DNA of 62,868 bases, filler included, from Chrysochromulina tobinii (lineage: Eukaryota): the NCBI GenBank assembly GCA_001275005.1. It is 9 parts of 9 records of this genome, joined end to end, with 100 filler letters (N's around TTAATTAATTAA, not from the genome) between each part and the next. Parts side by side here need not be neighbours in the genome. Positions count along the whole stretch, not along the records: positions 16,489 to 31,006 come from JWZX01000464.1; 8 more parts are not named here. The stretch is one strand, 5' to 3'. The translations under genes were made by a program, and so were the position numbers. The notes under the pieces are model-generated. The model ran no database searches, was not told the origin of the DNA, and worked only from the letters and a program-made list of their open reading frames with translations. Below are positions 1 through 62,868 of the stretch, one piece after another. How positions within the stretch are numbered: the stretch's first letter is position 1; every line of letters begins with the position of its first letter.

Positions 1-705
1 CGGAAGTGGCGGCGGCGGCTCCGGCGGCGGCAGCAGCACAGGCTCGCCAAGAGTGCTAACCTCGCCGTCGTCGCCTAGTCGCCATGCAACACACCACGTG
101 ACGTCGTCGTCGCCCAGCTCGGCGCCCGGCTCGGTGACCTCGGCCGGCAGCGTCGCCGCCGGCGCCGACGACGGCGGCTTCTGGCGGCCGCCGCCCGCAG
201 TAGTTGTGCGCTCCCCGCCAGCGTCCAGCTTCTTCCGTACCGGTGCGATGCCCAAGGTGTCGCCGACCAGCATGCTTCGCAAGGCCGGACTGGCCACCAT
301 CGCGGCCAGCAAGCTGGGCGCCAACGTGGCCGCGTCCACATGGCCGCTAGGGCACGTACGTGGTGGCCGATAGCGGCTAGGGCATACTTCCGTGTTCACA
401 CCTCCTAAAACACGTGTTCACACCTCGTGTAGCCACAGAGCCCGAGATGAGAGAGCCGGCACGACGGTGGTCCAGGTCCGCAGGTCGGCAGGTCGTCTGG
501 AGTTCAGACACGCCTCACACAGCATCACAGGTTTCGTCTTGCGAACCTTTTGGAGTGAAGACTCGACCATAAGAACAATTTCCAATTTGTCCTCAGAGGG
601 AGCTCCATGATTAATCGGTTCAAACATGTCCAATTTGTCCTCAGAGAGAGCTCCTCCAAACATGTCTAGTGTGAAGTTCACACGGCGCCGCCGCGGACTC
701 GAGCG

Positions 706-3245
706 ATGCTCTCCACCACCATATTTGCCCTCTCGATGACGGCTGGCGGCAGTGCATCGGAGCGAAAAGTCAACGCCTCCAGCAAGTCGCACCCGCACAT
801 CACCGGCTTGCGCTTCGTGCACGCCGACCCTGAGGGCACCCGCGGCCGCCGCCGACGCCTCTCGCCGACCGGCATAGGCATGCACGGCAATCTGCATACA
901 CTCGGCTACTTTTCTGCCGACGTGTGCGTGGGCACACCGCCGCACTCGTTCGACCTGATCGTCGACACGGGCTCGTCGCTCACGGCCATTCCGTGCAACG
1001 ACTGCTCCGCATGCGGCGAGCACACGCACTCAAACGGGCTGCGGCACAACCGCTTTGACCCCGGGATGTCGAGCACCAGCCAGGCGGTCCAGTGCAGCGA
1101 CCCGGCAGGCGCGTGCTCACACTGCGACGAGAGCCGCTCGTGCGTGTATTCGGTCTCATACACCGAGGGTTCCGCCATCCGCGGCCGCATGTACTACGAC
1201 AACTTTTTGTTCTCGGCGACGAGCGGCCTCAACCCCCGGCCTGTGAGAGCGGCGTTTGGATGCCAGAACTACGAGTCGGGGCTCTTCCGTAGCCAGGTCG
1301 CCGACGGCATCACGGGCTTCTCGCAGTCGGGAGGGTTCGGTGGTACCCTCTTCTCGTGGCTCGTGCGATCAGAGCAGGCGCCCAACGTCTTCTCGATTTG
1401 CCTGAGCGACGAGGTCGGCGCGATGGTACTCGGCGGAAGGGTACCCGATCCGCTCAAGCAGCGCGCACTGACGTGGATCCCCTTCGCAAGAACGGGCGCG
1501 TACGACATCACGGTCGAGGAGATGCGCATCGATGGCCACAGCCTCCCGGTCAACCGACAAGACTTCCGATCGACGATCGTGGACACGGGCACCACCTTCA
1601 TGTACCTACCGCCCTCTGCGTACACCCAGGTGCGCAACTACTTCCTAACCCAAGCCGAACCCTTACCCTTACCCTTACCCTAACCCTAATCCTGACCCTA
1701 ACCCTGACCCAGGTGCGCGACTACTTCCTCAGCCACTGCCCCTGGAGCGACGGCGTGAGCCCTACCGCGTGCGCGAGACGCGTGGCGCCCGGCGAGTATC
1801 CCGACGACTACTGCTACACGGCGAGCGGCGCCGAGGTAGCTCGGTTCAAGCCCTACTCCCTTCACTTTGCGGGCGGCGTGACGCTGGATATCGGGCCGCG
1901 CCAGTACATGTACGAGCTCCGCAGTGGCGTGTGGTGCATGGGCATCTTCAACAACGAGCACAACGGGCTCGTGATCGGCGCCGCCGTCATCCGAGATCAC
2001 GAGGTCGTCTTTGACGTAGAGACGCAGCGGCTCGCGTTCATCCCGTCGAGATGCCTCGAGCTTCAAAATGGCACGAGGTCGAGCGTGCTCGAGGGTGGGT
2101 TCGGCATCAACGGGTGCGGGTCCGCCCAGGAGATGCCGCCGCCGCCGCCCACTCCATCGCCGCCGCCGCCCAACTCCAGCCCGCCGTACCCGCCACCTTC
2201 CCCACAGCGGCCAAGCCCCCCACTCACACCTCCAGGGGTGGAGACGCCACTGCCGCCGCCCATCCCGCCGCCCCGTCACCGCCCGCCGCTGACCACGCCG
2301 CTGACCACGCCGCCGCCCATGCTGCCGCCGGGCGCCACCTTGTGCACCGAGGTCAACCGCGGCGCGCGCTGCGAGCTCGATTGCAACGGCATCGGTACCT
2401 TCGACCTGTCTGGCTTCCGCCAGAACTACACGGTGGTCGACGACGCCAACCAGCGGCACTACTCCTTCGAGCCATGCGGCACAGACACCAGCCAGCTGCG
2501 GAGCCTGTGCCCATCGTCCTGGGTACCCAATCCGGTAGCCGTGGAGTCGTGGTGCCCGGGAGCCGCCAGTAGCAGCCCGGGGTGCTGCGCGGCTCTTGGC
2601 GACTTGAATAGCGTCGTGTGCACCGCGCAGGGCCCGGCCGGCATCTCATGCACGTTCTCCAACGGCGACGGTGGCCGCGCCGTGCAGTTCGACTACGTGT
2701 GCACGGCGATCTCCGCGTCAAACTCCGCGGCAGCTCACGTCGTCAATCCGCTGGAGCTCACGCCATCATTGGCGATTGAGCACGTGCACGACTCGGGTCT
2801 GCACTACCAGGTGACCCTGAGCGGACCTTCCGGATGCGCGGCAACCTCCCGACGAGATCGGGAGTCTTGGAACCCTTTCTCCTCCGGGTCCTCCTGGACG
2901 GGTTACCTCGACTTGATCAGTAACAGCACCACGTGGGAAGAGGCGTTCCAAAAGATTGAGCACCAGCTGGAGCGCGACCTACCCGCAGGTGAGTGCCACT
3001 GATTACCACTGATGACCTGCCTTGCATGCAAGTGCTCACTGGAGCGCGACTTACCCGCAGGGGCGATTGCCGCGATCGCGATCTTGTCGCCGCTCGTCGC
3101 GTGCTGCTTCTGCCTCCTCATCTGCATGTTGCGCTCCAGACTCTTGCGGCAGCGGAAGGAGTTTGAGGAGCGGATGAACCTGGTGCAGACGGCGAACAAG
3201 ACACTGTCCAGCTTCAACGCCAACGACGAGGATGACGGCTTGTGA
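706..3245 (+). CDS. A1 aspartic protease, plasmepsin V/ASP5-like, with Pro-rich linker, Cys-rich MRH-like domain and C-terminal TM helix; exons 706-1629, 1713-2988, 3061-3245
   Basis: Two catalytic DTG motifs (IVDTGSS at 964, IVDTGTT at 1582), PCxxCxxCGxH segment, FGC, GITG, IGAAVIRDHEVVFD. Two GT-AG introns join ORFs 706+, 1356+ and 3012+ in frame. Hydrophobic AIAAIAILSPLVACCFCLLICML near the C-terminus. Confidence 0.88.
1630..1712 (+). other. 83-nt phase-0 intron filled with telomere-like CCCTAA/CCCTTA/CCCTGA repeats
   Basis: CAG|GTGCGC...CCCAG|GTGCGC. Removal restores YTQ-VRDYF and avoids the TAA at 1681. Confidence 0.9.
2989..3060 (+). other. 72-nt phase-1 intron with CCACTGAT-type repeats
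   Basis: GCAG|GTGAGT...CCCGCAG|G. Removal avoids the stop at 3000-3002 and joins the TM exon. Confidence 0.85.
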
Positions 3246-3834
3246 GGCTAGATCTGAGCTGCGTTGGTGTGCGTCGGTGACGGGCTTTACTTGAACGTCT
3301 GAACGGTGTCCGTTATAAGGACTCGCTCGCGCGGTCTCGACTCGGAGGTGTGTCATGGCATGTATGGCGGTGGGGTCTGCGTGCGGAGTCTCGTCCCGTG
3401 GCGACGGCTCGTCCACCTCGACGAGGGCCGGGCGGCCGCCGTCCGCCTGCCCGGGGGCCCCGCGGCGCCGCGCACCGCACCGTCGTCAGTACACCTCTGT
3501 CGGTCATGTGTCTCCGCTCACCTCACGTGATCTGACCCGTGGGGCCTGAAAGGCTTAAAGGCCTCTGTGCCGAGCAGATTTTTGCGCAACTTGCGGAAGA
3601 GCGCGTGTCGCACTGCGCGCACACGCAGGGCGCAGGCCCCACCGCGCGGCGCGGCGAACCGCACGGCGGGAGCGGCATCGACAATACACCAATCGACAAT
3701 ACACCAACACGCGCACCAACGACGGGATTACCGGGGGACTCCACGTCCTCCGTATGACGTGTTAGTCTGTTCGGAACGCAGGAGGCGGCGCTCCCAGCAC
3801 TACTACAGTCTCGAGGCTCGCCACTAAAAAGTCA

Positions 3835-4419
3835 CTACGCGGCCTCGACGGCGGGGGGCGCATGCGCTGGTATCTTGAGGTGGCTCTGCACTCCGAGCGC
3901 CTGCGCGGAGCTTTCTTTACGCGCGGGTGCACTTCGGCGCGCTTCGACGCGTGCCCGGTGCTGTTCGAGCTTCATTTTCTCGCGTTCGAGAATGCGCTCC
4001 TCCATCATCTTCTGCTCACGCTGCATCTGGGTCTCCATCTGCTTCTGCTTCTGCTGCATCATCTGCTCTTGCCATACGCGCTGCGGATCGATGGTGTCGT
4101 CGCGAAGACCGAGGCCGTGCCACGCAGCTGGCCCCACCGCCGAGTCCTCAATGCGCATCACCTCGATGCCTTTACCGCCGAGTCCGGCGGTGCGCTCGGC
4201 GGAGCGCTGCTGACGGCGCGCGGCCAGGCGCTGAGCCATCGAGCCGCCTGCAAAGGAGTCGTCTCCATTCGGCGTGTCAGGTGGAGTGGATCCTTTTTTG
4301 CGGTCCATGCCATGCCGCTCGTCAAGCTTCCTCTGGATGTGCTCTGGCAGCACGGGCCGCGTCGGCCCGGTTGCCAAGCCCGGGTGCCCTGACGGTCCTC
4401 GACGCACTGCACTCGCCAT
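3835..4419 (-). CDS. hypothetical protein with Q/E/M-rich coiled coil
   Basis: ORF 3835-4467 with a likely ATG at MASAVRRG and natural-looking composition. No family recognised. Confidence 0.55.
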   Translation of the reverse strand: MASAVRRGPSGHPGLATGPTRPVLPEHIQRKLDERHGMDRKKGSTPPDTPNGDDSFAGGSMAQRLAARRQQRSAERTAGLGGKGIEVMRIEDSAVGPAAWHGLGLRDDTIDPQRVWQEQMMQQKQKQMETQMQREQKMMEERILEREKMKLEQHRARVEARRSAPARKESSAQALGVQSHLKIPAHAPPAVEAA

Positions 4420-4739
4420 GACCTCGCGGGAGGAGGACGGCGCGACGCTGAGGCTACTCGAGACCACCGGCAGGTCTCAGGAGCGCCCAAGAAGGAGCGT
4501 GCGGCGCACGCTGCGTCAGCCAAAGAGAGGGCGAGCGACGGTCGGCGAGGTGCTCGGGGTCCCTTCTTTTTTGGCCGAAGACGGGGAAGGAGCTCATTAC
4601 GGCGCGACTTATCGATCCGTCAGCTTTATAAATAAGGCGACCACGTCAGTCTTCAGTCTGAGAGTCACGAGTCATTAGTGGCACTGTGTCTGTGCGAGAG
4701 CCATTCTCCTTTTTAATCACACGCGCGCGGCGTGTGTAT

Positions 4740-5906
4740 CTAAGAGGCAGCAGCGGTGGCAGACGCGCGCTCCCTCGAATGCTTCCTGAAGAGGACGCAC
4801 AGGCAGAGCAGGCCGTAATTGCTGACGAGGGTGACGGCGTGCGTACGCCAGTGGTGCGTGTGCAAGAAGTGGGCGAGGAGCACGCACACGAGCGCGCTCT
4901 GCCCGTACACGATCGCCATGTGCACCCGGTCCGTGTTCTCGAGGTAGAAGCGCAGAAGCTCGGACTTGCCTAATTCGGGCTTGCCCTGATCGTGTGGGCA
5001 GTCGTCCGCCACCACGACGGCCCCTCCTCGCTTCGCGCCTCGCGCTGCCATACCCGCTGCCATACCCGCTGCTCCGCCACTGCCGCTGCCGCCACCGCTA
5101 GCGCGCTTGCCCGACGAGCTCGCGCCAGCTGCACGGCACGAGCTCGGTACGGCGCTCGCAGAGCCGCCTGACGTGATGGCCATGGCGGCGGCGGCGCTGC
5201 CGTCTGCATGGGCGGCCGAGGGCGTCGGCAGCTCGGCACCACCAGCTGAGCTCGCGTCGAGCCATCCCTCGAGCTGGAGCCGCTCGGGCGTGATCGAGCA
5301 CAGCAGCTCGAGCAGCTCGAGCACGAGGCAGTTGCAGAACGTGAGCAACGCGATCCGACAACTCTCGTGGTGCTCGTGTAGTATGAAATCGTTCCGCGCG
5401 AAGATGGAGGGCAGCGCGCCCACGTAAAAGGCAGCCTCGGCGCAGTCGAGTACGAGCGCGCGCACGTGCTCGGCAAAGTGAGCGCCCTGCCACGAGTTGC
5501 TGTCCAGCCCGGGGTCGTGCGCCACCGCAATCAACGGCGGAAGCAGCAGCACCATGTCGACGAGCGGCCGGCCCGAGAAAAATGCATGCCATAACATACT
5601 GATTCCTGCAATGGAATACAAGGCCGCGACAAGCCCGAGGAAGAGGGTGGTCCCCGCGCGCTTGGCCAGCGGTTGGAACTTCGCGTAACCCGCCACGAGG
5701 TAGCGGCGCGCGCAGCCCAAGACCTCGAGGAGCAGCAGCATGTACGAGTCTTGGCGCGGATGCGTGAACGTGTACAACATGTGGTGATGCAGCAAAAGGA
5801 GTTGCAGCGTGAAGGCGAATATGAGGAACGAGGTGCGGTGCCAAGTGAGCAGTGCCGGTGGGTGCGCCATCGCGTAATACTGTGGTCGGGTCATGTACTG
5901 GAGCAT
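4740..5906 (-). CDS. TMEM39-like multi-pass membrane protein
   Basis: Several TM helices. Segments AAFYVGALPSIF and LRFY...HW...LVSNYGLL resemble the TMEM39 family by eye. Start codon uncertain. Confidence 0.55.
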   Translation of the reverse strand: MLQYMTRPQYYAMAHPPALLTWHRTSFLIFAFTLQLLLLHHHMLYTFTHPRQDSYMLLLLEVLGCARRYLVAGYAKFQPLAKRAGTTLFLGLVAALYSIAGISMLWHAFFSGRPLVDMVLLLPPLIAVAHDPGLDSNSWQGAHFAEHVRALVLDCAEAAFYVGALPSIFARNDFILHEHHESCRIALLTFCNCLVLELLELLCSITPERLQLEGWLDASSAGGAELPTPSAAHADGSAAAAMAITSGGSASAVPSSCRAAGASSSGKRASGGGSGSGGAAGMAAGMAARGAKRGGAVVVADDCPHDQGKPELGKSELLRFYLENTDRVHMAIVYGQSALVCVLLAHFLHTHHWRTHAVTLVSNYGLLCLCVLFRKHSRERASATAAAS

Positions 5907-6112
5907 GCTCGGCGCCCGCCGCGCTCTGCACCGCGCTGCGCTGCGCTCCCAGTACGGGGTGGTTATCGGCCACGAAAGGTCACGAGCCACGTGGCAGCTC
6001 AATCGGCGTGTGAAAAGCGGGGCACACGGGTAACGACGTACGAGCTTTAAAGCAAACGTTTCGTTAGTCCGACACTTCGCGCTCGATTTTACAAACTTAA
6101 GTTACGGCTCTT

Positions 6113-6123
6113 TTTGGCGCGAA
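6113..6123 (+). promoter_or_regulatory. putative E2F-binding site upstream of MCM6
   Basis: TTTGGCGC(GAA) matches the TTTSSCGC consensus, ~20-28 nt before the MCM6 ATG. MCM genes are canonical E2F targets. Confidence 0.55.
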
Positions 6124-6140
6124 GACGCGGCGCGGCAACG

Positions 6141-8252
6141 ATGTCAATGCAGGGGATCGAGGCCGAGGTCACCAACCTGTTCGTGCAATTCATCAGCGAG
6201 TTTTCTAGCGACTCGGACGAGCAGCCGGCGTCGGCCTATGGCGAGGCACCGCCAAAGGACTACCTCGACCAGATCGAGTCGATGAAGACGAATGAACGCA
6301 CGACGCTCTACGTCGACTGGAGCCATCTGCAGCAGCACGACATCGACCTGGCTGACGCGATCAAAGAGCACTTTCACCACCTGGAGCCATACTTGCGGCA
6401 GTCGGTCAGCCGCGTGATGGCGTCGCTGCACGAGGGCTACGCACAGGATCGCGAATTCCACGTCTCCTTCTTCAACCTACCGCACTTGTGCGCAATCCGA
6501 GAGCTGCGCACGGACAAAATCGCCACGCTGATCAGCTTCACGGGCACGGTGACGCGCTCTTCGGACGTGCGGCCCGAGCTGCTACAAGGCATCTTCCAGT
6601 GCGAGCTTTGCTCGACGCTCTCCGATCCAGTCGCGCAGCAGTTCAAGTACACGCAGCCGATCAAGTGCAAGAACCCGACCTGCGTCAACCGCTCGGAGTG
6701 GCAGCTGCGCAACGACATGTCGAAATTCGTCGACTGGCAGCGTGTGCGCGTGCAGGAGAATGCGAGCGAGATGCCGCCCGGCTGCATGCCACGCACGCTC
6801 GACGTGATCCTGCGCGGCGAGATGGTCGAGCGCGCCAAGGCGGGCGACAAGTGCGTCTTCGCGGGCACCCTTGTCGTCATCCCCGACGTGGCGCAGCTGG
6901 CCGCGCCGGGCGAGCGCGTCGAAGTGGTGAACAAGGTGGACGCGCGCAACCCGACCGAGGGCGTGCACGGCCTCAAGTCCCTGGGAGTGCGCGAGCTGAC
7001 GTATCGCATGGCCTTCCTGGCGAGTTCAGTGCAGCCGGCGGAGGCTCGCCTGGGCTTGGTGTCCATCCGCGACGACCCCGACGACGCGAGCGCGCACTTT
7101 ACGCAGGCCGAGAAGGAGCTGATCTACCGCATGCGCAACGACAAGAACATCTACCACAAGCTCGCCGCCTCCATTTGCCCGACCGTGTACGGGCACGACG
7201 AGGTCAAGCGCGGAATCTTGCTCATGCTCTTTGGCGGCGTGCACAAGTCGGCACCGCGCGACAAGACCAAGCTCCGCGGCGACATCAACTGCTGCCTTGT
7301 TGGGGACCCGTCGACGGCCAAGTCGCAGTTCCTCAAGTTTGTGTGCTCGATGCTGCCGCGCGCCGTGTATGCCTCTGGCAAGTCCTCTTCGGCGGCCGGC
7401 TTGACGGCGACGGTGACGCGCGACGAAGAGACGGGCGAGTTTTGCATCGAGGCGGGCGCTCTCATGCTCTCCGACAACGGCATCTGCTGCATTGACGAGT
7501 TTGACAAGATGGAGCAGCGCGATCAGGTCGCGATCCATGAGGCGATGGAGCAGCAGACGATCTCGATCGCCAAGGCCGGGATCCAAGCGACGCTCAACGC
7601 TCGGGCATCCATCCTCGCCGCCGCCAATCCCGAAGGGGGCCGCTATGACCGCAAGAAGACGCTGCGACAGAACCTCAACCTGACCTCGGCCATCATGTCG
7701 CGCTTCGACCTGTTCTTCGTCGTGCTCGACGAGCTCGATGAGCGCAAGGACTACGCGATCGCAAAGCACATCGTCTCCATTCACCAGCACGGCACGCTCG
7801 TGGGCCACGGCGCGGAGCCCGAGTATTCGGTGACGCAGCTGCAGCAGTACATTCGGTACGCGCGGACGCTCAAGCCGCGCCTGTCGCCCGAGGCCGCGCG
7901 CAAGCTCGTCGAGTTCTATCGCGAGCTGCGCCAGCAGGGCGAGAGCGATGCCAACACGGGCTCGTACCGCGTCACTGTGCGCCAGCTTGAGGCGATGATT
8001 CGATTGGGCGAGGCGCGCGCGCGAGTGGACCTCGAGCCGGTGATCAGCGTGCGACACGTCGTCGAGGCGCGCAAGCTGCTCAAGGCGTCGATTGCGCGTG
8101 TCGAGCACGAGGATGTGGACGTCGACGAGGTGCTCGCCGACGACCAGTTCGACGACGAGCTCGCGCGGCAAGCGGACGAAGCTGAGAGGCGCGCTGCGGC
8201 CGAGAGCGGCGTTGCGGACGATGGGGACGCGGGCGATGGTGACGGCGACGAT

Positions 8253-8329
<77 letters not shown>

Positions 8330-8669
8330 GGCTGTCGATGGCGCGCGACGCGTGAAGACGATCCCCTATCCGAAGTACAAGAAGGTGGAGCGCTCGCTGT
8401 GCGTCTTCATTCGCTCGCGTGAGGAGGCTCTGGGCGCGGGCATTCAGCAGCGCGAACTAGTCGAGTGGTACCTCAGCCAGCAGGAGGAGATTATGTCGAT
8501 GGAGGAACTCGCCGCTGAGCGCCGTCTCGTGCGCCAGGTCATCCAACGGCTCCTCTCGACCGATAAGGTCCTCATGGAGGTGCAGACGCCTGAAGGCGTC
8601 GAGGTGCCTGAGGGCTTGCGGCAGCACGACGCGCGCTACCTGTCTGTACGGCCGCACATTGAGCTGTGA
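6141..8669 (+). CDS. MCM6: DNA replication licensing factor MCM6
   Basis: MCM zinc finger (CELC...CKNPTC), Walker A GDPSTAKSQFL, IDEFDKM, SRFD arginine finger, VTVRQLEAMIRL, C-terminal winged helix. Intronless, with a 25-Q tract. Confidence 0.95.
8253..8327 (+). repeat. (CAG)25 polyglutamine microsatellite in MCM6
   Basis: Uninterrupted CAG run of 75 nt. Confidence 0.95.
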
Positions 8670-9158
8670 GGCTGGCGGGGAGCGCGGGCGACCGCTCGGG
8701 CGCTGTGGCGGGCGCGTGGGCGCGGATGCGGCGCGGCTGGCCGGCGGCAGCGCGGCCGGTGGCTGCCGGCTGGGGGCGAGGCGATCTTGAGGCGAGCAGC
8801 TTGGCAACAGCTTGGCAGCGACGCGCGCACGGCGCGGCGCGGTGACAAGGATGTGATTGATGCGAGCTAAAAGGGGTCCTCGTCTACCTTTTTGATTGCA
8901 TGTGCATCGTTTATTTGAGTTTGCAGTTTCGTGCTGGCGTTTGGTTAAAAATCTCGATGGTCCATCGGCGATACAGTAACTAAGAATGACGAACCAAACG
9001 TCAAATCGAACGTTAGTTTGGCCGCGCACGGGGCCGTCCCGTCAAAACGGGGTACTAACCGTACACGCCGACATGCACGCGCGATTAGACGAGTGGTGGC
9101 AATTCGTACTACAAGGAGACGAAAAGGAGCTGCATCTTTTGACGGCCGCACCACGCCA

Positions 9159-12100
9159 TCAGGCATCGTGTCCTCGACTGGCGTTGAGGGCGCCAGGCAG
9201 CGTCGGAACCGTAGCACAGTCCAATGAATTGAACAAACCCTCCAGCTTGGCAAACGGCAGGCCGTTGAGCCGCGCTCGGCTCGGCTCGAGGAGCGCCGAG
9301 TAGTCCCGGCTCGCGCACGGATGCAGGCGCTTCCACCCGCCTCCTTGGGCTCGACGGAGCTCCGCATCAACGGCTTCGATGATCTCGGCGTCGCCGCCGC
9401 TCACGACGGCGCTTGTCCGGCCGCACACCGGCGCGCCGGTCGCCTCCGCTCTCGGTACATCGCTGTGCGCGGCCACGCCGACGAGGTTGAGCAGATCTGT
9501 GAGCACCGCCGCCTTGACGCGCAGGTCGAGCGCCGTATCGGTGGCGAGGGACGGGTCGAGGTTGACTTCGAACACGTGCGGCTGAAGCGCCGCGTCGAGC
9601 ATCACGTCGAAACCAAAGAGTTGGAAGCACCGCCCCCCAGTGGGAGGCACGTACGTCGCGACAGCCTGCCCCATCGTCGGCTCCGCCGCGAGGAGCGTCT
9701 TGATGAGCGCGTCCTCGACGGCGCGCCACGCGGCCTCGGCCCGCGCCGCGCCCACGTCGGCGGCGAGGCGCGTGTGGAACTCGTCGAGACCGAGCTTCAG
9801 CCCGGGGGGGACGGTGCTCGGCACGGCGCTTGGTACCTGGTCGGCGGCATGGGCGCCGCCGCCGACGACGCTGCCGACGACGCGTGCGCCGGCGCTCCCG
9901 GCGTGCTTGTTGATCGCATAGTTGGTCAGGTGCCTGTGTACGTTCGAGAGGTCGTCCAACGAGTACGGCGCCGCCGCGAGCCGTGCGAGCCCCTCTCGAT
10001 GCAAATAGAGGACCAATGGCCGCCAGCAGGTGACGAGCACGTACAGCCGAAGGTCGTTCTTGCGCCCATCAATGAGGTACGGCGGGTGGATGTAACGGCT
10101 CGCGATGCCACGCCGGCTGGTGACGGTTTCGGGCACGCCGGCTGAGCCCCAGTGCAGCGTGATGCCCTGCCCACGACACGCCGCGACGGGCTTGACGATC
10201 CACACTCCGCGCGGCTCTGCGGCCATCGCCCCCCGCAGCGGATCCGCCTCGGCTGGCAGCACGTAGCTCTGTGGCGCGAAGGCGAAGGCGTCCGTCCCAT
10301 ATTTGGAACGCATGCGATCGAGCAAAGCCCATAGCGCACTCTTGGTCGTCAGGCAGCTGGCAAGAGGGAACTTGTTGATGCACTGGTGCGGCTGGAGCGC
10401 GAGCAGCTGTGCGGGGCTCACCTGCCCCGCAATCAGTGGCACTCAGTGGCAGTCAGTGGCAGTCAGTGGCACTCAGTGGCACTCAGTGGCACTCAGTGGC
10501 ACTCAGTGGCAATCAGTGGCAATCAGTGGCAATCAGTGGCACTCAGATTTAATCAGTGTTAATCAGTGGCACTCAGTGGCACTCACCTGCCCCGCAATCC
10601 ACAGGAGAGAGCAGCCCACATCCAAGCTCATGGCGCGCTCGAAGCCGTGCTCGAGCAGGATGCACTGGAGGACGCTGGCAAAGTGCGGGTGCGTCGAGCT
10701 GCAATAGTAGCGCGGAGGAGAGGCAGCGAGGGGGGTAGCGAGGGAAGTAGCAAGGGGCTGCGCGGTCGCTCTTGCTGGCGCGGCCGGCCGGGGCTGCCAG
10801 GGGCGCTCCTGCCAGCTATCGGAGAGCCCTGGGAGCGTCCCAAATCGGACGTAGTGCGGCGGCGAGGGGTAGGAGATGGACGACGGCACGGGGAGCATGG
10901 GCGCAGGGGAGCATGGGCTATCACTTAGGGACCATAGAGGCGCGAGATCGTGCTCGAGATTGTGCGTGACGACTGTCGCCTCCCTCTGCTCAACACAACG
11001 CTCCATCTGCTCAACACAACGCTCCATATGCTCAACACAACGCTCCATCTGCTCGGGGCCGCCGCCGTGAGCGCGGAGCACGGCAGCACACGCCTCATGC
11101 CCCCAGCGTGTGGCATGCTCGGTGGCTGTCCTTTCCAGCGTGTCCGTGAGCGCCACCGCGGCCCGTGCGCCCAGGAGCATCCGTATACAGCCGAGTTGGC
11201 CGTAAAGCGCCGCACGCATGAGGGGCGTGTGGCCTTCACTGACCGACACGGCGTCCACCGACGCCGATGCAGCGAGTAGCGAGTGCACGCACGCCTCATG
11301 GCCACCTTGAGCGGCGAGGTGTAGCGCGCTGAACCCATTCGGTTTCGTCAAATTTGTCGACGCGCCGTGCGCACATAGCAGCTGCACGCACGCCGCGTGC
11401 CCGTGAAGGCCGGCCCAGAGCAGCGCAGTCCAGCCCGCCTCGTCGACCGTGTGCGCCGCCGCTCTCGCCTCAAGGAGCAGCTGGGCGCTCTCGGCATCAC
11501 CCCAGTACGCAGCGTAGGCGAGTGGGGAAATGCCATCCCAACGCGCCTGGTTTGGGTCCGCGAGCGCCCTGAGGAGCAGCCGCACGGTGCGCACGTGACC
11601 GTCGCCAGCGCGTGGCGTGCGATGGTGCGTGCGCTGCGCCGCGTACAGCAGCATCGTCGAGCCATCTGCCTCGACGATGTCGAGCTTGGAGCCATCGTCT
11701 GCATCGAGGCCCGCGCGCGCCGCAAGCAGGCGCTCGACGCATCCCGCATGCCCGCCGAGGCACGCGAGCTTGAGCGGCGTGAGCACGACCGCCCAGCCGT
11801 TGTGAAGGCCGAGCGTCGGCGACGCGCGAGCGTCGAGCAACAGGCCGACCGACTGCACGTCGTCCGACTCACAGGCGATCATGAGCGCGCTCCACTGCGC
11901 ACGGTTGGTCAGGTTGGCGTCTGCCCTGGCTCCGAGCAGCACGGCGAGGCAGCTGTGCTGGCTGCTCTTGGTAGCCAGCAGGACGGCATTCGCACCGTCG
12001 TGCTGGCGCTGCGCATCGAGCGCTGCGGCACCGTGCTCCAGCAGCTGACGCACGATGCTCGCGTGGCCCTGCTCCGCAGCGGCCATGCAAGCCGTCGTGC

Positions 12101-12444
12101 CGCGCCCGTCGCAGCTGGTCGCGCCTGCACCCGCTTGCAGCGCGCTCAGCACGCCGGCCCCATCACCGCGTGCCGCCGCACAGACCAGCTGCGCTGCCGC
12201 GTCTTCCGTCGTGGCTCGCCACAGCGTGCAGCTCACCCGCCTTCACCGCCTTGGAGATGGCGCCGCACAATGCCTGCCGGTCCGTGAGGCTGGAGACGCC
12301 AGCCGCCTTGAGGTCCTGCAGCAGCTTGGGCCGTCCCTGCTCCACCAAAAGGGCGGCCGCGCGCATAAGGTCATAGCCTTCGAGCTGCTCTTGCAGGCGC
12401 TCGAGGTTCGCGACGGCCAATACGTGACCCACCTGGGCCTGCAT
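9159..12444 (-). CDS. ankyrin-repeat + tubulin-tyrosine-ligase-like (TTLL, glutamylase-type) fusion with short N-terminal helical (SAM-like) domain
   Basis: About 10 ankyrin repeats (GWTALLWAG, GFSALHLAA, GHTPLMRAA) are spliced through intron 10586-10422 to a TTL domain (WIVKP, SRYI, GRKNDLRLYVLVT, HLTNYAINK, FGFDVMLD, EVN). The link to exon 12444-12237 needs a 43-nt intron (12236-12194) or a frameshift, which is less certain. Confidence 0.8.
10422..10586 (-). other. 165-nt phase-0 intron made almost entirely of 10-nt (GCCACTGAGT/GCCACTGATT) satellite
   Basis: CAG|GTGAGT...GGGCAG|GTGAGC on the minus strand. It contains in-frame stops and joins the ankyrin ORF to the TTL ORF in frame. Confidence 0.9.
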
Positions 12445-12648
12445 TTCCTCGAGTCCTGAAGGGCATGTGCTGCAAGGGCAGGACCTCGACGGACACCTGC
12501 TCGGCTTCGGTCTGTCGGAAGTTCTGGAACTTCAGTCGTAAGTTTCCCAAAATTGGACGCTCCCACTTTGAACTTGAACTTGACTTGTCTTGTCCCGCAC
12601 GCAGGCAAAGTTGCGATTGAAGACTTCTCTGTCCATTCGGACCCCATC

Positions 12649-14380
12649 ATGCTCTACACCTGGGGCCGCGGCCGCCACGGCGTGCTCGGCCATGGCGACG
12701 ATGAGAGAGACGTTGAGCTGCCACGGCTCGTCTCAGCAGCTCCGCGGCTGAAGCAGATTGCGTGCGGCGAGCTGCACTGCGTCGGGCTGGCCACCGACGG
12801 CGGAGTGTTCACGTGGGGCTGTGGACTGATGGGTGCGCTCGGCCACGGCGAGCTGGGCACGTGCCACGTGCCGACGCCGGTGGCGGGACTGCGCAAGGCC
12901 GGGCCGATGATAGAGGTGGCCGCCGGCCGCAGCCACTCGCTCGCACTCTCCGCGTCCGGCGACGTGTACTCGTGGGGCATGTACGCTGGCATGGCCGCCG
13001 ACTGCGAGCCTGAGCCTCGGCGTCAGCCCGACCTCGGCGGCCACGTGAGGGCCATCGGCTCTGGCGACGAGTACTGCGCGGCCCTGACTGCGGAGGGCGC
13101 GGTGGCGTGGGGCGGCCGGATCGGCCGCAACGCATGCCTCGTGCTAGCCGCGCGCGGTGCCGCGCGTCTCGCGTGCGGCGGCGCGCGCGTGCTCCTCATC
13201 GACGCGCACGGCTGCGTGCAGCTCTCCGGGCCCCTAGGCGCCAACGCCAACGGCGGCGGCGGCGGCGGCGGTGGGTGGTCGTCCAGAGGAGGAGCAGCCG
13301 CCATCGAGCCTGGTGTACTTTTCGAGCCTCCTGTGGGGTCTCGGTTCGTCGAGGTGGGCGCGGGCGCGGCACTCCATATGGCGCTCAGCTCGCACGGCGA
13401 GGTGCATGTCTTCACGCACACCGGGCCCGCAGTGCCCGTGACGGCGCCCGGGACGGTCGCACGCTTCACAGGAGGGCCTGCCCAACCCCTCGCGCTCGAT
13501 GGCTCTGGTCGGCTGGTGCGTCTGGCGACGGAGGTGCATCGACGGTGCGCCGCGCTCCCGCCGAGCGTCGGCCTCGCGCTGCTCCACGGCGCGTCGGAGA
13601 CCGCCGCCACCGAGCGTCTGCTCGGCGCCCAGTTGGGCGGCACCCGGCTTCGGCAGCTCGCCATTGGCGGCGCTCACATGGCCGTGCTCGCCGAGGACGT
13701 GGGCGCCATCGTGGGCACCGGCGTGGGCGCCGTAATGGGCACCGGCGCCGTCGTGGGCGTGGGCGCCGCCAGCCTTGGCGGCAGCACGGTGCCCGCTACG
13801 GCGCGATCGGTCTCGCCGCAACGGATACAGTCCGCCATCGAGCGTGCCCAGGCTGCCATGTACGGCGGTCCCGCGCCGGCCGCTGCCGACGCGCACCCCC
13901 GAACGCGCTGTGGTGAACACTTGCATGCAACGGATGCGCACCCGTCGGCAGCGCGGACCGGGCATGGGCGCGTGTCGCTGGACCGTTCATTCGAGGCGCT
14001 GCCGTCCGTGCAGCCGCCGCCGTCGCCGCCGCCTTGGGTGGAGCCCAAGACGGCGCCTTGGGCGGAGCCCAAGACGGCGCCTTGGGTGGAGCCCACGACG
14101 GCGCCTTGGGTGGACCCCCCGAAGCAAGCCCAGTGGGGGACGGTGACCGAACCAGTCGCCCCGTCACCGCGCACTGTCTCGAGCTTAGTAGTGCCCTCCC
14201 TCTTCGAACCGTCGCCGCAGCCACCCCAGCCACCCCAGCCGCCGCAGCAGCCGCAGCCGCCCCAGCCGCCGCAGCCGCCCCAACCGGCCGGTGGCGGTGA
14301 TGGGCCCGTGGCGGCTCACGGCGGCGGCGGCGGCGGCGGCGGCAGCGGGGGCGGCGGGGGGGGGTGGGGGGGCTCCCCCC
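12649..14380 (+). CDS. RCC1-repeat (beta-propeller) protein with low-complexity C-terminus; 3' end truncated by gap
   Basis: LYTWGRGRHGVLGHG, IACGELHC, VFTWGCGLMGALGHG, VAAGRSHSLALSASGDVYSWG. Confidence 0.85.
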
Positions 14381-14480
14381 NNNNNNNNNNNNNNNNNNNN
14401 NNNNNNNNNNNNNNNNNNNNNNNNTTAATTAATTAANNNNNNNNNNNNNNNNNNNNNNNNNNNNNNNNNNNNNNNNNNNN
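14381..14480. other. artificial contig linker (N44-TTAATTAATTAA-N44); also at 16389-16488, 31007-31106, 36596-36695, 44140-44239, 55195-55294, 59294-59393, 61505-61604
   Basis: Eight identical 100-nt spacers whose core carries stop codons in all six frames. Confidence 0.97.
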
Positions 14481-16388
14481 CCCGAAGTCCGGGACCTTGC
14501 CCGTGTGGCGCTGCATCCTCGTCGGCTCGCCCATCTTGGCCGGGCGGCGCACCGCGAGCCACACCGCGTACTTGCGGGCGAGGGCGATGAAGCGCCGGAC
14601 GTTGTCGCCCAGATTGCGCCTCGCCCTCGAGATCATGGCCTCCGTCGCGCGGTTGCACGGGTCCATGTGGGCCTCCGCCTTGTGCACCGACTCGTGCTCG
14701 CCCGAGGGGCCAATGGTCACCTTGACCTTGAGCTTGTCCTCGACGCGACGCTTGAGCTCGTCGCAGTCGAGCTCGGGGCCCCGGTCGAGCTTGAATTCGT
14801 CGACCGTGTGCCCTAACGCCTTCTCCTCGACGACGACCATGGTCATTAAGACGAGCCAGTCGTCGACGGTGTGCTTGGCCATGTTCAAGCCGTAGCCGAA
14901 GTCGGAGGGGCTGTCGTCCCAGGCTTGCAGCATGCACGTGGGAGGCGCCGCGCCCCGGCGGTCCGGGATCTGCTTGACGACGTCCTTCGCTGGGTAGGTC
15001 GCCGCATCGAGCACAAAGACCTTGCCCGGGATGAAGGTGCGCGTCGTGACGTCGCGCTTGGCGTTCGTTGGAACGCGTTTCGCGACGCTGCCTCGGCGGT
15101 GCCTGTCCATCTCGATGGTGCGCATCGCCTTCGGTGTCAGGCTGCTCATCTTCATGTTGAGCACCGCCTTCTGCGTCGCCTGCAGGCCGTCGACGCCGGT
15201 CACGAGACGCGCCGCCCACACGTGAGCGGGCACGTCGCCGCGCTTCATGGTCGCCTCGAGCTCCTCGGCCTCGGTCGCGCTGGCCTCGGCGTTCTCCTGG
15301 GCGTCGAGCTTGACGAAACCGAAGTGCAACCCGTTGTACTTGAGCGCCAGCCAGGAGTGGCCGTTCGGGAACGTGATGTCCCACGTGGCGTCGTCGTACT
15401 TCGTGCGATGAAGCCCGATCGTCGCGCCGATCGCCTCGAGCGCCTGCGGCGGCACCACGTTGCGTTTCGCCTTGGGCGCGCGGTAGCCCTCGAGCTCGAC
15501 GGGGCTGTGCTCGTTCGCGCCGCCCTTGACGTACATCGTGACGTTGGCGGTGCCCTCGTGCGTCAGCTTGCCCGACTGGGAGGCGGTGCCTAGAGCGCCC
15601 TTGGAGCTGTCGATCGGCTTCGAGGCCGCGATCATCGCGTCCGTCTTGAGCAGGACGCAGTTGGCGCCGCTGTCGAAATGGATCGTCTCGTATCCGGCGA
15701 GGCACGGCGTGTTCGCGTCGTCGATGAACATCTGGTCGCGCATCGCCAGGAGATCTTCGTGGCCTTCGACTATGTGAGCGACGTCGCGCTCGGTGGCGCT
15801 CTGCTCGAGCTCGAGCACGGATGCCTCGCCCTCCGTGGTCCAGCTCTTCTCGTCCGCCTCCGGGACCGTCTCGAGCTCGCTCACCTCGTAGGGGACGTCG
15901 AAGTACTTGGCGTACACGTGGCCGAGGTCCTCGTACATCTTGCGACCGAGCGGCCCCTTGGCCTGGCGCACCTCCGAGTGCGGCGGGTACTTGGGCAGCA
16001 GGAACACGCACTTGAGCTTGGTGACCGCTGCCGCGCCCGGCGCCCCCGGGCAGTCGCGCCGCAGGCAGTTGGTGCACGGCCCGCAGGGGCAGTCTTTGGT
16101 GCTCTTCTCGGTGTTGCCGCACACGAAGCAGCCCCACGGCGGCCGCGTGCCTTGCGCGCCCTTGCCGCCCTTGCCGCCTTTGCTGCCTTTGGCGCCTTTG
16201 CCGCCCTTGCCGCTGTCCGCGCCCTTGCCGCCCTTGCCGCCCTTGCCGCCTTTACCGCCTTTGCCGGTCACGGCGCCGCGGTAGTCGAGCGAGCTGACCT
16301 CGGGGGTGGCGCTCTTCTTGATCTCGCCCGTCGCGTTGCGCAGCCGCACCGCGATCTTGAGAACGACGTCGTCCCACTCCGGCATCAA
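14481..16388 (-). mobile_element. Ty1/copia-like LTR retrotransposon gag-pol fragment (gag Cys region, protease, integrase)
   Basis: Uninterrupted ORF with GKG repeats, a Cys-rich gag region, FDSGANC protease motif, VWAARL (pre-integrase WxxRL-like), and LDRGPEL...ESVHKAE integrase-like D/E spacing. PR-IN order fits copia. Both ends lie at gaps. Confidence 0.75.
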
Positions 16389-16722
16389 NNNNNNNNNNNN
16401 NNNNNNNNNNNNNNNNNNNNNNNNNNNNNNNNTTAATTAATTAANNNNNNNNNNNNNNNNNNNNNNNNNNNNNNNNNNNNNNNNNNNNCGTGGGAGGCCG
16501 GGTCTGGGTGCAAGTTTTTGTATAGAGAGACGAAAAGAAAAGCGGGTCCCCAGCCCTCGCCCCCTGGGCCCATATTTCACAGTCTACTTGTAAAAGGCGA
16601 TGATACACTTCCCCGTGACTCAGTGTGGTCTTCATTATTGTTCGGCCTTACTGTGAACAGTTCATGTGTCTAGTCGTTACGCGGTTGGACGTGTTGGCCC
16701 CTTGGTGGCCTCCTCCACGCGC

Positions 16723-17778
16723 ATGGCCACCTCCAGGTGGGACCCCTCAGCGCCGGATGGGCTGCGGGACAAGTTCTATTCATACGACGGCACGTGGCGC
16801 ACGGCCGAACCGTCGTGGCGCTACATACTCGACAGGAAGCAGAACGTGCGTGGCTCCACAAACTGGAAGTTTCCTCTGCATGACCCGGCAGCAGACTTCA
16901 ACGCCATCGGGGTGCCGCTCGGCGTGCGGCACCCGCGTGGGCCGGAGCCGGCGGAGCCCCCGACGACCGCACTCGCCTACTCCACGCCGGCCATTCCGAA
17001 ATACGGCGCGCTGAACGAGGCCGCAGAACTGGCAGCCTCCGCAATGTTCACTGTGAGCCGCAAGGATCAGAAGATGAGCGGTTGGGCTACGCAGACGCTC
17101 ACGCACACCGACTATATCGATCCGGACACGGCACGCTGGGGCAAATTAGGCATCATGACGCGCGAGCGCATGCAGGTCGCCGACAAGTTTGGCGACATCG
17201 CGGTGCCGCATCCGAGCAGAGTCACCACGGCGCCGATGCGCCCGGCGCCGCCCGAGAAGACCGGGTTCACGCGCGGCGCGGCGACGCACGGCGCGCACAT
17301 GCTCACGGGCGGGTTCGTGTATGTCGAGCCCGAGGTCGCGGTCTCGCCCGCGCCCGACCCGTACAGCCTGCCCGAGCGTATCTCCGGCCGCAAGATGACA
17401 TCGGGCTTCGCGATCGGCAACAACGAGCTCGAACGGACTTCGCCACCCGTGGACGCTGAGTCGCACTACATGATCTCTTCGATCGGGTACCCGGGTGCCA
17501 ACTTCAAGGTGGACAAGTATGGCGACCTGGTGGCGCGCTCGCCCACGCTGATCGACCTGGCGGCCGCGCGCGGTGCCAAGCCGGTCGACGGGGCTCACAT
17601 CAAGGTGGAGACATCTGGCTTCACGCGCACCAAAACGAACCCGTCGGCAGGCGCCGTGCCCGACCTGATCCGTACCGCCGAGCGGGAGCTCCACCCGACG
17701 CAGGTGCTGCTGCGCAAAATGAACGACCCGATCGAGTGCACCGACCCGCACGCGCACAAGATGCGCACACGCCACTAA
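16723..17778 (+). CDS. hypothetical protein with repeated (T/S)GF(T/A) motifs; possible axonemal microtubule inner protein (PPP1R32/SAXO4-like)
   Basis: Motifs KMSGWA, KTGFTR, TGGFV, TSGFAIGN, TSGFTR recur along a disordered protein. The family assignment is a by-eye inference. Confidence 0.5.
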   Translation: MATSRWDPSAPDGLRDKFYSYDGTWRTAEPSWRYILDRKQNVRGSTNWKFPLHDPAADFNAIGVPLGVRHPRGPEPAEPPTTALAYSTPAIPKYGALNEAAELAASAMFTVSRKDQKMSGWATQTLTHTDYIDPDTARWGKLGIMTRERMQVADKFGDIAVPHPSRVTTAPMRPAPPEKTGFTRGAATHGAHMLTGGFVYVEPEVAVSPAPDPYSLPERISGRKMTSGFAIGNNELERTSPPVDAESHYMISSIGYPGANFKVDKYGDLVARSPTLIDLAAARGAKPVDGAHIKVETSGFTRTKTNPSAGAVPDLIRTAERELHPTQVLLRKMNDPIECTDPHAHKMRTRH

Positions 17779-18311
17779 TGTCGACACTAATGGGGACTTC
17801 GGGCCGGCCCGATGGATACGGATGGCGCATGCGGACTAACACAATGGGGGGGGGGGAGCGAAATCCGTTTGAGTTACTTTCCAAAACTGCCGAAAGATCT
17901 AAGATGGAGCCACGGATGGTGCCGCCATTCGCGATTCCGTCTTCGGCGAGACGAGCGCGACCGTCTTCGGCGCGACTTGCGCGAACCGCCGACTCGTTCC
18001 GCACGCTGTCCTTACGCACTCGCGTACGGCTTCTCACCGAGCTTCAACAATCTGGATCCGTACCCGCCATCACGATCGAGGAGGCGCGAGCCAAGAGCCC
18101 GGCCGAGGCGCTGAAGACCGCAAAGTGTCACACGCTGAGCGAGATTCGACTTGCGGCGCGCGCGTCGCACGAGCTGCTCGTGCCACTTGACGTGGCGTCG
18201 GGCTTGTACTTGTCATGGACGCGGGCTCGTACCAGGAGTGCCGCTGACTCCCGCTTGAAGAGAAGCTCGGATACACCAGTACTGAGCCCGCCGGCACTCG
18301 ACAATTGGAAT

Positions 18312-20096
18312 ATGGCGGAGGGGGGCGCGTCGTTATTCGACAACGACCTTCCAGTCGCCTCGACCAGCAGCGATGAGGTACCGAAGCTCCGGTGGGCTCA
18401 AACCGACTTGCCGCTTGACCCGGCCTCGTCCTCGAAGATGGCGCGCTTGAACCCGCCGCCGCGCCCGCTGCCGTGGCCGCACTGGCTTGTTGGCGTGCTG
18501 TGTGCACTCGCTGGATTGCTACTCCTTGGCGGCGTTGAGTTGTTTACAGGGTATGCGCTGAAGGTCACATTCGTCATCAACCCAGGCCCGCCCGAGCCAC
18601 CCTACGCGCCGCCCAGTCAGCCCCCGCCGCCAAGTCTGCCCGCGCCACCGCCGCGACCCCCCCCACCGCTGCCACCTCCCGATCACCCACCGCCCTCGCC
18701 AAAGAGTCCGCCGCCACCGCCTCCCTCGCCACCACCGCCCTTACCTCCGCCGCCACCGCCGCCCTCGTCACCACCGCCCTTTCCTCCGCCGCCACCGCCG
18801 CCCTCGCCACCACCGCCATTGCCTCCGCCGCCACCGCCGCCCTCGCCACCACCGCCCTCTCCTCCACCTTCATCGCCTCCCTTGCCGTCGCTGCCGCCGT
18901 TGCCTCCATGGTTGCCCTTGCCATTCCCGCCGCCGCCCTCGCCATCGCCGGCACCGGCGTCTCCACCATGGCTACCCTCACCGCCGCCGCCGAGCCCAAT
19001 GACGCCCCCTCCCTCGCCGACCGTGCCGCCGCCCCCCTCGCGTCCACCGCCCTCTCCAACTCTCCCGCCCAGCTCGCCGCAGCCGCCAACCTTGCCGCCG
19101 TCACCATCGATACCCTCGCCATCGCCATCGCCCGCACCGTCGCGCCCGCCCTCGCTACCGCCCGCGCCGCCCTTGCATCCGGGAGCGCTCAAGATGGTAG
19201 GCAGCGCGCTGTCGCACGAGCTACCGATCGTCGAGCACCTCGCGGCACATGAGCTCAATGTCGTGTGGCACGGCGCTGAGGGCTTGGCGTACGGGCTCGA
19301 GCACGGGCTGGTGAGCATGGAGCACGCAATGAGCGGCGGCGACTACGCATCGCTCGCGCGGCACGAATCGGAGTACGTGCGCGCTGCCGTGCGCGCCGAG
19401 GTGCTTGCCTGGTCGCCATGGGCCCGCTGGCTCACACTTGCGACGCTGCTCATGATGATTGGGTTCTGCTTCCTACGCTGCTGCTGCAGACGCTATGCCC
19501 AGCCAGCTGAGGCGGGGAGCAGCGGTGACTCCGACGCGGGCTCTGACGAGTCCGAGTCGCCGCTGCTCGTGTTTGGAGAGGGCACATCCAACTTGCTCGC
19601 CACGCCCAGCAAACTCGGGTCGCTGCCAGGGGATGAGCAACCGCTGCTGCCGGGTGGAGTCGTTCGCTCGGACAGGGCCACGCCCGTGCCCACCACCCCG
19701 GCGAGCATCAGCCCTCCAGGTAAACGTCGCCGTCAGGAGGGCGACGTCCTTGCGCTTGCCCGGGCCGTCGCAAGTCGACCTCCCGGCGCCGAGCCGCCCT
19801 CGCCGGCCGCCCTCGCGCCCTCGAGGCCTCTTGCAGACGGCACCCTGTGGCACCAACCCAACCTCATGTGGGTGGGCACGAGCGTGCGCTACGTGCCCGG
19901 CCGGGTGCACCCAAGCGAGGTCGGTGGCTCGCCGGACGCGCCAGCCGCGCGCCTACCCTCGATGTATGAAGTCCCCGGGAGCATCATGGCAGCCAGAACG
20001 CGCGCCGGCTCCACCATCCTGCAATCGCCTCCCTACACAGTGATGACGCCACCCGACAGCCCGATCAAAGATTTGGATTTCAGGCAGTTCCTCTGA
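18312..20096 (+). CDS. extensin/pherophorin-like (SPPPP) proline-rich membrane protein with two TM helices
   Basis: TM helix (WLVGVLCALAGLLLLGGV), ~200-aa P/S tract, second TM followed by CCC (WLTLATLLMMIGFCFLRCCC). Confidence 0.7.
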   Translation: MAEGGASLFDNDLPVASTSSDEVPKLRWAQTDLPLDPASSSKMARLNPPPRPLPWPHWLVGVLCALAGLLLLGGVELFTGYALKVTFVINPGPPEPPYAPPSQPPPPSLPAPPPRPPPPLPPPDHPPPSPKSPPPPPPSPPPPLPPPPPPPSSPPPFPPPPPPPSPPPPLPPPPPPPSPPPPSPPPSSPPLPSLPPLPPWLPLPFPPPPSPSPAPASPPWLPSPPPPSPMTPPPSPTVPPPPSRPPPSPTLPPSSPQPPTLPPSPSIPSPSPSPAPSRPPSLPPAPPLHPGALKMVGSALSHELPIVEHLAAHELNVVWHGAEGLAYGLEHGLVSMEHAMSGGDYASLARHESEYVRAAVRAEVLAWSPWARWLTLATLLMMIGFCFLRCCCRRYAQPAEAGSSGDSDAGSDESESPLLVFGEGTSNLLATPSKLGSLPGDEQPLLPGGVVRSDRATPVPTTPASISPPGKRRRQEGDVLALARAVASRPPGAEPPSPAALAPSRPLADGTLWHQPNLMWVGTSVRYVPGRVHPSEVGGSPDAPAARLPSMYEVPGSIMAARTRAGSTILQSPPYTVMTPPDSPIKDLDFRQFL

Positions 20097-20856
20097 GCGG
20101 CACAGACGACAGCGGTTCCATCGCGCGAGTCGCGACGAGAGGCTAGGGTCTTGAGATCCGCTCATCGTCGCGCAACTCGGTCGGTGAGCGTCTCCGGTCG
20201 TTTGCGTCCATACATCAGTGACAGTGTGCGACGAGGAGCGCCCCGCCGCCGGGCGCCCCGGTTTCTATTCACAATTCAGCCCGGTCCGCCCCGCGGCCCG
20301 GGGCAAGGGCGCCTTAGGGGCGCCGCCTCGCCTCGGACGCTGCGGCCTGGGCGGCCCCGGGCCCCGCCATTTTTATTCCAATCGTACACACGATATTCAA
20401 ATACTCTTCAAATACACCTGTACCGCGGTATTAAAACGTGCTGCTCGCACGTGCCGTCGTGCGACCGGCCGGGCGGGGCGGAAGGGCGAACCGGCAACCC
20501 GCCGCTCTAAACCGAACGGTGAATCATCTCGAGACTCGACTCGCATAGCGCTCCAATTCCCACCGGCAGACCACGACGCGGCTGCGCCAAGCCTCCAAGG
20601 TCCGGCGCGCACGCTCAGGCTCTCCACCGTGAGAGGATACACGCCATCCCTGCACATTGGCAGCATGCCAGCATCCGCCATCACGGTGCTCTGGCGGCTC
20701 CATCGACACGTCGCACCGCCTGCCCGCGCTCCTCGCGGGCACAAGGGCGCCATCGTTGTCTCTTGTCTCTCCTCTTCCAACCCAAGGTACCACCTCGTGG
20801 CCGCTACCCTTGAGTCGCTCACGTCTTCCCCGATGGCCACCCGATGGCCACAACGA

Positions 20857-23800
20857 CTAGATGCGGAAGAAGCGCTTATCGGCCTCCTCCTCGAGGACGG
20901 CGGGCTGGGGCAGCGGCGGCAGGTCCAGGGGCAGCAAGGCGTACCGTGTGTACGGGTCGATGGCGTACGCAAACTGCTTCTTGTCCGCGGCGTCTGTGGG
21001 CGCCTTGAGCTCGGTCAGCCGGTTGACGCCGCTCAAGCGCTTCGTGTACGCGAACAGCGCCTCGCGCCGGTCGAGGAGCTTTTGGTACTCGGCGTCGGAG
21101 ATACGCGCGCCGTACCGGCGGAGCACCGAGTAGCCCTGCACCATGTCAGCACAGTCGAGTACGTGGAAGAAGCCGCGGTTGATGCCGAGGCCTTCGGGCC
21201 TGGAGCGACTCGACAGAGCCGAGCAGTGATCATCAGAAGTGATCAGTGGCAATCAGTGGTCATCAAGGGTCATCAGTGGTCATCAAGGGTCATCAGTGGT
21301 CATCAGTCACCAGAAGGGCTCCTGCAGCGCGTCGCCCACACGCGTCACGAGTACGCGAGAAGCGGGCGAGCCGCCAAGCGTGGCGCCGGGCACAAGGATC
21401 GCCGCGCGGTTGGACGATTTGCGTTCCGAGAAGTCGAAGATCTGGAGCTGATCGGGGACGAGTGGCTGCTGCGCGAGCGCAGGCACGAAAGCGCTGATGG
21501 CCTGGCGCGCATACGCCTCGAGCTTAGAGCGGTCGACGTTCTCGCGCGACGTCGGCTCGGGCACGCTGAGCGAACGCACTGCACCCGCGACCATGAGCGC
21601 CTCCAGATCCGAGGTCATCACGAAATAGTGTGTGGCGCAGTCGGCAAAGTTGCCGCTGCTGCGGTAGTACACGATGTTCTGAAGCACGCAGCCGTTCCGG
21701 GCGAGCTGTGCGAAGGTCTGTTGGTGGTACTGCTGCGACCAGGTCGATTCCGGGAGACGCATCTCCTCGACCGTCTTGTGGTTCTGCAGGTGCACCACGA
21801 TGCACGTCGCGCGCGCGAAGCGGGTCGAGAGCTGCGTGAGGCCGAGCTTCTCGAAGAGCTCGCAACGCGCACCCGTCGCGTCCACGAGCACGTCCGGAGG
21901 CTCACCCGGAGCACCGCCCTTGGGCGCCATCGCTCGTGCGCGACGCTCGTCCACACCGCCGCCAGAGCGCTTCTTCGAGGTGGCGCCGCTGGTAACCGAG
22001 CGCGCGCCAGTGCGCGAATTGCTCGCATCGCTGTGGAGCATGCCGAGCGGCGAACGCGGCGCTGGCGCGCTGCTCGAGTCGCTTTTTGTGTGCAACGCCA
22101 TCGCAACCGGCTTGCGCGGCGACGGTGGGCGCGGCGTGAAGAAGGAGGCAGAGAGGTAGCTCTGTAGCGAGCGCGGGTCTGCGACCTTGCAGTTGAAACG
22201 CACAGTCACCCCAAGGAGCACCGCGACCTTGAGCAGGGAGTGCTGCAGCTGCGAGGTCTGCACATGTCGAAAGTCGGCGCCGCTAAAGATAGACGGATCG
22301 ATGAACTTGATGCCCAGATCAATGAGATCCAGCTCGACCCATTCCCACAGATGGAGTACCTGCAGCCGGCCGAAGCGCTCGCGGCTCTCGAGCACCTCCA
22401 CGCGCAGACCGAGGAAAGCGAGCTCGATGGCGCAGCGCAGGCCGATCGGGCCGCCGCCGATGATGACCGCGCGTCGCCGCGCCGCCTCTCTCGGCAGCCG
22501 TTGACCTCGCGCGTCCATGTCGGCTGCCGAGTATTGCGCCCGCGCCGCGCGGCTGCTCAGCTGTGCGAGGAGCTGGCGTGAACGATGCGGGAGAAGCGGC
22601 ATCAGTGCCTCAGTTAGCAGCGGCAGCAGCGACGGCGTGTCGGCGGTGAGCACGCTGCTACCGCGCCGTCCTAGCACGTCGATGTGGAGCGCCGTCAGCA
22701 GCGCCGCGTGCGCATGAAGCACGTCGGCTGCCTCCTTAGCCGCTAGCAGCTCGCCGAAGGCCGCGGCGGCCGCTCGCTGCTCCTCCGTCATCTCGGCGGC
22801 CGTAAGGCGGGCGGGGTCAAAGCCCAAGCGCTGCGCGCCCGGCACACCCAGCCGTTGCGCACCCACCGGCAACGCTACCGCCGTGCCACGGGGCGTCCAA
22901 GCACGCGGCGACGACGCACGCGGGCTCGTCGAGGCTGGGGCCGCCGCCGCTGCCGCCGCCAGCGCGAGAGGCGCACGCGGCACCACCACTGGTGGCGTCG
23001 CGGGCTTGGCGGGCTTGGCGGGCGGCGGCGAACGGAGGAACAGCTTGAAGGGGGAGATGAGGAGCGAGGCAGCCGTCGGGCGTGTCATGTTAGGTGTACT
23101 GGCGTCGAGCTTTGGATCACTGCCGCCCAACTTTCTAGGCGAGGAGCTCCGAGGGTTCAGGGTCGGCCGAGCGCTGCCGGAACGTCCTTTTGTATTGCAT
23201 GCCTTGGTTGACGTTGTCGCTGTCGCTGCTGCAGTCGTCTCTGCCTCTGCCTCTGCCTCTGCCCCTGCCCCTGCCTCTGCCCCTGCCCCTGCCTCTGCCC
23301 CTTCCTCTGCCCCTGCCTCTTCCTCTGCCTCTTCTGCCGTCTTCGCAAGAGAGCCACACGTGTGGGCGGTCGGTGGCGGCGAGAGGCGTGCGCCCGTGAC
23401 ACTCCCCGTCGTCGACGAGGCGGCCATGAAGTCGGCGGACCGGAAGGAACAGCTCGAGGAGCAGCTGGATGAGGAGCAGCTGGATGAGGCGGTCGATGGC
23501 GCCGCCGGCGTTTGTGCCGGTGTCCAGAAGCTCCCTCCGCTGGTGTTGACGCTCCGGCTGTTGCCGAGGACGAGGGGGAAACCGACGGGGCTGCAGACAG
23601 GGCTCACCGGCGCTCGCTTCGCGTGCTTGCGCCCACAGCCGAAGAACAAGCAGAGCCCAAAGCAGCCAGCAGCAGCAGCCGGCGTGTCGCTCGCCTCGCC
23701 ACTGGTTGTCGGTGGCATCGGCGTGGGCGCTACCTGGATCCGGAAGGTTTGCTGCTGAGGCGAAAGCTCAGGTGACAGCATGCACGAGGTTGTGGGCGAC

Positions 23801-24714
23801 GGGCGATGCGACGATTTTGAGGCTGCTGAGGGCGGCGGCGGTGGCCAGAGCTGCACGGGTGGAGCAGATGCCCGGATCATTTCGTCGGGCATCGGCGCCG
23901 CGGCACTGCGCTGCGAGGAGGTGCGCGCGGAGAAGGCACGCGGCGAGGCGCGGGCCCGCTCGATAGCGGAAGTCTTGGCAGCACGAGCGCTAGCAGATGC
24001 GCAGTTGGTGGCGGACGCAGAAGAAAGGGCGAGTGGCGGCTGAGCAGCACTGGCGACGGCTACCCCGCCGGCAATACTGCTGGCAATTGGACCGGCGGCG
24101 GGCACGATGCCAAGGTTCTGTTGTTTCGAGGACGCCGCGCGCAGCTGACGCTGCCGGTCCGTGTTACGGAAGAGGGCAGCGTTCGCCATGCGGCGCGCTG
24201 CGTCGTTACGCAGCGGCATGCCAAGTCTGATGAGTGCCCTCGCTCCACCTTTGTCGAGCATCTCGGCGAGCGCCATTTCGACCGCAGTCGAGACGGCCGT
24301 GCGCTGGTCGGTGAGCCGCAGCTCACGCAGCGTCGTGTTCGACTGCAACGCGCCAACGATGTTGAGTAGCCCAGGCTCTCGCAGGTCGTTTCTCTCCAGA
24401 TTCAAAACCTCGACGCGCCCGCCTGCATCGGCGTGGAGCGCAGCTGCCAGTGCCGAGGCGCCCGCATCGGGGAGCGTGAGGCCCGAAAGGTTGATCACCG
24501 TGACGTACGGGTTGCCGATGAGCAGCGCCAGGGCAGCCACCTGACGTGGTTCCGGCCAGCGGATGAACTCCTGCTGCAGCGCGGCTGTGAAATCGAGGGA
24601 CGTCATGGACGTGTCATGCGTAGCGATGCGCATGAAAAGGGCGCGCAAAGGCGACGCCGCGTTTAGTGAGGCCGACACAGCCTCGAACTTTGCAAGGTGA
24701 ACGGGGTGTGCCAT
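20857..24714 (-). CDS. tropomodulin-like LRR + MICAL-type FAD monooxygenase fusion; exons 24714-21311, 21199-20857
   Basis: N-terminal LNLERNDL...ALQSNTTLRELRLTDQ...VEMALAEML...RRMANAALFRNTDRQRQLR. C-terminal VIIGGGPIGLRCAIELAFLG, VLHLW, QLQHSLLKVAVLLGV, LQNIVYYR...THYFVMT, and VGDALQEPFW|PEGLGINRGF reconstituted across the intron. Confidence 0.85.
21200..21310 (-). other. 111-nt phase-2 intron with GACCACTGAT/GCCACTGAT satellite
   Basis: TTCTG|GTGACT...CTCCAG|GCCC splits the Trp codon of EPFWP. Confidence 0.88.
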
Positions 24715-24952
24715 CGAAAACCGCCCGTGGGACCCGCGGCTCACGGCGAGGAGGCACAGGAAGTGACAGGAACGAGTTCAAAAGCGTTGGAAGCGCCTAG
24801 GAATGTCCCCATGTGGAAAACATCAGTTCAGTCTACCCAAAAGTGCTGGGAGCACTGTAAAACTGACTCCACATCTACAAGTAAGACCATAAGCGGTGTG
24901 ACTGATTTCTGATTAAGGAGCCTATTCGCCGGTTCCGTCAACTGTTCCGTCC

Positions 24953-26164
24953 ATGGTGCTCGTCCTCTCGGACGAGCTTCCAGTGGACGCGTTGCTGCGC
25001 GCGCAACGCGCGGATCACACCAACTTGGTCACTCCCAATTCAGCCAAGCGACAGCTGGTCACGCATTGGGCGTTGCCAGCTGTCGATGCCGTGGCGGCGG
25101 AGGCACGCGCAGCCGCGGTACAGGCTGCGGCCGACGAGTTGAGCTACCTCGTTTCGACGCTCCCTTCGGAAATTGGTGGCTCAGACTACGTGGACATTGA
25201 TAAAGAGCCCGTGCAGCCAGGGCCGCCGTCTCCAGCCATTCTCGAGCAGCGCGCGCGCATGGTGAACGTGACCAACATGCTAGACGGCCACGATCACAGT
25301 TCTTATGAAGGGAAGCTGCTGCTCGAGTCGGTCGACGACGCAACTGTGCGCCTGCTCGATGAGACGCTCGACGCGCTAGAGCGCGCGAGCGAGGACACCT
25401 CTCGGGCTTCCGAGATCAGCTCCAAGGCCATGCTGATGGCTCTCGATAAGATGGACGACTTGGTCATGAGGGCGGGCCCTCGGCGCTCCTCGACGAAGCG
25501 GCTGGTGTTTGACGCCACGCCCGAAACCGCGCCAGGAGCCACCGCGGCGTCCGACGCGGCCCACGCCCCTCCGGGTGACGCGGCCCAAGCCCCTCCGGGT
25601 TCGCCGTTGATAGACACGTTGTCGGCGAGTCAGCCGGCGCTGCCAGGAGGTGTGGGCAGCGAGGACGAGCTGCAGAGAGCCCTCGGCGAGGCTGTGGCGA
25701 ATCAGGGTCGTCTCGAGCACGAGCTGGGCCTCTCGAAGACGCTGCTGGCCAAGGCGCACGGGCAGCTGCTCGATGCTAAGAAGCGCACACACGAGGCTCG
25801 CATGCGGCAGCCGGGCGGCCGATGCGCTGAGGGCGCGACGCAGACGGAGCCAGAGCACCATCGGTCCGTGTTTGAGAGCCTGCACGACGGCCTGTACGAG
25901 CGCGATCGCGTCATCGACATGCTCCACGTCGAGCTCAAGCATGCTTACGAGATCGCTGGCATCACGCGCACGCGCAGGTTTCCTGTGCCGCTGCCCGTGC
26001 CTCCCTCCGTCTGGTCCGAGGAGATCGAAGTCGACAGCAGCACCACCACGTCGGTGACAGCGAAGACGCCCGAGCGCAGGCGGTTATCAACGGCCAAAAA
26101 GTTCCTGGACCGCGGCGCGATCGAGCCGAAGACTAAGGACGCCTCCACCATGACACGAGACGCA

Positions 26165-26214
<50 letters not shown>

Positions 26215-28957
26215 TGCGAAGCCGCCGAGCGAGGACGCCGCCTTGGTGCGAAAGCTCAAAGAGAAGCACGCGAGTGAGAAACGACAGCTCGAGCAGAGGG
26301 CTACCGAGCTCGAGGTGAAGCTGCAGGCGGCGACAACCGCAGCGCAGGAGGCGGCAAGTAGGCCTGCACTCGAGCCGGCGGTGAAGGAGCTCCTCGACGA
26401 GGAGGGCGGCGTGAACGCCGTCTTGGCACTCGTGGGCAGAGCTCACGCAAGTGAGGTGCTCCTCGCACGCAAGGATCGCGAGCTTGTGGCCAAGGATCGC
26501 GAGCTTGTGGCCACGTGGCTCGACGGCGTGCTCGCGCGCACGGCCGACGTGGTTGTCGCCGAGGCGAAGATGGAGGCGAAGATGGAGGCGGAGGTGCGGC
26601 GGCGCGTCGATCGGGCAGTTGAGGCGAGGAATGAGCAAGAACGAGAGATAGGGCTAAGGCTAGCCGAGGCGAAGGGGGCGGCGGCGAGGGCTGAGGCGGC
26701 TTTGCAGCGGCAGGCCTTTGATGGCAATGTGCTTTCTCTGAGCCTGGCGGCGGCGGACGAAGAGCTTGAGGCGAGTGGAGAGCAGCTCGAGGAGACGTAC
26801 GAGCGGCTCGATACGGCGCTCGGGCGCAGCCGTGCACTCGAGGAGGCCGAGGCGAGTGGTCGGCAGATGCACGCCCGGGTGGCGGCCCACAGCCGCGAGG
26901 CCACTGCCCAAGCACTTGCTTTGAGCGCCGTGCTGCTCATTGAGCTCGATCGATGCGATGAGAGCCTCGGTGCCGCGCACGCACGCGCCAGTGCGCGCGC
27001 TGAGGAGCAAGCCGCGCTGGCAGCCTCCGCGGAGGAGGCGCGTGCGGGCCGCGCGGCCGTCGACGCCGAGCGTCGCCAGATGCTCGAACGCGTGGGCGCG
27101 GCGGAGGCGAAGGCCGAGGCAATGGCGGCGCGTGTAAAGCAGCTCGAGGCGGCGGCGCAGGCGGCGCAGGCGGCGGCGCAGTCGACGGCGGCGGCGCAGG
27201 CGGCGGCGCAGGCGCAGTCGGCGGCTGCGGCTCAGGCGGCGGCTCAGGCGGTGGCGGCCGCGGGCCAGTCACAGCAGCACGAGCTCGTGCTGGCGCGCAC
27301 GCTCACCGCGGCGCTTGACGAGCTCGAGGCCGAGTGCGAGTCGTACCAGCAGGCGGCCGATGAAGCCCTCGCCCTCTGCGCCACGCACGACAAGGCAGCC
27401 GCCGCGGCTCTCGTGGCGTCGCAGGTGGCTTCAAAGGAGGCACATGCCAAGGCAGCTGCTGCACGCCTCGTGAGCACGGCCCATCGGAGCATGGCGCAGA
27501 GCCTGCGGGGTGCCGCAGGCACCCAAGCAGGCGCCAACGCAGATGCTGCCGCGGCCATCGTCGCAGCCGCCGTCGCGGCCGAAGGGCACACAATCGCATT
27601 AGCCGCGCTCGGCGCCGAGGTGCGCGAGCTCGAGGCGGCGCTGAGCGACACGCATGCCAAGCTCTGGGCACTCAAGGTGCATGCGAACATCGGCTCCGTG
27701 ATCATCAAGCGGCAGCGCGAGGAGGCGTGCGGTGCTGGTGGCGGAGGCGGCGGCGAGCAGCTTTGGATCCAAGACGCGAAGGGCGAGTTGCTCTCGCGCG
27801 GCGTGCTCCCGGAGGCATCCTCCGCGGCGGACGAAGACGATGACGAGAGCGCCCCCCTCGCGTCTCCTGGACATCCCGGCTCTTCTTCGGTGGCCTCGCG
27901 GCCGCCCGTGCCCAGTACCTGGGCACAGGCAAGTGGTCGACGCCCCCCTCAGCAGGTGTCGCCGCTCTCCGCTGGGGCTGAGGAGGTCTTTGGACAGCCC
28001 ACGTGGCTGCGCAAACCGACAAGCGCGGGCATGGGCAGCAGCCGGGCGGCAGGTGGGCGGAAAGAGGGCACGCGGCCCTACCTGTCCCCGAAGACCGTCC
28101 CGTGGGAACCGCCGCAGGCTATGACCGACGCCGAGCGCGACGCCGAGCGCGACGCCCCGCCGAGCGCGCGGCGCCCGATGAGCGCCGCGACGGCCCTCGC
28201 GCAGGCTCGCGGCTCGGGCAGATCATCGAGCCTTCACAGCAGCACCTCAGCGCCAGCGCTACCAAGCGGCGGCGGCGGCAGTTCGCGCGACGCCAGCCCG
28301 CTGCGCGACCACGAGCCGGACGGGAACCGACGAGTGAGCTCGCCACAGGTAGGCGAGAGGCCGCAGGGCCCGTTACAGCGCCCGAGGACGGCAGCACCCG
28401 ACGGCAGCACTCTGAGCGTGCGTACCACCATACTGGAGGCAGCTATGGAGCGAAAGCTCGAGAGCGAGTGGGGTCGCAAGCACTCCGAGCTCCTCTTCAA
28501 GATGTCGGCAGCACGCCAAGCGAGCAAGGCGTACGAGGAGTCGGCCGCCGCTAGGAGCAGCCGACGCGCGGCCAGTGCTGGCCCGCACTCGGGCGGGAGC
28601 ACAGGCGTCGCCGCGGCCGCGGCCGTGGCCGCTGCAGCACACCGCGCGAGCATGCCGAAGCCCGAGAGGCGGCTGCGCCGACCGGCGACCGCCGCGCCTG
28701 AGGTCGCTCTCCCACAGCCGCACGCGGGAGTGCAGGCGCCGCCGCCGCCCCCCCCGCCCCCGCCTTCGAGGCCGGGTTCGGGTTCCTTAAACGGCCGCTC
28801 AGCATATGTCACGCCCATCCACACATCCAGCTCAGCGAGTGCGTTGCCTGCGGTTCGGACGCCCTCCTCCCTCGGCGACACGAGGCGAGCGATCCTGCGC
28901 TCCGGATCGGGCGTGGTAGTACCGATTGAGCTGCGCCTCGAGTCTAGTCAGGCGTGA
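24953..28957 (+). CDS. large Ala-rich coiled-coil protein with disordered S/P-rich C-terminus
   Basis: 1334-aa ORF with heptad-rich central region and a (PA)n linker. Divergent from the MICAL-like gene. Confidence 0.75.
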
Positions 28958-29314
28958 TCCGTGAAGATTCAATGATACGGAAGGAGATTCGGTTACGGAT
29001 AATATACGGACAGCCGACGGCAGCGTACCGGCGAATCGCAGACATAGTCACCGGTCCGGTCATAGGCGTCGACCGCGTCGTACCCTTCAGTCCCGCTACA
29101 ACTACATCGAATAAGCACATGCTGACTCCTCCGCGCATCAAATTTCACGGTACCCGCGAGGTTGAACTGAGCTTGGAGCGTGCAGTCCCATGTGAGAACA
29201 TAGTGAAAACATGACGTGTCTGTCGGGCTCAGTCGCTTTCGCTCACGCGACCGCTGCCAGGGATTCCGGACTGGCACGTGTGCTCGCTCGGGTACCTCCT
29301 TTCCGACGCGCTAC

Positions 29315-30919
29315 TCACTCCTTGCCGAGGTAGGACGCGCGCAGCTTGCGCAGGTCTGCCACCGAAACGGAGGGAGCATCCGTCGGCGCCTGCGCGAGGG
29401 CGCTGGCCAGGGCGTCGAACATGGCCACGAGCGCGCCGCGGGCGGGCTTGTCTAGCATGAGCACGGTCATCTCGAAGCGGCCGACCTTGCTGAGCGCGCC
29501 GAGCCAGGCGTGCCAATGGGCGGCGGCGGCGCAGTCAATGTGCTCAGCGATCGCACGCGCCGCCGAGATGAGCACCTCCGCCGGGATTTCGGGCTTGAAA
29601 ATGGCCACGCACGAGGCGGGGGGCACGAGGCGCAGGTACGCGTACAGGCCTCGTGCGTCCTTGCGCAGCAGCGCGTATTGTTTCGTAAAGTCAGCGGGCA
29701 CGCGCGGCGGCTCGAGGCCGGCGTTCGTAGGCAGTGCCTTGACGCGCCACGCGCTCACCTTGGCACGCGCCTGCGCCCCGTCGGCCAGCGCGCGCAGCCG
29801 CTCGCCGTCCTCGCCGTCCACCTCGGGAGCGCGGTCGATGAGCTCGGCCGCCGCCTTCATCGCCGCCTGCTTATGCCCGTCGTCCTTTGCCGCGGCGGCC
29901 GTGTCCTCCTTGCGACGACGCACAAGGTCGTCTCGCAGCGTAGCATTCCGGTTCGCCACCGCCTCGTCCAGCGCCACCCGTCGCTCCGCCTCAGCCGCCT
30001 CGCGCCGGCGCCGCTCTGCATTCGCCTTTTCTCGCCGTGCCTGGGCCTCCTCCGCCATCGCCGCGGCGGCCGCCGCGCCAGCCGCCTGTCGCCGCGCCAC
30101 CTCTGCCGCCGGGTCGGCGGGTGCTGCCAACAGCGCCGTTGGTGCCGCGACCGCCTCGTTGAAAGGGGCCGCGATGGGGACCGCTGCAGGTATGCCGACT
30201 GCGCCCGCACCCGCCGCAACCTTGGCACGTATCTCGTGGCGCGCACGGTCTGCCGCGGCCAAAGCGGCGTCGTTGATGGCAACCCGTGGCGCCGAGGCGG
30301 CGTCGAGCCGCGCTAGTGCGGCCGCATCCACACGATCAGCCATCGAACCGAACATTTTCTGCTCCGGCGGAGGCTGAGCCGGCAGTGGCTGCACACTGGC
30401 GGCCTTGGCTCGGATAGTCTCCTGCGCGCGCTCCGCCGCGGCGAGCACGGCGCTGTTCTCACGCTGCCGCTCCTTCCACGCCTCGGCCTGGTCCTCCTTC
30501 ATCCACTTGGGATTCTCCTTGGGCGTCACCTCCGCCTCGCACTTGGCTAGCAACGTGCTGAGCTGGTCGGACACTGCGCCAGTGGCGCCCGGGAGCTTGA
30601 GCGCCAACTTGCAGGCGGCGACGGCATCGTCCCATCGCTCGAGGGCGGACAGGGCGAGCGCTCTGCGATAGTGGCCTTTCACGTATTCGCTCGAGGCAGC
30701 GATCGCCGCATCAGCCGCTGCGAGTGCTGCCTCATGCTTCCCCAGCGCGGCCTGGCACGCAGCCACGTTGCCGTACAGCGCGTGAGGCTCCTCGTGGCCG
30801 AGCGAGATCGCGCGCCTAAAGAGCGCCGCCGAAGTCTCGTAGTCACCAGCCTTGAAGGCCGCTGTTGCGTCCGACTTGGCAGCGGCGGCTAGCTCGGCTT
30901 CACGAGCAGAGGCGGTCAT
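29315..30919 (-). CDS. TPR + RPAP3_C domain protein (RPAP3/SPAG1-like R2TP co-chaperone)
   Basis: Three TPRs (AFKAGDY...YGNVAAC...YVKGHYRRALAL) and C-terminal PPRVPADF...YLRLVPP...IFKPEI...LSKVGRFEMTVLML. Confidence 0.75.
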   Translation of the reverse strand: MTASAREAELAAAAKSDATAAFKAGDYETSAALFRRAISLGHEEPHALYGNVAACQAALGKHEAALAAADAAIAASSEYVKGHYRRALALSALERWDDAVAACKLALKLPGATGAVSDQLSTLLAKCEAEVTPKENPKWMKEDQAEAWKERQRENSAVLAAAERAQETIRAKAASVQPLPAQPPPEQKMFGSMADRVDAAALARLDAASAPRVAINDAALAAADRARHEIRAKVAAGAGAVGIPAAVPIAAPFNEAVAAPTALLAAPADPAAEVARRQAAGAAAAAAMAEEAQARREKANAERRRREAAEAERRVALDEAVANRNATLRDDLVRRRKEDTAAAAKDDGHKQAAMKAAAELIDRAPEVDGEDGERLRALADGAQARAKVSAWRVKALPTNAGLEPPRVPADFTKQYALLRKDARGLYAYLRLVPPASCVAIFKPEIPAEVLISAARAIAEHIDCAAAAHWHAWLGALSKVGRFEMTVLMLDKPARGALVAMFDALASALAQAPTDAPSVSVADLRKLRASYLGKE

Positions 30920-31106
30920 TGTTAAGGTAGTCCGCTCATGGTGTACATGGGGCAAAAACTGATCTCCAAAAGTACTGAAGGGATTTGAACGAAACTCAAG
31001 CCAGAGNNNNNNNNNNNNNNNNNNNNNNNNNNNNNNNNNNNNNNNNNNNNTTAATTAATTAANNNNNNNNNNNNNNNNNNNNNNNNNNNNNNNNNNNNNN
31101 NNNNNN

Positions 31107-32694
31107 GAATGTGCTCATCGGGCCGCTCGACGTGCCGTGGATCACCGACTTTGGGCTCTCCACCTCTGCCAACATGACCTCCATGTCGCATTCGACCGTG
31201 GGCGGGCGTGGCACGCTGCCCTTCAAGGCGCCCGAGCTCTTTGCCCATCCGCCGCTCGTGGGGCCCGAAGCTGACGTCTACGCCTTCTCCATCCTCGCGT
31301 GGATCGTCGTCTGTGGCGAGCAGCCGTACGCGAAGATGCTGTCGGCCGCGACATCGTTACCTCAGGCGGTGGTCCAGGGCGTGCGGCCGACGCTGGCCAA
31401 CCCAAACGAGGAGTGGCAGGACAAGACCATCCCGCCGATGGTGCGGCTGATAGAGGGCTGCTGGCACGCCGAGTATACGCAGCGCCCGACCTTTGGCAGC
31501 GGCAGCGCTAGCCGCGAGGAGGGCAGCAAGGGGGCGAGGAGTGGCATCGTCGCGATGCTCGAGAAGATGGAGGACTCACTCTCGAAGGGCTCTGAGCTGG
31601 AGGCGTTGTCGCAGTTGGCGCTGGCGACGCGGCTGATCTCGACTGAATCGGAGGCGGAGGCGCTGAGCCTCTCCCTCGTGCAGATTGGTGCGGCACAGGG
31701 CGACGCGACGACGACGGCGGCAGAGCAGTCAGACCTGGCGGAGGAGAAGGCCGCCTTGGAGACGTCGCAGGGCCTGCTGCGCCAGCATGCTTTTTCGGCG
31801 CTCTCGCAGATGCCCGGCGGTACCGGCGGTGAGCTCGCCAGCGCGCTGAGTGCGATGCTGCAGCAGCAGTCGGACATGTTCCGACAGGCGATGCAAGAGC
31901 TGAGCGTGAGTGTTGAGCGCGAGCTCAGTGAGCTCAAGGTGGAGGCCGAGTCCAATAAGCGTAGCCTCATCCGTCTCGCCGAGGGCGAGCTCGACTGCCC
32001 CCGCCTCTTCGTGCTCCTGCCGATGGAGGCATCGAGTTCGAAGCTCATGCAGCTCGTCAAGAGGGAGTTTCTGAAGGACAAGTACCGCCTCGTCTTCCTC
32101 GACCCGGTGACCGGCTGCGCGGTGCGCTGCGGCCCCGACGGCAACGGCTACAAGATGGAAATGCCCAAGAAGTGGCTGATCGAGAACCGCAAGATCATCT
32201 CGGCCGGCCTTCGGATCGTCAAGATGACCGCCGCAGCAGGCTGCGTTGCGGGGCTGCCGCTGGGGTCTTTCAAGGGACTGCCGTCTCAGGCGGTGTCGAA
32301 GGCGGAGGTCGAGGCGGTCAAGTTGTTTGAGAGGGTGTATTCGGGCAGCGTTCTGATCGGCGAGAGCGCCCTCGGAGACGATGCAAGCAGCACGTCGTCC
32401 TCGGCCTCGCCGTCCGCGGCCAAGGCGGTCAAGGCGGCGACGGGCCGGGCGTACAAGCAGCTGCGCAAGATGCTCAAGGACCAGTGCAAGGACGAGTATC
32501 TCGTGCACTGCGAGATGACCAAGGAGAAGGCGCGCGACGGCTCGATCGAGTTTGTGAGCGCCGGGAGCAAGGAACGCTTCCTCCACTTTGGCCAGCAGTG
32601 CCTGATCTGGAACGACGAGACGCTGAAGCAAAAGGCAGCGGCAAAGGCGGCAGTGCTCAGCCGGTCTGCTGCTGATCTGCTGCATATGATCTGA
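31107..32694 (+). CDS. TKL-like protein kinase (5' truncated) + coiled coil + conserved C-terminal domain
   Basis: NVL, ITDFGLS, GTLPFKAPE, DVYAFSILAW, CW...QRPTF. Downstream CPRLFVLLP...YRLVFLDP...GYKMEMPKKWL. Confidence 0.85.
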
Positions 32695-33517
32695 GTAAGT
32701 GACAAGAAGAGATGACGAAGTGAGCGTGGAACGTGGATTCTCCAGTCGCATTTCTCGACATGTTTGTGGCATGCATCATAGCTCCCGAGAGTAAGGGGTC
32801 CTCGCTTCGCCCGGAAATGGGCGGATCGCATCAGGCGAGTGCGGGGCCGTTGTCTGTTGAGCGGAGCATCGTTGTACTGAGTGTACAGCTGCAGTTGATA
32901 GGGGTACATTCTTCCGGAATGCGCATGGGGCAGGGATGGGAAAGCAGGGGGTCCGTGCGCGTTCGGCGGGGGGCGTTCCATGTGGATGGCTAAACAGGTG
33001 GAATCATGCTCGGGCGAGGTATCTAAGCTCAAAAGTCAAATCGAATGTGTGGAAATCGCCCATAGAGTCACCCATAAGTGACCCACATTGGCCGTACCTC
33101 GGAATACCGTACCGTGCTGATAGTGTATTCAGATTTCGCTAACAACCAACCCGGGAGCGAACGGAACAACACCTAAGATTCTAGATTGTTTCGGCTAAAA
33201 AAACGTGCAAGAAGGCGAGCGCGGGAAGTGCCCCCTCGTGAGATTTCACTTCCTGGTTCTTTCGTGGTCCATTCTTTCCCATGATTCTTTCCCCACCCTC
33301 GGCCTCGCCTCCCCCGACCCCTGTTCGCTTTGTCCCCCCCTGGGCGAGCGGAGTCGCATTAGCGCTTTAATTAGCGCTTGTACATTCAACTTTGTAACGT
33401 GTAGCAACTAGGATGTAGGACCGGACCGATTTCCATAAATTACCCTAATGAGAGAGCCAGCGAACTACCTTAAGTTATCATACGCGATGTCCGATGAGGT
33501 GCGGGCACTGTCTGTAG

Positions 33518-35817
33518 TTAGGCTTCGTAGCTGGGACGCCGAGCTTTGTGTGTCGATCCGGCCCTGGTCGGCTGACCGGGGGGGCGCTCTCGGCGCATCG
33601 GCGCGTACTCACCGTCCTGATCACGATCCTCCTGTGTGCAGCTTTGCCTTCCGCGCTCCTGTGCAAGGGGGTCGGTGATGGGCGCCAGCACGACGATGGC
33701 AGGGGCGCCTTGGGACGGGCTGCCCGGGGCAGCGCTCCCCGGTAGCTCCCCGGTACCGTCCTCGGTAGCTCCCTGGTAGCTCCCCGGGGGCTCACCCCCC
33801 GAGTGGCTCGAGAGACGGCGCGAGCGATGCTGATGAAGACGATTCTTCTTGAGGTGGATCACTTGCTGATCGAGCATAAGTTTCTCGAGACGGGCGGCCA
33901 CTTGATGCACCGAGAGGGCGAGCGTGTTGAGCATCGCGTCCGTCGTGCGCGCATAGCACGTCACCACCTCGCGCAGCTCGGACATCTCGCGCCGGCTCTC
34001 CTCGAAGAGAGTAGCAGACGCGCCGGCGCCGGCGCCACCGCCGGCGCCACCACTGACGTAGTCGCCGATGAGGTTATCGGTCGCAAAGTCCTTCTCCTCG
34101 TCACCTTCGATCATCGTAGCGGCCTTGAACGCATTGTCGAACGACGCTACTTTAGCGTGTCGTTGCAGAGTGCCTTCGTCGAGAAAGACGCTCGTGAGTC
34201 GCGCACAGTCGGATAGATTCTGGCCCGACGGCACCCGAAGCTTCAGACGCGCCTCCTGGATGAGATGCCGGCGGAGAGCGAGGAGCACGGCCACGCGCCT
34301 GATGCGCCTCGCCGTCGTGTGGAACCTAGCTGCGATCGTGAGCAGCTCGCGCCGCCCGATGTAGTAGACCTCGAGGTAGTTCATCGCGCGCGCCTGCGCC
34401 GTCGAGCGCAGCTTGGGAGAGGAGAGGATCATATCCTCGCCCCACACCTTTCCCGTTGTGAGCAGCTTCACGCGGTAGAGGGCAATGCCGCGGTACACCA
34501 CGTACAGGAAGCCTATCTTGGGCACGTCGCCCGGCGCGTACACGACCGGGAGCATCTGGAGGCACAGCTCCATGACGAACGGGCGCGACGCGCCTTTCAA
34601 AAAGGAGACGCGCCCTATCCTATGTTTGGAGGTCTCGAAGGCAATCTCCCCTTTGAGGGACGGTGCCATCCGGAGCATGAGCGCTCGCTTCGTCTCCGAG
34701 AACCGGATGTGCTTCGACTCTCGAAAGTACTCACGGAGCCTGAGGCGCAACGGCAACGGCACCGACTCGCGACTCATGAATCGGTTGAGTTCATCCATTA
34801 ATGCGTGGAAGGCGTTCTCTTCGGGGTTGAATGACGAGACGACACCGCAGAAGGTGCCGATGACGCTCGCCCAATAGAACGCCGACGCGAGCATGAGGAA
34901 CGACGCGATCCCCATCTCGACCGGGTTGTTGAACGTCGCGGCAATGTCGCCGTATCCGATCGTGGCCATAGTCATCGTTGACCAGTAGAAAGCTGCCATG
35001 TAGATATTGACGGGCGGCTCGCACGTGTAGCCCAGCGTCGCGTTCGCATCGTCGACGTAGACGCAGTAGCCGCTCGCGCCGAGCCACGACGGGACCGGCG
35101 TCTCGCTGGTTGGCGACCCGAGAGGCGTCTCGTTGACCAGATCCGCCTGCAGCACCCAGACGCACGCCATCCAGTGCAGAAAGATGCACACCATGCCGAC
35201 GCAAGTGATGATCGAGAGGGTCGAGTACGCGATCGAGACGCGCGTCGCCCAGCGCATTACAATGCGTGATGAGCGGAGCAGCCGCGCTAGCTTCAAGAGG
35301 CGCAGCACGCGCAGCATCTTCAGGCCGACAAGGTTGGCGACCACGCGTTTGACCGCACCTTCGTCGGGCGAGACGGCGAGTATGTCGAGAGCTGAGACAG
35401 CGACGGAGAGCACGTCGAGTAGGAACCAGCTGGTGAGATAGATGCGCGCGTTCACCAAGGGATTCTCTTCCCACTGCATGCTCGAGAGCCTGCGCGTCCC
35501 GCTCGACCGCTGCTTCATCGTGACAAAGTTCACAAACACGTCTATGGAAAAGATCATGTCGACGACTCGGTTAACGTAGAAGAGTACGTCGAGTTTCGCT
35601 TCGAGCAGGACTCATAGGGCGTCACGAGGGCGGTGAAGAGAAGGGCGAGCGTCGTCAGAGCGTCCCAGTATTGCAATCGTCTCGACGTTCTCGGATCGAT
35701 CCGATACCAAAGTTTCCTGGGCTGGAGCTGACGCGCGTACTGCTTGATGGCTTCCGGGGTGGTGAAGATCTGCACCGGTCGAGGCGCCTCAACGCCACTG
35801 AGGGCGTTGGGTCCCAT
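33518..35817 (-). CDS. cyclic-nucleotide-binding-domain K+ channel (KCNH/HCN-like), with an apparent frameshift near 35610
   Basis: S1 WDALTTLALLFTALVTPYE, S4 LKMLRVLRLLKLARLLR, pore TMATIGYGD, C-linker LRLREYF, CNBD-like region. S1 lies in a different frame from S2 onwards. Confidence 0.85.
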
Positions 35818-36782
35818 CGGCCCACCAGGGCTTGGAATGTGATCGAAAATCAAGCTCACCGCAGGTGTGGTTGTGTTCAGTTAGGTGGGTGTCGAATTCT
35901 AAACATTGGTTGTGAATGAGGGCTCCCGCAGGCGAGCCGACCTTTCGGTCCGGCCGAGCATGCATGCATATACCGCCCATATTACCATATCGGGTCGTGA
36001 TGAACGCTGAGTGCGTCCCGCGCTTAGTGCTTCGAGAAAGCTTCGAGAATCCGCTCTCGCGTCTCGTGCGCTTTATCGTGTTGTTGTTGCTGTGTCCCAC
36101 CCTCCCTTCCCTGGGGGTTTCTGAGGCATTGGGGGGACGTCGTGTTCGTTAACACTATACATCCCAACCTAGCCCAACGAACTGTGAGACTGGAATCCTT
36201 AGCTGTGTCGCGAGAGTTCGAGAGTAGCTCCTCGGATCCCCCACAGGCGATCGAGAGGGAAGAAGTGGGCGAAGACCGCTTACACTAGCTTGTCCGACAC
36301 AAACCAAAGAAGGGTATCACAACAGTGTGACCATACATGGCATGGGAGTCTAACCAAACATGGTAAGACAGTATGCATGCATCTACTAAGAGATGTACCG
36401 ACCCCTCCCCTGACCTAAGCCCTACTCATATGTGAGGTCTTGCTGGACCTCAGTCGAGATCAGGTGAAACCACTTGTCTCGCGGCAAGCTGTATGTTTTT
36501 CCGCGCGCGTGCCAAGTGGCGCCCATCCTCGCATCCGTGTTCAGGAGCTCGAGGGCATGCTGGTGGCAACGCTAGCGCTCGCCATGCTAGGGGTTNNNNN
36601 NNNNNNNNNNNNNNNNNNNNNNNNNNNNNNNNNNNNNNNTTAATTAATTAANNNNNNNNNNNNNNNNNNNNNNNNNNNNNNNNNNNNNNNNNNNNACACG
36701 TACTGTACGAACGCTTTCGTCGAGCATTTATCTTGGATCGAAAAAATGGACAGGGAATGGACAAATTCACAGTCACTCCCTT

Positions 36783-38335
36783 TGAAGCCGAAGGCGGCGG
36801 CGAGCGTCAAGCCCGCCAGGGCAGCAAGGGCGAGGGCAGCGGCCGAGATGATGAGCGAGCTGAAGCCGAAGGCGGCGGCGAGCGTCGAGCCCGTCAGGGC
36901 GATCAGCTGCACGCGCGCCGAGCAGCGTGATGCGGCCTGTGCTGCGGAGGCGAAGGCGTGAGCAGCGGCCGAGGTGATGAGCGAGCTGAAGCCGAGGGCG
37001 GCGGCGAGCATCAAGCCCGTCAGGGCGATCAGCTGCACGCGCGCCTAGGAGCGCGATGCGGCCTGTGCTGCGGAGCCGAGGGCCAGGGCAGCGGCCGAGA
37101 TGATGAGCGAGCTGAAGCCGAAGGTGGCGGCGAGCGTCGAGCCCGTCAGGGCTACGTCAGGGCGATCAGCTACAAGCGTGCCGAGCGGCGCGATGCGGCC
37201 TGTGCTGCGCGAGCCGAGGGCGAGGGCAGCGGCCGAGATGATGAGCGAGCTGAAGCCGAGGGCGGCGGCGAGCGTCAAGCCCGTCAGGGCGATCAGCTGC
37301 ACGCGCGCCTAGGAGCGCGATGCGGCCTGTGCTGCGCGAGCCGAGGGCCAGGGCAGCGTCCGAGATGATGAACGAGCTGAAGCTGCAGGCGGCGGTGAGC
37401 GTCCAGCCCGTCAGGGCGATCAGCTGCACGCGTGCCGAGCGGCGCGATGCGGCCTGTGCTGCGCGAGCCGAGGGCCAGGGCAGCGGCCGAGATGATGAGC
37501 GAGCTGAAGCTGCAGGCGGCGGTGAGCGTCAAGCCCGTCAGGGCGATCAGCTGCACGCGTGCCGAGCGGCGCGATGCGGCCTGTGCTGCGCGAGCCGAGG
37601 GCGAGGGCAGCGGCCGAGATGATGAGCGAGCTGAAGCCGAAGGTGGCGGCGAGCGTCGAGCCCGTCAGGGCGATCAGCTGCACGCGTGCCGAGCAGCGCG
37701 ATGCGGCCTGTGCTGCGGAGGCGAGGGTGAGATCAGCGGCTGAGATGATGAGCGAGCTGAAGCAGAAGGCGGCGGCGAGCGTCAAGCCCGTCAGGGCGAT
37801 CAGCTGCACGCGTGCCGAGCAGCGTGATGCGGCCTGTGCCGCCCGAGCCTAGGGCGAGGGCTACGGCCACGATGAAAAGTGATCTGAAGCCGCATGTGTT
37901 GGCGAGCGTCACGCCCGTCAGGGCGATCCGTTGCGCATTCGAGCATGGCAGCCTGTGCTGCCCGAGGCGCACTGCGGCCGACATGATGAGCGAGCTGAGG
38001 CTGCAGGCTGCGGCGAGCGTCCAGCCCGTCAGGGCGATGAGCTGCGTTCGGAGCGGCGCGAGGCGGCCTGTGCTGCGAGGCCGAGGGCGAGGGCAGCGGC
38101 CGAGATGATGAGCGAGCTGAAGCCGAAGGCGGCGGCGAGCGTCGAGCCCTTCAGGGCGATCAGCTGCACGCGCGCCGAGCAGCGTGATGCGGCCTGTGCT
38201 GCGCGAGCTGAGGGCGAACGCAGCGGCAGAGATGACGAGTGAGATGAAGCTGCAGGCGGCGGCGAGCGTCACGCCCGTCACACAGGGCGATGAGCTGCAC
38301 GCGCGCCGAGCAGCGCGAGGAGGCCTGTGTAGTTG
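36783..38335. repeat. tandem array of about 12-13 copies of a 126-127-bp GC-rich unit
   Basis: The ATGAGCGAGCTGAAG anchor recurs at 36851, 36977, 37103, 37241, 37368, 37495, 37622, 37748, ~37875, 37986, 38108 and ~38235. Confidence 0.92.
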
Positions 38336-38706
38336 CCCAAGCCGAGGGTGTGAGCAATAAAATGGAGAGCACGAAGAGGTACAGGATAGGACACCCTCGG
38401 TCGCGAGGGAGGGCGGCGGAGCGGCGCCTTTGGTCACGAGGGAGAGCGGCGGAGCGGCGACGTCGACCACGCGCGACTCAAGTCAAACGTTTGACTGTCG
38501 GGAGCGCGAACGGAATAGCGCGCACTTGCATGCTCAATCGGCGCCCGATTTGGACCCCCCCATCATCTCATCGTCGTGACCTCTCCCCCCCCAGAGGCAC
38601 CCCCCGCCACCCGACACAGGCAGCGCAGCGGCGCTCCCTCCGTGAGGATGTATGGGGCGTTCGGGAATTCGAGAAGTTTCGTAACGTGTAATTAACGAAA
38701 TTTGTC

Positions 38707-40908
38707 ATGAAGGTTCTGCTGCTGCTCTTGCTGCCGAACGTGGACGCTTATTCCACTGCGACAAGTAGGCATTTTGCGTACCTCTCGAGGCATGCACCTC
38801 TGCAGCTGGCAGTCGTAGAGAGTGATGTGATTGCGGCGACGCAGGTGGCGAGTGCTATTTCGGAGACGCTTCCCGCAGCTGGCCGCGTGGTGCCCACGAT
38901 GCGCAAGCGCGACCGGCTGCGTCAAGTGCTGCAGTTTCCCCGCAATGCGGTTAGCGTGGGCAAAGCGATAAATGAGGCTGCTGAGGAGCTGGTCGGCGAC
39001 TCGTGCGACGTCGATGCGCCTGAGGTGTGTGAAGACGAGAGCAAGTTCAAGGCAGCGAAGCGCGAGCTGGGCGCTCTCATCCGCAAGTCACTCTTCTTCT
39101 GGCAGGGCAGCGCGACCAACAAGGACCTCGCAGAGACAGAGGCAGACAGCATGGAGTCGGGCTGGGTGCAGCGCGGGCAGGGCTCAGCCTTCAAGCGTAC
39201 GACGGAGGTATGGGGTTTCCTCGCACGCTCGGGTCTGCGTGTGGTCAAGGCGGGCAAGACCAAGGGCACACCCGAGGAGGTATCAGCCACCAAGACGGCC
39301 GCGGCCGAGTTCATACGCGACGGTCTCTTCACGCTCGGTCCGACGTTCGTCAAGCTCGGCCAGGTGGTGTCGACACGCTCGGACGTACTTGAGAAGGAGT
39401 ACATAGAGGTGCTCAAGGACCTGCAGGACAACGTGCCCGGCTTCGGAGGCGATCGTGCCGTCCAGATCATCGAGAAGGAGTTGGGCAAGCCCATCGGGCA
39501 GATCTTCGACTCGTTTGAGCGCGAGCCAATCGCGGCCGCGTCGCTTGGTCAGGTGCACAAGGCAGTGTACAAGGGCACCGCGGTGGCTGTCAAGGTGCAG
39601 CGCGCAGGACTCAAGGAGCTCTTCGACACCGACCTCAAAAACCTCAAGGTACTTGTCAAGCTGCTCGACAAGTTCGACCCGAAGTCGGACGGTGCCGACC
39701 GCTCGTACGCGGACATCTACGACGAGTCGGCCAAGCTGTTGTATGAGGAGATTGATTACATGCGGGAGGGGCGAAACGGGGCGCGCTTCGCGCAGTCGCT
39801 CGCAAAGGTCGGGCTTGATTACATTAAGGTGCCCACCGTCTTCTGGGAGGTGACCAATGAGCGCGTGCTCACGATGGAGTTCGTCGAGTCCTTTAAGCTG
39901 ACCGACGTCGCGCGCGTAGAGGCTGAGGGGCTAGATCGCAAGTTGCTCGCTGACCGCGTCGCAGACTCATTTCTAGCGCAGATCCTCAAAACGGGGTACT
40001 TCCACTGCGACCCTCACCCTGGCAACCTGTGCGTCAACAAGGAGGGCAAGCTCGTCTTCTACGACTGCGGCATGATGAACGAGCTACAGCCCAATGTCGC
40101 TAAAGGCTTCAAGGAAGCGTGCTTCGCCATCTTCGGCGGTGGTCCGTTCATCTCCGAGATTCAGCTCGATGCGGCGGGCAAGCGACTCGTCGACGCACTC
40201 GAGTTGATGGGTGTGCTCGCCAAGAGCGCCGACCGCCTCTCTGTCGAGAAGCTCGCGCGCTACTTCATTCGCACCTTCAAGGATGTGCAGCTCGGAAAGA
40301 GCGCGAGCAACATCAAGACCACCCTCGGCGCCGACCTGCAAGCACTTACCGACCAGCAAGTCTTCCGCTTTCCTTCGACGTTCACCTTCATCTTCCGCGC
40401 ATTTGCCTCGGTCGACGGCATCGGCAAGGGCCTCACCGAGGACTTTGACATCCCCAAGCTCGCGCAGCCTTTCATCAACGAGCTCACCGTGGGCGACGTG
40501 CCGAAGAGCGTCCTCGAAGTCTTCCTCGAGCGCACGGGCAAGGCGACCGGCCTGAACACAGACGACGTAAACACGGCGCTCAACCAGCCACGCAAAGTCG
40601 CGTACCTCGAGCAGACCCTGCGCGCGATGGAACAGGGCAACCTCAAGATCCGCGTGCGCTCGCTCGAGAATGAGCGCGCTCTCGCGCGCGTGGCGCTCAC
40701 CCAAGAGGTGACCAACAACTTGCTTGTGACTTCTCTGCTGCTCCACATGGGACTGGCGCGGCTGACGCCACTGCCGGCACTCTGGCTGCTTGGCGCGGGT
40801 GCCTTCTTTGCCAAGGCCGGCGGCGCGGCGCTTTCGATCAAGATCTTTGATAAGAAAGCCGCGCGGTACGAGGCCAAGGACTTTGGCGACGTCGACGCTA
40901 CGAAATGA
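38707..40908 (+). CDS. ABC1/UbiB atypical kinase (ABC1K7/8-like), probably plastid-targeted
   Basis: LGPTFVKLGQVVSTRSD, PIAAASLGQVHKA, VAVKVQR, GYFHCDPHPGN, FYDCGMM. N-terminal signal peptide plus transit-like segment. Confidence 0.92.
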   Translation: MKVLLLLLLPNVDAYSTATSRHFAYLSRHAPLQLAVVESDVIAATQVASAISETLPAAGRVVPTMRKRDRLRQVLQFPRNAVSVGKAINEAAEELVGDSCDVDAPEVCEDESKFKAAKRELGALIRKSLFFWQGSATNKDLAETEADSMESGWVQRGQGSAFKRTTEVWGFLARSGLRVVKAGKTKGTPEEVSATKTAAAEFIRDGLFTLGPTFVKLGQVVSTRSDVLEKEYIEVLKDLQDNVPGFGGDRAVQIIEKELGKPIGQIFDSFEREPIAAASLGQVHKAVYKGTAVAVKVQRAGLKELFDTDLKNLKVLVKLLDKFDPKSDGADRSYADIYDESAKLLYEEIDYMREGRNGARFAQSLAKVGLDYIKVPTVFWEVTNERVLTMEFVESFKLTDVARVEAEGLDRKLLADRVADSFLAQILKTGYFHCDPHPGNLCVNKEGKLVFYDCGMMNELQPNVAKGFKEACFAIFGGGPFISEIQLDAAGKRLVDALELMGVLAKSADRLSVEKLARYFIRTFKDVQLGKSASNIKTTLGADLQALTDQQVFRFPSTFTFIFRAFASVDGIGKGLTEDFDIPKLAQPFINELTVGDVPKSVLEVFLERTGKATGLNTDDVNTALNQPRKVAYLEQTLRAMEQGNLKIRVRSLENERALARVALTQEVTNNLLVTSLLLHMGLARLTPLPALWLLGAGAFFAKAGGAALSIKIFDKKAARYEAKDFGDVDATK

Positions 40909-41545
40909 CGGGCGCATCGCGAAAATCCTCAGGGCCGGGCGGTCTATCACTCAAAGCACTGAACCACTGACTTCCCACTGACTGAACCACCCACGCCAAG
41001 GGGTGGGCACTTGTGTCAGTGATGTGTCAGTGTCAGGAGCGTGCGTGGGGACGTGATGGGTACGTTGACGTGTGCGGGTGTTCGCAGGGCGGCCGCGCCG
41101 CAGCACTCGCGGCCCCCGCCCAAGTCCTCGCCCTCGCGCCCCCGCCGGCGCGGCGGGGCGCTCGCCGGCCGCCGCGCCCCCGCGCGTCTCGCCTCTCCCG
41201 ACCAGCACGCGAGCAGAGTTTCGTACTTGTACAACCGCATGCGTTACAACTATAGCACTATACGCCCCCCCGCACTGGCGACTTACTGGCGACTGGAAAC
41301 TCCCTGACCACACATTTTATGCACGCTCTGTGGGCTTTCTGTGCCGATCGGGAGCCGGGTAGCCGCGGGACCGTAAGGGAAAACTAAGAGCAGGAGTGAT
41401 AATGGCAATCTGGCGCCTTGGACGCCCTTGAATATTCAGAAGAAGAAGAGAGAGAGAGTCGTCGGGGAATCGATCAAAGCAAGAACCCGTTCAGTCGGTC
41501 AGTCGGTCAGTCAGTAGGCTGAGGCGTTGCGGCGGGCGGAGCGTC

Positions 41546-43596
41546 TCACGAAAATGAAAGGGGCACCATCTCGGCCTTGCGCGCCGCCTCCTTCATCTCC
41601 TCCTCGAGCCTGGCCGAGATGGAGTGCTCGACAAATGACGCGCGCGATGCCTTGCAGTCGACGGCGCGTGAATCCGCGTCCGCCGCGAGCACCACGCCGT
41701 GGTCTTCGATGAAGGCGAGGCACTCGCCGTCGGCGTCGAAGCCAAGGTTGCGCGTGAGGAAGCTGAGCGGCACCGTCGGAGCGTACGCCTTCAAGAGCAC
41801 GCGCACCGCGTCGAGGCGCGCACGGTCCACGAAGGTGTCCATCACGTGCTCCGAGTGCCCCGGGGCGGATGCATACAGGCGGAAGAGAAGGCAGTAGTCG
41901 CCCAGGGCTTCAGCGGCGCGCACCTGTAGCGCGTGGCATATGAACTCATTCATCTTGTCCTCCGCAGTGAGCGCGAGCATCAGGTCGGCTACGTTGTTGT
42001 GCGCGCCCATGCCTACGTTGTACAGGATGTTGTACGCGGCGAACTCGCGCTTGCCTTCAGCTGTGCCGAGGCCCTCCTCATACAGCTGCGTGAGCTGCGC
42101 CTGACATTGCTGGAATTCAACACGATCGTCGAACTCCAGGCATATGCGAGCATGCATCTCGTACACCTCGACGGTGAAGGCGTTGCGTATGCGCTGCACA
42201 GTCAGGTCCTGGCGCACCGCCTTCATGCGCTCCCACAAGAAGATGTACTGCTCCTGCCCGCGCTCTTCGCCGTAGCTCTCGTACCGCTCGGTGATCATCT
42301 GGATCGCCTGTTTGAGCACTGGTTCGGGACGAACCGTCGCAGGATCAGGCGCCGCGGTGAGCCGCAGGTACTTTTTGTCTACAGTCTGGGACGTGCCGAC
42401 CACGGTGTAATCGAGGACAATGTCGGCCGAGCCGTCGCCCGTGTCGACGCGGGAGGGAGCAGGGCGTTCCCAACGGTTCGAGGAGCCTCCGCCGCGCGGC
42501 GTCCGCTGCTGCGGCCCGTCGTCAAACCGACCAAGACGGCGCTGTCGCTTGGCCACCTCATACTCGTCAAGTGCGCCGCCGCCACCGCCGCCGCTGCGTT
42601 CGTCATCATGGTAGCCGTCTTCATCCCTGTGGAGGTTCACGCCCTTCTTCACCTTACGCTTCCTGGTCCGGTTGCTCATTTGCTCGATGTCGTCGTCGTC
42701 ACCCGAGCGCACGCCGCCGTCGCGAGGCTGGTGGTAGCTGGACCTGCCTCCACGGGCTAAAGCATCTGTGAGGGAATTGGGGGGCGGCAACCACAGCTGC
42801 TTCGCACGCTCGGGCAGCGGCTCGTCCTCCCAAGCGGTGCTCCACAGGGTTTGCGTCTCGCTAGCACGCTGGATGCGCAGCCGGAGGTTGTGCTGGACGT
42901 GGGAACGCTCCAGATCAGACTTGCATGCTTGGAAGGCACGCTCCACCCACGCTCGCAGAGTCGCCGGCCATTCGTTCCCAGCCCCTCCTACAGCCCCTCC
43001 CTGCCCCCCTCCCTGCCCCCCTCCCTGCCCGTGTCCCGGTCCCTTCCCCGCCGCAGGCGCAGCAGCAGGCGCTGGGATTGCAGGTGCAGCAGCAGCGGCA
43101 GGCTTGGTCAGTAGCTGGGCGGGCTTGTAAAGTTGATAGGGTTGGAAGCAGCCGTTTGTGGCGACGGCGGGCATCGCCGTCATCGAGGCGGCGGCGGCTT
43201 GGCACCGCGCCGCCGCATGTGCGGCTGCGTGCGCGATGCTTGTGGAATTCAGCATTACCGCGGGGGCTGTGGTGCTGCCAATCACCTGGCCGCTCTGCTG
43301 CTGTGTGCGGATCGTGTTCGAGGCGGCCGTCGAGCCGGTGCTAGCGGTGCCGTACCATTGCGAGTACGAGTTGTAGCCGCTGGTGGTGCCCGTTGAAGAG
43401 CCTGCACATACATATGCTGCGGTCGAGGATGCTGATCCAGGGATGGCCGAGGGGTGCATGGGTTGCGGCTGCGGCGACGGCTGCATCTGCTGCGCTTGCT
43501 GCTGCTGCGCCTGCTGCTGAAGCGCTTGCTGCCGAAAGTACTCTTGCCAAGCTGCCACGCGCTGCTCCTCTGTGTAGCCAGTGGCGCTGCTGCTCG

Positions 43597-43648
<52 letters not shown>

Positions 43649-43786
43649 AGCAGCCACAGCCGCAGCAGCAGCAGCCGCAGCAGCCGTAGCGGCTGCGTTC
43701 TGCTGGTAATGCTGCTGCTGGGCGTGCGCGAGTTGCTGCTGCTGCTGGGCGAGCTTCGCGTAATACTCCTGCCACTGTTGCTGCAT
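41546..43786 (-). CDS. SAC3/GANP-family protein (LENG8/Thp3-like)
   Basis: WPATLRAWVERAF, VVGTSQTVDKKYLRLTAAPDPATVRP, MKAVRQDLTVQRIRNAFTVEVYEMHARICLE, PCI-like tail, Q-rich N-terminus. Confidence 0.9.
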
Positions 43787-46480
43787 CGTGCGAGGGCGAC
43801 GCGACGCAAACTTGAAATGACCGCCGGGCGCCCGGGCCGGGCGCTTTCATATGCCCAAACTCCTTTCAGAGCCAATGGTTATAAGTCGACACCCAAGACA
43901 CCGGACCGGCGTACTTACGGATGCGGTTACCACTAGCTCGGGGACCCCTGGACCCCCTTCTCACAGTCATCCTCGATCAGCCGCCTTCACACCGCCTGCA
44001 TGCTCACGCCTGCGTGCGGCTTCGTCTTTCGAGGCGAAGGTGCGGTTGCCTGTGTGCTTGGCCCGTCCGGGCAAGCTGCAGGCTCAAGCGGTGCTGATCG
44101 TAGCCGAAAATGCCGCCACGGCCGAGGTGCTTGCATTGGNNNNNNNNNNNNNNNNNNNNNNNNNNNNNNNNNNNNNNNNNNNNTTAATTAATTAANNNNN
44201 NNNNNNNNNNNNNNNNNNNNNNNNNNNNNNNNNNNNNNNAGTTAGAAGAACTTCCGGTGGTCGAGAGTGATTGAACGCGGCGCGATGATACTAGCTTCTC
44301 CTCAGAGACACTCCGTGTCACTATCCAGGGAAGGGGGGAGAGGGGGATTTCGTAGGGAGGTGCGAGATCGATCCTTTTATGTGAGCTCGTCCTGTTTGTC
44401 TTCTTTATGAAGTTTAAGGTTGTATAGTTCACCATCAACGGCGCGCTCGTCGAGGGCTGCCCGGCGACCAGGTCGACCGGCGCGTCGCACGAGAGCCCGA
44501 GGTCCTTGGCCATCTCATCGACGAGGAAGCCGCCGTGCGCCATGATCTTGGTGGGCTGCCCGCGGACGTCCAAGGCGCGCACGCACAGCTCAAAGCCGGC
44601 CGTCATGAGGTTGACGGACCCAGTCGAGTGCCGCCCGCCGTGAGGGCATAGGCGGCCAGCACGGCCCGGTCCGCCTCGCTCGGCCGGAGCGCGTCGCGCA
44701 CGACGCGCGCGACCACGCCGTCGCGCACGACGCCGTCGACGCGGCGCAGCAGCGCGACCACGCCGCCGAGCGCCTCGCCCGCGAGCTCCCACATGGCCAT
44801 CGGCCGAGCGGCGAGCTCGGCCTTGCCGGCGGTGGCGAGGATCTCGCCAAGGCCGAGCTGCACAGCCACCTCGGCCAGACGCTGCCGGTGGCGCCGCGCC
44901 ACCGACCTGGCCTTGGCGCGCGCGCCCTCGTCGCGGCACTCGACGGCGAGACGCTCCATCAGGTCGATGAGCTCAATCTCCTTGTCGAGCCGCGCGCGCG
45001 CCGCGGCGGCTGCGCCATCGCTCGCGAGGACGCGAGCCCGGCGGCGGCCACAAGCTCGCCCTCCTCCACCTCCTCCGCCTCCTCCGCCTCCTCCTCCACC
45101 TCCTCCTCCTCGCTCTCCGACCCCTCCGAATCAAGGTCGAGCGCCACCGCCAAGCGCCGCCCCAGCACCTCGTCGATCGGCGGCTGGTGCCGCGCGTTCT
45201 TCGCGGCCGCGGTCGACCTGCGCTCGGCGAGCGCCGACGACGACGTCTTCCTCGTCGACGTGCTCCGCCCGCCCGCGCTCATCCGGCGCATCTCGGTCTC
45301 GCCCGAGTCGCTGCGCGAGGGCACCGCCTAGCACCGCCGCGCAGCAAGAGGTGGCGGCGCAGCCCGAGGCGCGCCTGCTACGCGCCTGCTCCTGGCCTTC
45401 CACAGGCTGCGCCGCGGCAGCGCCTACAGCCGCCGGCTGGCCCATCGCAAGCTGGCGCGTGGCACGCCCGTGCTCTGCCTCGAAGCGGTCGACTACGCGC
45501 GCGCGCCGCCCCCCTTTGCGCTGTGATCAGCACAGCGTGCATGTGCGCGTACTGTCGGCTCGGAGCCACGCTGTGTGTGGAGGCGTACACTGCAGAGGTG
45601 TACCGAAAGGTGTCCGCGTACTGTGCTGCGGCGGCGTCCATGTACTGGGAGACGTCGCACGTCGCGGTGAGTTTTTTGGTATAGCGTGTGCATGTGCATA
45701 TTGGAGGTGTCGGCATGCCCGAGGTGACCGCGGTGCCGGCGGATGCTGGATCGTTATACTGCTACTGGATCGGAGGTGTACTGGATTGGTGTGCATGTCC
45801 ACGGTGCAGAGGTTGTTCTGCTGCTGTGACACGGGGGAGTAGAGCACAGGCTTTGACACCTCTTCGGTAGACGGTACGCCTACACCCGTCCTCACAAGCG
45901 TCAAGTACACATCGTGTTCCCAATGCGTGTTCCTTCACATTTCACAGACGTTATATTTATCATCAAATCACTCCTCGTGATCCCATTCAGCTCGAAATCC
46001 CAGTGTCGTGGAAAATGCGCTATTGATATCGTATCCATTTCTGGACAGTGATCGGGCGCTTGGTCGACGGCCAAACCTACTCGGAAACTATGAGTGCACG
46101 TTGAAACCCACACACGAGCCTTTAATGATCCTGACCAGGGGAAACAGCCCCCGATGCGTGACGACGGGGAGCGTATCTCGGAACGTAAATCTCGGAGGCG
46201 AGCGGGTGGATGCGTGGCGAGCGATACACTCCCTCGGAGCCGTCCACGTGACCGAGAAGTCTTGGAGGGGCGTGCCGTCGGCGGCGACCGGCACGATCTG
46301 AAAGGGAGCGTATTACATTCTCGTCGTCGACGGCGGAGCTGTCCATGGTTGCGACGCCTGAGCGCAGACGTCGCCGTCCTCTACGCCCGCACCTCGTCCG
46401 CTTTCGACGTCGCCGTCACGGACCACCGGAGAGGAAAGGCGATCGCGAACAAGCGACCCCCCGCGGCCCAAAATACTAAA

Positions 46481-46642
46481 TAGCCCGGCCCGGACGGGAT
46501 TTGAACCCGCGCCAATTGCGAGAGAGAGAGAGTGAATTAGGTGGCATGAGGCGAGGGTGAAGGAGGTGGCGTTTAGAAAAGATAGAAAATAATTTGTCCA
46601 AAATAGCCCGGACGGGATTTGAACCCGCGCCCCTTGCGAGAA
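46481..46642 (-). repeat. two reiterated 3' halves of tRNA-Leu (46604-46642 exact, 46481-46523 degenerate) with a shared ~75-nt trailer
   Basis: 46604-46642 is identical to 47877-47915 (39 nt). The trailer GCGAGAGAGAG..TGAATTAGGTGGCA at 46518-46546 matches 47800-47824. Confidence 0.9.
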
Positions 46643-47389
46643 TATTCAGCCAGTTGTGGTTGGATGTGAATTCGAGGAGCAGCTTGCCCGTGCGTGGTGG
46701 TGGCTGGCCAGCGCTGAGGGCAGCAGCAGCAGCCTGCGCGTCACTCTTCGCGATCAGGGTGTCGAGCCGCTTCTCGGGGTACCACTCGTCGACTGTTGTT
46801 GCGCCGGCGTCCTTGAGCACCTCGTCGAGGTTAGCGTATTCGCGCCCGACGCGCTCCCTCGAGGGCCGCGGCTGGGGCACAAAGAAAGCCGTCGCGTTTC
46901 ACCCATCCCTCTGCGCGCTGATCAACCTTTGTGTCCAGCGATAGGAAGGCCTCGAAGCATGCAATCGGCTCCGCGTGCTCAGCGTCGGGCGGCGAACAGT
47001 CTGGGTTGGAGGGATTGTACTAGTACTCGAAGGAGTGTGCAGAGAGCTTTGTGCACGCCATTGCACCTGTTACGTGACTGGGAACTTGCGGAGGACCTGC
47101 TTGCGCACCGCCTCCTGCGCCGGATGCTTGATCGAGTCAGGCGCGTTTGAGGGCACGTTCATGGGCAGATCAAAGCCCACACCCGAACGTGCGCGAATGG
47201 CGGCGCCGTTGACGCCCTCGACCTGGTGCATACGGCTCTGTCCCGCTTCCTGTGCGCCGAGGCAGCTGTAGTAGATGCCCTGGAGCACGTTGAAGAGCAC
47301 ATTCATACAGCGCGTCTCGAGTGATGAGACTCCTTGCGCAATGTCGCGCTCGAGGAAGAGGAAGGGGATCATCAAGAGCTGCGTGATGC

Positions 47390-47800
47390 CGGTGGTGGCG
47401 AGGGCGGCGGTGGTGATGGCGGTGGTAGCGAGGGCGATGGTGGTGATGGCGTTGGCGGCGGAGGCGATGGCTGTGGCGACGGCGATGGCGGCGGAGGCGA
47501 CGGCGGCGGTTGCGATGGCGGCGGTTGCGAGGGCGGCGGTGGCGAGGGCGGCGGTGGCGAGGGCGGCGGTGGCGAGGGCGGCGGTGGTGATGCCGGTGGT
47601 GGTGTCGGCAGCGGTGGCGATGGCGGCGGTGGCAGTGGCGGAGGCGGCGACGGCGATGGAGATGGCGGTGGTGGCGATGGCGGTGGTGGTGTCGGCAGCG
47701 GTGGCGATGGCGGAGGTGGCAGTGGCGGAGGCGGCGACGGCGATGGCGGCGGAGGCGATGGCGGTGACGGCGATGATGGCGGTGGAGGCGATGGCTGTGG
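47390..47800 (-). repeat. (SPPPP)n-encoding low-complexity tract, no clear start; probable gene fragment
   Basis: Minus-strand frame reads PSPPPPSPPPP... and starts abruptly at the tRNA trailer junction. Confidence 0.6.
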
Positions 47801-47876
47801 CGAGAGAGAGTGAATTAGGTGGCAGTGAGGGAGGAACAAGGAGGATGCGTTTAAACAGCAAATTATTTTTCCAAAA

Positions 47877-47959
47877 TAGCCCGGACGGGATTTGAACCCG
47901 CGCCCCTTGCGAGAACGGAGCCTTAATCCGTCGCCTTAGACCAACTCGGCCACCGGACC
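47877..47959 (-). tRNA. tRNA-Leu(AAG)
   Basis: GGTCCGG TGGCCGAGTTGGTCTAAGGC, anticodon arm ACGGA-TTAAGGC-TCCGT, long variable arm, GGGTTCAAATCCC, CCGGGCT-A, then a TTTT Pol III terminator. Confidence 0.95.
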
Positions 47960-48365
47960 ATCGCATGAATAACATCTCGGCAACATTGCCTGATATTATT
48001 CTGATGAGTAAAAGCTCACATTCTCCACTCCCCTGTTCGGGCTTCGAGCGCCCACTCATTCCCCCTCCGAAGGGACGCCCCCATCCTCGAGAATCGCCCC
48101 CCGTATGAAAAATCAGTAAAGGCATTGGGCACTCTCCATCAGTCCGCCCCCCCCAAACTCACGGACTGCAACGCATTGAGCACAACGAACCCTTTTGCGC
48201 CGTGCGATTCAGGAGCGCCGTGCGCGCTCGCTCGCTCGCGTTCATCCCGCCGGTTGAACTTTGGCAATCGGCTCGCGCTCCCGTCCACCATCGTTCTCAC
48301 GCTCACCAGCATCAGCTGCCCGCTCTCGGACTCGCTGCCCGCGCTGCCCTACTCTCCCTCGCCCG

Positions 48366-48830
48366 ATGCCGCCGCCCCTCAGCCCCTTGGAACGACGCTG
48401 GCAGGACGCGCACGCGGTCGCAACTGCCGCGGCGCGCGCGCTCGCCGCCTCGCTCGCCGCCTCGCCAGACGATGGCTCCTCCGCCGCCGTGGACGCCGCC
48501 GCACGCCTGCCTCCTGGCACCCTCGACGCCGCCGCTCTCGCCGCCGCCATCGGCCGCCGGCGCCACGCCGCGGCCTCTGCGGCCGTGCCCGAGGAGCAGC
48601 TGCGATCGCAGCTCGACGAGCTCGACGCCGTGCTCGACGAGATGCACGCGGCCGTTGAGGCTGCGCGCGCGGCGGCGCAGCGCCTGCCGCTGGCGGACGC
48701 TGCAGACCGTGGGCCGCATGGGCTCTCGCTGTCGCCCGCCGATCGATGCGCGGCGCTCGAGGCCCCGCGCCGCGGCCGTCTCAGAGCGCTCTGCTCAGCT
48801 GCACGTCGGCGCCCGCTTCTTTGTAGTCCG
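48366..48830 (+). CDS. possible small helical protein, convergent with the next gene
   Basis: Protein-like stretch PLERRWQDAHAV...LRSQLDELDAVLDEMHAAV. The 3' end is unclear and overlaps the opposite-strand gene. Confidence 0.3.
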
Positions 48831-51004
48831 ACGCGCGGCGAGCGACGGACGCGAAGTCAATGTCAAGATTCATGCGGGACACCTTCATCTCCTGGGATGC
48901 GTCGTCGCGGGCAAAGTCGAGCACGAAGCCCGCGTGCATGCGCGGGAGCCCATGCTGCCCCGCCTCGACGCCGTATTCGTGTAGGTACGCTTCGAATCTG
49001 GCCGGCGACACGCGCACCGAGTCGACCGTGAGCATGCCCAGGGTGCCAAGCGTGGCCCTGTAGGCAAGGAGCGCCTCAATGTCGGCGCCCTCGATCTGAT
49101 AGCGAGGCACCTCGAGTCGCACAGAGGGCGAGGCGAGCGCGCGCAGCGACTCCTCCACGTGCGTCTCCCACGCCTTGACGAAGGTGAGAGCGCGCGTGTA
49201 GGTCGACTGGACGGATGGGTTGTCGAAGGCGAGCCCAGCCGTCTCGTACTCGGAGGGGCTCAGGTCCTCGGCGATCCAGATGGCGTCGCCGACGACCGAT
49301 TGCAGCCGGAGCCCTGTGAACTCGAGCCGGAGTGCAAAGTGCGCCGTCGGCCGGCCGCTCGACACGGCGCTCGTCACGTCGTAAAGGTGCGCGTGCGCGA
49401 GGACGCTCGTGGTCTCTCGACCGTTGGACACCACCATGGGCGAATTGACGGCGATGAGGGTGCCGATTGGGAGCAGGCTCGAGCGCCCTTGCCATGAGGC
49501 GTGCACGCCCGAGGCCTCGAGGCCGAGCGCCTTGAACGTCATCGTCACCTCGGGCGCCACCGATGCCTCGAATCGGATCTGATCTCCCGAGATCCAGCTC
49601 GTGAGGGCGACGGCGCTGAGCGAGGCTGCGTCGGTGCACCCGCCGAGCGTGCGGCCGTTGCCCAGGCGGTTGGCCACAGGCGACGGCAGCATCCCCGGGG
49701 GCGGCGGCATCCCGGGGGGCGGCGGCATCCCCGGGGGGCGGTTTGCCAGGGGCGCCTGCGGCGGGCGCCTGCGAGCCGGCAGCGGGCAGCGGCCAGATCG
49801 GCTGGCGCGTGAGCTCGGTCAGCTTCCACGCGCGCGCGGGCGCGGCGGCGCCGGACGCTGCGGACACTGCGCCCGCATCGTGGGTGGCCGCCTGTTTGAA
49901 GACCATGCGCAGCCAGCAGTGCGCAACAGGCATGCCATCCGAATCGACCGCGTGCGCGTGCTGCATCGCGACGAGTGTGGCGCTCGCGCCCTCGTGGTCC
50001 ACCTGCACCATCACCGAATCGATCGAGAGTTGCCCGTGCGCCTCGTCCGACTCGCGCGCGGCCCACACCGCGGTCAAGCCGCTCGCCACACTCACGTGAG
50101 GTAGGCTCGCCACGATGCCCTGATCGGCGAGGGCGGCAAAGGTGTCAAAGTCGGTGGCGTCCCACGCGGCGATCGCGCGCGCTGCGAGCGAGCTCAGCTC
50201 GAAGGCCGCCGCCGACGGAGCCTCCACAGCCGGCTCGGGCGGCGGCGGCTCGCGGAGGACGCTGCCGAAGAGCGAGCTGAGAAACCTCTGCAGACCCCAG
50301 CCCGGCTCCTCGCCCTTGATGACGAGCGGCGGCGGCGGCGGCGGCGGCGGTAGCGGCGATGGCGTGGCGGCGGCGGCGGCGGTCACGGGCTCGGCGGGCG
50401 CGCCAGGCGTGGGTGCAAAGTTGGGCGCGTACTCGGCCTCCGCCGCCGGCGCTGCTGCCTGTGCTGCCTCGATCTGTTTACGTAACAGGTGACGTGTCAC
50501 CTCCCGAGCTTGCTTGCCGCGCAGGCGCGACTGCAGCCTCGTGACCGCCTTGGCCTGCTCGAGCAGCTTGGCCTGGACCGCCTCCTTGCTCTTGGGCATC
50601 GAGAACGAGATCACGTTCCCAGGGAGGGCGCCCGGGGGGACCGTGATCACCACCTTGTCCGGCATGCCCGGGATGGTGAGCTTGAGCTTGCTGCCCGGCT
50701 TCGTGTTCGGCGGCACCTGGAGCTCGTATGTCTCCTCCTCGTCATCGATGGCCGGTGTCTCGGCGGGCGGCACGGAAGGCGCAGGCGCCTCGGCGGCCGT
50801 GGGCGGCGGGGCGGCCTGCCTCGCCTCAGAGGCGGCGGCGGCGGTGCCCTGCGCTGCGACCGCCTCGGGCTTCGGCGGCTCGGCCGTCGAGGCCGAAGGC
50901 CCGTAGTCCGGCTTGTCGATCTGCACCAGGCTCTTCTTTTTGGACGAGAAGAGTCGGGTGACCAGCCCGATTTTCTTGAGCCTCGCCGTCGCCGGCGGCG
51001 GCAT
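48781..51004 (-). CDS. IQ-motif protein with three tandem SnoaL/NTF2-like domains; +1 frameshift at ~49735
   Basis: VPPxxxPG beta-domain, IQ-like LQSRLRGKQAR, then three related ~115-aa units (AIAAWDATD..., ALTSWISGD..., FVKAWETH...). Frames join at a C6G4 run where neighbouring repeat units have 9 nt. Confidence 0.65.
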
Positions 51005-51132
51005 AGTAGCGATTAGTTTGTGCAACTTTTTCGCATCGCGACGGCCGGCGCGGAATCGAATCTTTTGTTGCGGAGCGGTGATCGGTTTGTACCGCCGGCT
51101 TGTGATCTAGGAGCTCGCGCGCACAGAGGGCC

Positions 51133-52566
51133 ATGATCTTGCCCATCCCCGGCCTTTTGCAACCCCTCCTGCTGCTGCCCGCGGGGCTCAATTATTTTGT
51201 CGCATTTTGCATTCCGTTCCTCTGGATCGTCGTGCTCTGCATCCCGAGCAACCCCGAGGGGGTCCTCTGGTGGATCCTCGCGGTGTTCGACCACGCGATG
51301 GCCATCGACATGCTCAAGACGCCGCTCATCGCGCTCCTGTACGCGAATCTGCGTGCGACGACGCCAGACGAGGAGGCCGCCGACCCGGGCCTCTACCTCG
51401 CTCGTGTGAGCAGTGGCGTCGCTCTCGCCGCACTGCTCGTTGTGACGGTGGTGACGGTGCTCGGCCGCACGCTCCTCTTCCTCTTGACGGCCTTGAAGCT
51501 GCTCGCCATCATGCAGGCGGGCTGCTGGATCTCTGCGTGCACCAACCTGCTGCAGTCCAAGGGCGGCATCGCCCTCATGCCCGGAGCACTCCAGCACCTG
51601 CTCGGCTCGACGCCGCGCGAGCTGCTCTCTTCCGCGCTGCGCGGCCGCGACGAGGCCGCGGCACACGAAGGCCACGCGGCGCCGACGGCGGCGCCGGTGC
51701 GCTGGCTCTCGGTCGGCGAGCTCCTCTGGGCGACCCGCGCGCTCACGCCCGTGGTGCTCGCGCCCGAGGAGCACCGCGAGGAGGCGCTCGGGTTGCTGCC
51801 ACCACGGCTCCTTGCGGCGCTCGAGCAGCCCCTATACCAGCATCTGTCGCTCTCGACTCGGCAGTTCATGGAGCCGTGGTCGGAGACGGCCGCGCTCCGT
51901 CCATCGAAGCTCGGCGGCGGCGACAGCGCCCGCGCCGAGGGCAACGGCGCGTCGGCCCACGCCACCGGCGCCGGCGTCGGCGCCGCACCGGTTGCGCTCA
52001 ACGGGCCCGAGTCGGCGCGCACCTCCTCGCCGAGCAAGGTGGTGCCGCCGCTCCGCCTGCCGCCGCGCGCGCCCCCCAATGAGGCGCCTGATGGTCTCGG
52101 GACGCCCCGGAGTACCACCTCGTCCACGTCGACGTACTCGTCGATGCAGGTCGCCGCGGAGGCCGTGGCGCCAGAGCTGCTGCTCGTGCGCATCGCCACG
52201 CAGGGCCTGAAGCGCCTCGCCATGCGCAAGGTCGCAGACTACCGCAAGCTCGCCGAGTGCACCGCCAGCTACGCGTACGAGACGGTGTGCGATGTGATCT
52301 TGGCCGGGCCGCGATGGATAAGGAGCCTCCTGAGCCGTGGCGCCCGGAGCCAGGGGGATCCCCCTGGGAAGCGGTCGGACGTAATCTCCGGTGCAATCTC
52401 CGGTGCAATCTCCGGTGTAATCTCCGGTGGTCCCCATCCCGGCCCAGCCCTCTCCACGGCGGGCGCAGGAGCGGCGAGCTCGCCCTACGCGCGCGAGCCT
52501 ACGGATCTGCCTGGGCTGCGCCAGCGCGCCTCGCGGGGTGAGGGGATCGTGACGAACGGCTCATGA
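51133..52566 (+). CDS. hypothetical membrane protein
   Basis: 477-aa ORF with about three N-terminal hydrophobic helices. Divergent from the IQ/SnoaL gene. Confidence 0.65.
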   Translation: MILPIPGLLQPLLLLPAGLNYFVAFCIPFLWIVVLCIPSNPEGVLWWILAVFDHAMAIDMLKTPLIALLYANLRATTPDEEAADPGLYLARVSSGVALAALLVVTVVTVLGRTLLFLLTALKLLAIMQAGCWISACTNLLQSKGGIALMPGALQHLLGSTPRELLSSALRGRDEAAAHEGHAAPTAAPVRWLSVGELLWATRALTPVVLAPEEHREEALGLLPPRLLAALEQPLYQHLSLSTRQFMEPWSETAALRPSKLGGGDSARAEGNGASAHATGAGVGAAPVALNGPESARTSSPSKVVPPLRLPPRAPPNEAPDGLGTPRSTTSSTSTYSSMQVAAEAVAPELLLVRIATQGLKRLAMRKVADYRKLAECTASYAYETVCDVILAGPRWIRSLLSRGARSQGDPPGKRSDVISGAISGAISGVISGGPHPGPALSTAGAGAASSPYAREPTDLPGLRQRASRGEGIVTNGS

Positions 52567-53204
52567 GTGGCGGGTTTAGGAGGTGGGTCGCGGTGGCGAA
52601 GGCGAGTGCGCTCGACGGCGGGCGAGAGGCGGCATCGGTCGCGGCAGTGAAGGCGAGGGTCGTCGCGGCGGCGATGGTGGTGGTGGCGGCAGCTGCGGCG
52701 GCAGCTGCGAGGGCTACGGTGGCGAGGGCGGCTGAGGCGACGTCGGGGCGAGGGCGGCTGAGGCGACGTCGGGGTTCACAGCTCCACAACTGTCCTGCGC
52801 GTGGTGACGACTAGAGAGCCCCCAAGAAGGGGAGTGCGGATCGATCTGCTGCGAGGTAAGCTGCGAGGCTGTAGCTCTCGTAGACCATAGTCGCTCTCGG
52901 TAGCGGTACGTAGGCGTGCGGGTAGAGCCCGCACAGGGAGCCCTCGCTTTGGGGCTGCACGCACCGCGAGCGAGGGCGGCGCCATCCCATGCGCGCCGCG
53001 TTGGATGTGCGCGAGAAGGAACGATCCGATGACATGCGGCTGCAATTACCATGTGATCCTAACATCAAGTTGTTCAACATACATGCATGCCCCATAATTA
53101 ACATGCGTAGCCTTGTAGAAAGCAGTTGACGAATGTTTTGCGGAATATGCACCATGAAGTCCATGAACAAGATGGAACTCATTGCAGCACCCTTATCCCA
53201 GGCC

Positions 53205-54880
53205 ATGGAGCGCGAGGTAGACACCGGCAAGGCCCGCGGCGGCCCCGCCTTTGATGGACCCAAGCCGCTCGTCCAGTCGCAAAAGGAGGCCGTGGCGTTT
53301 GGCCAGAGGTTCTGGGCGCAATATCTGAAAGACAGTGAGGGGAAGCCGCCTGACGGCGAGATCTACTTCAAGCCGCAGAAGATGTACTCGCTGATGCGCC
53401 AGGGGGGCGACGGCAGCCCCGCACCCGTGCGGCTCCTCCGCCTCTCGTGGCTGCTCAAGCAGGCCCGCCGCGGTGCGGTGCTGCCGCGCCGGCAGGAGCT
53501 CCCGGAGGAGGCGTTCCTTTCGGAGGTGGAGGTGCGCGCACTCCCGCGCGGGCACGTGGGAGAGGATTGTGAGACTTGCGGCTGCCAAGATGGGCTTACA
53601 TGCAAACTGTTGACAGACGATCTTCGCGCCGACAAGCCGCTCCGCATCATCTCCATCTCGCACGGGTGGCTCACGCCCGAGCACCCGGACCCGTTTGGCG
53701 AGCAGCTGAGGCGCTTCGCCAAGCAGGTCGAGCGCGAGCGGCAGTGCTGCCCAGGAAGCTGTTTCGAAATCGGCTTCTCGTTGTTCTGCAACGTTCTCTG
53801 CCTCGGCTTCTGTGCTGGCTACTGCTGCTACGTCATCCCGGCCAGCGGGCAGCAGTGCGGCGACACGTTGAATCAGCTCCCCTCGGGCGAGTTTGGCGTC
53901 TTCTACGAGTGAGTGCTCGCTCGCGCGCGCGCGCTCTCTCTCTCTCTCGCGCGCGCGCGCGCGCCGCCACCGCCCCATTTCCTCGCACGACCCCTCCCCC
54001 CTAGGCAGCCACTCGCCGCCGCAGCCCCCCTGCGCCTCTTTCATCCCCGCGTCGGCTCGCCTGATCGGTCCGGCGTTGCAAGCCTCGGAGGTGCAAAGCT
54101 TCGGCGCGCTCACGCGCCCCTATGTGCGTGTGTGCGTGCGTGCCGCGCAGCTACGGCAGCCTGCACCAAAAGGACGCCAAAGGGCAGCGGACGGAGCCCG
54201 AGCAAGCCGCCTTTGGCACCGCGCTGAAGACCATGGGCATGTGGTACGCCCACCGGCTGACGACGACGGTGATCCTGAGCGAGCTGCCCCCGGGCTGGCC
54301 GCGCTCGGCCGAGGCCGCGCCCTTTTTCCCCGAGGGCTGGCTCCGAGGCAAGGGGTGGCCGTCGTTTGAGCGCGCCGTGAGCGGCATGATCAAGAGAGGG
54401 ACAGGCAGCTCCTTTCGGCGCATCGTCGACCCCGCGGTGCCGCGCGGCCTCTTCGGCTTCAGCGGGTACCGCGCGCCTCCGATGCACCCGCGCGAGTTTG
54501 CGGCCGAGCTGTCGCGTAAGGTCTTCAGCAACGGCGCCGACTGCGAGGTGGTGGCGCGGCTGTACGCCGACACGTTCTCCGCCGCGCTCGGCGAGGCGCG
54601 AGTGCTCAATTTCGCCAGCCTCGAGTGGAGGGACGGGGACGCGGAGGCGTTCGCAAAGGTGCTTCCGCTCTTGCGGCGCGTCGAGACGCTCGCAATGAGC
54701 GCGAACTACATTGGCACGCGCGGGTTTGCGGCGCTGGCGGCGGCGATCCGCGAGGGCGCGGCGCCGGCGCTCAAGGAGTTCGACTTTAGGACCAATAACG
54801 ACCACGGCGATTCGACCGCGCTCAAGGAGGCGTGCGAGGCGCGCGGGATCCGGACGCGATCCCAAAGAGATGTGAGCTGA
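53205..54880 (+). CDS. HET-like domain + RNI-type LRR protein; exons ~53205-53908, 54151-54880
   Basis: ISISHGWLTPEHPDP...FYD|YGSLHQK...MGMWYAH...GWPSFE follows the HET-domain motif order. LRRs follow (LNFASLEW, LAMSANYIGTRG, LKEFDFRTN). GT-AG intron 53909-54150 restores the Asp codon. Start uncertain. Confidence 0.75.
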
Positions 54881-56220
54881 GGGCGTGCGAAACCTGAGCG
54901 CTGCGGCTCATCCGGTGAGGTGACAGTGCAGGTGCGGACTCGGAATCTGGACTTCCTGGAATTTCGGACGATTCGGTAATCCTAGGGCTCCTAGCCCGCC
55001 CTCGAACGATTCCATGTTGACGTTGAAACGTCACCAGTTACCGACCAGATTGGATGTAGACGTTCCAACAAAAAGTCATGGAATCGCAATCGGGAATTTG
55101 AGGCTCACTTAGCAACGGGGAAAAAATTGGGCCGGACCAGGTTTGCGTGGGACGTCCCAGCGGGCTGGGCCGTCCCGGTCCGGACTGGGACAACNNNNNN
55201 NNNNNNNNNNNNNNNNNNNNNNNNNNNNNNNNNNNNNNTTAATTAATTAANNNNNNNNNNNNNNNNNNNNNNNNNNNNNNNNNNNNNNNNNNNNCGCCGT
55301 TAGGTTACCGTTAGGTGTGGTTGTGTTCAGTGTGAACGCAGGCGTGATATAGCACGACCGGCGCCGCCCTTGAGTCTCTGTGGTGGATGGGGCGGCCCTT
55401 CGGGTAGGCCTCCGGCCGCGCCTACCGGCCACCCCCACCGCGGCGTGGCGCAGGTGGCGGGGGGTAGGCGGGGGGTGGCACCGGCGCCGTATTACCGGCG
55501 GCCGCCCTTGGGGACCTCTGGGGCGGTGGGGAAGTGTGGTGCTGGTGCCGCCCTTTTGGTCCTGGGGGATGGTGTGTGCTGTGATCGACTCTCCTACCCC
55601 ACATGCCCACGTCTGTGAAGCCGCCAGGGAGCCCGGCAGCACCGCATTCGGCGTGTGCAATCGGTGAAGTTATATGATTACACACGGGTACGTATGAATA
55701 TGTAGAGGGCTAATGGGTCTTAAGGGTCTCCGCGGGAGGATTCACCGGCCAGCCAATGCTCCTTCTCGCCCGCGCAGCGCCGCACGCACCGCGCACGTGA
55801 GTGCATGACATGGGGACGACACCTAGACACCCGAACATGAATCGTAGATTCGAACCATGGCCACGAGCGTCCGGTGAGGGAGCTGCGTGTGCTGCTATGG
55901 GATATCCTATGTGTCTTAGTGGATATCTCGACCCGTACCCCGTATTGTTCCACGGTGTGTCTGTGACTGCGCACACTCTGCGTTAGGCTTGAATGGCCAG
56001 CATTTAGCAAGTTGAGCATACCGTACACCATACAGTATTCAGTAATTTATCTAATTCCCTATCGTCTTCTGTTAAATACTTCCAAAAACGCCCCCTCTCG
56101 AACAGCGGTGATCGAAGCTACGAAGGTCCCGAAGGGGACGCACTATCTGCCGATGTGGGCCCGACGCACAGTTGGTTAAATATATGACATGTCAGTTTTG
56201 CCACATTTAGCTTGAGCTCA

Positions 56221-56695
56221 CAGCTCACGAACTCGGCGTTTGGATGTGTAGTGGAGTGTTACGAAACAACGACATCTCCCCCTGCCACGTTTGATCCCCC
56301 ATGTAGAAGAGTAGAATCTGCCGGTTGGCAGCTCTCAAGTTTACATGTACGGTGAGAGGCCTTCATCGAGGATGGGCATGTGAGCTCGGATCGGCCCGTT
56401 CGGGCTTTGAGGCGACGTCCGTGGTCGATGCCGACCAAGGCGAGAGCAAATTGCGAAGCCTAGGATGCATGTCTTCCACACTGTGCACGGTAGTACACCA
56501 TTTCATCGACAACCGGGACGCCCGATCCGTGCCACATCGCCGAGTACGAGCAAGAGTACGAGCGGCCGCACTCCAAAAGCCGCACTCCAGAAGAGTAGTG
56601 CAGCCTCTTTGGGTCAGTGGAGGGCGGTGACTGAGCGGTCACCAGAGATTTAACCAGAGATAGGTACTACATCCAAACGCCGAGTTCGTGAGCTG
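56221..56695. mobile_element. possible MITE: 27-bp perfect inverted repeats
   Basis: CAGCTCACGAACTCGGCGTTTGGATGT (56221-56247) is the reverse complement of 56669-56695. No TSD seen. Confidence 0.55.
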
Positions 56696-57789
56696 CTGCT
56701 GCATTGTGTCGAGCAAGCCAGCTTGGATTCGCTCGTGCTCATAGGGCAGAGGAGCATGCACGCCAAAAGAGAAAAGACGGTGTCTCAATAACTTACTCTC
56801 ACTCACTCTACACTCACTCACTCACTACAACGCCCTAACAACGCCCCCCCATGCCCCTCCGCTTTTGGGGGGATCCGCCCGTATACCACCACAGGCACGC
56901 TGAGTCGCTGAGGGTACGCTCCGACACGGCGCCGCATTGCTCGTCAGGGCCAGGTCGACCTTCGAGGATGTTCGGAGGTTGCCATCCTGTGTACCAATAT
57001 CAGTGGAGCGGTGTTACGAAACAACGACATCTCCCCCTATGCCACGTTTCCCCCGGTGTGTGACGTGTGATAAATATGTGAGGGTGGGACGGTGGGTCAC
57101 GACAGAAATAACACAAGACGGGCGACCCCATGCGTGTCGCGATGAGCGACGTGCCCTCTCTGCTCCAATCTCTGCTCTGTGCTACAGGTCCTTGATTGGC
57201 TCCAACCCGTCGAATTTTGATCGTCGAATTCCCCCTCTTATTATAGACGGGCCGCCCTCGCCGCGCCGTTCTAGCGCAGGTGGCGAGGGGCGTACTTGCT
57301 GTTTTGAGTTGTTTTGAGTTTAGGGTGGTTGCGGGTTGGTTTGGGGTTTTGATTGGATTTGTTGGGTTGAAGTGGATGGTGTGTCGGGAACTCTACACAC
57401 AGAAACGGGTGTACCATCCCACACGTGCCGGCCATGCACACACAGGGGTTCGAGAGGAGAGAGACGTACTGACGTAGTCCCCGGGCTGTTAACACAGTGT
57501 TCAAAGCCTATGAGGTAATTACCTGAGTAGTGAGAATGGTCCCCCTAGGTCAAAAAAGTGCGCCCCACAGTGTTCAAACGGCCCGCTATGAGGTTTGAGG
57601 TATTACTTGTCGAAGAGGCGTCGTAATTAAACCTGAGTATAACATGAGTAGTGAGAAGGTCCCTAGGTCCACCATGATTTTTGGCTGACCGGACCTAGTT
57701 GATACGATAACGATCAACGTACAGTAAGATCGTACCACGTGCTCAGTAATCCGATCGTATATACTACTCGAGTACGACGATCGAAACAA

Positions 57790-58990
57790 ATCTCGAGTGC
57801 ACGCTCGATCGCTGCGGCTGCTGCGGCGGGTGAGAGCGCCATCACCCACATGCCAGGCAGCATCAACTCGAACGCCTCGAGATGCATGGTGAGAGCGGCC
57901 GCGAGCGACGGGCCGAACATGCCAATCCACATGTTCTGAAAACTAAGAAGATCGGCACGTCCTCACCGTAGATACGCTCCAAAAGGGCGGCAGCAGCTGA
58001 TCCATATCTCCCCACTCAGATGCAGTCGGTGGCAATCAGTGGCACTCAGTGGACAAAAAGAAGCACAGCCTGTGATCACAGGTAATCACAGGTAATCATA
58101 TGCAATCACAGGCAATCACAGGCAATCACAGGCAAGCACAGGCAGGCACAGGCAAGCACCTGCTTGGACACAAAGAGCAGGCAGGACAAGAGCCAGAGCA
58201 CTCGCCAGAAGGCACGCATCCCCAACATCTCGAGCACCGACTTGCCCGCGCTCCTCGCGTTAGCTCTTGGGCGAAGCGCAGCCATGTCGCTGAGACGCGG
58301 AGCCGGCACCGGCGCCGCCGCCCTTGCTGCCGCCGCTGGCGGCGGCGCTGCTGCGCTCTTCGAAAACCTCGTAATTGGAGATCTCATCCTGATCGTCCTC
58401 GACCTCAATTTCGCTGGCCGGCGTCAGCGGCGGTGGCTGCGCGGCCGCCGTCTTGGGCGCACCCGCGAGCCGCTGGGAGCACCCGCGAGCACGCTCCAAT
58501 GTCTGTCGGAGTGACAAAGCTCAGCGAGCAGCGGGCAGGTGACTGGGCCGGGCGAGGCTGAGCCCTTGGCAGCCTCGCGCTCGTCCTCATCGAAAAGGAC
58601 GAGGACGGTATCGTACAGGCACGCAACGGAGACGGCGAGCGCGGCGAGCACCGCCAGCCACGCGAAGGTCCGACCAGTACGTACCGCCGACTCAATGTCC
58701 GTCTTACGGAAAGTGTCGGCGGGCACATCGGCGAGGGCGCCCGCGAGGTTCAAGACGCCTTACTGGACGCTGAAGGCGATGCCGCGCGTCGTGGGCGTCG
58801 TCAGCTTCTTGAGTGCCACCGTGTAGATGTGGCCGCCGCCGCAGCCAGAGCAGCGCGAAGACCATGATGCTGCGCTCCGTGCGAAGGCGAGCAGGCCGCG
58901 GCTGACAGCAGCGACCGAGAGGGCGGCGATGGCGGTGTTGAGTACGCCCCACGAGCATCGCGCCGAGCTTGCCAAAGACTACCATGAGCC
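57790..58990 (-). pseudogene. MFS transporter pseudogene with a satellite-filled intron (~58015-58159)
   Basis: TM-rich fragments (TTPTTRGIAFSVQ*GVLNLAGALAD; AFWRVLWLLSCLLFVSKQ|WGDMDQLLPP; MWIGMFGPSLAAALT) with an in-frame TAA at 58760 and several frameshifts. Confidence 0.6.
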
Positions 58991-60211
58991 ACGTCTGCAG
59001 CATGTCAAGTCGGACGACATCGCTCGTAAACAGGGTTTTTTCTGCGACTTCGAAAAAGCTGAAAAATGCGACCAAGTGCGGAAAAGTTTCGCCGGGGGGT
59101 TTACCAACGACAAGGTCAAGGAAGCCTGCACAAATTTGACGAAAAAAGTGCAGTGCGTAATGTACTGTACCCGGTACAAACAGTGCCGTAGTCCGTCGAG
59201 ACGGTGTGGTGGTGTGAGTATTCAGGGGGTGATTGGTTTTCAGTGTGACGACGGGCGTGTTTTCGTGTTCACAAGTAAGAAGAGCTATCTACTNNNNNNN
59301 NNNNNNNNNNNNNNNNNNNNNNNNNNNNNNNNNNNNNTTAATTAATTAANNNNNNNNNNNNNNNNNNNNNNNNNNNNNNNNNNNNNNNNNNNNCAGGGGT
59401 CAAGGGTAGGGCAAGGGTTCGGGGCTAGACCTGAGGGGGCAGCGGCGGCCGCTCACATAGACGTGCACCCCGCGTGGTTTGGTGCCTGTGGGCTGGTCGA
59501 TAAACCCTCAGGGAATGAGACTGTGAGACCCTGAACGTGGTGTGACGCTCTAAGTGACGCTCCAAATGATAGTAAAATGATAGGCAGAGTGTACGATGCA
59601 TGCACCATAGGGCAGATCGCGCAACAGCTGTAGCTGTTCAAGACACACAACGCGCAAATCAACTATAACATTACAACACGCGCACACCGCAGCTACATGT
59701 ACATGTACACTGCAGCTGCAGCTTTTCAACCGAACACAACCGCGCGGCGCGAACACCAACACGCTCCGGACCCCTTTAAGCAGTTAAAGCACAGGAGCCA
59801 CTAATATCACGTATGGAAGGAGATGTGGCCGATAACGCGATATTCGCTGCGAGCTGTTCAACACAACGCGCATGACCTCCGGACCCCCAAGCACGAGCAG
59901 GGCCTGAGTCTCTTGGCCTGTCTACATGTACGCTCAGGGTCTACGCTATGGCTATGGACATAGGTGTGACCGACACGGCCCCAAGGGGGTTCGGTCGGAT
60001 CCGGGGTTGTGGCTGAGTCGGCCGCGGATTCGGTCGTGCTCGGCTTGCTGCTCGCGCGGTCGTGTGCTGTGTGTGGCTTGGTGTGTTGGTGCTACAGTCT
60101 TCCCCCACCAATAAGAAAACACCACAATAAGAAACTACGGCAAGCAAAAGTGCCATGGGGCTCTAAGAAAACAGCCCATGGCTAGAGGTGAGGGCCCGCT
60201 GGTCACCCTCT

Positions 60212-60657
60212 CTACATGTCCGCGTCCATGTGCTCCGCGGGGCCCGGGTCCGCAAGCGTGTGCGCCTCGCGCGGGCCCGGCTCTATTGGGACTGCGGCGT
60301 CGCTTGCCAACAAGACCCACTCACTGTCATAGTCATGCAGGCGCAAAACTGTCTTCACAGTCTGCTGGTCGATCTCGTAGAAGATGAGAAAGTTCACTTT
60401 CACTCGCTCACCGTCAATCGTCTTGAAAGAGCGCCCATCAGTGTTGCGCTCCACGACCTGTCCCACGCACCAGCCCACCACCGGCCAGTTGTAGAGAATT
60501 GATTTGCCGACCAGTGCATCACCTGGCGCCTCCTTCTCCTTGCTGAAGGCAAGCTGCTCTGCACTCGGCGGTCCATCCGCGATCTAGTTGAAGCCCGGCG
60601 GAGCCTCGCGGTGGCGCGGGCGGCACGTCGTCCACCTTGGCGAGGAATTGAGACATC
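60212..60657 (-). pseudogene. degenerate Tudor/SH3-like beta-barrel ORF, probably transposon-associated
   Basis: LVGKSILYNWPVVGWCVGQV...VNFLIFYEID...YDSEWVLL, with an upstream stop/frameshift and short repeats on both sides. Confidence 0.45.
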
Positions 60658-60919
60658 GTCGAAACAACACGCGAACGCGACCGTGCGCGGCGCTCGCCTC
60701 GTACATGTAAGTTTGCGACAAAGGTCAGCGCTGTCCCAAAATGTATTAGCGCGCGACGCCCCTTCAGTACAGTCTTCCCCCCCTTAAAAATATGTAAGAA
60801 AACGCCCAACACGACGGGACGTGGTCGGCCGGCCCGCTAAGAAACCAGCCCATGGTGCGCCAAAGGCGCTAAAAAACTACGGCAAGCCTAAAATCCCTGT
60901 TTTCTTATTGGGGGGGGAA

Positions 60920-61368
60920 GACTGTATCCTGATGTATCCCAAATGTATCTTAAATGCCCTGTTACATTCCAAGAGAATACATGTATCTTGATATTTTGCA
61001 TGTATTTTACACGTATCCCAAACGAGTCCAGGATACATTTTGGGATACACATCAGATACATCAAGATACATGTATCTTGGGCGCTTCCTTGGTGTCACAC
61101 TGGATACATGATTACATGTCAGGATACATTAGGATACATGTATCTTGGATTCTTCATCACGATACATCAGGATACACCGGGATACAAAAATACAAAATTA
61201 AGATACATGTATCTGATACGAAGGCGACATGCGGGATACATGCAGGATACATACGGGATACGTGCGGGATACATGTATCCTCAGTGGCAATCAAGATACA
61301 ATCCAGATACATTCTGGATCCATGCAAGATACATGCGGGTAACATGCGGGATACATGCGGGATACGTA
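60920..61368. repeat. dense GGATACATG/CATGTATC direct and inverted repeats; probable DNA-transposon subterminal region
   Basis: Many GATAC/GTATC cores, including the palindrome GATACATGTATC, in an AT-rich block. Confidence 0.75.
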
Positions 61369-61604
61369 AATCTCGGGGGTTGGGGGAATGTTTTGATGCC
61401 ATCATCGTGTGCAGCACACACCTATGAGGCCACCCATTGGGTCCTTGAGCAGTAGTGGGTCAACTCCAGCACTCTGCAGCTCCTCATGTACTTGATGGCC
61501 GCAANNNNNNNNNNNNNNNNNNNNNNNNNNNNNNNNNNNNNNNNNNNNTTAATTAATTAANNNNNNNNNNNNNNNNNNNNNNNNNNNNNNNNNNNNNNNN
61601 NNNN

Positions 61605-62868
61605 CTCGATGAAGACGAAGCGAGAGAATTCGTCGATGACGAAGACGACGTAGCGGTAGCCACCGACGGAGAGCACCAGCTCCTTGAGGTCGCGTTCCGG
61701 ACTTCCACTACACGCTGCTGTCGGTCACGCAGCTCTGGCAGGAGCAGCGCATCGACGCCCGATTCGCCGACAGCCGCTCTCTCCACCTGCCTAACGGGTT
61801 GCGCTTCCCGTACCTCGGGCGCACGTTGATGAGCGCGCGGTGGTGCGGCGTGAGCGAGCCGGTGCAGCCGGAGTCCACGGCACCAATGATGATGAGGTCT
61901 GTGGATGTGCGAGCGCCGCGGAGCTCGGCGGCCGTGAGCTTGTCCGAGGCGAGGAGGACACGCTCCGTGGCGCCATCGAGAGGTGGAAGCCATTGCCCGC
62001 GGTAGGGCAGGTCGACCGTCGAAGGCGCGATGAGGCGGAAGAGAGGCGAGCGGGCGGCATTGTGCGGGGAACTGGTGCCGAGACGGCGCGTTGAACCAGT
62101 GCACTGGTTCAAAACGCCGTGTTGGGCGCGAACCGAATTCATCGTCCCCGGGGGAACCGAAGTTGATCGAGACGGTGTTGGGGCTCGGTGGCGTAGAAAA
62201 GTATAGGCGGAGTCAGACTTAGACTCGACACCGGTACCCGCCACGGCCCCCCCGTTCACGACGATCTGGCTAAGGAGCGCCGAGATGGCGGCCATGGCGT
62301 CGGATGGGAGGAGGCCGGGAATGGGCGGCGCCGCGGCGAGCGCCTCCTTCTTGGCCTTCTTGGCGGCCTTCTCCTTGGACTTGGGGCAGTCCTTGAAGAG
62401 GTGCTTGCCGCCACCGACGCCGCAGCGGCAGAGGGCCATGCCTTCGACCCACGCCGTGGGCTTGCCGTCGGCGCCGCGCGGACGTTCACCGGCGGCTTCT
62501 TGTCCTTGTCCTCGCCGGCCTTGGTCTTGGCGGGGTCGGCCACGGCCTGGAGCGTGGACATGAGGGCGGAGAGGCGCCCGTCGGACGTGCTGATGGTGGA
62601 GAGGAGCTGCTGGAGCGCCTTGTCCTGGTTCGGGGCGAAGCGGTTGGCGAAGAGGCCGAGGCTCTTGGCGGGAGACGCGGTGGCCGAATTGACTTCGTCG
62701 ATCTCCTCGCAGCGCGCGCGCCCGCGGAGGATGGAGGAGAGCAGGCCCACCGCGGAGTCTAGGTTGGTTGGCGGCGTTGCCGTCCGCTTGATGTCGTAGA
62801 TTTCGCGCACCGAGGGGTCCTTGACGGCGATGAGGTCGATCATGTCGACCTCGGCGGCGTCGCTCTGG
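61605..62868 (-). mobile_element. degenerate, internally deleted copia-like gag-pol
   Basis: Gag-like helices, knuckle CRCGVGGGKHLFKDCPK, protease AVDSGCTGS, then abruptly the integrase DLKELVLSVGGYRYVVFVIDEFSRFVFIE. Frameshifts lie between the parts. Confidence 0.8.

Follow-up and report, generated by a model that had tools for sequence, protein, structure and literature searches.

The source of the sequence from which new introns are made is a long-standing open question, and in Daphnia that source is mostly unknown. An aspartic protease gene in the 62.9-kb stretch of Chrysochromulina tobinii DNA analysed here (the window) raises this question again: one of its introns has a legible source, a telomere repeat, its splice sites are explained by a duplicated junction, and its removal can be read from RNA contigs. 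Was this intron gained in one step by an intron-free exon, and what then supplied its filler?

The intron at 1630–1712 and its alleles

An initial annotation claimed a 23-nt direct repeat with one mismatch at 1624–1646 and 1707–1729, and both the coordinates and the identity proved exact (22/23, with A at 1636 against G at 1719). The two copies have no further match beyond either end, and the chance expectation for such a repeat in the window is about 1e-4 (over 256 spacings). The unambiguously duplicated core is shorter than 23 nt: the repeat ends in ACCC on the left and CCT on the right, which are also telomere sequence. Copy 1 (1624–1646, + strand) holds 6 exonic bases, the GT donor and 15 further intronic bases, including a derived A at 1636. 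Copy 2 (1707–1729, +) carries the CAG acceptor and extends 17 bases into exon 2, and its first 4 bases are in telomere register. Between them lies a 60-nt filler (1647–1706, +), a degenerate CCCTAA array whose C-rich strand is the mRNA strand; its alignment, 67 bases long, shows 8 substitutions and 1 gap. The window contains eight CCCTAACCCT-like matches, six of them within this filler, against a chance mean of 1.3, and the filler is the sole telomere-like array in the window. The telomeric register that had been claimed for it holds at both junctions, over 4 nt at the 3' junction (the priming side in the mechanism below) and 3 nt at the 5' junction. Five matches to CTRAY, candidate branch points, are located 6–30 nt upstream of the 3' splice site.

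Within the identical bases the only GT-AG cut is 1629|1713, which gives an intron of 83 nt (1630–1712, +). Its first 17 nt copy the next exon, its bulk (60 of 83 nt) is telomere-like filler and not duplicated exon, and its ends are not complementary, that is, there are no inverted ends. The length is not a multiple of three, and the unspliced frame stops at 1681. With this intron and a second one (2989–3060) taken out, an open frame of 794 aa starts at 706 and encodes an A1 (pepsin-like) aspartic protease (Pfam TAXi_N, Asp and TAXi_C). Exon 1 (706–1629, +; 308 codons, the last being CAG) carries TAXi_N and Asp and is covered by RNA contigs, exon 2 (1713–2988, +) carries TAXi_C, and exon 3 (3061–3246, +) continues the open spliced frame to the stop codon. 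Single-exon genes nearby group at 90% with C. tobinii proteins, which places the DNA in a freshwater haptophyte of that group.

RNA contigs of runs X15, X16, X17 and X19 join 1633 to 1717 with zero letters between, splicing being read off contig coordinates because 1644–1716 was masked in the alignment. All four read G at 1719, and copy 2 is therefore the exon, in agreement with the proposal that copy 1 gives the donor and copy 2 the acceptor plus exon. The spliced state was found in four of five RNA runs, and the fifth, X21, was without the locus. The four runs have four study codes, three of them perhaps belonging to one campaign, and X19 differs by about 1%, which indicates another strain. 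DNA contigs of X1 and X13, either of which may be the source of the window, retain 73 letters of the insert. In the RNA check suggested in the initial annotation, the 83 nt were absent from the RNA contigs and present in DNA. This makes 1630–1712 a genuine intron, which is spliced out and, as had been claimed, does not alter the protein; its removal restores the 794-aa frame. Homologues read R-D at this point, matching copy 2; the intronic copy 1 therefore holds a later change. Another X13 sequence, which matches 1791–1966, represents a paralogous protease from the same DNA run; between its matches at 1827 and 1893 it has 82 additional letters, probably an intron of its own.

Allelic versions came from a cluster of unspliced calls with 77 members, of which 40 were read and 15 were listed. 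Among the 15 listed of 77, the calls reading into the intron were the window's own, P0321 and P0323, four calls began at exon 2, and no insert-free call crossed the site. The P0321 intron has one unit more than that of the window. The P0323 call reads through a stop-free version of 96 nt, in which the units are mixed differently and copy 1 again shows the D-to-N change. Its filler measures 73 nt (12 hexamers plus 1), exactly the length for unbroken register from the CCT end of copy 1 to the ACCC start of copy 2, and the window allele is one base off that length. The alleles thus have a single origin, followed by slippage and fast drift. Misassembly, a concern raised at the outset, was ruled out by the independent alleles P0321 and P0323, which carry the intron, together with the run contigs.

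Telomere-like arrays in marine contigs

A metagenome scan for telomere arrays directly behind a CAG|GTG donor gave 105 loci from 2 of 64 parts, with about 3,900 stretches in all. After 29 of 109 matches were dropped (array running off the contig end, or telomeric sequence upstream), 63 GC-rich and 17 GC-poor ones remained. The 79 non-redundant marine loci, chosen for holding an array, contain 272 arrays in 159 kb. Junction duplications were clearly above chance: duplications of at least 15 nt occurred in 20 of 63 donor-anchored GC-rich arrays versus 2 of 3,906 mismatched pairs. Similarly, among arrays in the flanks, outside the pattern selection, they were present in 45 of 195 versus 78 of 37,068 mismatched pairs. 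Duplication lengths in the marine set were 12–41 nt. One of the 17 GC-poor loci had a long duplication, itself a tandem unit.

The initial annotation had also asked for a test of strand bias. We used 157 unselected pure arrays, 104 of them with usable flanks, and a codon model trained on the window. The bias in these related marine arrays was strong: the coding strand was the C-rich one in 79 of 104 arrays and the G-rich one in 7, with 18 undecided. Composite arrays ran from G-rich to C-rich in 55 of 55 cases, and no C-then-G order was seen. They seldom had long duplications (5 of 47 versus 71 of 225 arrays), and possibly form a second class derived from blunt breaks or were shaped by splicing. 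At abutting junctions, 2 or more bases were in register in 16 of 27 cases on the 3' side and 18 of 38 on the 5' side, as compared with 14% and 16% in simulations; 64 of 91 measured 3' junctions and 53 of 91 measured 5' junctions were not abutting. Telomere purity was higher in the 33 arrays with perfect long duplications (median 0.924) than in the 101 arrays lacking them (median 0.875; p=4e-5), and 11 of those 33 were under 90% telomere-like.

One marine locus, L094, contains an Arl1-type gene (102–1668, +) with telomere-like arrays in all six of its predicted complete GT-AG introns, whose removal would join the exons into an open frame. Two of these introns contain copies of the adjoining exon, suggesting repeated insertion at the same junction. 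Taken as sequence, the marine contigs suggest that a break-repair route to introns may work at genome scale. A protein search with L091 and two Atlas searches found families and no close named species for the marine loci; their assignment to haptophytes is a guess from GC content and intron style. Two intron patterns had no match in a viral collection, another gave 8 unrelated tracts there, and a protease alignment found no relative in it. Prokaryote genomes gave 9 matches, all due to chance.

Source of the filler

We propose that the intron arose by a one-step gain in an intron-free exon, in which a staggered break led to a duplication of about 23 bases and telomere repeats were inserted, telomerase being the likely source. 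A one-step gain of this kind, whichever polymerase was involved, appears quite probable; for the complete scheme with telomerase we see roughly even chances. Beside the observed anatomy, splicing and allele drift, the scheme includes an intron-free ancestor, a break and an enzyme, which we infer. A staggered break across CAG|GT would have opened the exon, and the downstream broken end, with its lower strand ending in GGGT, would have primed TTAGGG addition. The new repeat tail would then have joined the upstream end via the shared CCT, and fill-in of the overhang would have produced copy 1, repeats and copy 2 in this order. Copy 1 would supply the donor and copy 2 the acceptor, and the C-rich repeats would add pyrimidines and CTAAC/CTGAC branch-like motifs; with splice sites duplicated and such motifs in the filler, the mRNA would be left unchanged. 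The 17-nt copy of the next exon at the intron start is hard to derive from an old intron and supports a gain.

A staggered break healed by telomerase-like or templated repeat addition was already envisaged in the initial annotation. The duplication and the register at both junctions speak for it, and telomerase itself enters only by inference. The case for telomerase in mammals is built mainly on register at the break (PMC2246262, PMC7215372). The G-then-C order of all 55 composites is what 3'-end addition at both broken ends predicts, and it is also expected from splicing selection; likewise, a similar register excess at both ends is also predicted by microhomology-guided copying. A telomerase that makes TTAGGG, the repeat of haptophytes and presumably also of C. 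tobinii, has been shown in the haptophyte Pavlova (PMC3622300). An InterPro table lists no TERT for C. parva and likewise none for Chlamydomonas, and this table therefore has false negatives (PMC12480563 supplement). If exon patching by telomere repeats is real, the repeat brings branch-point and splice motifs and the staggered breaks bring duplicated junctions. If it also holds for the marine repeat blocks, it is a common and little-noticed route to new introns. A tentative extension, which we think somewhat more doubtful than not, is that telomerase patching of exon breaks continues to produce introns on a large scale among haptophytes and other marine protists, and that most introns of some lineages were built or rebuilt by it.

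The filler may instead have been copied, in a one-step gain with the same duplication and no telomerase, from an existing telomere-like array or intron as DNA or RNA. Templated end joining, strand invasion or a retroelement reverse transcriptase would be the routes, and one process would account for telomeric and 10-mer introns alike. We regard this as the main rival, less likely than telomerase and well within reason. Two other introns of the window bear on it. The second intron of the protease gene (2989–3060, +; 72 nt) has a filler of 10-mer repeats and a 23-nt junction copy (22 nt upstream plus 1). It is skipped in RNA contigs of X15 and X19 and absent from the unspliced calls P0323, P0320 and P0330, and is likely an intron gain that is still segregating; junction-copy introns thus segregate in the species of the window. 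A candidate intron on the other strand (10422–10586, −), a GT-AG stretch of 165 nt, has 10-mer repeats and an 18-nt junction copy, and its removal opens a reading frame. The footprint of 18–23 nt thus accompanies non-telomeric filler in two introns, one of them polymorphic. Because one of them lies in the same gene, the footprint is not telomerase-specific, and the duplication step, as these neighbours with non-telomeric filler show, is a general one. Two additional 10-mer tracts were noted in the window: one at about 21200–21310 (−) looks like an intron and has little junction copy, and one at about 58020–58160 is inside a possibly broken gene.

Copying from an existing array also agrees with the register excess at both junctions, and with the fact that one third of the young-looking arrays are already degenerate. 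Donors would be plentiful, given 272 arrays in 159 kb of marine loci, although these were selected for arrays. Retroelement target duplications have a length range that overlaps the 12–41 nt of the marine set. However, the younger-looking arrays are the purer ones, and the alleles of the intron drift so fast that degeneracy needs no degenerate donor. Besides, C-then-G composites were absent (0 of 55), and no donor or element was identified in the 62.9-kb window.

Earlier state of the site and known routes of intron gain

A one-step gain implies that the site was empty before. A sister cluster with 92% identity reads through it, once on a 9,463-nt contig; most of its contigs are transcript-sized and may stem from DNA or from RNA. 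The groups placed nearest by a quick tree also read through, their contigs measuring 8–32 kb, and several lineages between the P0396 clade and the window gene do so on contigs of 7–32 kb. At exactly this site, P0396 and P0393, members of another clade (45% identity), have an ordinary phase-0 intron; P0350 and P0391 have an intron 2 nt further on, both placed from frame-shifted tails. Homologues seem to be interrupted at several different positions close by. The sister species is likely, on present sequences, to be without an intron at 1630–1712. In the search for an intron-free version in orthologues, proposed with the initial annotation, the sister cluster and the nearest groups came up as candidates, and no intron-free allele of the species was seen among the 15 listed of 77 cluster members; an old intron in orthologues, which would argue against a gain, was seen as an ordinary intron only in the distant P0396 and P0393, while nearer groups read through. 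The F-L versus F-R difference to the sister species was set aside as a means of dating the insertion, as these bases are also in telomere register. Sister-cluster proteins P0121, P0123, P0132 and P0134 have a polymorphic 15-residue in-frame insert (window positions about 2360–2385), which looks like tandem copies of the adjoining exon in another frame.

The intron of P0396 and P0393 raises the question of whether an older intron at this site was overwritten by repeated telomere-repeat insertions with junction-spanning duplications, in which case the position is not new. Arrays do occur in introns that may be old (6 of 6 complete introns in L094), and telomere register together with the CAG consensus could account for the 6 upstream bases in the repeat. 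On the other hand, a shared intron would need many losses, since the intervening lineages read through. With an AG|GT proto-splice site at this position and apparent interruptions of homologues at several places nearby, parallel gain is plausible and, as far as the sequences go, probably more economical than many losses. No remnant of an old intron is seen either, the first 17 nt being exon sequence. We therefore consider overwriting improbable.

Still less probable is that plain tandem duplication of the exon made the splice sites and the repeats then grew by slippage from a telomere-like seed at the joint. The bare joint would read CCT-ACCC, one base from a telomere unit, slippage is visible among the alleles, and tandem duplication over AGGT is a known route of intron gain (PMC3443670). 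However, the duplication of 23 nt would cause a frameshift and, until the array had grown, would not be long enough for splicing, and neither the G-then-C composites nor the purer young arrays are explained in this way. As in tandem genomic duplication, both splice sites of the window intron derive from a duplicated AG|GT, but there the whole intron is duplicated exon, whereas here 60 of 83 nt are foreign repeats (PMC3443670).

Least probable is an origin as a non-autonomous DNA transposon, the intron being one copy of an Introner. A Chrysochromulina MAG is reported to contain Introners with target duplications, but the reported duplications, like inverted ends an optional mark of the family, are 3–9 bp (4 in Chrysochromulina) as compared with 23 here (PMC9860276), and the window intron has no inverted ends and a simple-repeat filler, with marine duplications varying over 12–41 nt. 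In both cases introns were created recently and repeatedly within one genus, with a duplicated target (4-bp in the MAG), whereas the window and marine arrays have a longer, variable duplication and a simple-repeat body. The Introner survey, as its methods are given, demanded that similarity reach the two ends of the intron and left similarity due to microsatellites out of account (PMC9860276). By these criteria it would likely miss introns that begin with exon copies.

The proposed gain by a patched staggered break resembles two known phenomena. The first is the short interstitial telomeres of primates, rodents and horse, internal TTAGGG arrays with register at the break and sometimes a direct duplication from a staggered break, for which telomerase was proposed (PMC2246262, PMC7215372). 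Duplications are found at 4.5–16% of these mammalian loci, and at about a third in the arrays related to the window intron. Of the human interstitial telomeres in these reports, none is exonic and none is described as making an intron; the window insert splits a coding exon and is spliced (PMC2246262, PMC7215372). The second is the new introns of Daphnia pulex, in which the end of the adjacent exon is repeated at the far end of a GT-AG intron and the protein is unchanged (PMC4202315). The Daphnia repeats are 4–12 bp and the filler is AT-rich and of mostly unknown source, telomeres being unmentioned in that account. The Daphnia gains are backed by polymorphism (PMC4202315), which in the window gene was seen for 2989–3060 and, among the 15 listed of 77 members, not for 1630–1712.

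Within haptophytes, the intron-rich genome of Calcidiscus leptoporus has many internal TTAGGG tracts (PMC13518057), and the text describing them contains no link to introns, splice sites or duplications. In the haptophyte genome literature more generally, the passages on internal TTAGGG tracts or simple repeats do not tie them to introns. A literature search that covered few subscription journals found no paper on telomere-repeat introns with junction duplications. The initial annotation had called the combination unusual: this does not apply to its frequency, since some contigs of marine eukaryotes show it very commonly. In its features the window intron combines a mammalian-type interstitial telomere with target duplication and a Daphnia-type intron from a staggered break, a union that we found in no paper. 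The window comes from a cultured group with segregating alleles, including presence and absence of the neighbouring intron, and both break-repair gain and the role of telomerase are thus directly testable.

Other repeats of the window were also noted. A tRNA gene (47877–47959, −; Rfam RF00005) has partial copies with shared flanks near 46480–46640, and at 36827–38329 a 127-nt unit is repeated in tandem about 12 times.

Follow-up and report, generated by a model that had tools for sequence, protein, structure and literature searches.

Introns filled with short tandem repeats and flanked by duplicated sequence are real in Chrysochromulina tobinii and apparently genome-wide, and they appear to be gained by insertion with duplication. 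Repeat insertion with target duplication, by whatever enzyme, is in our view quite probably the origin of these introns. One of them, at 10422-10586 of the window (the whole stretch of DNA analysed, 62,868 nt with filler), is a spliceosomal intron, its excision predicted from frame and homology, in a gene encoding ankyrin repeats and a tubulin-tyrosine-ligase family domain. Our proposal for this intron, to which we give slightly less than an even chance, is that it likely arose when a short tandem repeat was inserted with duplication of the target, the insert probably having been made by target-primed copying of what was likely an RNA repeat template.

The initial annotation had reported a perfect 18-nt duplication around about 15 units of a pure 10-nt satellite. 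A sequence check confirmed that 10417-10434 and 10582-10599 are identical, and only about 0.001 exact 18-nt pairs at a spacing of 45-400 nt are expected by chance in the window. Analysis with TRF placed the array at 10429-10585 with a period of 10 and 15.7 copies, in line with the number of units first given. The array cannot be called pure, since only 89% of positions match, the units carry C, A or G variants, and two units near 10547-10565 are degenerate and AT-rich. The splice point falls within the duplicate, with 13 of the 18 nt before it and 5 nt after it, and the predicted intron has the GT and AG ends and the branch-point motif of a U2-type intron, with candidate branch adenosines near 10433 and 10453. 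At both ends the duplicate overlaps the register of the satellite, by 6 nt at the 3' junction and 4-5 nt at the 5' junction. Coordinates are collected in the table.

Table. Duplication-flanked and related repeat introns in the window, with the exons of the ankyrin/tubulin-ligase gene
Feature	Coordinates	Strand	Remarks
Exon 1, ankyrin repeats	10587..12086	-	First ATG at 12086; frame open from 12242
Upstream duplicate copy, 18 nt	10582..10599	-	Last 13 nt of exon 1 and 5-nt donor; from sequence
Predicted intron, 165 nt, phase 0, GT-AG	10422..10586	-	From frame and homology
Insert, 147 nt, ~15 units of 10-nt repeat	10435..10581	-	CTRAY branch-point-like motifs on sense strand
Downstream duplicate copy	10417..10434	-	Last 13 nt of intron with CAG acceptor and first 5 nt of exon 2; from sequence
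Exon 2, tubulin-tyrosine-ligase family domain	9159..10421	-	
Intron, 83 nt, aspartyl protease gene, telomere-like CCCTAA units	1630..1712	+	23-nt duplication (6+17, 1 mismatch)
Intron, 72 nt, aspartyl protease gene, 10-nt repeat and dispersed non-tandem motif	2989..3060	+	23-nt duplication (22+1, 1 mismatch)
Predicted intron, 111 nt, Mical-like oxidoreductase gene, related 10-nt units	21200..21310	-	Without duplication
Candidate intron, related units after CAG|GT donor at 58159	57936..58159	-	Putative acceptor and gene; without duplication

Excision of 10422-10586 gives a single frame of 972 amino acids that aligns with haptophyte and other homologues without a gap at the junction, and retention introduces five in-frame stops within the intron. 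Splicing here is predicted on these grounds, as the junction had no RNA cover in six RNA runs; depth was also zero at 10170-10383 in four of four runs, and the RNA data are uninformative either way. Both junctions of the array were found in contigs of DNA run X1, although in separate contigs, and no X1 contig covers the whole array. Two other assemblies (L012 and L017), possibly from the same source, are identical to the window locus over 3036 nt. The 10-nt repeat is high-copy: summed contig depth in X1 was 25,736 in the bin of the array against 66-133 in most bins, a figure that is not a copy number. The DNA contigs of X1 and the RNA contigs of X14 and X16 lack one base at 12211, which is likely an error in the window.

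The window is GC-rich eukaryotic DNA, and its ABC1 kinase falls into one 90%-identity cluster with a Chrysochromulina tobinii protein. All three introns identified in 1-14380 are of the duplication-flanked repeat type. Direct RNA evidence was obtained for the two introns of the aspartyl protease gene. Exactly 83 nt were skipped at 1630-1712 in RNA contigs of X14 and X15, and exactly 72 nt at 2989-3060 in those of X14 and X19, while both stretches are kept in the X1 DNA contigs. Related 10-nt units are indeed present at all three further sites that the initial annotation had assigned to the same satellite (2989-3060, 21200-21310 and ~58015-58159). However, only the intron at 2989-3060, which holds ~2.5 units of the 10-nt repeat together with a non-tandem motif, was both skipped in RNA and flanked by a duplication. 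Removal of 21310..21200 joins one reading frame.

The non-tandem motif, which ends in a CACAG acceptor, recurs at unrelated loci (window 3024-3039, L002:342-410, L008:1103-1178, L011 near 1700-1745 and L029 near 3001), in some introns fused to satellite arrays, and may represent a separate Introner-like family. Elsewhere in the window, long unbroken frames at 6141-8669, 21307-24714 and 24953-28957 (MCM6 and others) form an intron-poor background. A tandem array of ~12 copies of a 127-nt unit with 84% matches lies at 36827-38329, and a 26-nt tRNA-arm-like repeat recurs at 118-nt spacing at 46488-46631, where neither Rfam nor ARAGORN called a tRNA. The AT-richer segment at 60920-61370, possibly a transposon end, has numerous palindromic repeats of the GATACATG type, with a single satellite unit embedded at 61281.

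We curated by hand a set of 30 repeat introns, of which 28 belong to the TGAT family, one is telomeric and one carries another 10-mer. The set excludes non-tandem introns, redundant assemblies of a single locus and five arrays cut by contig ends (L003, L008, L010, L013 and L025); L014 was kept although its acceptor is the last base of the contig. Flank duplications were counted on these curated introns, an automatic count having mixed satellite into flanks and controls. A duplication of at least 10 nt in splice register was present in 17 of the 30 introns against 16 of 832 mismatched pairs, the former count being inflated because the hand-set boundaries were chosen with knowledge of the duplications. 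An exon copy scoring at least 10 was found in 20 of 30, compared with 4 of 832 mismatched pairs; either feature was seen in 21 introns and neither in nine, which include two of the three further sites of the initial annotation. Together with the RNA skipping of the two protease introns, these counts bear out the earlier proposal that such introns are made by repeat insertion with flanking duplication. Removal of the curated introns left one open frame over the junctions in each of 13 stretches, with a single miss at a junction located at a contig start and weak codon support in five. A simple exon-intron parser picked the strand of the array in all stretches but one (L010), but was used merely to suggest boundaries because it invented introns; a codon-based strand caller applied to array flanks was rejected, being confounded by neighbouring arrays.

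The duplications ranged from 10 to 31 nt (median 18). A fixed CAG|G target, as initially proposed, does not describe them: the duplicate supplied both splice dinucleotides in nine of 17 introns (three of these only the AG), the acceptor alone in six and the donor alone in two. Nor did a single repeat template account for the inserts, since several 9-11-nt variants, an unrelated 10-mer (L006) and the telomeric hexamer behaved alike, and this variety of units disfavours one fixed template. Several introns contained two to four nested flank-plus-array copies, and array copy number differed between two assemblies of one other locus (L002 and L007). The reverse complement of a unit variant, CATCAG, forms the end of eight of 30 introns (in L001, L007, L002, L008, L013 and L025, and two in L010), as if a fold-back copy had given the acceptor. 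A different 10-nt unit, which contains CTRAY, is found at L006:57-186 and L029:2880-3000, with duplications of 14 nt and about 30 nt.

One metagenome scan yielded 18 loci, 11 of them distinct and one being the window locus itself. At 11 of 11 distinct loci the array follows a donor or precedes an acceptor in an apparent gene, and introns neighbouring these arrays were often of the same kind. A search of prokaryote genomes for the unit gave seven matches, one of which (L025) is a further algal-type contig from a prokaryote bin. The other six (L019-L024) are intergenic arrays of the same 10-nt unit in bacterial genomes, two of them inside larger inverted repeats, and may reflect chance or convergence.

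The satellite had been described as always lying on the sense strand. This held in nine of nine genes that could be oriented with Pfam, where the gene strand was the strand of the array that reads TGATTG; five loci and the 58-kb site had no usable match. The contig-end array at L003:22-168 may be an exception, for it appears antisense to a minus-strand donor, although the gene strand there is putative; its unit variant is almost free of YAG on that strand. Across pooled arrays, CTRAY occurred 143 times on the sense strand and never on the antisense strand, and YAG occurred 5 times on the sense strand against 201 on the antisense strand. With CTRAY present in all three unrelated unit families and with these pooled counts, splicing alone can explain which strand survives. 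The arrays were sense-biased and, among the distinct metagenome loci, seen only in apparent introns.

Microhomology between duplicate and array had been noted at both ends of 10417-10599, and is present there. Across introns it was enriched at the 3' junction alone, in tests of 6-11 junctions each. A strict test gave a mean of 1.75 against 0.66 (n = 8, P = 0.004) and a variant-tolerant test a mean of 3.5 nt against a null of 1.2 (n = 6, P ~1e-4), whereas no enrichment was seen at the 5' junction (P = 0.48, n = 10; P = 0.15, n = 11), where selection for the donor may hide the signal. Enrichment confined to the 3' junction has the polarity that priming by the antisense strand on a template of sense polarity would produce. 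At 1630-1712 this polarity would correspond to TTAGGG being added to a primer ending in GGGT, as telomerase does (compare PMC2246262). With the haptophyte telomere unit taken from PMC11347835, the repeat is telomeric only at 1630-1712 and not at 10417-10599, where it is a 10-mer; in-register microhomology at the priming end was found, in a small number of junctions.

Comparison with relatives suggests that the three introns of 1-14380 are likely gains, judged by protein continuity. At least nine full-length proteins with 87-88% identity cross both protease junctions in one ORF (among 15 of 29 cluster members listed). One of these nine lies on a contig of 9463 nt, far longer than an mRNA, and the first protease junction is also crossed by more distant orthologues on contigs of 11-32 kb. 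The two introns are thus likely absent from the DNA of the 88%-identical relatives, where DNA origin is judged only from contigs being much longer than mRNA. The junction of 10422-10586 is crossed by ankyrin/tubulin-ligase orthologues P0043-P0050 and P0006/P0082, three of them on contigs of 20-34 kb, but by none of nine proteins of the closest clade. The start lies within the last unit and duplicate in four of these nine, at the opening codon of exon 2 in three, and further down in two. Since distant orthologues cross the junction and closest-clade proteins do not, this intron was likely gained on the long stem of the closest clade and is older than the two protease introns. Orthologue clusters P0005 and P0007 start downstream of the junction and could be interrupted there. 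At the C-terminus of P0006 the ORF seems to enter an intron filled with repeats at a different position, a hint that introns of this kind occur elsewhere in related haptophytes.

We favour target-primed synthesis because of the one-sided microhomology, the long and variable duplications, the telomeric case and the absence of intergenic arrays among the distinct metagenome loci. In such a scheme a nick in the template strand of the gene would leave a 3' end that pairs with a repeat template over 2-6 nt. Several units would then be added by a reverse transcriptase, which would be telomerase in the CCCTAA case and another enzyme for the 10-mers, and a staggered second cut 10-31 nt away would be filled in to give the duplication. 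The insert would survive only if the ends of duplication or insert provide GT or GC and AG in register and if the strand of the array carries branch points without competing acceptors. The nested copies could result from recombination between direct repeats and from further insertions in which a splice site already present is duplicated. Target-primed reverse transcription by non-LTR and Penelope-like elements leaves target duplications of variable length, 3'-end priming microhomology and short tandem tails. The variable length of the duplication is a likeness to these elements, but neither the window nor the viral contigs yielded an element body, an ORF or a fixed 3' end. A source element had been anticipated; neither a reverse transcriptase nor a template RNA nor a master element was detected among the 28 window ORFs scanned or in viral contigs, and Rfam and ARAGORN returned only one tRNA (tRNA-Leu, 47876-47960) in the window. 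Five scans of viral contigs for the unit gave 0, 3, 0, 0 and 1 matches, three being two-unit matches in AT-rich DNA that we take as chance. The remaining match, L029, is a phage-like contig, probably a chimeric assembly, that carries a 699-aa frame and ends in 200 nt of algal-type intron sequence. A rolling-circle origin on the lariat was considered, as the unit can be read from GT to branch A, and was rejected because exon sequence from upstream of the donor, absent from a lariat, is part of nested copies (L005).

The main rival to target-primed copying is DNA-templated break repair, in which polymerase-theta-type or strand-annealing synthesis repairs a staggered break with repeats copied from other satellite introns, fill-in creates the duplicates, and splicing selects orientation and register. 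It would need no new enzyme, and intron gain during break repair has been reported for Daphnia and Aspergillus (PMC3296678). The chimeric insert at 2989-3060, which joins an array to a motif common to non-tandem introns, the nested flank copies and the inverted-unit ending of eight introns also resemble synthesis-dependent end joining, the signature of which is direct or inverted repeats (PMC7407515). However, break repair predicts microhomology at both ends, for which the 5' junction was not enriched, and many neutral intergenic insertions, against the uniformly intronic appearance of the distinct metagenome loci. Unbiased repair should leave intergenic arrays, because only ~40% of the C. tobin genome is coding (PMC4580454). 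We regard this explanation as possible, if rather unlikely. An assembly artefact at a high-copy repeat could account for the array not being spanned by any X1 contig and for the difference in copy number between L002 and L007, but we find it hardly credible, given that both junctions occur in DNA contigs, that four proteins of relatives begin inside the same last unit and duplicate, and that the sister introns are kept in DNA contigs but skipped in RNA contigs.

The duplication could also have come before the repeat. A proto-splice site may have been duplicated in tandem, or an older intron may have been present, with satellites arriving later by conversion and slippage and some flank copies being boundary duplications of the 'mirage' type described in amphioxus (PMC3087553). 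Both splice sites lie in the 18-nt duplicate, the length of which is divisible by three, and nine of 30 repeat introns have no duplication. Moreover, the intron seems common to a clade up to ~11% divergent. That its duplicate is nevertheless perfect is left unaccounted for by target-primed copying, as are the nine introns lacking a duplication. Against this order of events, eight of 17 introns take one splice site from the insert, so that duplication alone would yield no intron; the two sister introns are likely absent from 88%-identical relatives; and the repeat unit cannot derive from local sequence because it recurs at unrelated loci. We therefore consider it improbable. Similarly improbable is a low-complexity Introner, a non-autonomous element with its own donor and acceptor ends that is moved by a transposase and whose internal array grows by slippage. 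Recurrent ends would fit such an element (the commonest start is the same 7-mer in 6/30 and the commonest end the same 9-mer in 5/30), and Introners with 4-bp duplications and without terminal inverted repeats (TIRs) have been reported in a Chrysochromulina (PMC9860276). Nevertheless, ends, length and unit vary between copies, telomeric and unrelated units behave alike, and the duplications are long and variable where those of described Introners are fixed at 3-9 nt.

These introns share with Introners (PMC9860276; bioRxiv 10.1101/2020.10.14.339549) insertion with target duplication, splice sites that the duplication or the insert or the two together supply in several registers, and a strand bias. 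They differ in the length of the duplication and in having as insert a tandem array whose unit and length vary; the contrast with TIR-bearing Introners drawn in the initial annotation stands, as no TIRs or end-to-end similar copies were found among the 30 introns. The 2022 Introner survey dropped low-complexity families by design. Interstitial telomeric sequences at breaks (PMC2246262) likewise consist of short tandem units added internally with in-register microhomology, some with target duplication. Duplication is the minority case there (6 of 130 rodent and 4 of 25 primate loci), the passages concerned make no tie to new introns, and most units here are non-telomeric. Interstitial TTAGGG tracts are described as frequent in a coccolithophore (PMC13518057). 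Introns gained by double-strand-break repair in Daphnia, Aspergillus and Drosophila (PMC3296678, PMC11782384) also carry flanking direct repeats, but their inserts are unique or organellar filler, whereas here one repeat family extends over many genes with longer duplications. The exon/intron boundary copies of unstable number inside amphioxus introns, and the tandem-duplication model (PMC3087553), fit the nested copies of L001, L002, L003, L005 and L013, but in the present introns the copies are separated by a foreign repeat that often gives a splice site.

Our literature search returned no description of repeat-filled, duplication-flanked haptophyte introns; the family lists of the Introner survey may include Chrysochromulina cases. 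Tandem repeats of 10-11 bp were reportedly found enriched in introns in the 2013 Emiliania genome paper. More speculatively, and with a rather low chance of being correct, haptophytes may possess a transcription- or splicing-coupled intron factory. In it, a telomerase-like reverse transcriptase would use the nicked template strand as primer at cryptic splice sites within transcribed exons, copying a branch-point-rich repeat RNA, possibly intron RNA, so that introns would seed introns without a transposon body; telomerase would do likewise with CCCTAA. Gain rate, orientation and enzyme can be tested, because relatives of 88% identity with empty sites appear to exist and the lineage has cultured members. 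The origin of new spliceosomal introns is a long-standing question, and mass gains have so far been credited mainly to Introner transposons. In this genome a tandem repeat with long, variable duplications seems to supply many introns. Insertion of repeats is likely an overlooked route to new introns, with a bearing on gene annotation and repeat masking in haptophytes.

What the first reader, a model, noticed from the sequence alone, without database searches (positions are those of the whole stretch)
20857..24714. Tropomodulin-like LRR fused to a MICAL monooxygenase: candidate targeted actin-disassembly enzyme in an alga
Seen: the N-terminal LRR (~24560-24140) closely parallels the tropomodulin/leiomodin actin-binding LRR and its C-terminal helix (ALQSNTTLRELRLTDQ...VEMALAEML...ANAALFRNTDRQRQLR). 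The C-terminal domain has the ordered MICAL motifs (GxGPxGLRxAIELA, VLHLW, LQNIVYY, THYFVMT, VGDxLxEPFWPxGxGxxRGF). Established: MICALs oxidise actin Met44/47 to depolymerise F-actin and in animals have MO-CH-LIM architecture; tropomodulins cap pointed ends; both are characterised mainly in animals. Inference: the LRR replaces CH/LIM as the actin-targeting module, an architecture I do not recognise from described proteins.
Basis: partly seen in the sequence, partly recalled or inferred. Interest (0 to 1): 0.85.

Follow-up and report, generated by a model that had tools for sequence, protein, structure and literature searches.

The report
Tropomodulin-like domain fused to MICAL oxidase
A gene of what is likely a haptophyte alga joins, in one reading frame, a domain resembling the actin-binding part of animal tropomodulin and leiomodin to an enzyme domain resembling animal MICAL, so it likely makes an actin-tethered enzyme that would oxidise and dismantle actin filaments.

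Summary
The fusion is real. One minus-strand gene (exons 24714-21311 and 21199-20857, 1248 aa) carries both domains within exon 1. RNA contigs skip the 111-nt intron in 4 of 8 runs laid. The LRR matches tropomodulin/leiomodin ABS2 over its whole length (Z 20.6-21.9, next 16.5). The oxidase, folded through a 64%-identical relative, matches MICALs (Z 32-37, next 21.3). Seven distinct sequences have both domains, one labelled Prymnesium polylepis. The publicly held 593-aa protein lacks the LRR. The arginines that contact actin in Tmod1 and Lmod2 are kept. Tropomodulin's capping elements and D-loop contacts are not, so filament side-binding is likelier than capping. A cysteine/basic linker motif may anchor it to membranes. 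'LRR replaces CH/LIM' is too simple: animal MICAL oxidase binds F-actin unaided, and related oxidases carry PH, WW, EF-hand, cofilin or LIM partners. Ten literature searches found no description. New variant of a known kind.

The parts
21311..24714 (-). Exon 1 coding region: LRR, linker and most of the monooxygenase in one open frame (aa 1-1135)
   Evidence: RNA contigs begin at 24740-24765 in 5 of 8 runs, consistent with the ATG at 24714
21200..21310 (-). 111-nt GT..AG intron made of short repeats, with an in-frame stop right after the donor
   Evidence: joint in 4 of 8 runs laid
20857..21199 (-). Exon 2: end of the monooxygenase (aa 1135-1248) and stop
24121..24657 (-). Tropomodulin/leiomodin ABS2-like LRR with C-terminal helix (aa 20-198); preceded by a family-specific helix at aa 4-13
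22795..24120 (-). Low-complexity linker (aa 199-640; 63% P/S/A/G/T), probably disordered (inferred)
   Evidence: no Pfam family at E<=1
23614..23673 (-). Cys/hydrophobic/basic motif in the linker (aa 348-367), candidate S-acylated membrane anchor (inferred)
   Evidence: present in 6 of 8 related linkers at <=6 of 1000 shuffles; score defined after seeing the motif
21311..22794 (-). MICAL-type flavin monooxygenase, exon 1 part (aa 641-1135): N-terminal helical bundle, GxGxxG at aa 753-758, Thr947 at the DG-motif Asp position, GD motif, EPFW
   Evidence: fold of relative P0107
21901..22167 (-). Low-complexity insertion inside the monooxygenase (about aa 850-938)
   Evidence: the matching stretch of P0107 has pLDDT <50
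20390..20856 (-). Likely 3' untranslated region
   Evidence: contigs end at 20364-20458 in 7 of 8 runs; contigs cannot show true RNA ends

Best explanation
The gene encodes one 1248-aa protein with a tropomodulin/leiomodin-type LRR at the front and a MICAL-type flavin monooxygenase at the back, which likely works as an actin-tethered filament-dismantling enzyme. Shown: the gene structure, the two homologies and their recurrence. Inferred: the LRR would bind in the groove between actin subunits along filaments, as isolated leiomodin ABS2 does, rather than cap pointed ends; the flexible 440-aa linker would let the oxidase reach neighbouring subunits; the oxidase would use FAD, NADPH and O2 to turn actin Met44/Met47 into sulfoxides, weakening the filament; the cysteine/basic linker motif would hold the enzyme at a membrane, so that it clears cortical or vesicle-associated actin locally. 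With no CH-LIM-coiled-coil tail there is no Rab-released autoinhibition of the animal kind, so placement would do the controlling.
For: LRR: profile against PDB gives Tmod E 7e-32 over about 165 positions versus RNase inhibitor 1.6e-17 over about 65; the top 12 Foldseek hits are all Tmod/Lmod; Z 20.6-21.9 for five Tmod/Lmod chains, next 16.5. Of the actin-contact residues listed in PMC10665800 Table S3, Tmod1 G316, R340, R343 (numbering converted by me from the table) map to G165, R189, R192 and are identical in 29, 35 and 35 of 38 related domains; Lmod2 R107 and R135 (table numbering) map to R133 and R163, basic in 35 and 36 of 38; Tmod1 G268 maps to G115, 38 of 38. Lmod ABS2 without the pointed-end segment localises along filaments (PMC4571291). 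Oxidase: MICALs fill the top 10 Foldseek ranks (E 2e-31 to 6e-29, next 4e-11); Z 32.3-37.0 versus 21.3, including the MICAL N-terminal helical bundle. Seven distinct LRR+oxidase sequences. Other MICAL-type oxidases carry cofilin (P0227) or LIM (P0193) domains. All 60 D-loop segments read from 99 metagenomic actin loci keep both methionines except 3 with Ile at the second.
Against: No binding or activity data. The five Tmod1 residues of Table S3 that contact the actin D-loop region (E176, N179, N203, N204, N289) are not kept, nor Lmod2 N25, N110, T150, T154; loop-1 columns are poorly aligned. The 38 domains were chosen to reach the C-terminal helix, which inflates its conservation. Identity to Tmod/Lmod is only 20-30% and to MICAL 30-33%. 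The DG-motif Asp is Thr, MICAL's Asn123 is Gln and Cys97 is Ile (MICAL residue numbers recalled), so substrate coupling may differ. Only 2 of 21 rows in the nearest oxidase clade carry the LRR, though many rows are partial. The same LRR occurs without an oxidase. The organism's own actin was not identified.
Confidence: 0.5

Rival explanations
1. The LRR places the enzyme on actin or a membrane, but the oxidase mainly makes local H2O2 or oxidises another protein rather than actin methionines.
For: Thr replaces the DG-motif Asp; in MICAL-1 Ala at this site gives about 12-fold higher basal NADPH use and more H2O2 (PMC5772675 section 9). The clade is distinct from animal MICALs. Partners such as BART, CEP19-like, fn3 and WW in other relatives do not point to actin.
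Against: MICAL-1 with its Ala still oxidises and dismantles actin. The match to MICAL covers the whole domain. A Tmod-type LRR and a cofilin partner both point to actin.
Confidence: 0.2
2. The LRR has Tmod ancestry or shape but binds something other than actin, for example an axonemal or haptonemal microtubule structure, and recruits the oxidase there.
For: The next-best folds are axonemal LRR proteins, Z 16.1-16.5 over 164-174 residues. D-loop contacts are lost. The domain is promiscuous: tandem pairs, EF-hand fusions, a PP2C fusion.
Against: Sequence similarity through the C-terminal helix is found only with Tmod/Lmod; axonemal and RNI LRRs match only about 65-75 profile positions. The helix arginines that bind actin in Tmod are kept.
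Confidence: 0.15
3. The LRR nucleates or end-binds filaments like leiomodin, so one chain both seeds filaments and limits their life by oxidation.
For: Isolated Lmod ABS2 nucleates (PMC4571291). The C-terminal helix here reads more like Lmod than Tmod. Tandem two- and four-copy versions exist (P0137, P0144, P0146, P0154, P0190, P0219), a layout suited to nucleation.
Against: Nucleation depends on 11 loop residues that I could not map. No WH2 domain in Pfam at E<=1. No assay.
Confidence: 0.12
4. Two neighbouring genes, or an assembly chimera, read as one frame.
For: The publicly held protein is the oxidase part alone (P0011). No RNA contig spans both domains.
Against: A 440-codon linker without a stop; RNA contigs tile it except at repeats; independent assemblies give the same frame (P0001, P0002, P0012); six other lineages at 53-79% LRR identity have the same order of domains.
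Confidence: 0.03

Closest known systems
Animal MICAL1-3 / Drosophila Mical (F-actin monooxygenases; Pfam PF25413; PDB 2bry, 6ici, 9ewy)
   Same: Whole monooxygenase fold (Z 32-37, rmsd 2.4-2.9 A over about 430 residues for relative P0107); GxGxxG, GD, VLHLW, NIVYY, THYFVMT and EPFWP motifs.
   Different: Oxidase is C-terminal, not N-terminal; no CH, LIM or Rab-binding coiled coil; Thr in the DG motif; a 90-aa insertion; separate branch from the animal proteins; activity untested.
Tropomodulin and leiomodin ABS2 (LRR actin-binding site 2; PDB 1io0, 4pki, 4rwt, 4z79)
   Same: Same LRR plus C-terminal helix (Z 20.6-21.9, rmsd 1.7-2.0 A over 165-170 residues); G268, G316, R340 and R343 equivalents kept.
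   Different: No tropomyosin-binding sites, ABS1, capping loop or WH2; D-loop-contacting Asn/Glu lost; extra N-terminal helix; fused to an enzyme.
Non-animal MICAL-like oxidases in public databases (Pythium, Noctiluca, Prymnesium entries)
   Same: Same oxidase, often C-terminal behind a long N-terminal region.
   Different: They carry PH, WW, EF-hand, fn3, BART, CEP19-like, cofilin or LIM+PDZ domains, or none that Pfam names (45 scanned); none of the 195 oxidase-only proteins had the LRR. No functional study found.

Membership tests
MICAL family | MICAL-type monooxygenase domain | tested here: met
   window; fold of relative P0107, 64% identical
MICAL family | GxGxxG and GD FAD-binding motifs | tested here: met
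   aa 753-758 and the GD before EPFW; motifs as defined in PMC5772675
MICAL family | Asp of the DG motif | tested here: not met
   Thr947; MICAL-1 also lacks it and is still a MICAL
MICAL family | CH, LIM and C-terminal coiled-coil/Rab-binding domains after the oxidase | tested here: not met
   protein ends with the oxidase; no CH or LIM in Pfam at E<=1 for either exon
MICAL family | F-actin-activated NADPH oxidation and Met44/Met47 oxidation | not testable with these tools
   needs biochemistry
Tropomodulin/leiomodin family | ABS2 LRR fold with C-terminal helix | tested here: met
Tropomodulin/leiomodin family | Actin-contact residues of ABS2 | tested here: inconclusive
   3 of 8 Tmod1 and 3 of 7 Lmod2 residues of Table S3 identical in the window protein: all the Arg and the Gly, none of the D-loop contacts; the table lists only part of the interface
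Tropomodulin/leiomodin family | N-terminal TMBS1/ABS1/TMBS2 region (about 160 aa) before ABS2 | tested here: not met
   only 19 residues precede the domain; RNA contigs begin 25-50 nt before the ATG
Tropomodulin/leiomodin family | Leiomodin C-terminal WH2 extension | tested here: not met
   no WH2 in Pfam at E<=1; a divergent short motif could be missed
Tropomodulin/leiomodin family | Actin binding, capping or nucleation | not testable with these tools
Generic RNI/NLRC3-like LRR | Best match to long RNI-type repeat arrays, without the Tmod C-terminal helix | tested here: not met
   RNI/NLR chains match 22-46% of the profile or score Z <=16.5

The most novel reading that the evidence does not exclude
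Haptophytes run an actin-oxidation system of their own, in which a MICAL oxidase is aimed by interchangeable modules, one of them a tropomodulin-type ABS2 domain that has shed its D-loop contacts and leaves Met44/Met47 free for the enzyme on the same chain. Both the MICAL oxidase and the ABS2 domain would then be far older than animals, and reversible actin oxidation would be a general eukaryotic mechanism rather than an animal one.
Probability: 0.4. Interest if true: 0.82.

Novelty: new variant of a known kind. Interest (0 to 1): 0.66.

Why it matters
MICALs are described as conserved from invertebrates to humans (PMC5772675, passages), and tropomodulins are studied in animals (own knowledge; no non-animal study surfaced). 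A protein that joins the two in a distant alga would show that both tools predate or spread beyond animals and can be wired together differently. It offers a single-chain system to ask how an ABS2 domain binds filament sides and how MICAL reaches the D-loop, which a 2024 structure paper still calls open (PMC11315924, passages). It also gives a molecular handle on haptophyte actin, which is needed for scale and coccolith secretion but could not be visualised (PMC5684398, passages). The publicly held protein omits the LRR, so domain surveys would miss the fusion.

Tried and rejected
No whole genome is held, so paralogues, actin and MsrB of this organism were not surveyed. A scan for actin genes gave 99 loci; composition and a tree and cluster names did not tell which is haptophyte. 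Strain differences in RNA contigs (28 coding sites; LRR 4 synonymous/5 non-synonymous, oxidase 6/2) are uninformative: all 5 LRR changes come from one short contig of one run. An upstream start (P0012) is not favoured, as RNA contigs begin at 24740-24765 in 5 of 8 runs. The LRR tree does not make the 7 fused domains one clade (4 changes, 2 forced by strong branches), but several unfused neighbours are short fragments, so single origin is neither shown nor excluded. The oxidase tree (118 rows, FastTree, no outgroup; 43 near-duplicates and all partial domains left out; three of nine animal labels were assigned by me) says nothing on root or gene transfer. The short helix motif in sister paralogues found no Pfam family and no PDB hit better than E 0.48. 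The atlas search for the LRR did not complete; for P0005 it gave only oomycete and diatom MICAL-like clusters at 0.80, a lead at best. Two look-ups in earlier findings returned nothing. The 'longer' homologue search covered only 663-2000 aa, so it missed animal Tmods.
Full report
Gene structure. The ATG at 24714 on the minus strand opens a frame without a stop to 21311. A GT..AG intron of 111 nt (21310-21200) restores the MICAL motif across the splice, and exon 2 runs to the stop at 20857, giving 1248 aa. Eighteen public runs hold half or more of the region's sampled words, 14 on record as RNA. Of 8 runs laid, 4 show the predicted joint, one with 255 letters on its shorter side. Contigs begin at 24740-24765 in 5 of 8 runs and end at 20364-20458 in 7 of 8. 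No contig spans both domains; they break at two linker repeats. Three runs also hold contigs that read into the intron, which may be unspliced RNA or DNA. Both domains lie in exon 1, so the fusion does not depend on the splice call.

Organism. No genome is held. The oxidase falls in a 20-row clade (support 98) with a Prymnesium sp. protein, a relative with both domains is labelled Prymnesium polylepis, and the RNA holders on record are freshwater, mixed-culture or unspecified metagenomes. A freshwater haptophyte is inferred.

The LRR. Single-sequence search puts nine Tmod/Lmod chains first (E 5.6e-13 to 1.1e-9), with ribonuclease inhibitor close behind (2.4e-9) but only over aa 65-138. A profile of 18 relatives widens the gap: Tmod 7e-32 over about 165 positions, RNase inhibitor 1.6e-17 over about 65. 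A second profile of 11 gave whole-protein scores for RNase inhibitors near those of Tmod (3e-26 versus 7.8e-31), again from short repeated stretches. The model (mean pLDDT 94.2) returns Tmod/Lmod at Foldseek ranks 1-12 and at Z 20.6-21.9 among 48,161 chains; the next are axonemal LRR proteins at 16.5 and 16.1. So this is an ABS2-type domain, not a generic RNI repeat.

Actin contacts. I mapped the residues in Table S3 of PMC10665800 (supplement part 2 of 3; main-text passages) through the alignments. Of 8 Tmod1 residues the window protein keeps 3 (G316, R340, R343), and of 7 Lmod2 residues 3 (the three Arg). These contact the body of actin. The residues that contact the D-loop region are not kept. 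Across 38 domains (61 found, reduced at 90% identity, chosen to reach the C-terminal helix) R189 and R192 are Arg in 35 each, R133 is basic in 35, R163 in 36, and G115, the equivalent of the myopathy glycine G268, is Gly in all 38. The selection inflates the helix figures, and the table is only part of the interface. Only 19 residues precede the domain, so TMBS1, ABS1, TMBS2 and the capping loop are missing. In PMC4571291 (parts 1-3 of 7 read) those elements are what makes Tmod a cap, and Lmod ABS2 without them lies along filaments and nucleates.

The oxidase. MICAL1 and MICAL3 are the only strong PDB hits (E 4.7e-31 to 1.6e-27; next 1.1e-3) and PF25413 passes its cut-off. I folded P0107, a one-piece relative at 64% identity: MICALs take Foldseek ranks 1-10 and Z 32.3-37.0 against 21.3 for the best other monooxygenase. 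GxGxxG, GD, the Trp of EPFWP, and the His of VLHLW and THYF are kept; the DG Asp is Thr. In MICAL-1 an Ala there raises basal NADPH use about 12-fold without abolishing actin oxidation (PMC5772675, section 9). There is no CH, LIM or coiled-coil tail, so the autoinhibition described in PMC11557892 (passages and section 9) and PMC11315924 (passages) cannot apply as such.

Recurrence. Among 240 proteins scanned (239 fetched plus the window's), 17 had both domains, 28 the LRR only and 195 the oxidase only. The 17 reduce to 7 distinct sequences with LRR identities of 49-79%. Only the window protein and P0005 reach the end of the oxidase; the other five stop inside it, probably at introns or contig ends (inferred). 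The linker differs in length (147-444 aa) and sequence but has a cysteine/hydrophobic/basic patch that passes a shuffle test in 6 of 8 linkers and fails in P0151 and P0131; the score was designed after seeing the motif. A lipid anchor is inferred from general knowledge of S-acylation sites. The protein held by NCBI, UniRef and EukProt for this cluster (P0011) equals aa 543-1135 exactly, so it lacks the LRR and exon 2.

Wider context. MICAL-type oxidases occur in Pythium, Noctiluca, Prymnesium and many unnamed eukaryote records. Of 45 that I chose for long flanks, 4 carry PH, 3 EF-hand, 3 CEP19-like (1 above cut-off), 2 BART, and one each WW, fn3, LIM+PDZ, cofilin and CH. The LRR also appears without the oxidase, in tandem pairs, four copies, and with EF-hand or PP2C domains. 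In the nearest oxidase clade only 2 of 21 rows have the LRR. A review states that the MICAL redox domain alone binds F-actin and that the CH does not appear to (PMC9982024, passages). The LRR is therefore better read as an added locator than as a replacement for CH/LIM.

Mechanism. Most likely (0.5) the LRR holds the protein on filament sides, the linker patch holds it near a membrane, and the oxidase converts actin Met44/Met47 to sulfoxides to dismantle filaments locally. Loss of the D-loop contacts would leave those methionines reachable; that is speculation. Rivals are a located H2O2 source or other substrate (0.2), a non-actin partner for the LRR (0.15), a nucleator-plus-dismantler (0.12) and an artefact (0.03).

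Literature. Ten searches of the held library (listings seen) showed no paper on this architecture, on algal tropomodulin or on protist MICAL. PMC3305314 (passages) found no MICAL-class protein in the few non-animal genomes it examined. The library lacks most subscription papers, and I read no supplement except part of one, so a mention in a genome paper's tables cannot be excluded. Database names such as the UniRef label on the Noctiluca protein show that non-animal MICAL-like domains are already flagged automatically.

Verdict. Observation confirmed; interpretation partly supported. It has a MICAL-type oxidase and a Tmod/Lmod-type ABS2 but fails architecture tests for both families, so it is filed as a new variant, not as a member of either. 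Interest 0.66.

Noticed in passing
P0035, P0037, P0038, P0040, P0108, P0109, P0111, P0122, P0124, P0224 (N-terminal regions): Sister oxidases without the LRR share a short helix-like motif before the oxidase; 11 of about 300 proteins match the pattern, 10 of them these close relatives. It recalls the Ena/VASP F-actin-binding helix (from memory); Pfam and PDB searches gave no support.
   Followed up: partly
P0137, P0144, P0146, P0154, P0190, P0269 (two copies); P0219 (four copies): Proteins made of tandem ABS2-like domains with no enzyme; candidates for actin nucleators or bundlers outside animals.
   Followed up: partly
P0227, P0193, P0171, P0174, P0057, P0184, P0194: MICAL-type oxidases fused to cofilin/ADF, to LIM+PDZ, to BART or to CEP19-like domains. 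The cofilin fusion mirrors the known MICAL-cofilin synergy; BART and CEP19 hint at the ciliary base.
   Followed up: no
P0098, P0103, P0210, P0206, P0223, P0058, P0060, P0164: Several oxidases begin with Met-Gly followed closely by Cys, a pattern typical of N-terminal lipid anchors (15 of 118 begin with Met-Gly).
   Followed up: no
window 20860-20868 (-), P0005, P0107: The last three residues are the same in the window protein, P0005 and P0107 although the preceding tail differs; possibly a C-terminal binding motif.
   Followed up: no
window 21200-21310 (-): The intron is built of short repeats and has a stop right after the donor; contigs reading into it occur in 3 of 8 runs. Retention would cut off the last 113 residues of the oxidase.
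   Followed up: partly
window 24917-28957 (+) and 17460-20096 (+): Flanking frames of 1346 aa (Ala/Glu-rich, divergently oriented about 200 nt upstream) and 878 aa (proline-rich with hydrophobic stretches) have no Pfam family at E<=1.
   Followed up: no
window 670-43846: Other frames are ordinary eukaryotic genes: aspartyl protease, MCM6, tubulin-tyrosine ligase family, ankyrin, RCC1, RPAP3-like, kinase, ion channel, ABC1 kinase, SAC3/GANP (13 lines of 22 scanned had hits in 11). No actin-related cluster.
   Followed up: partly
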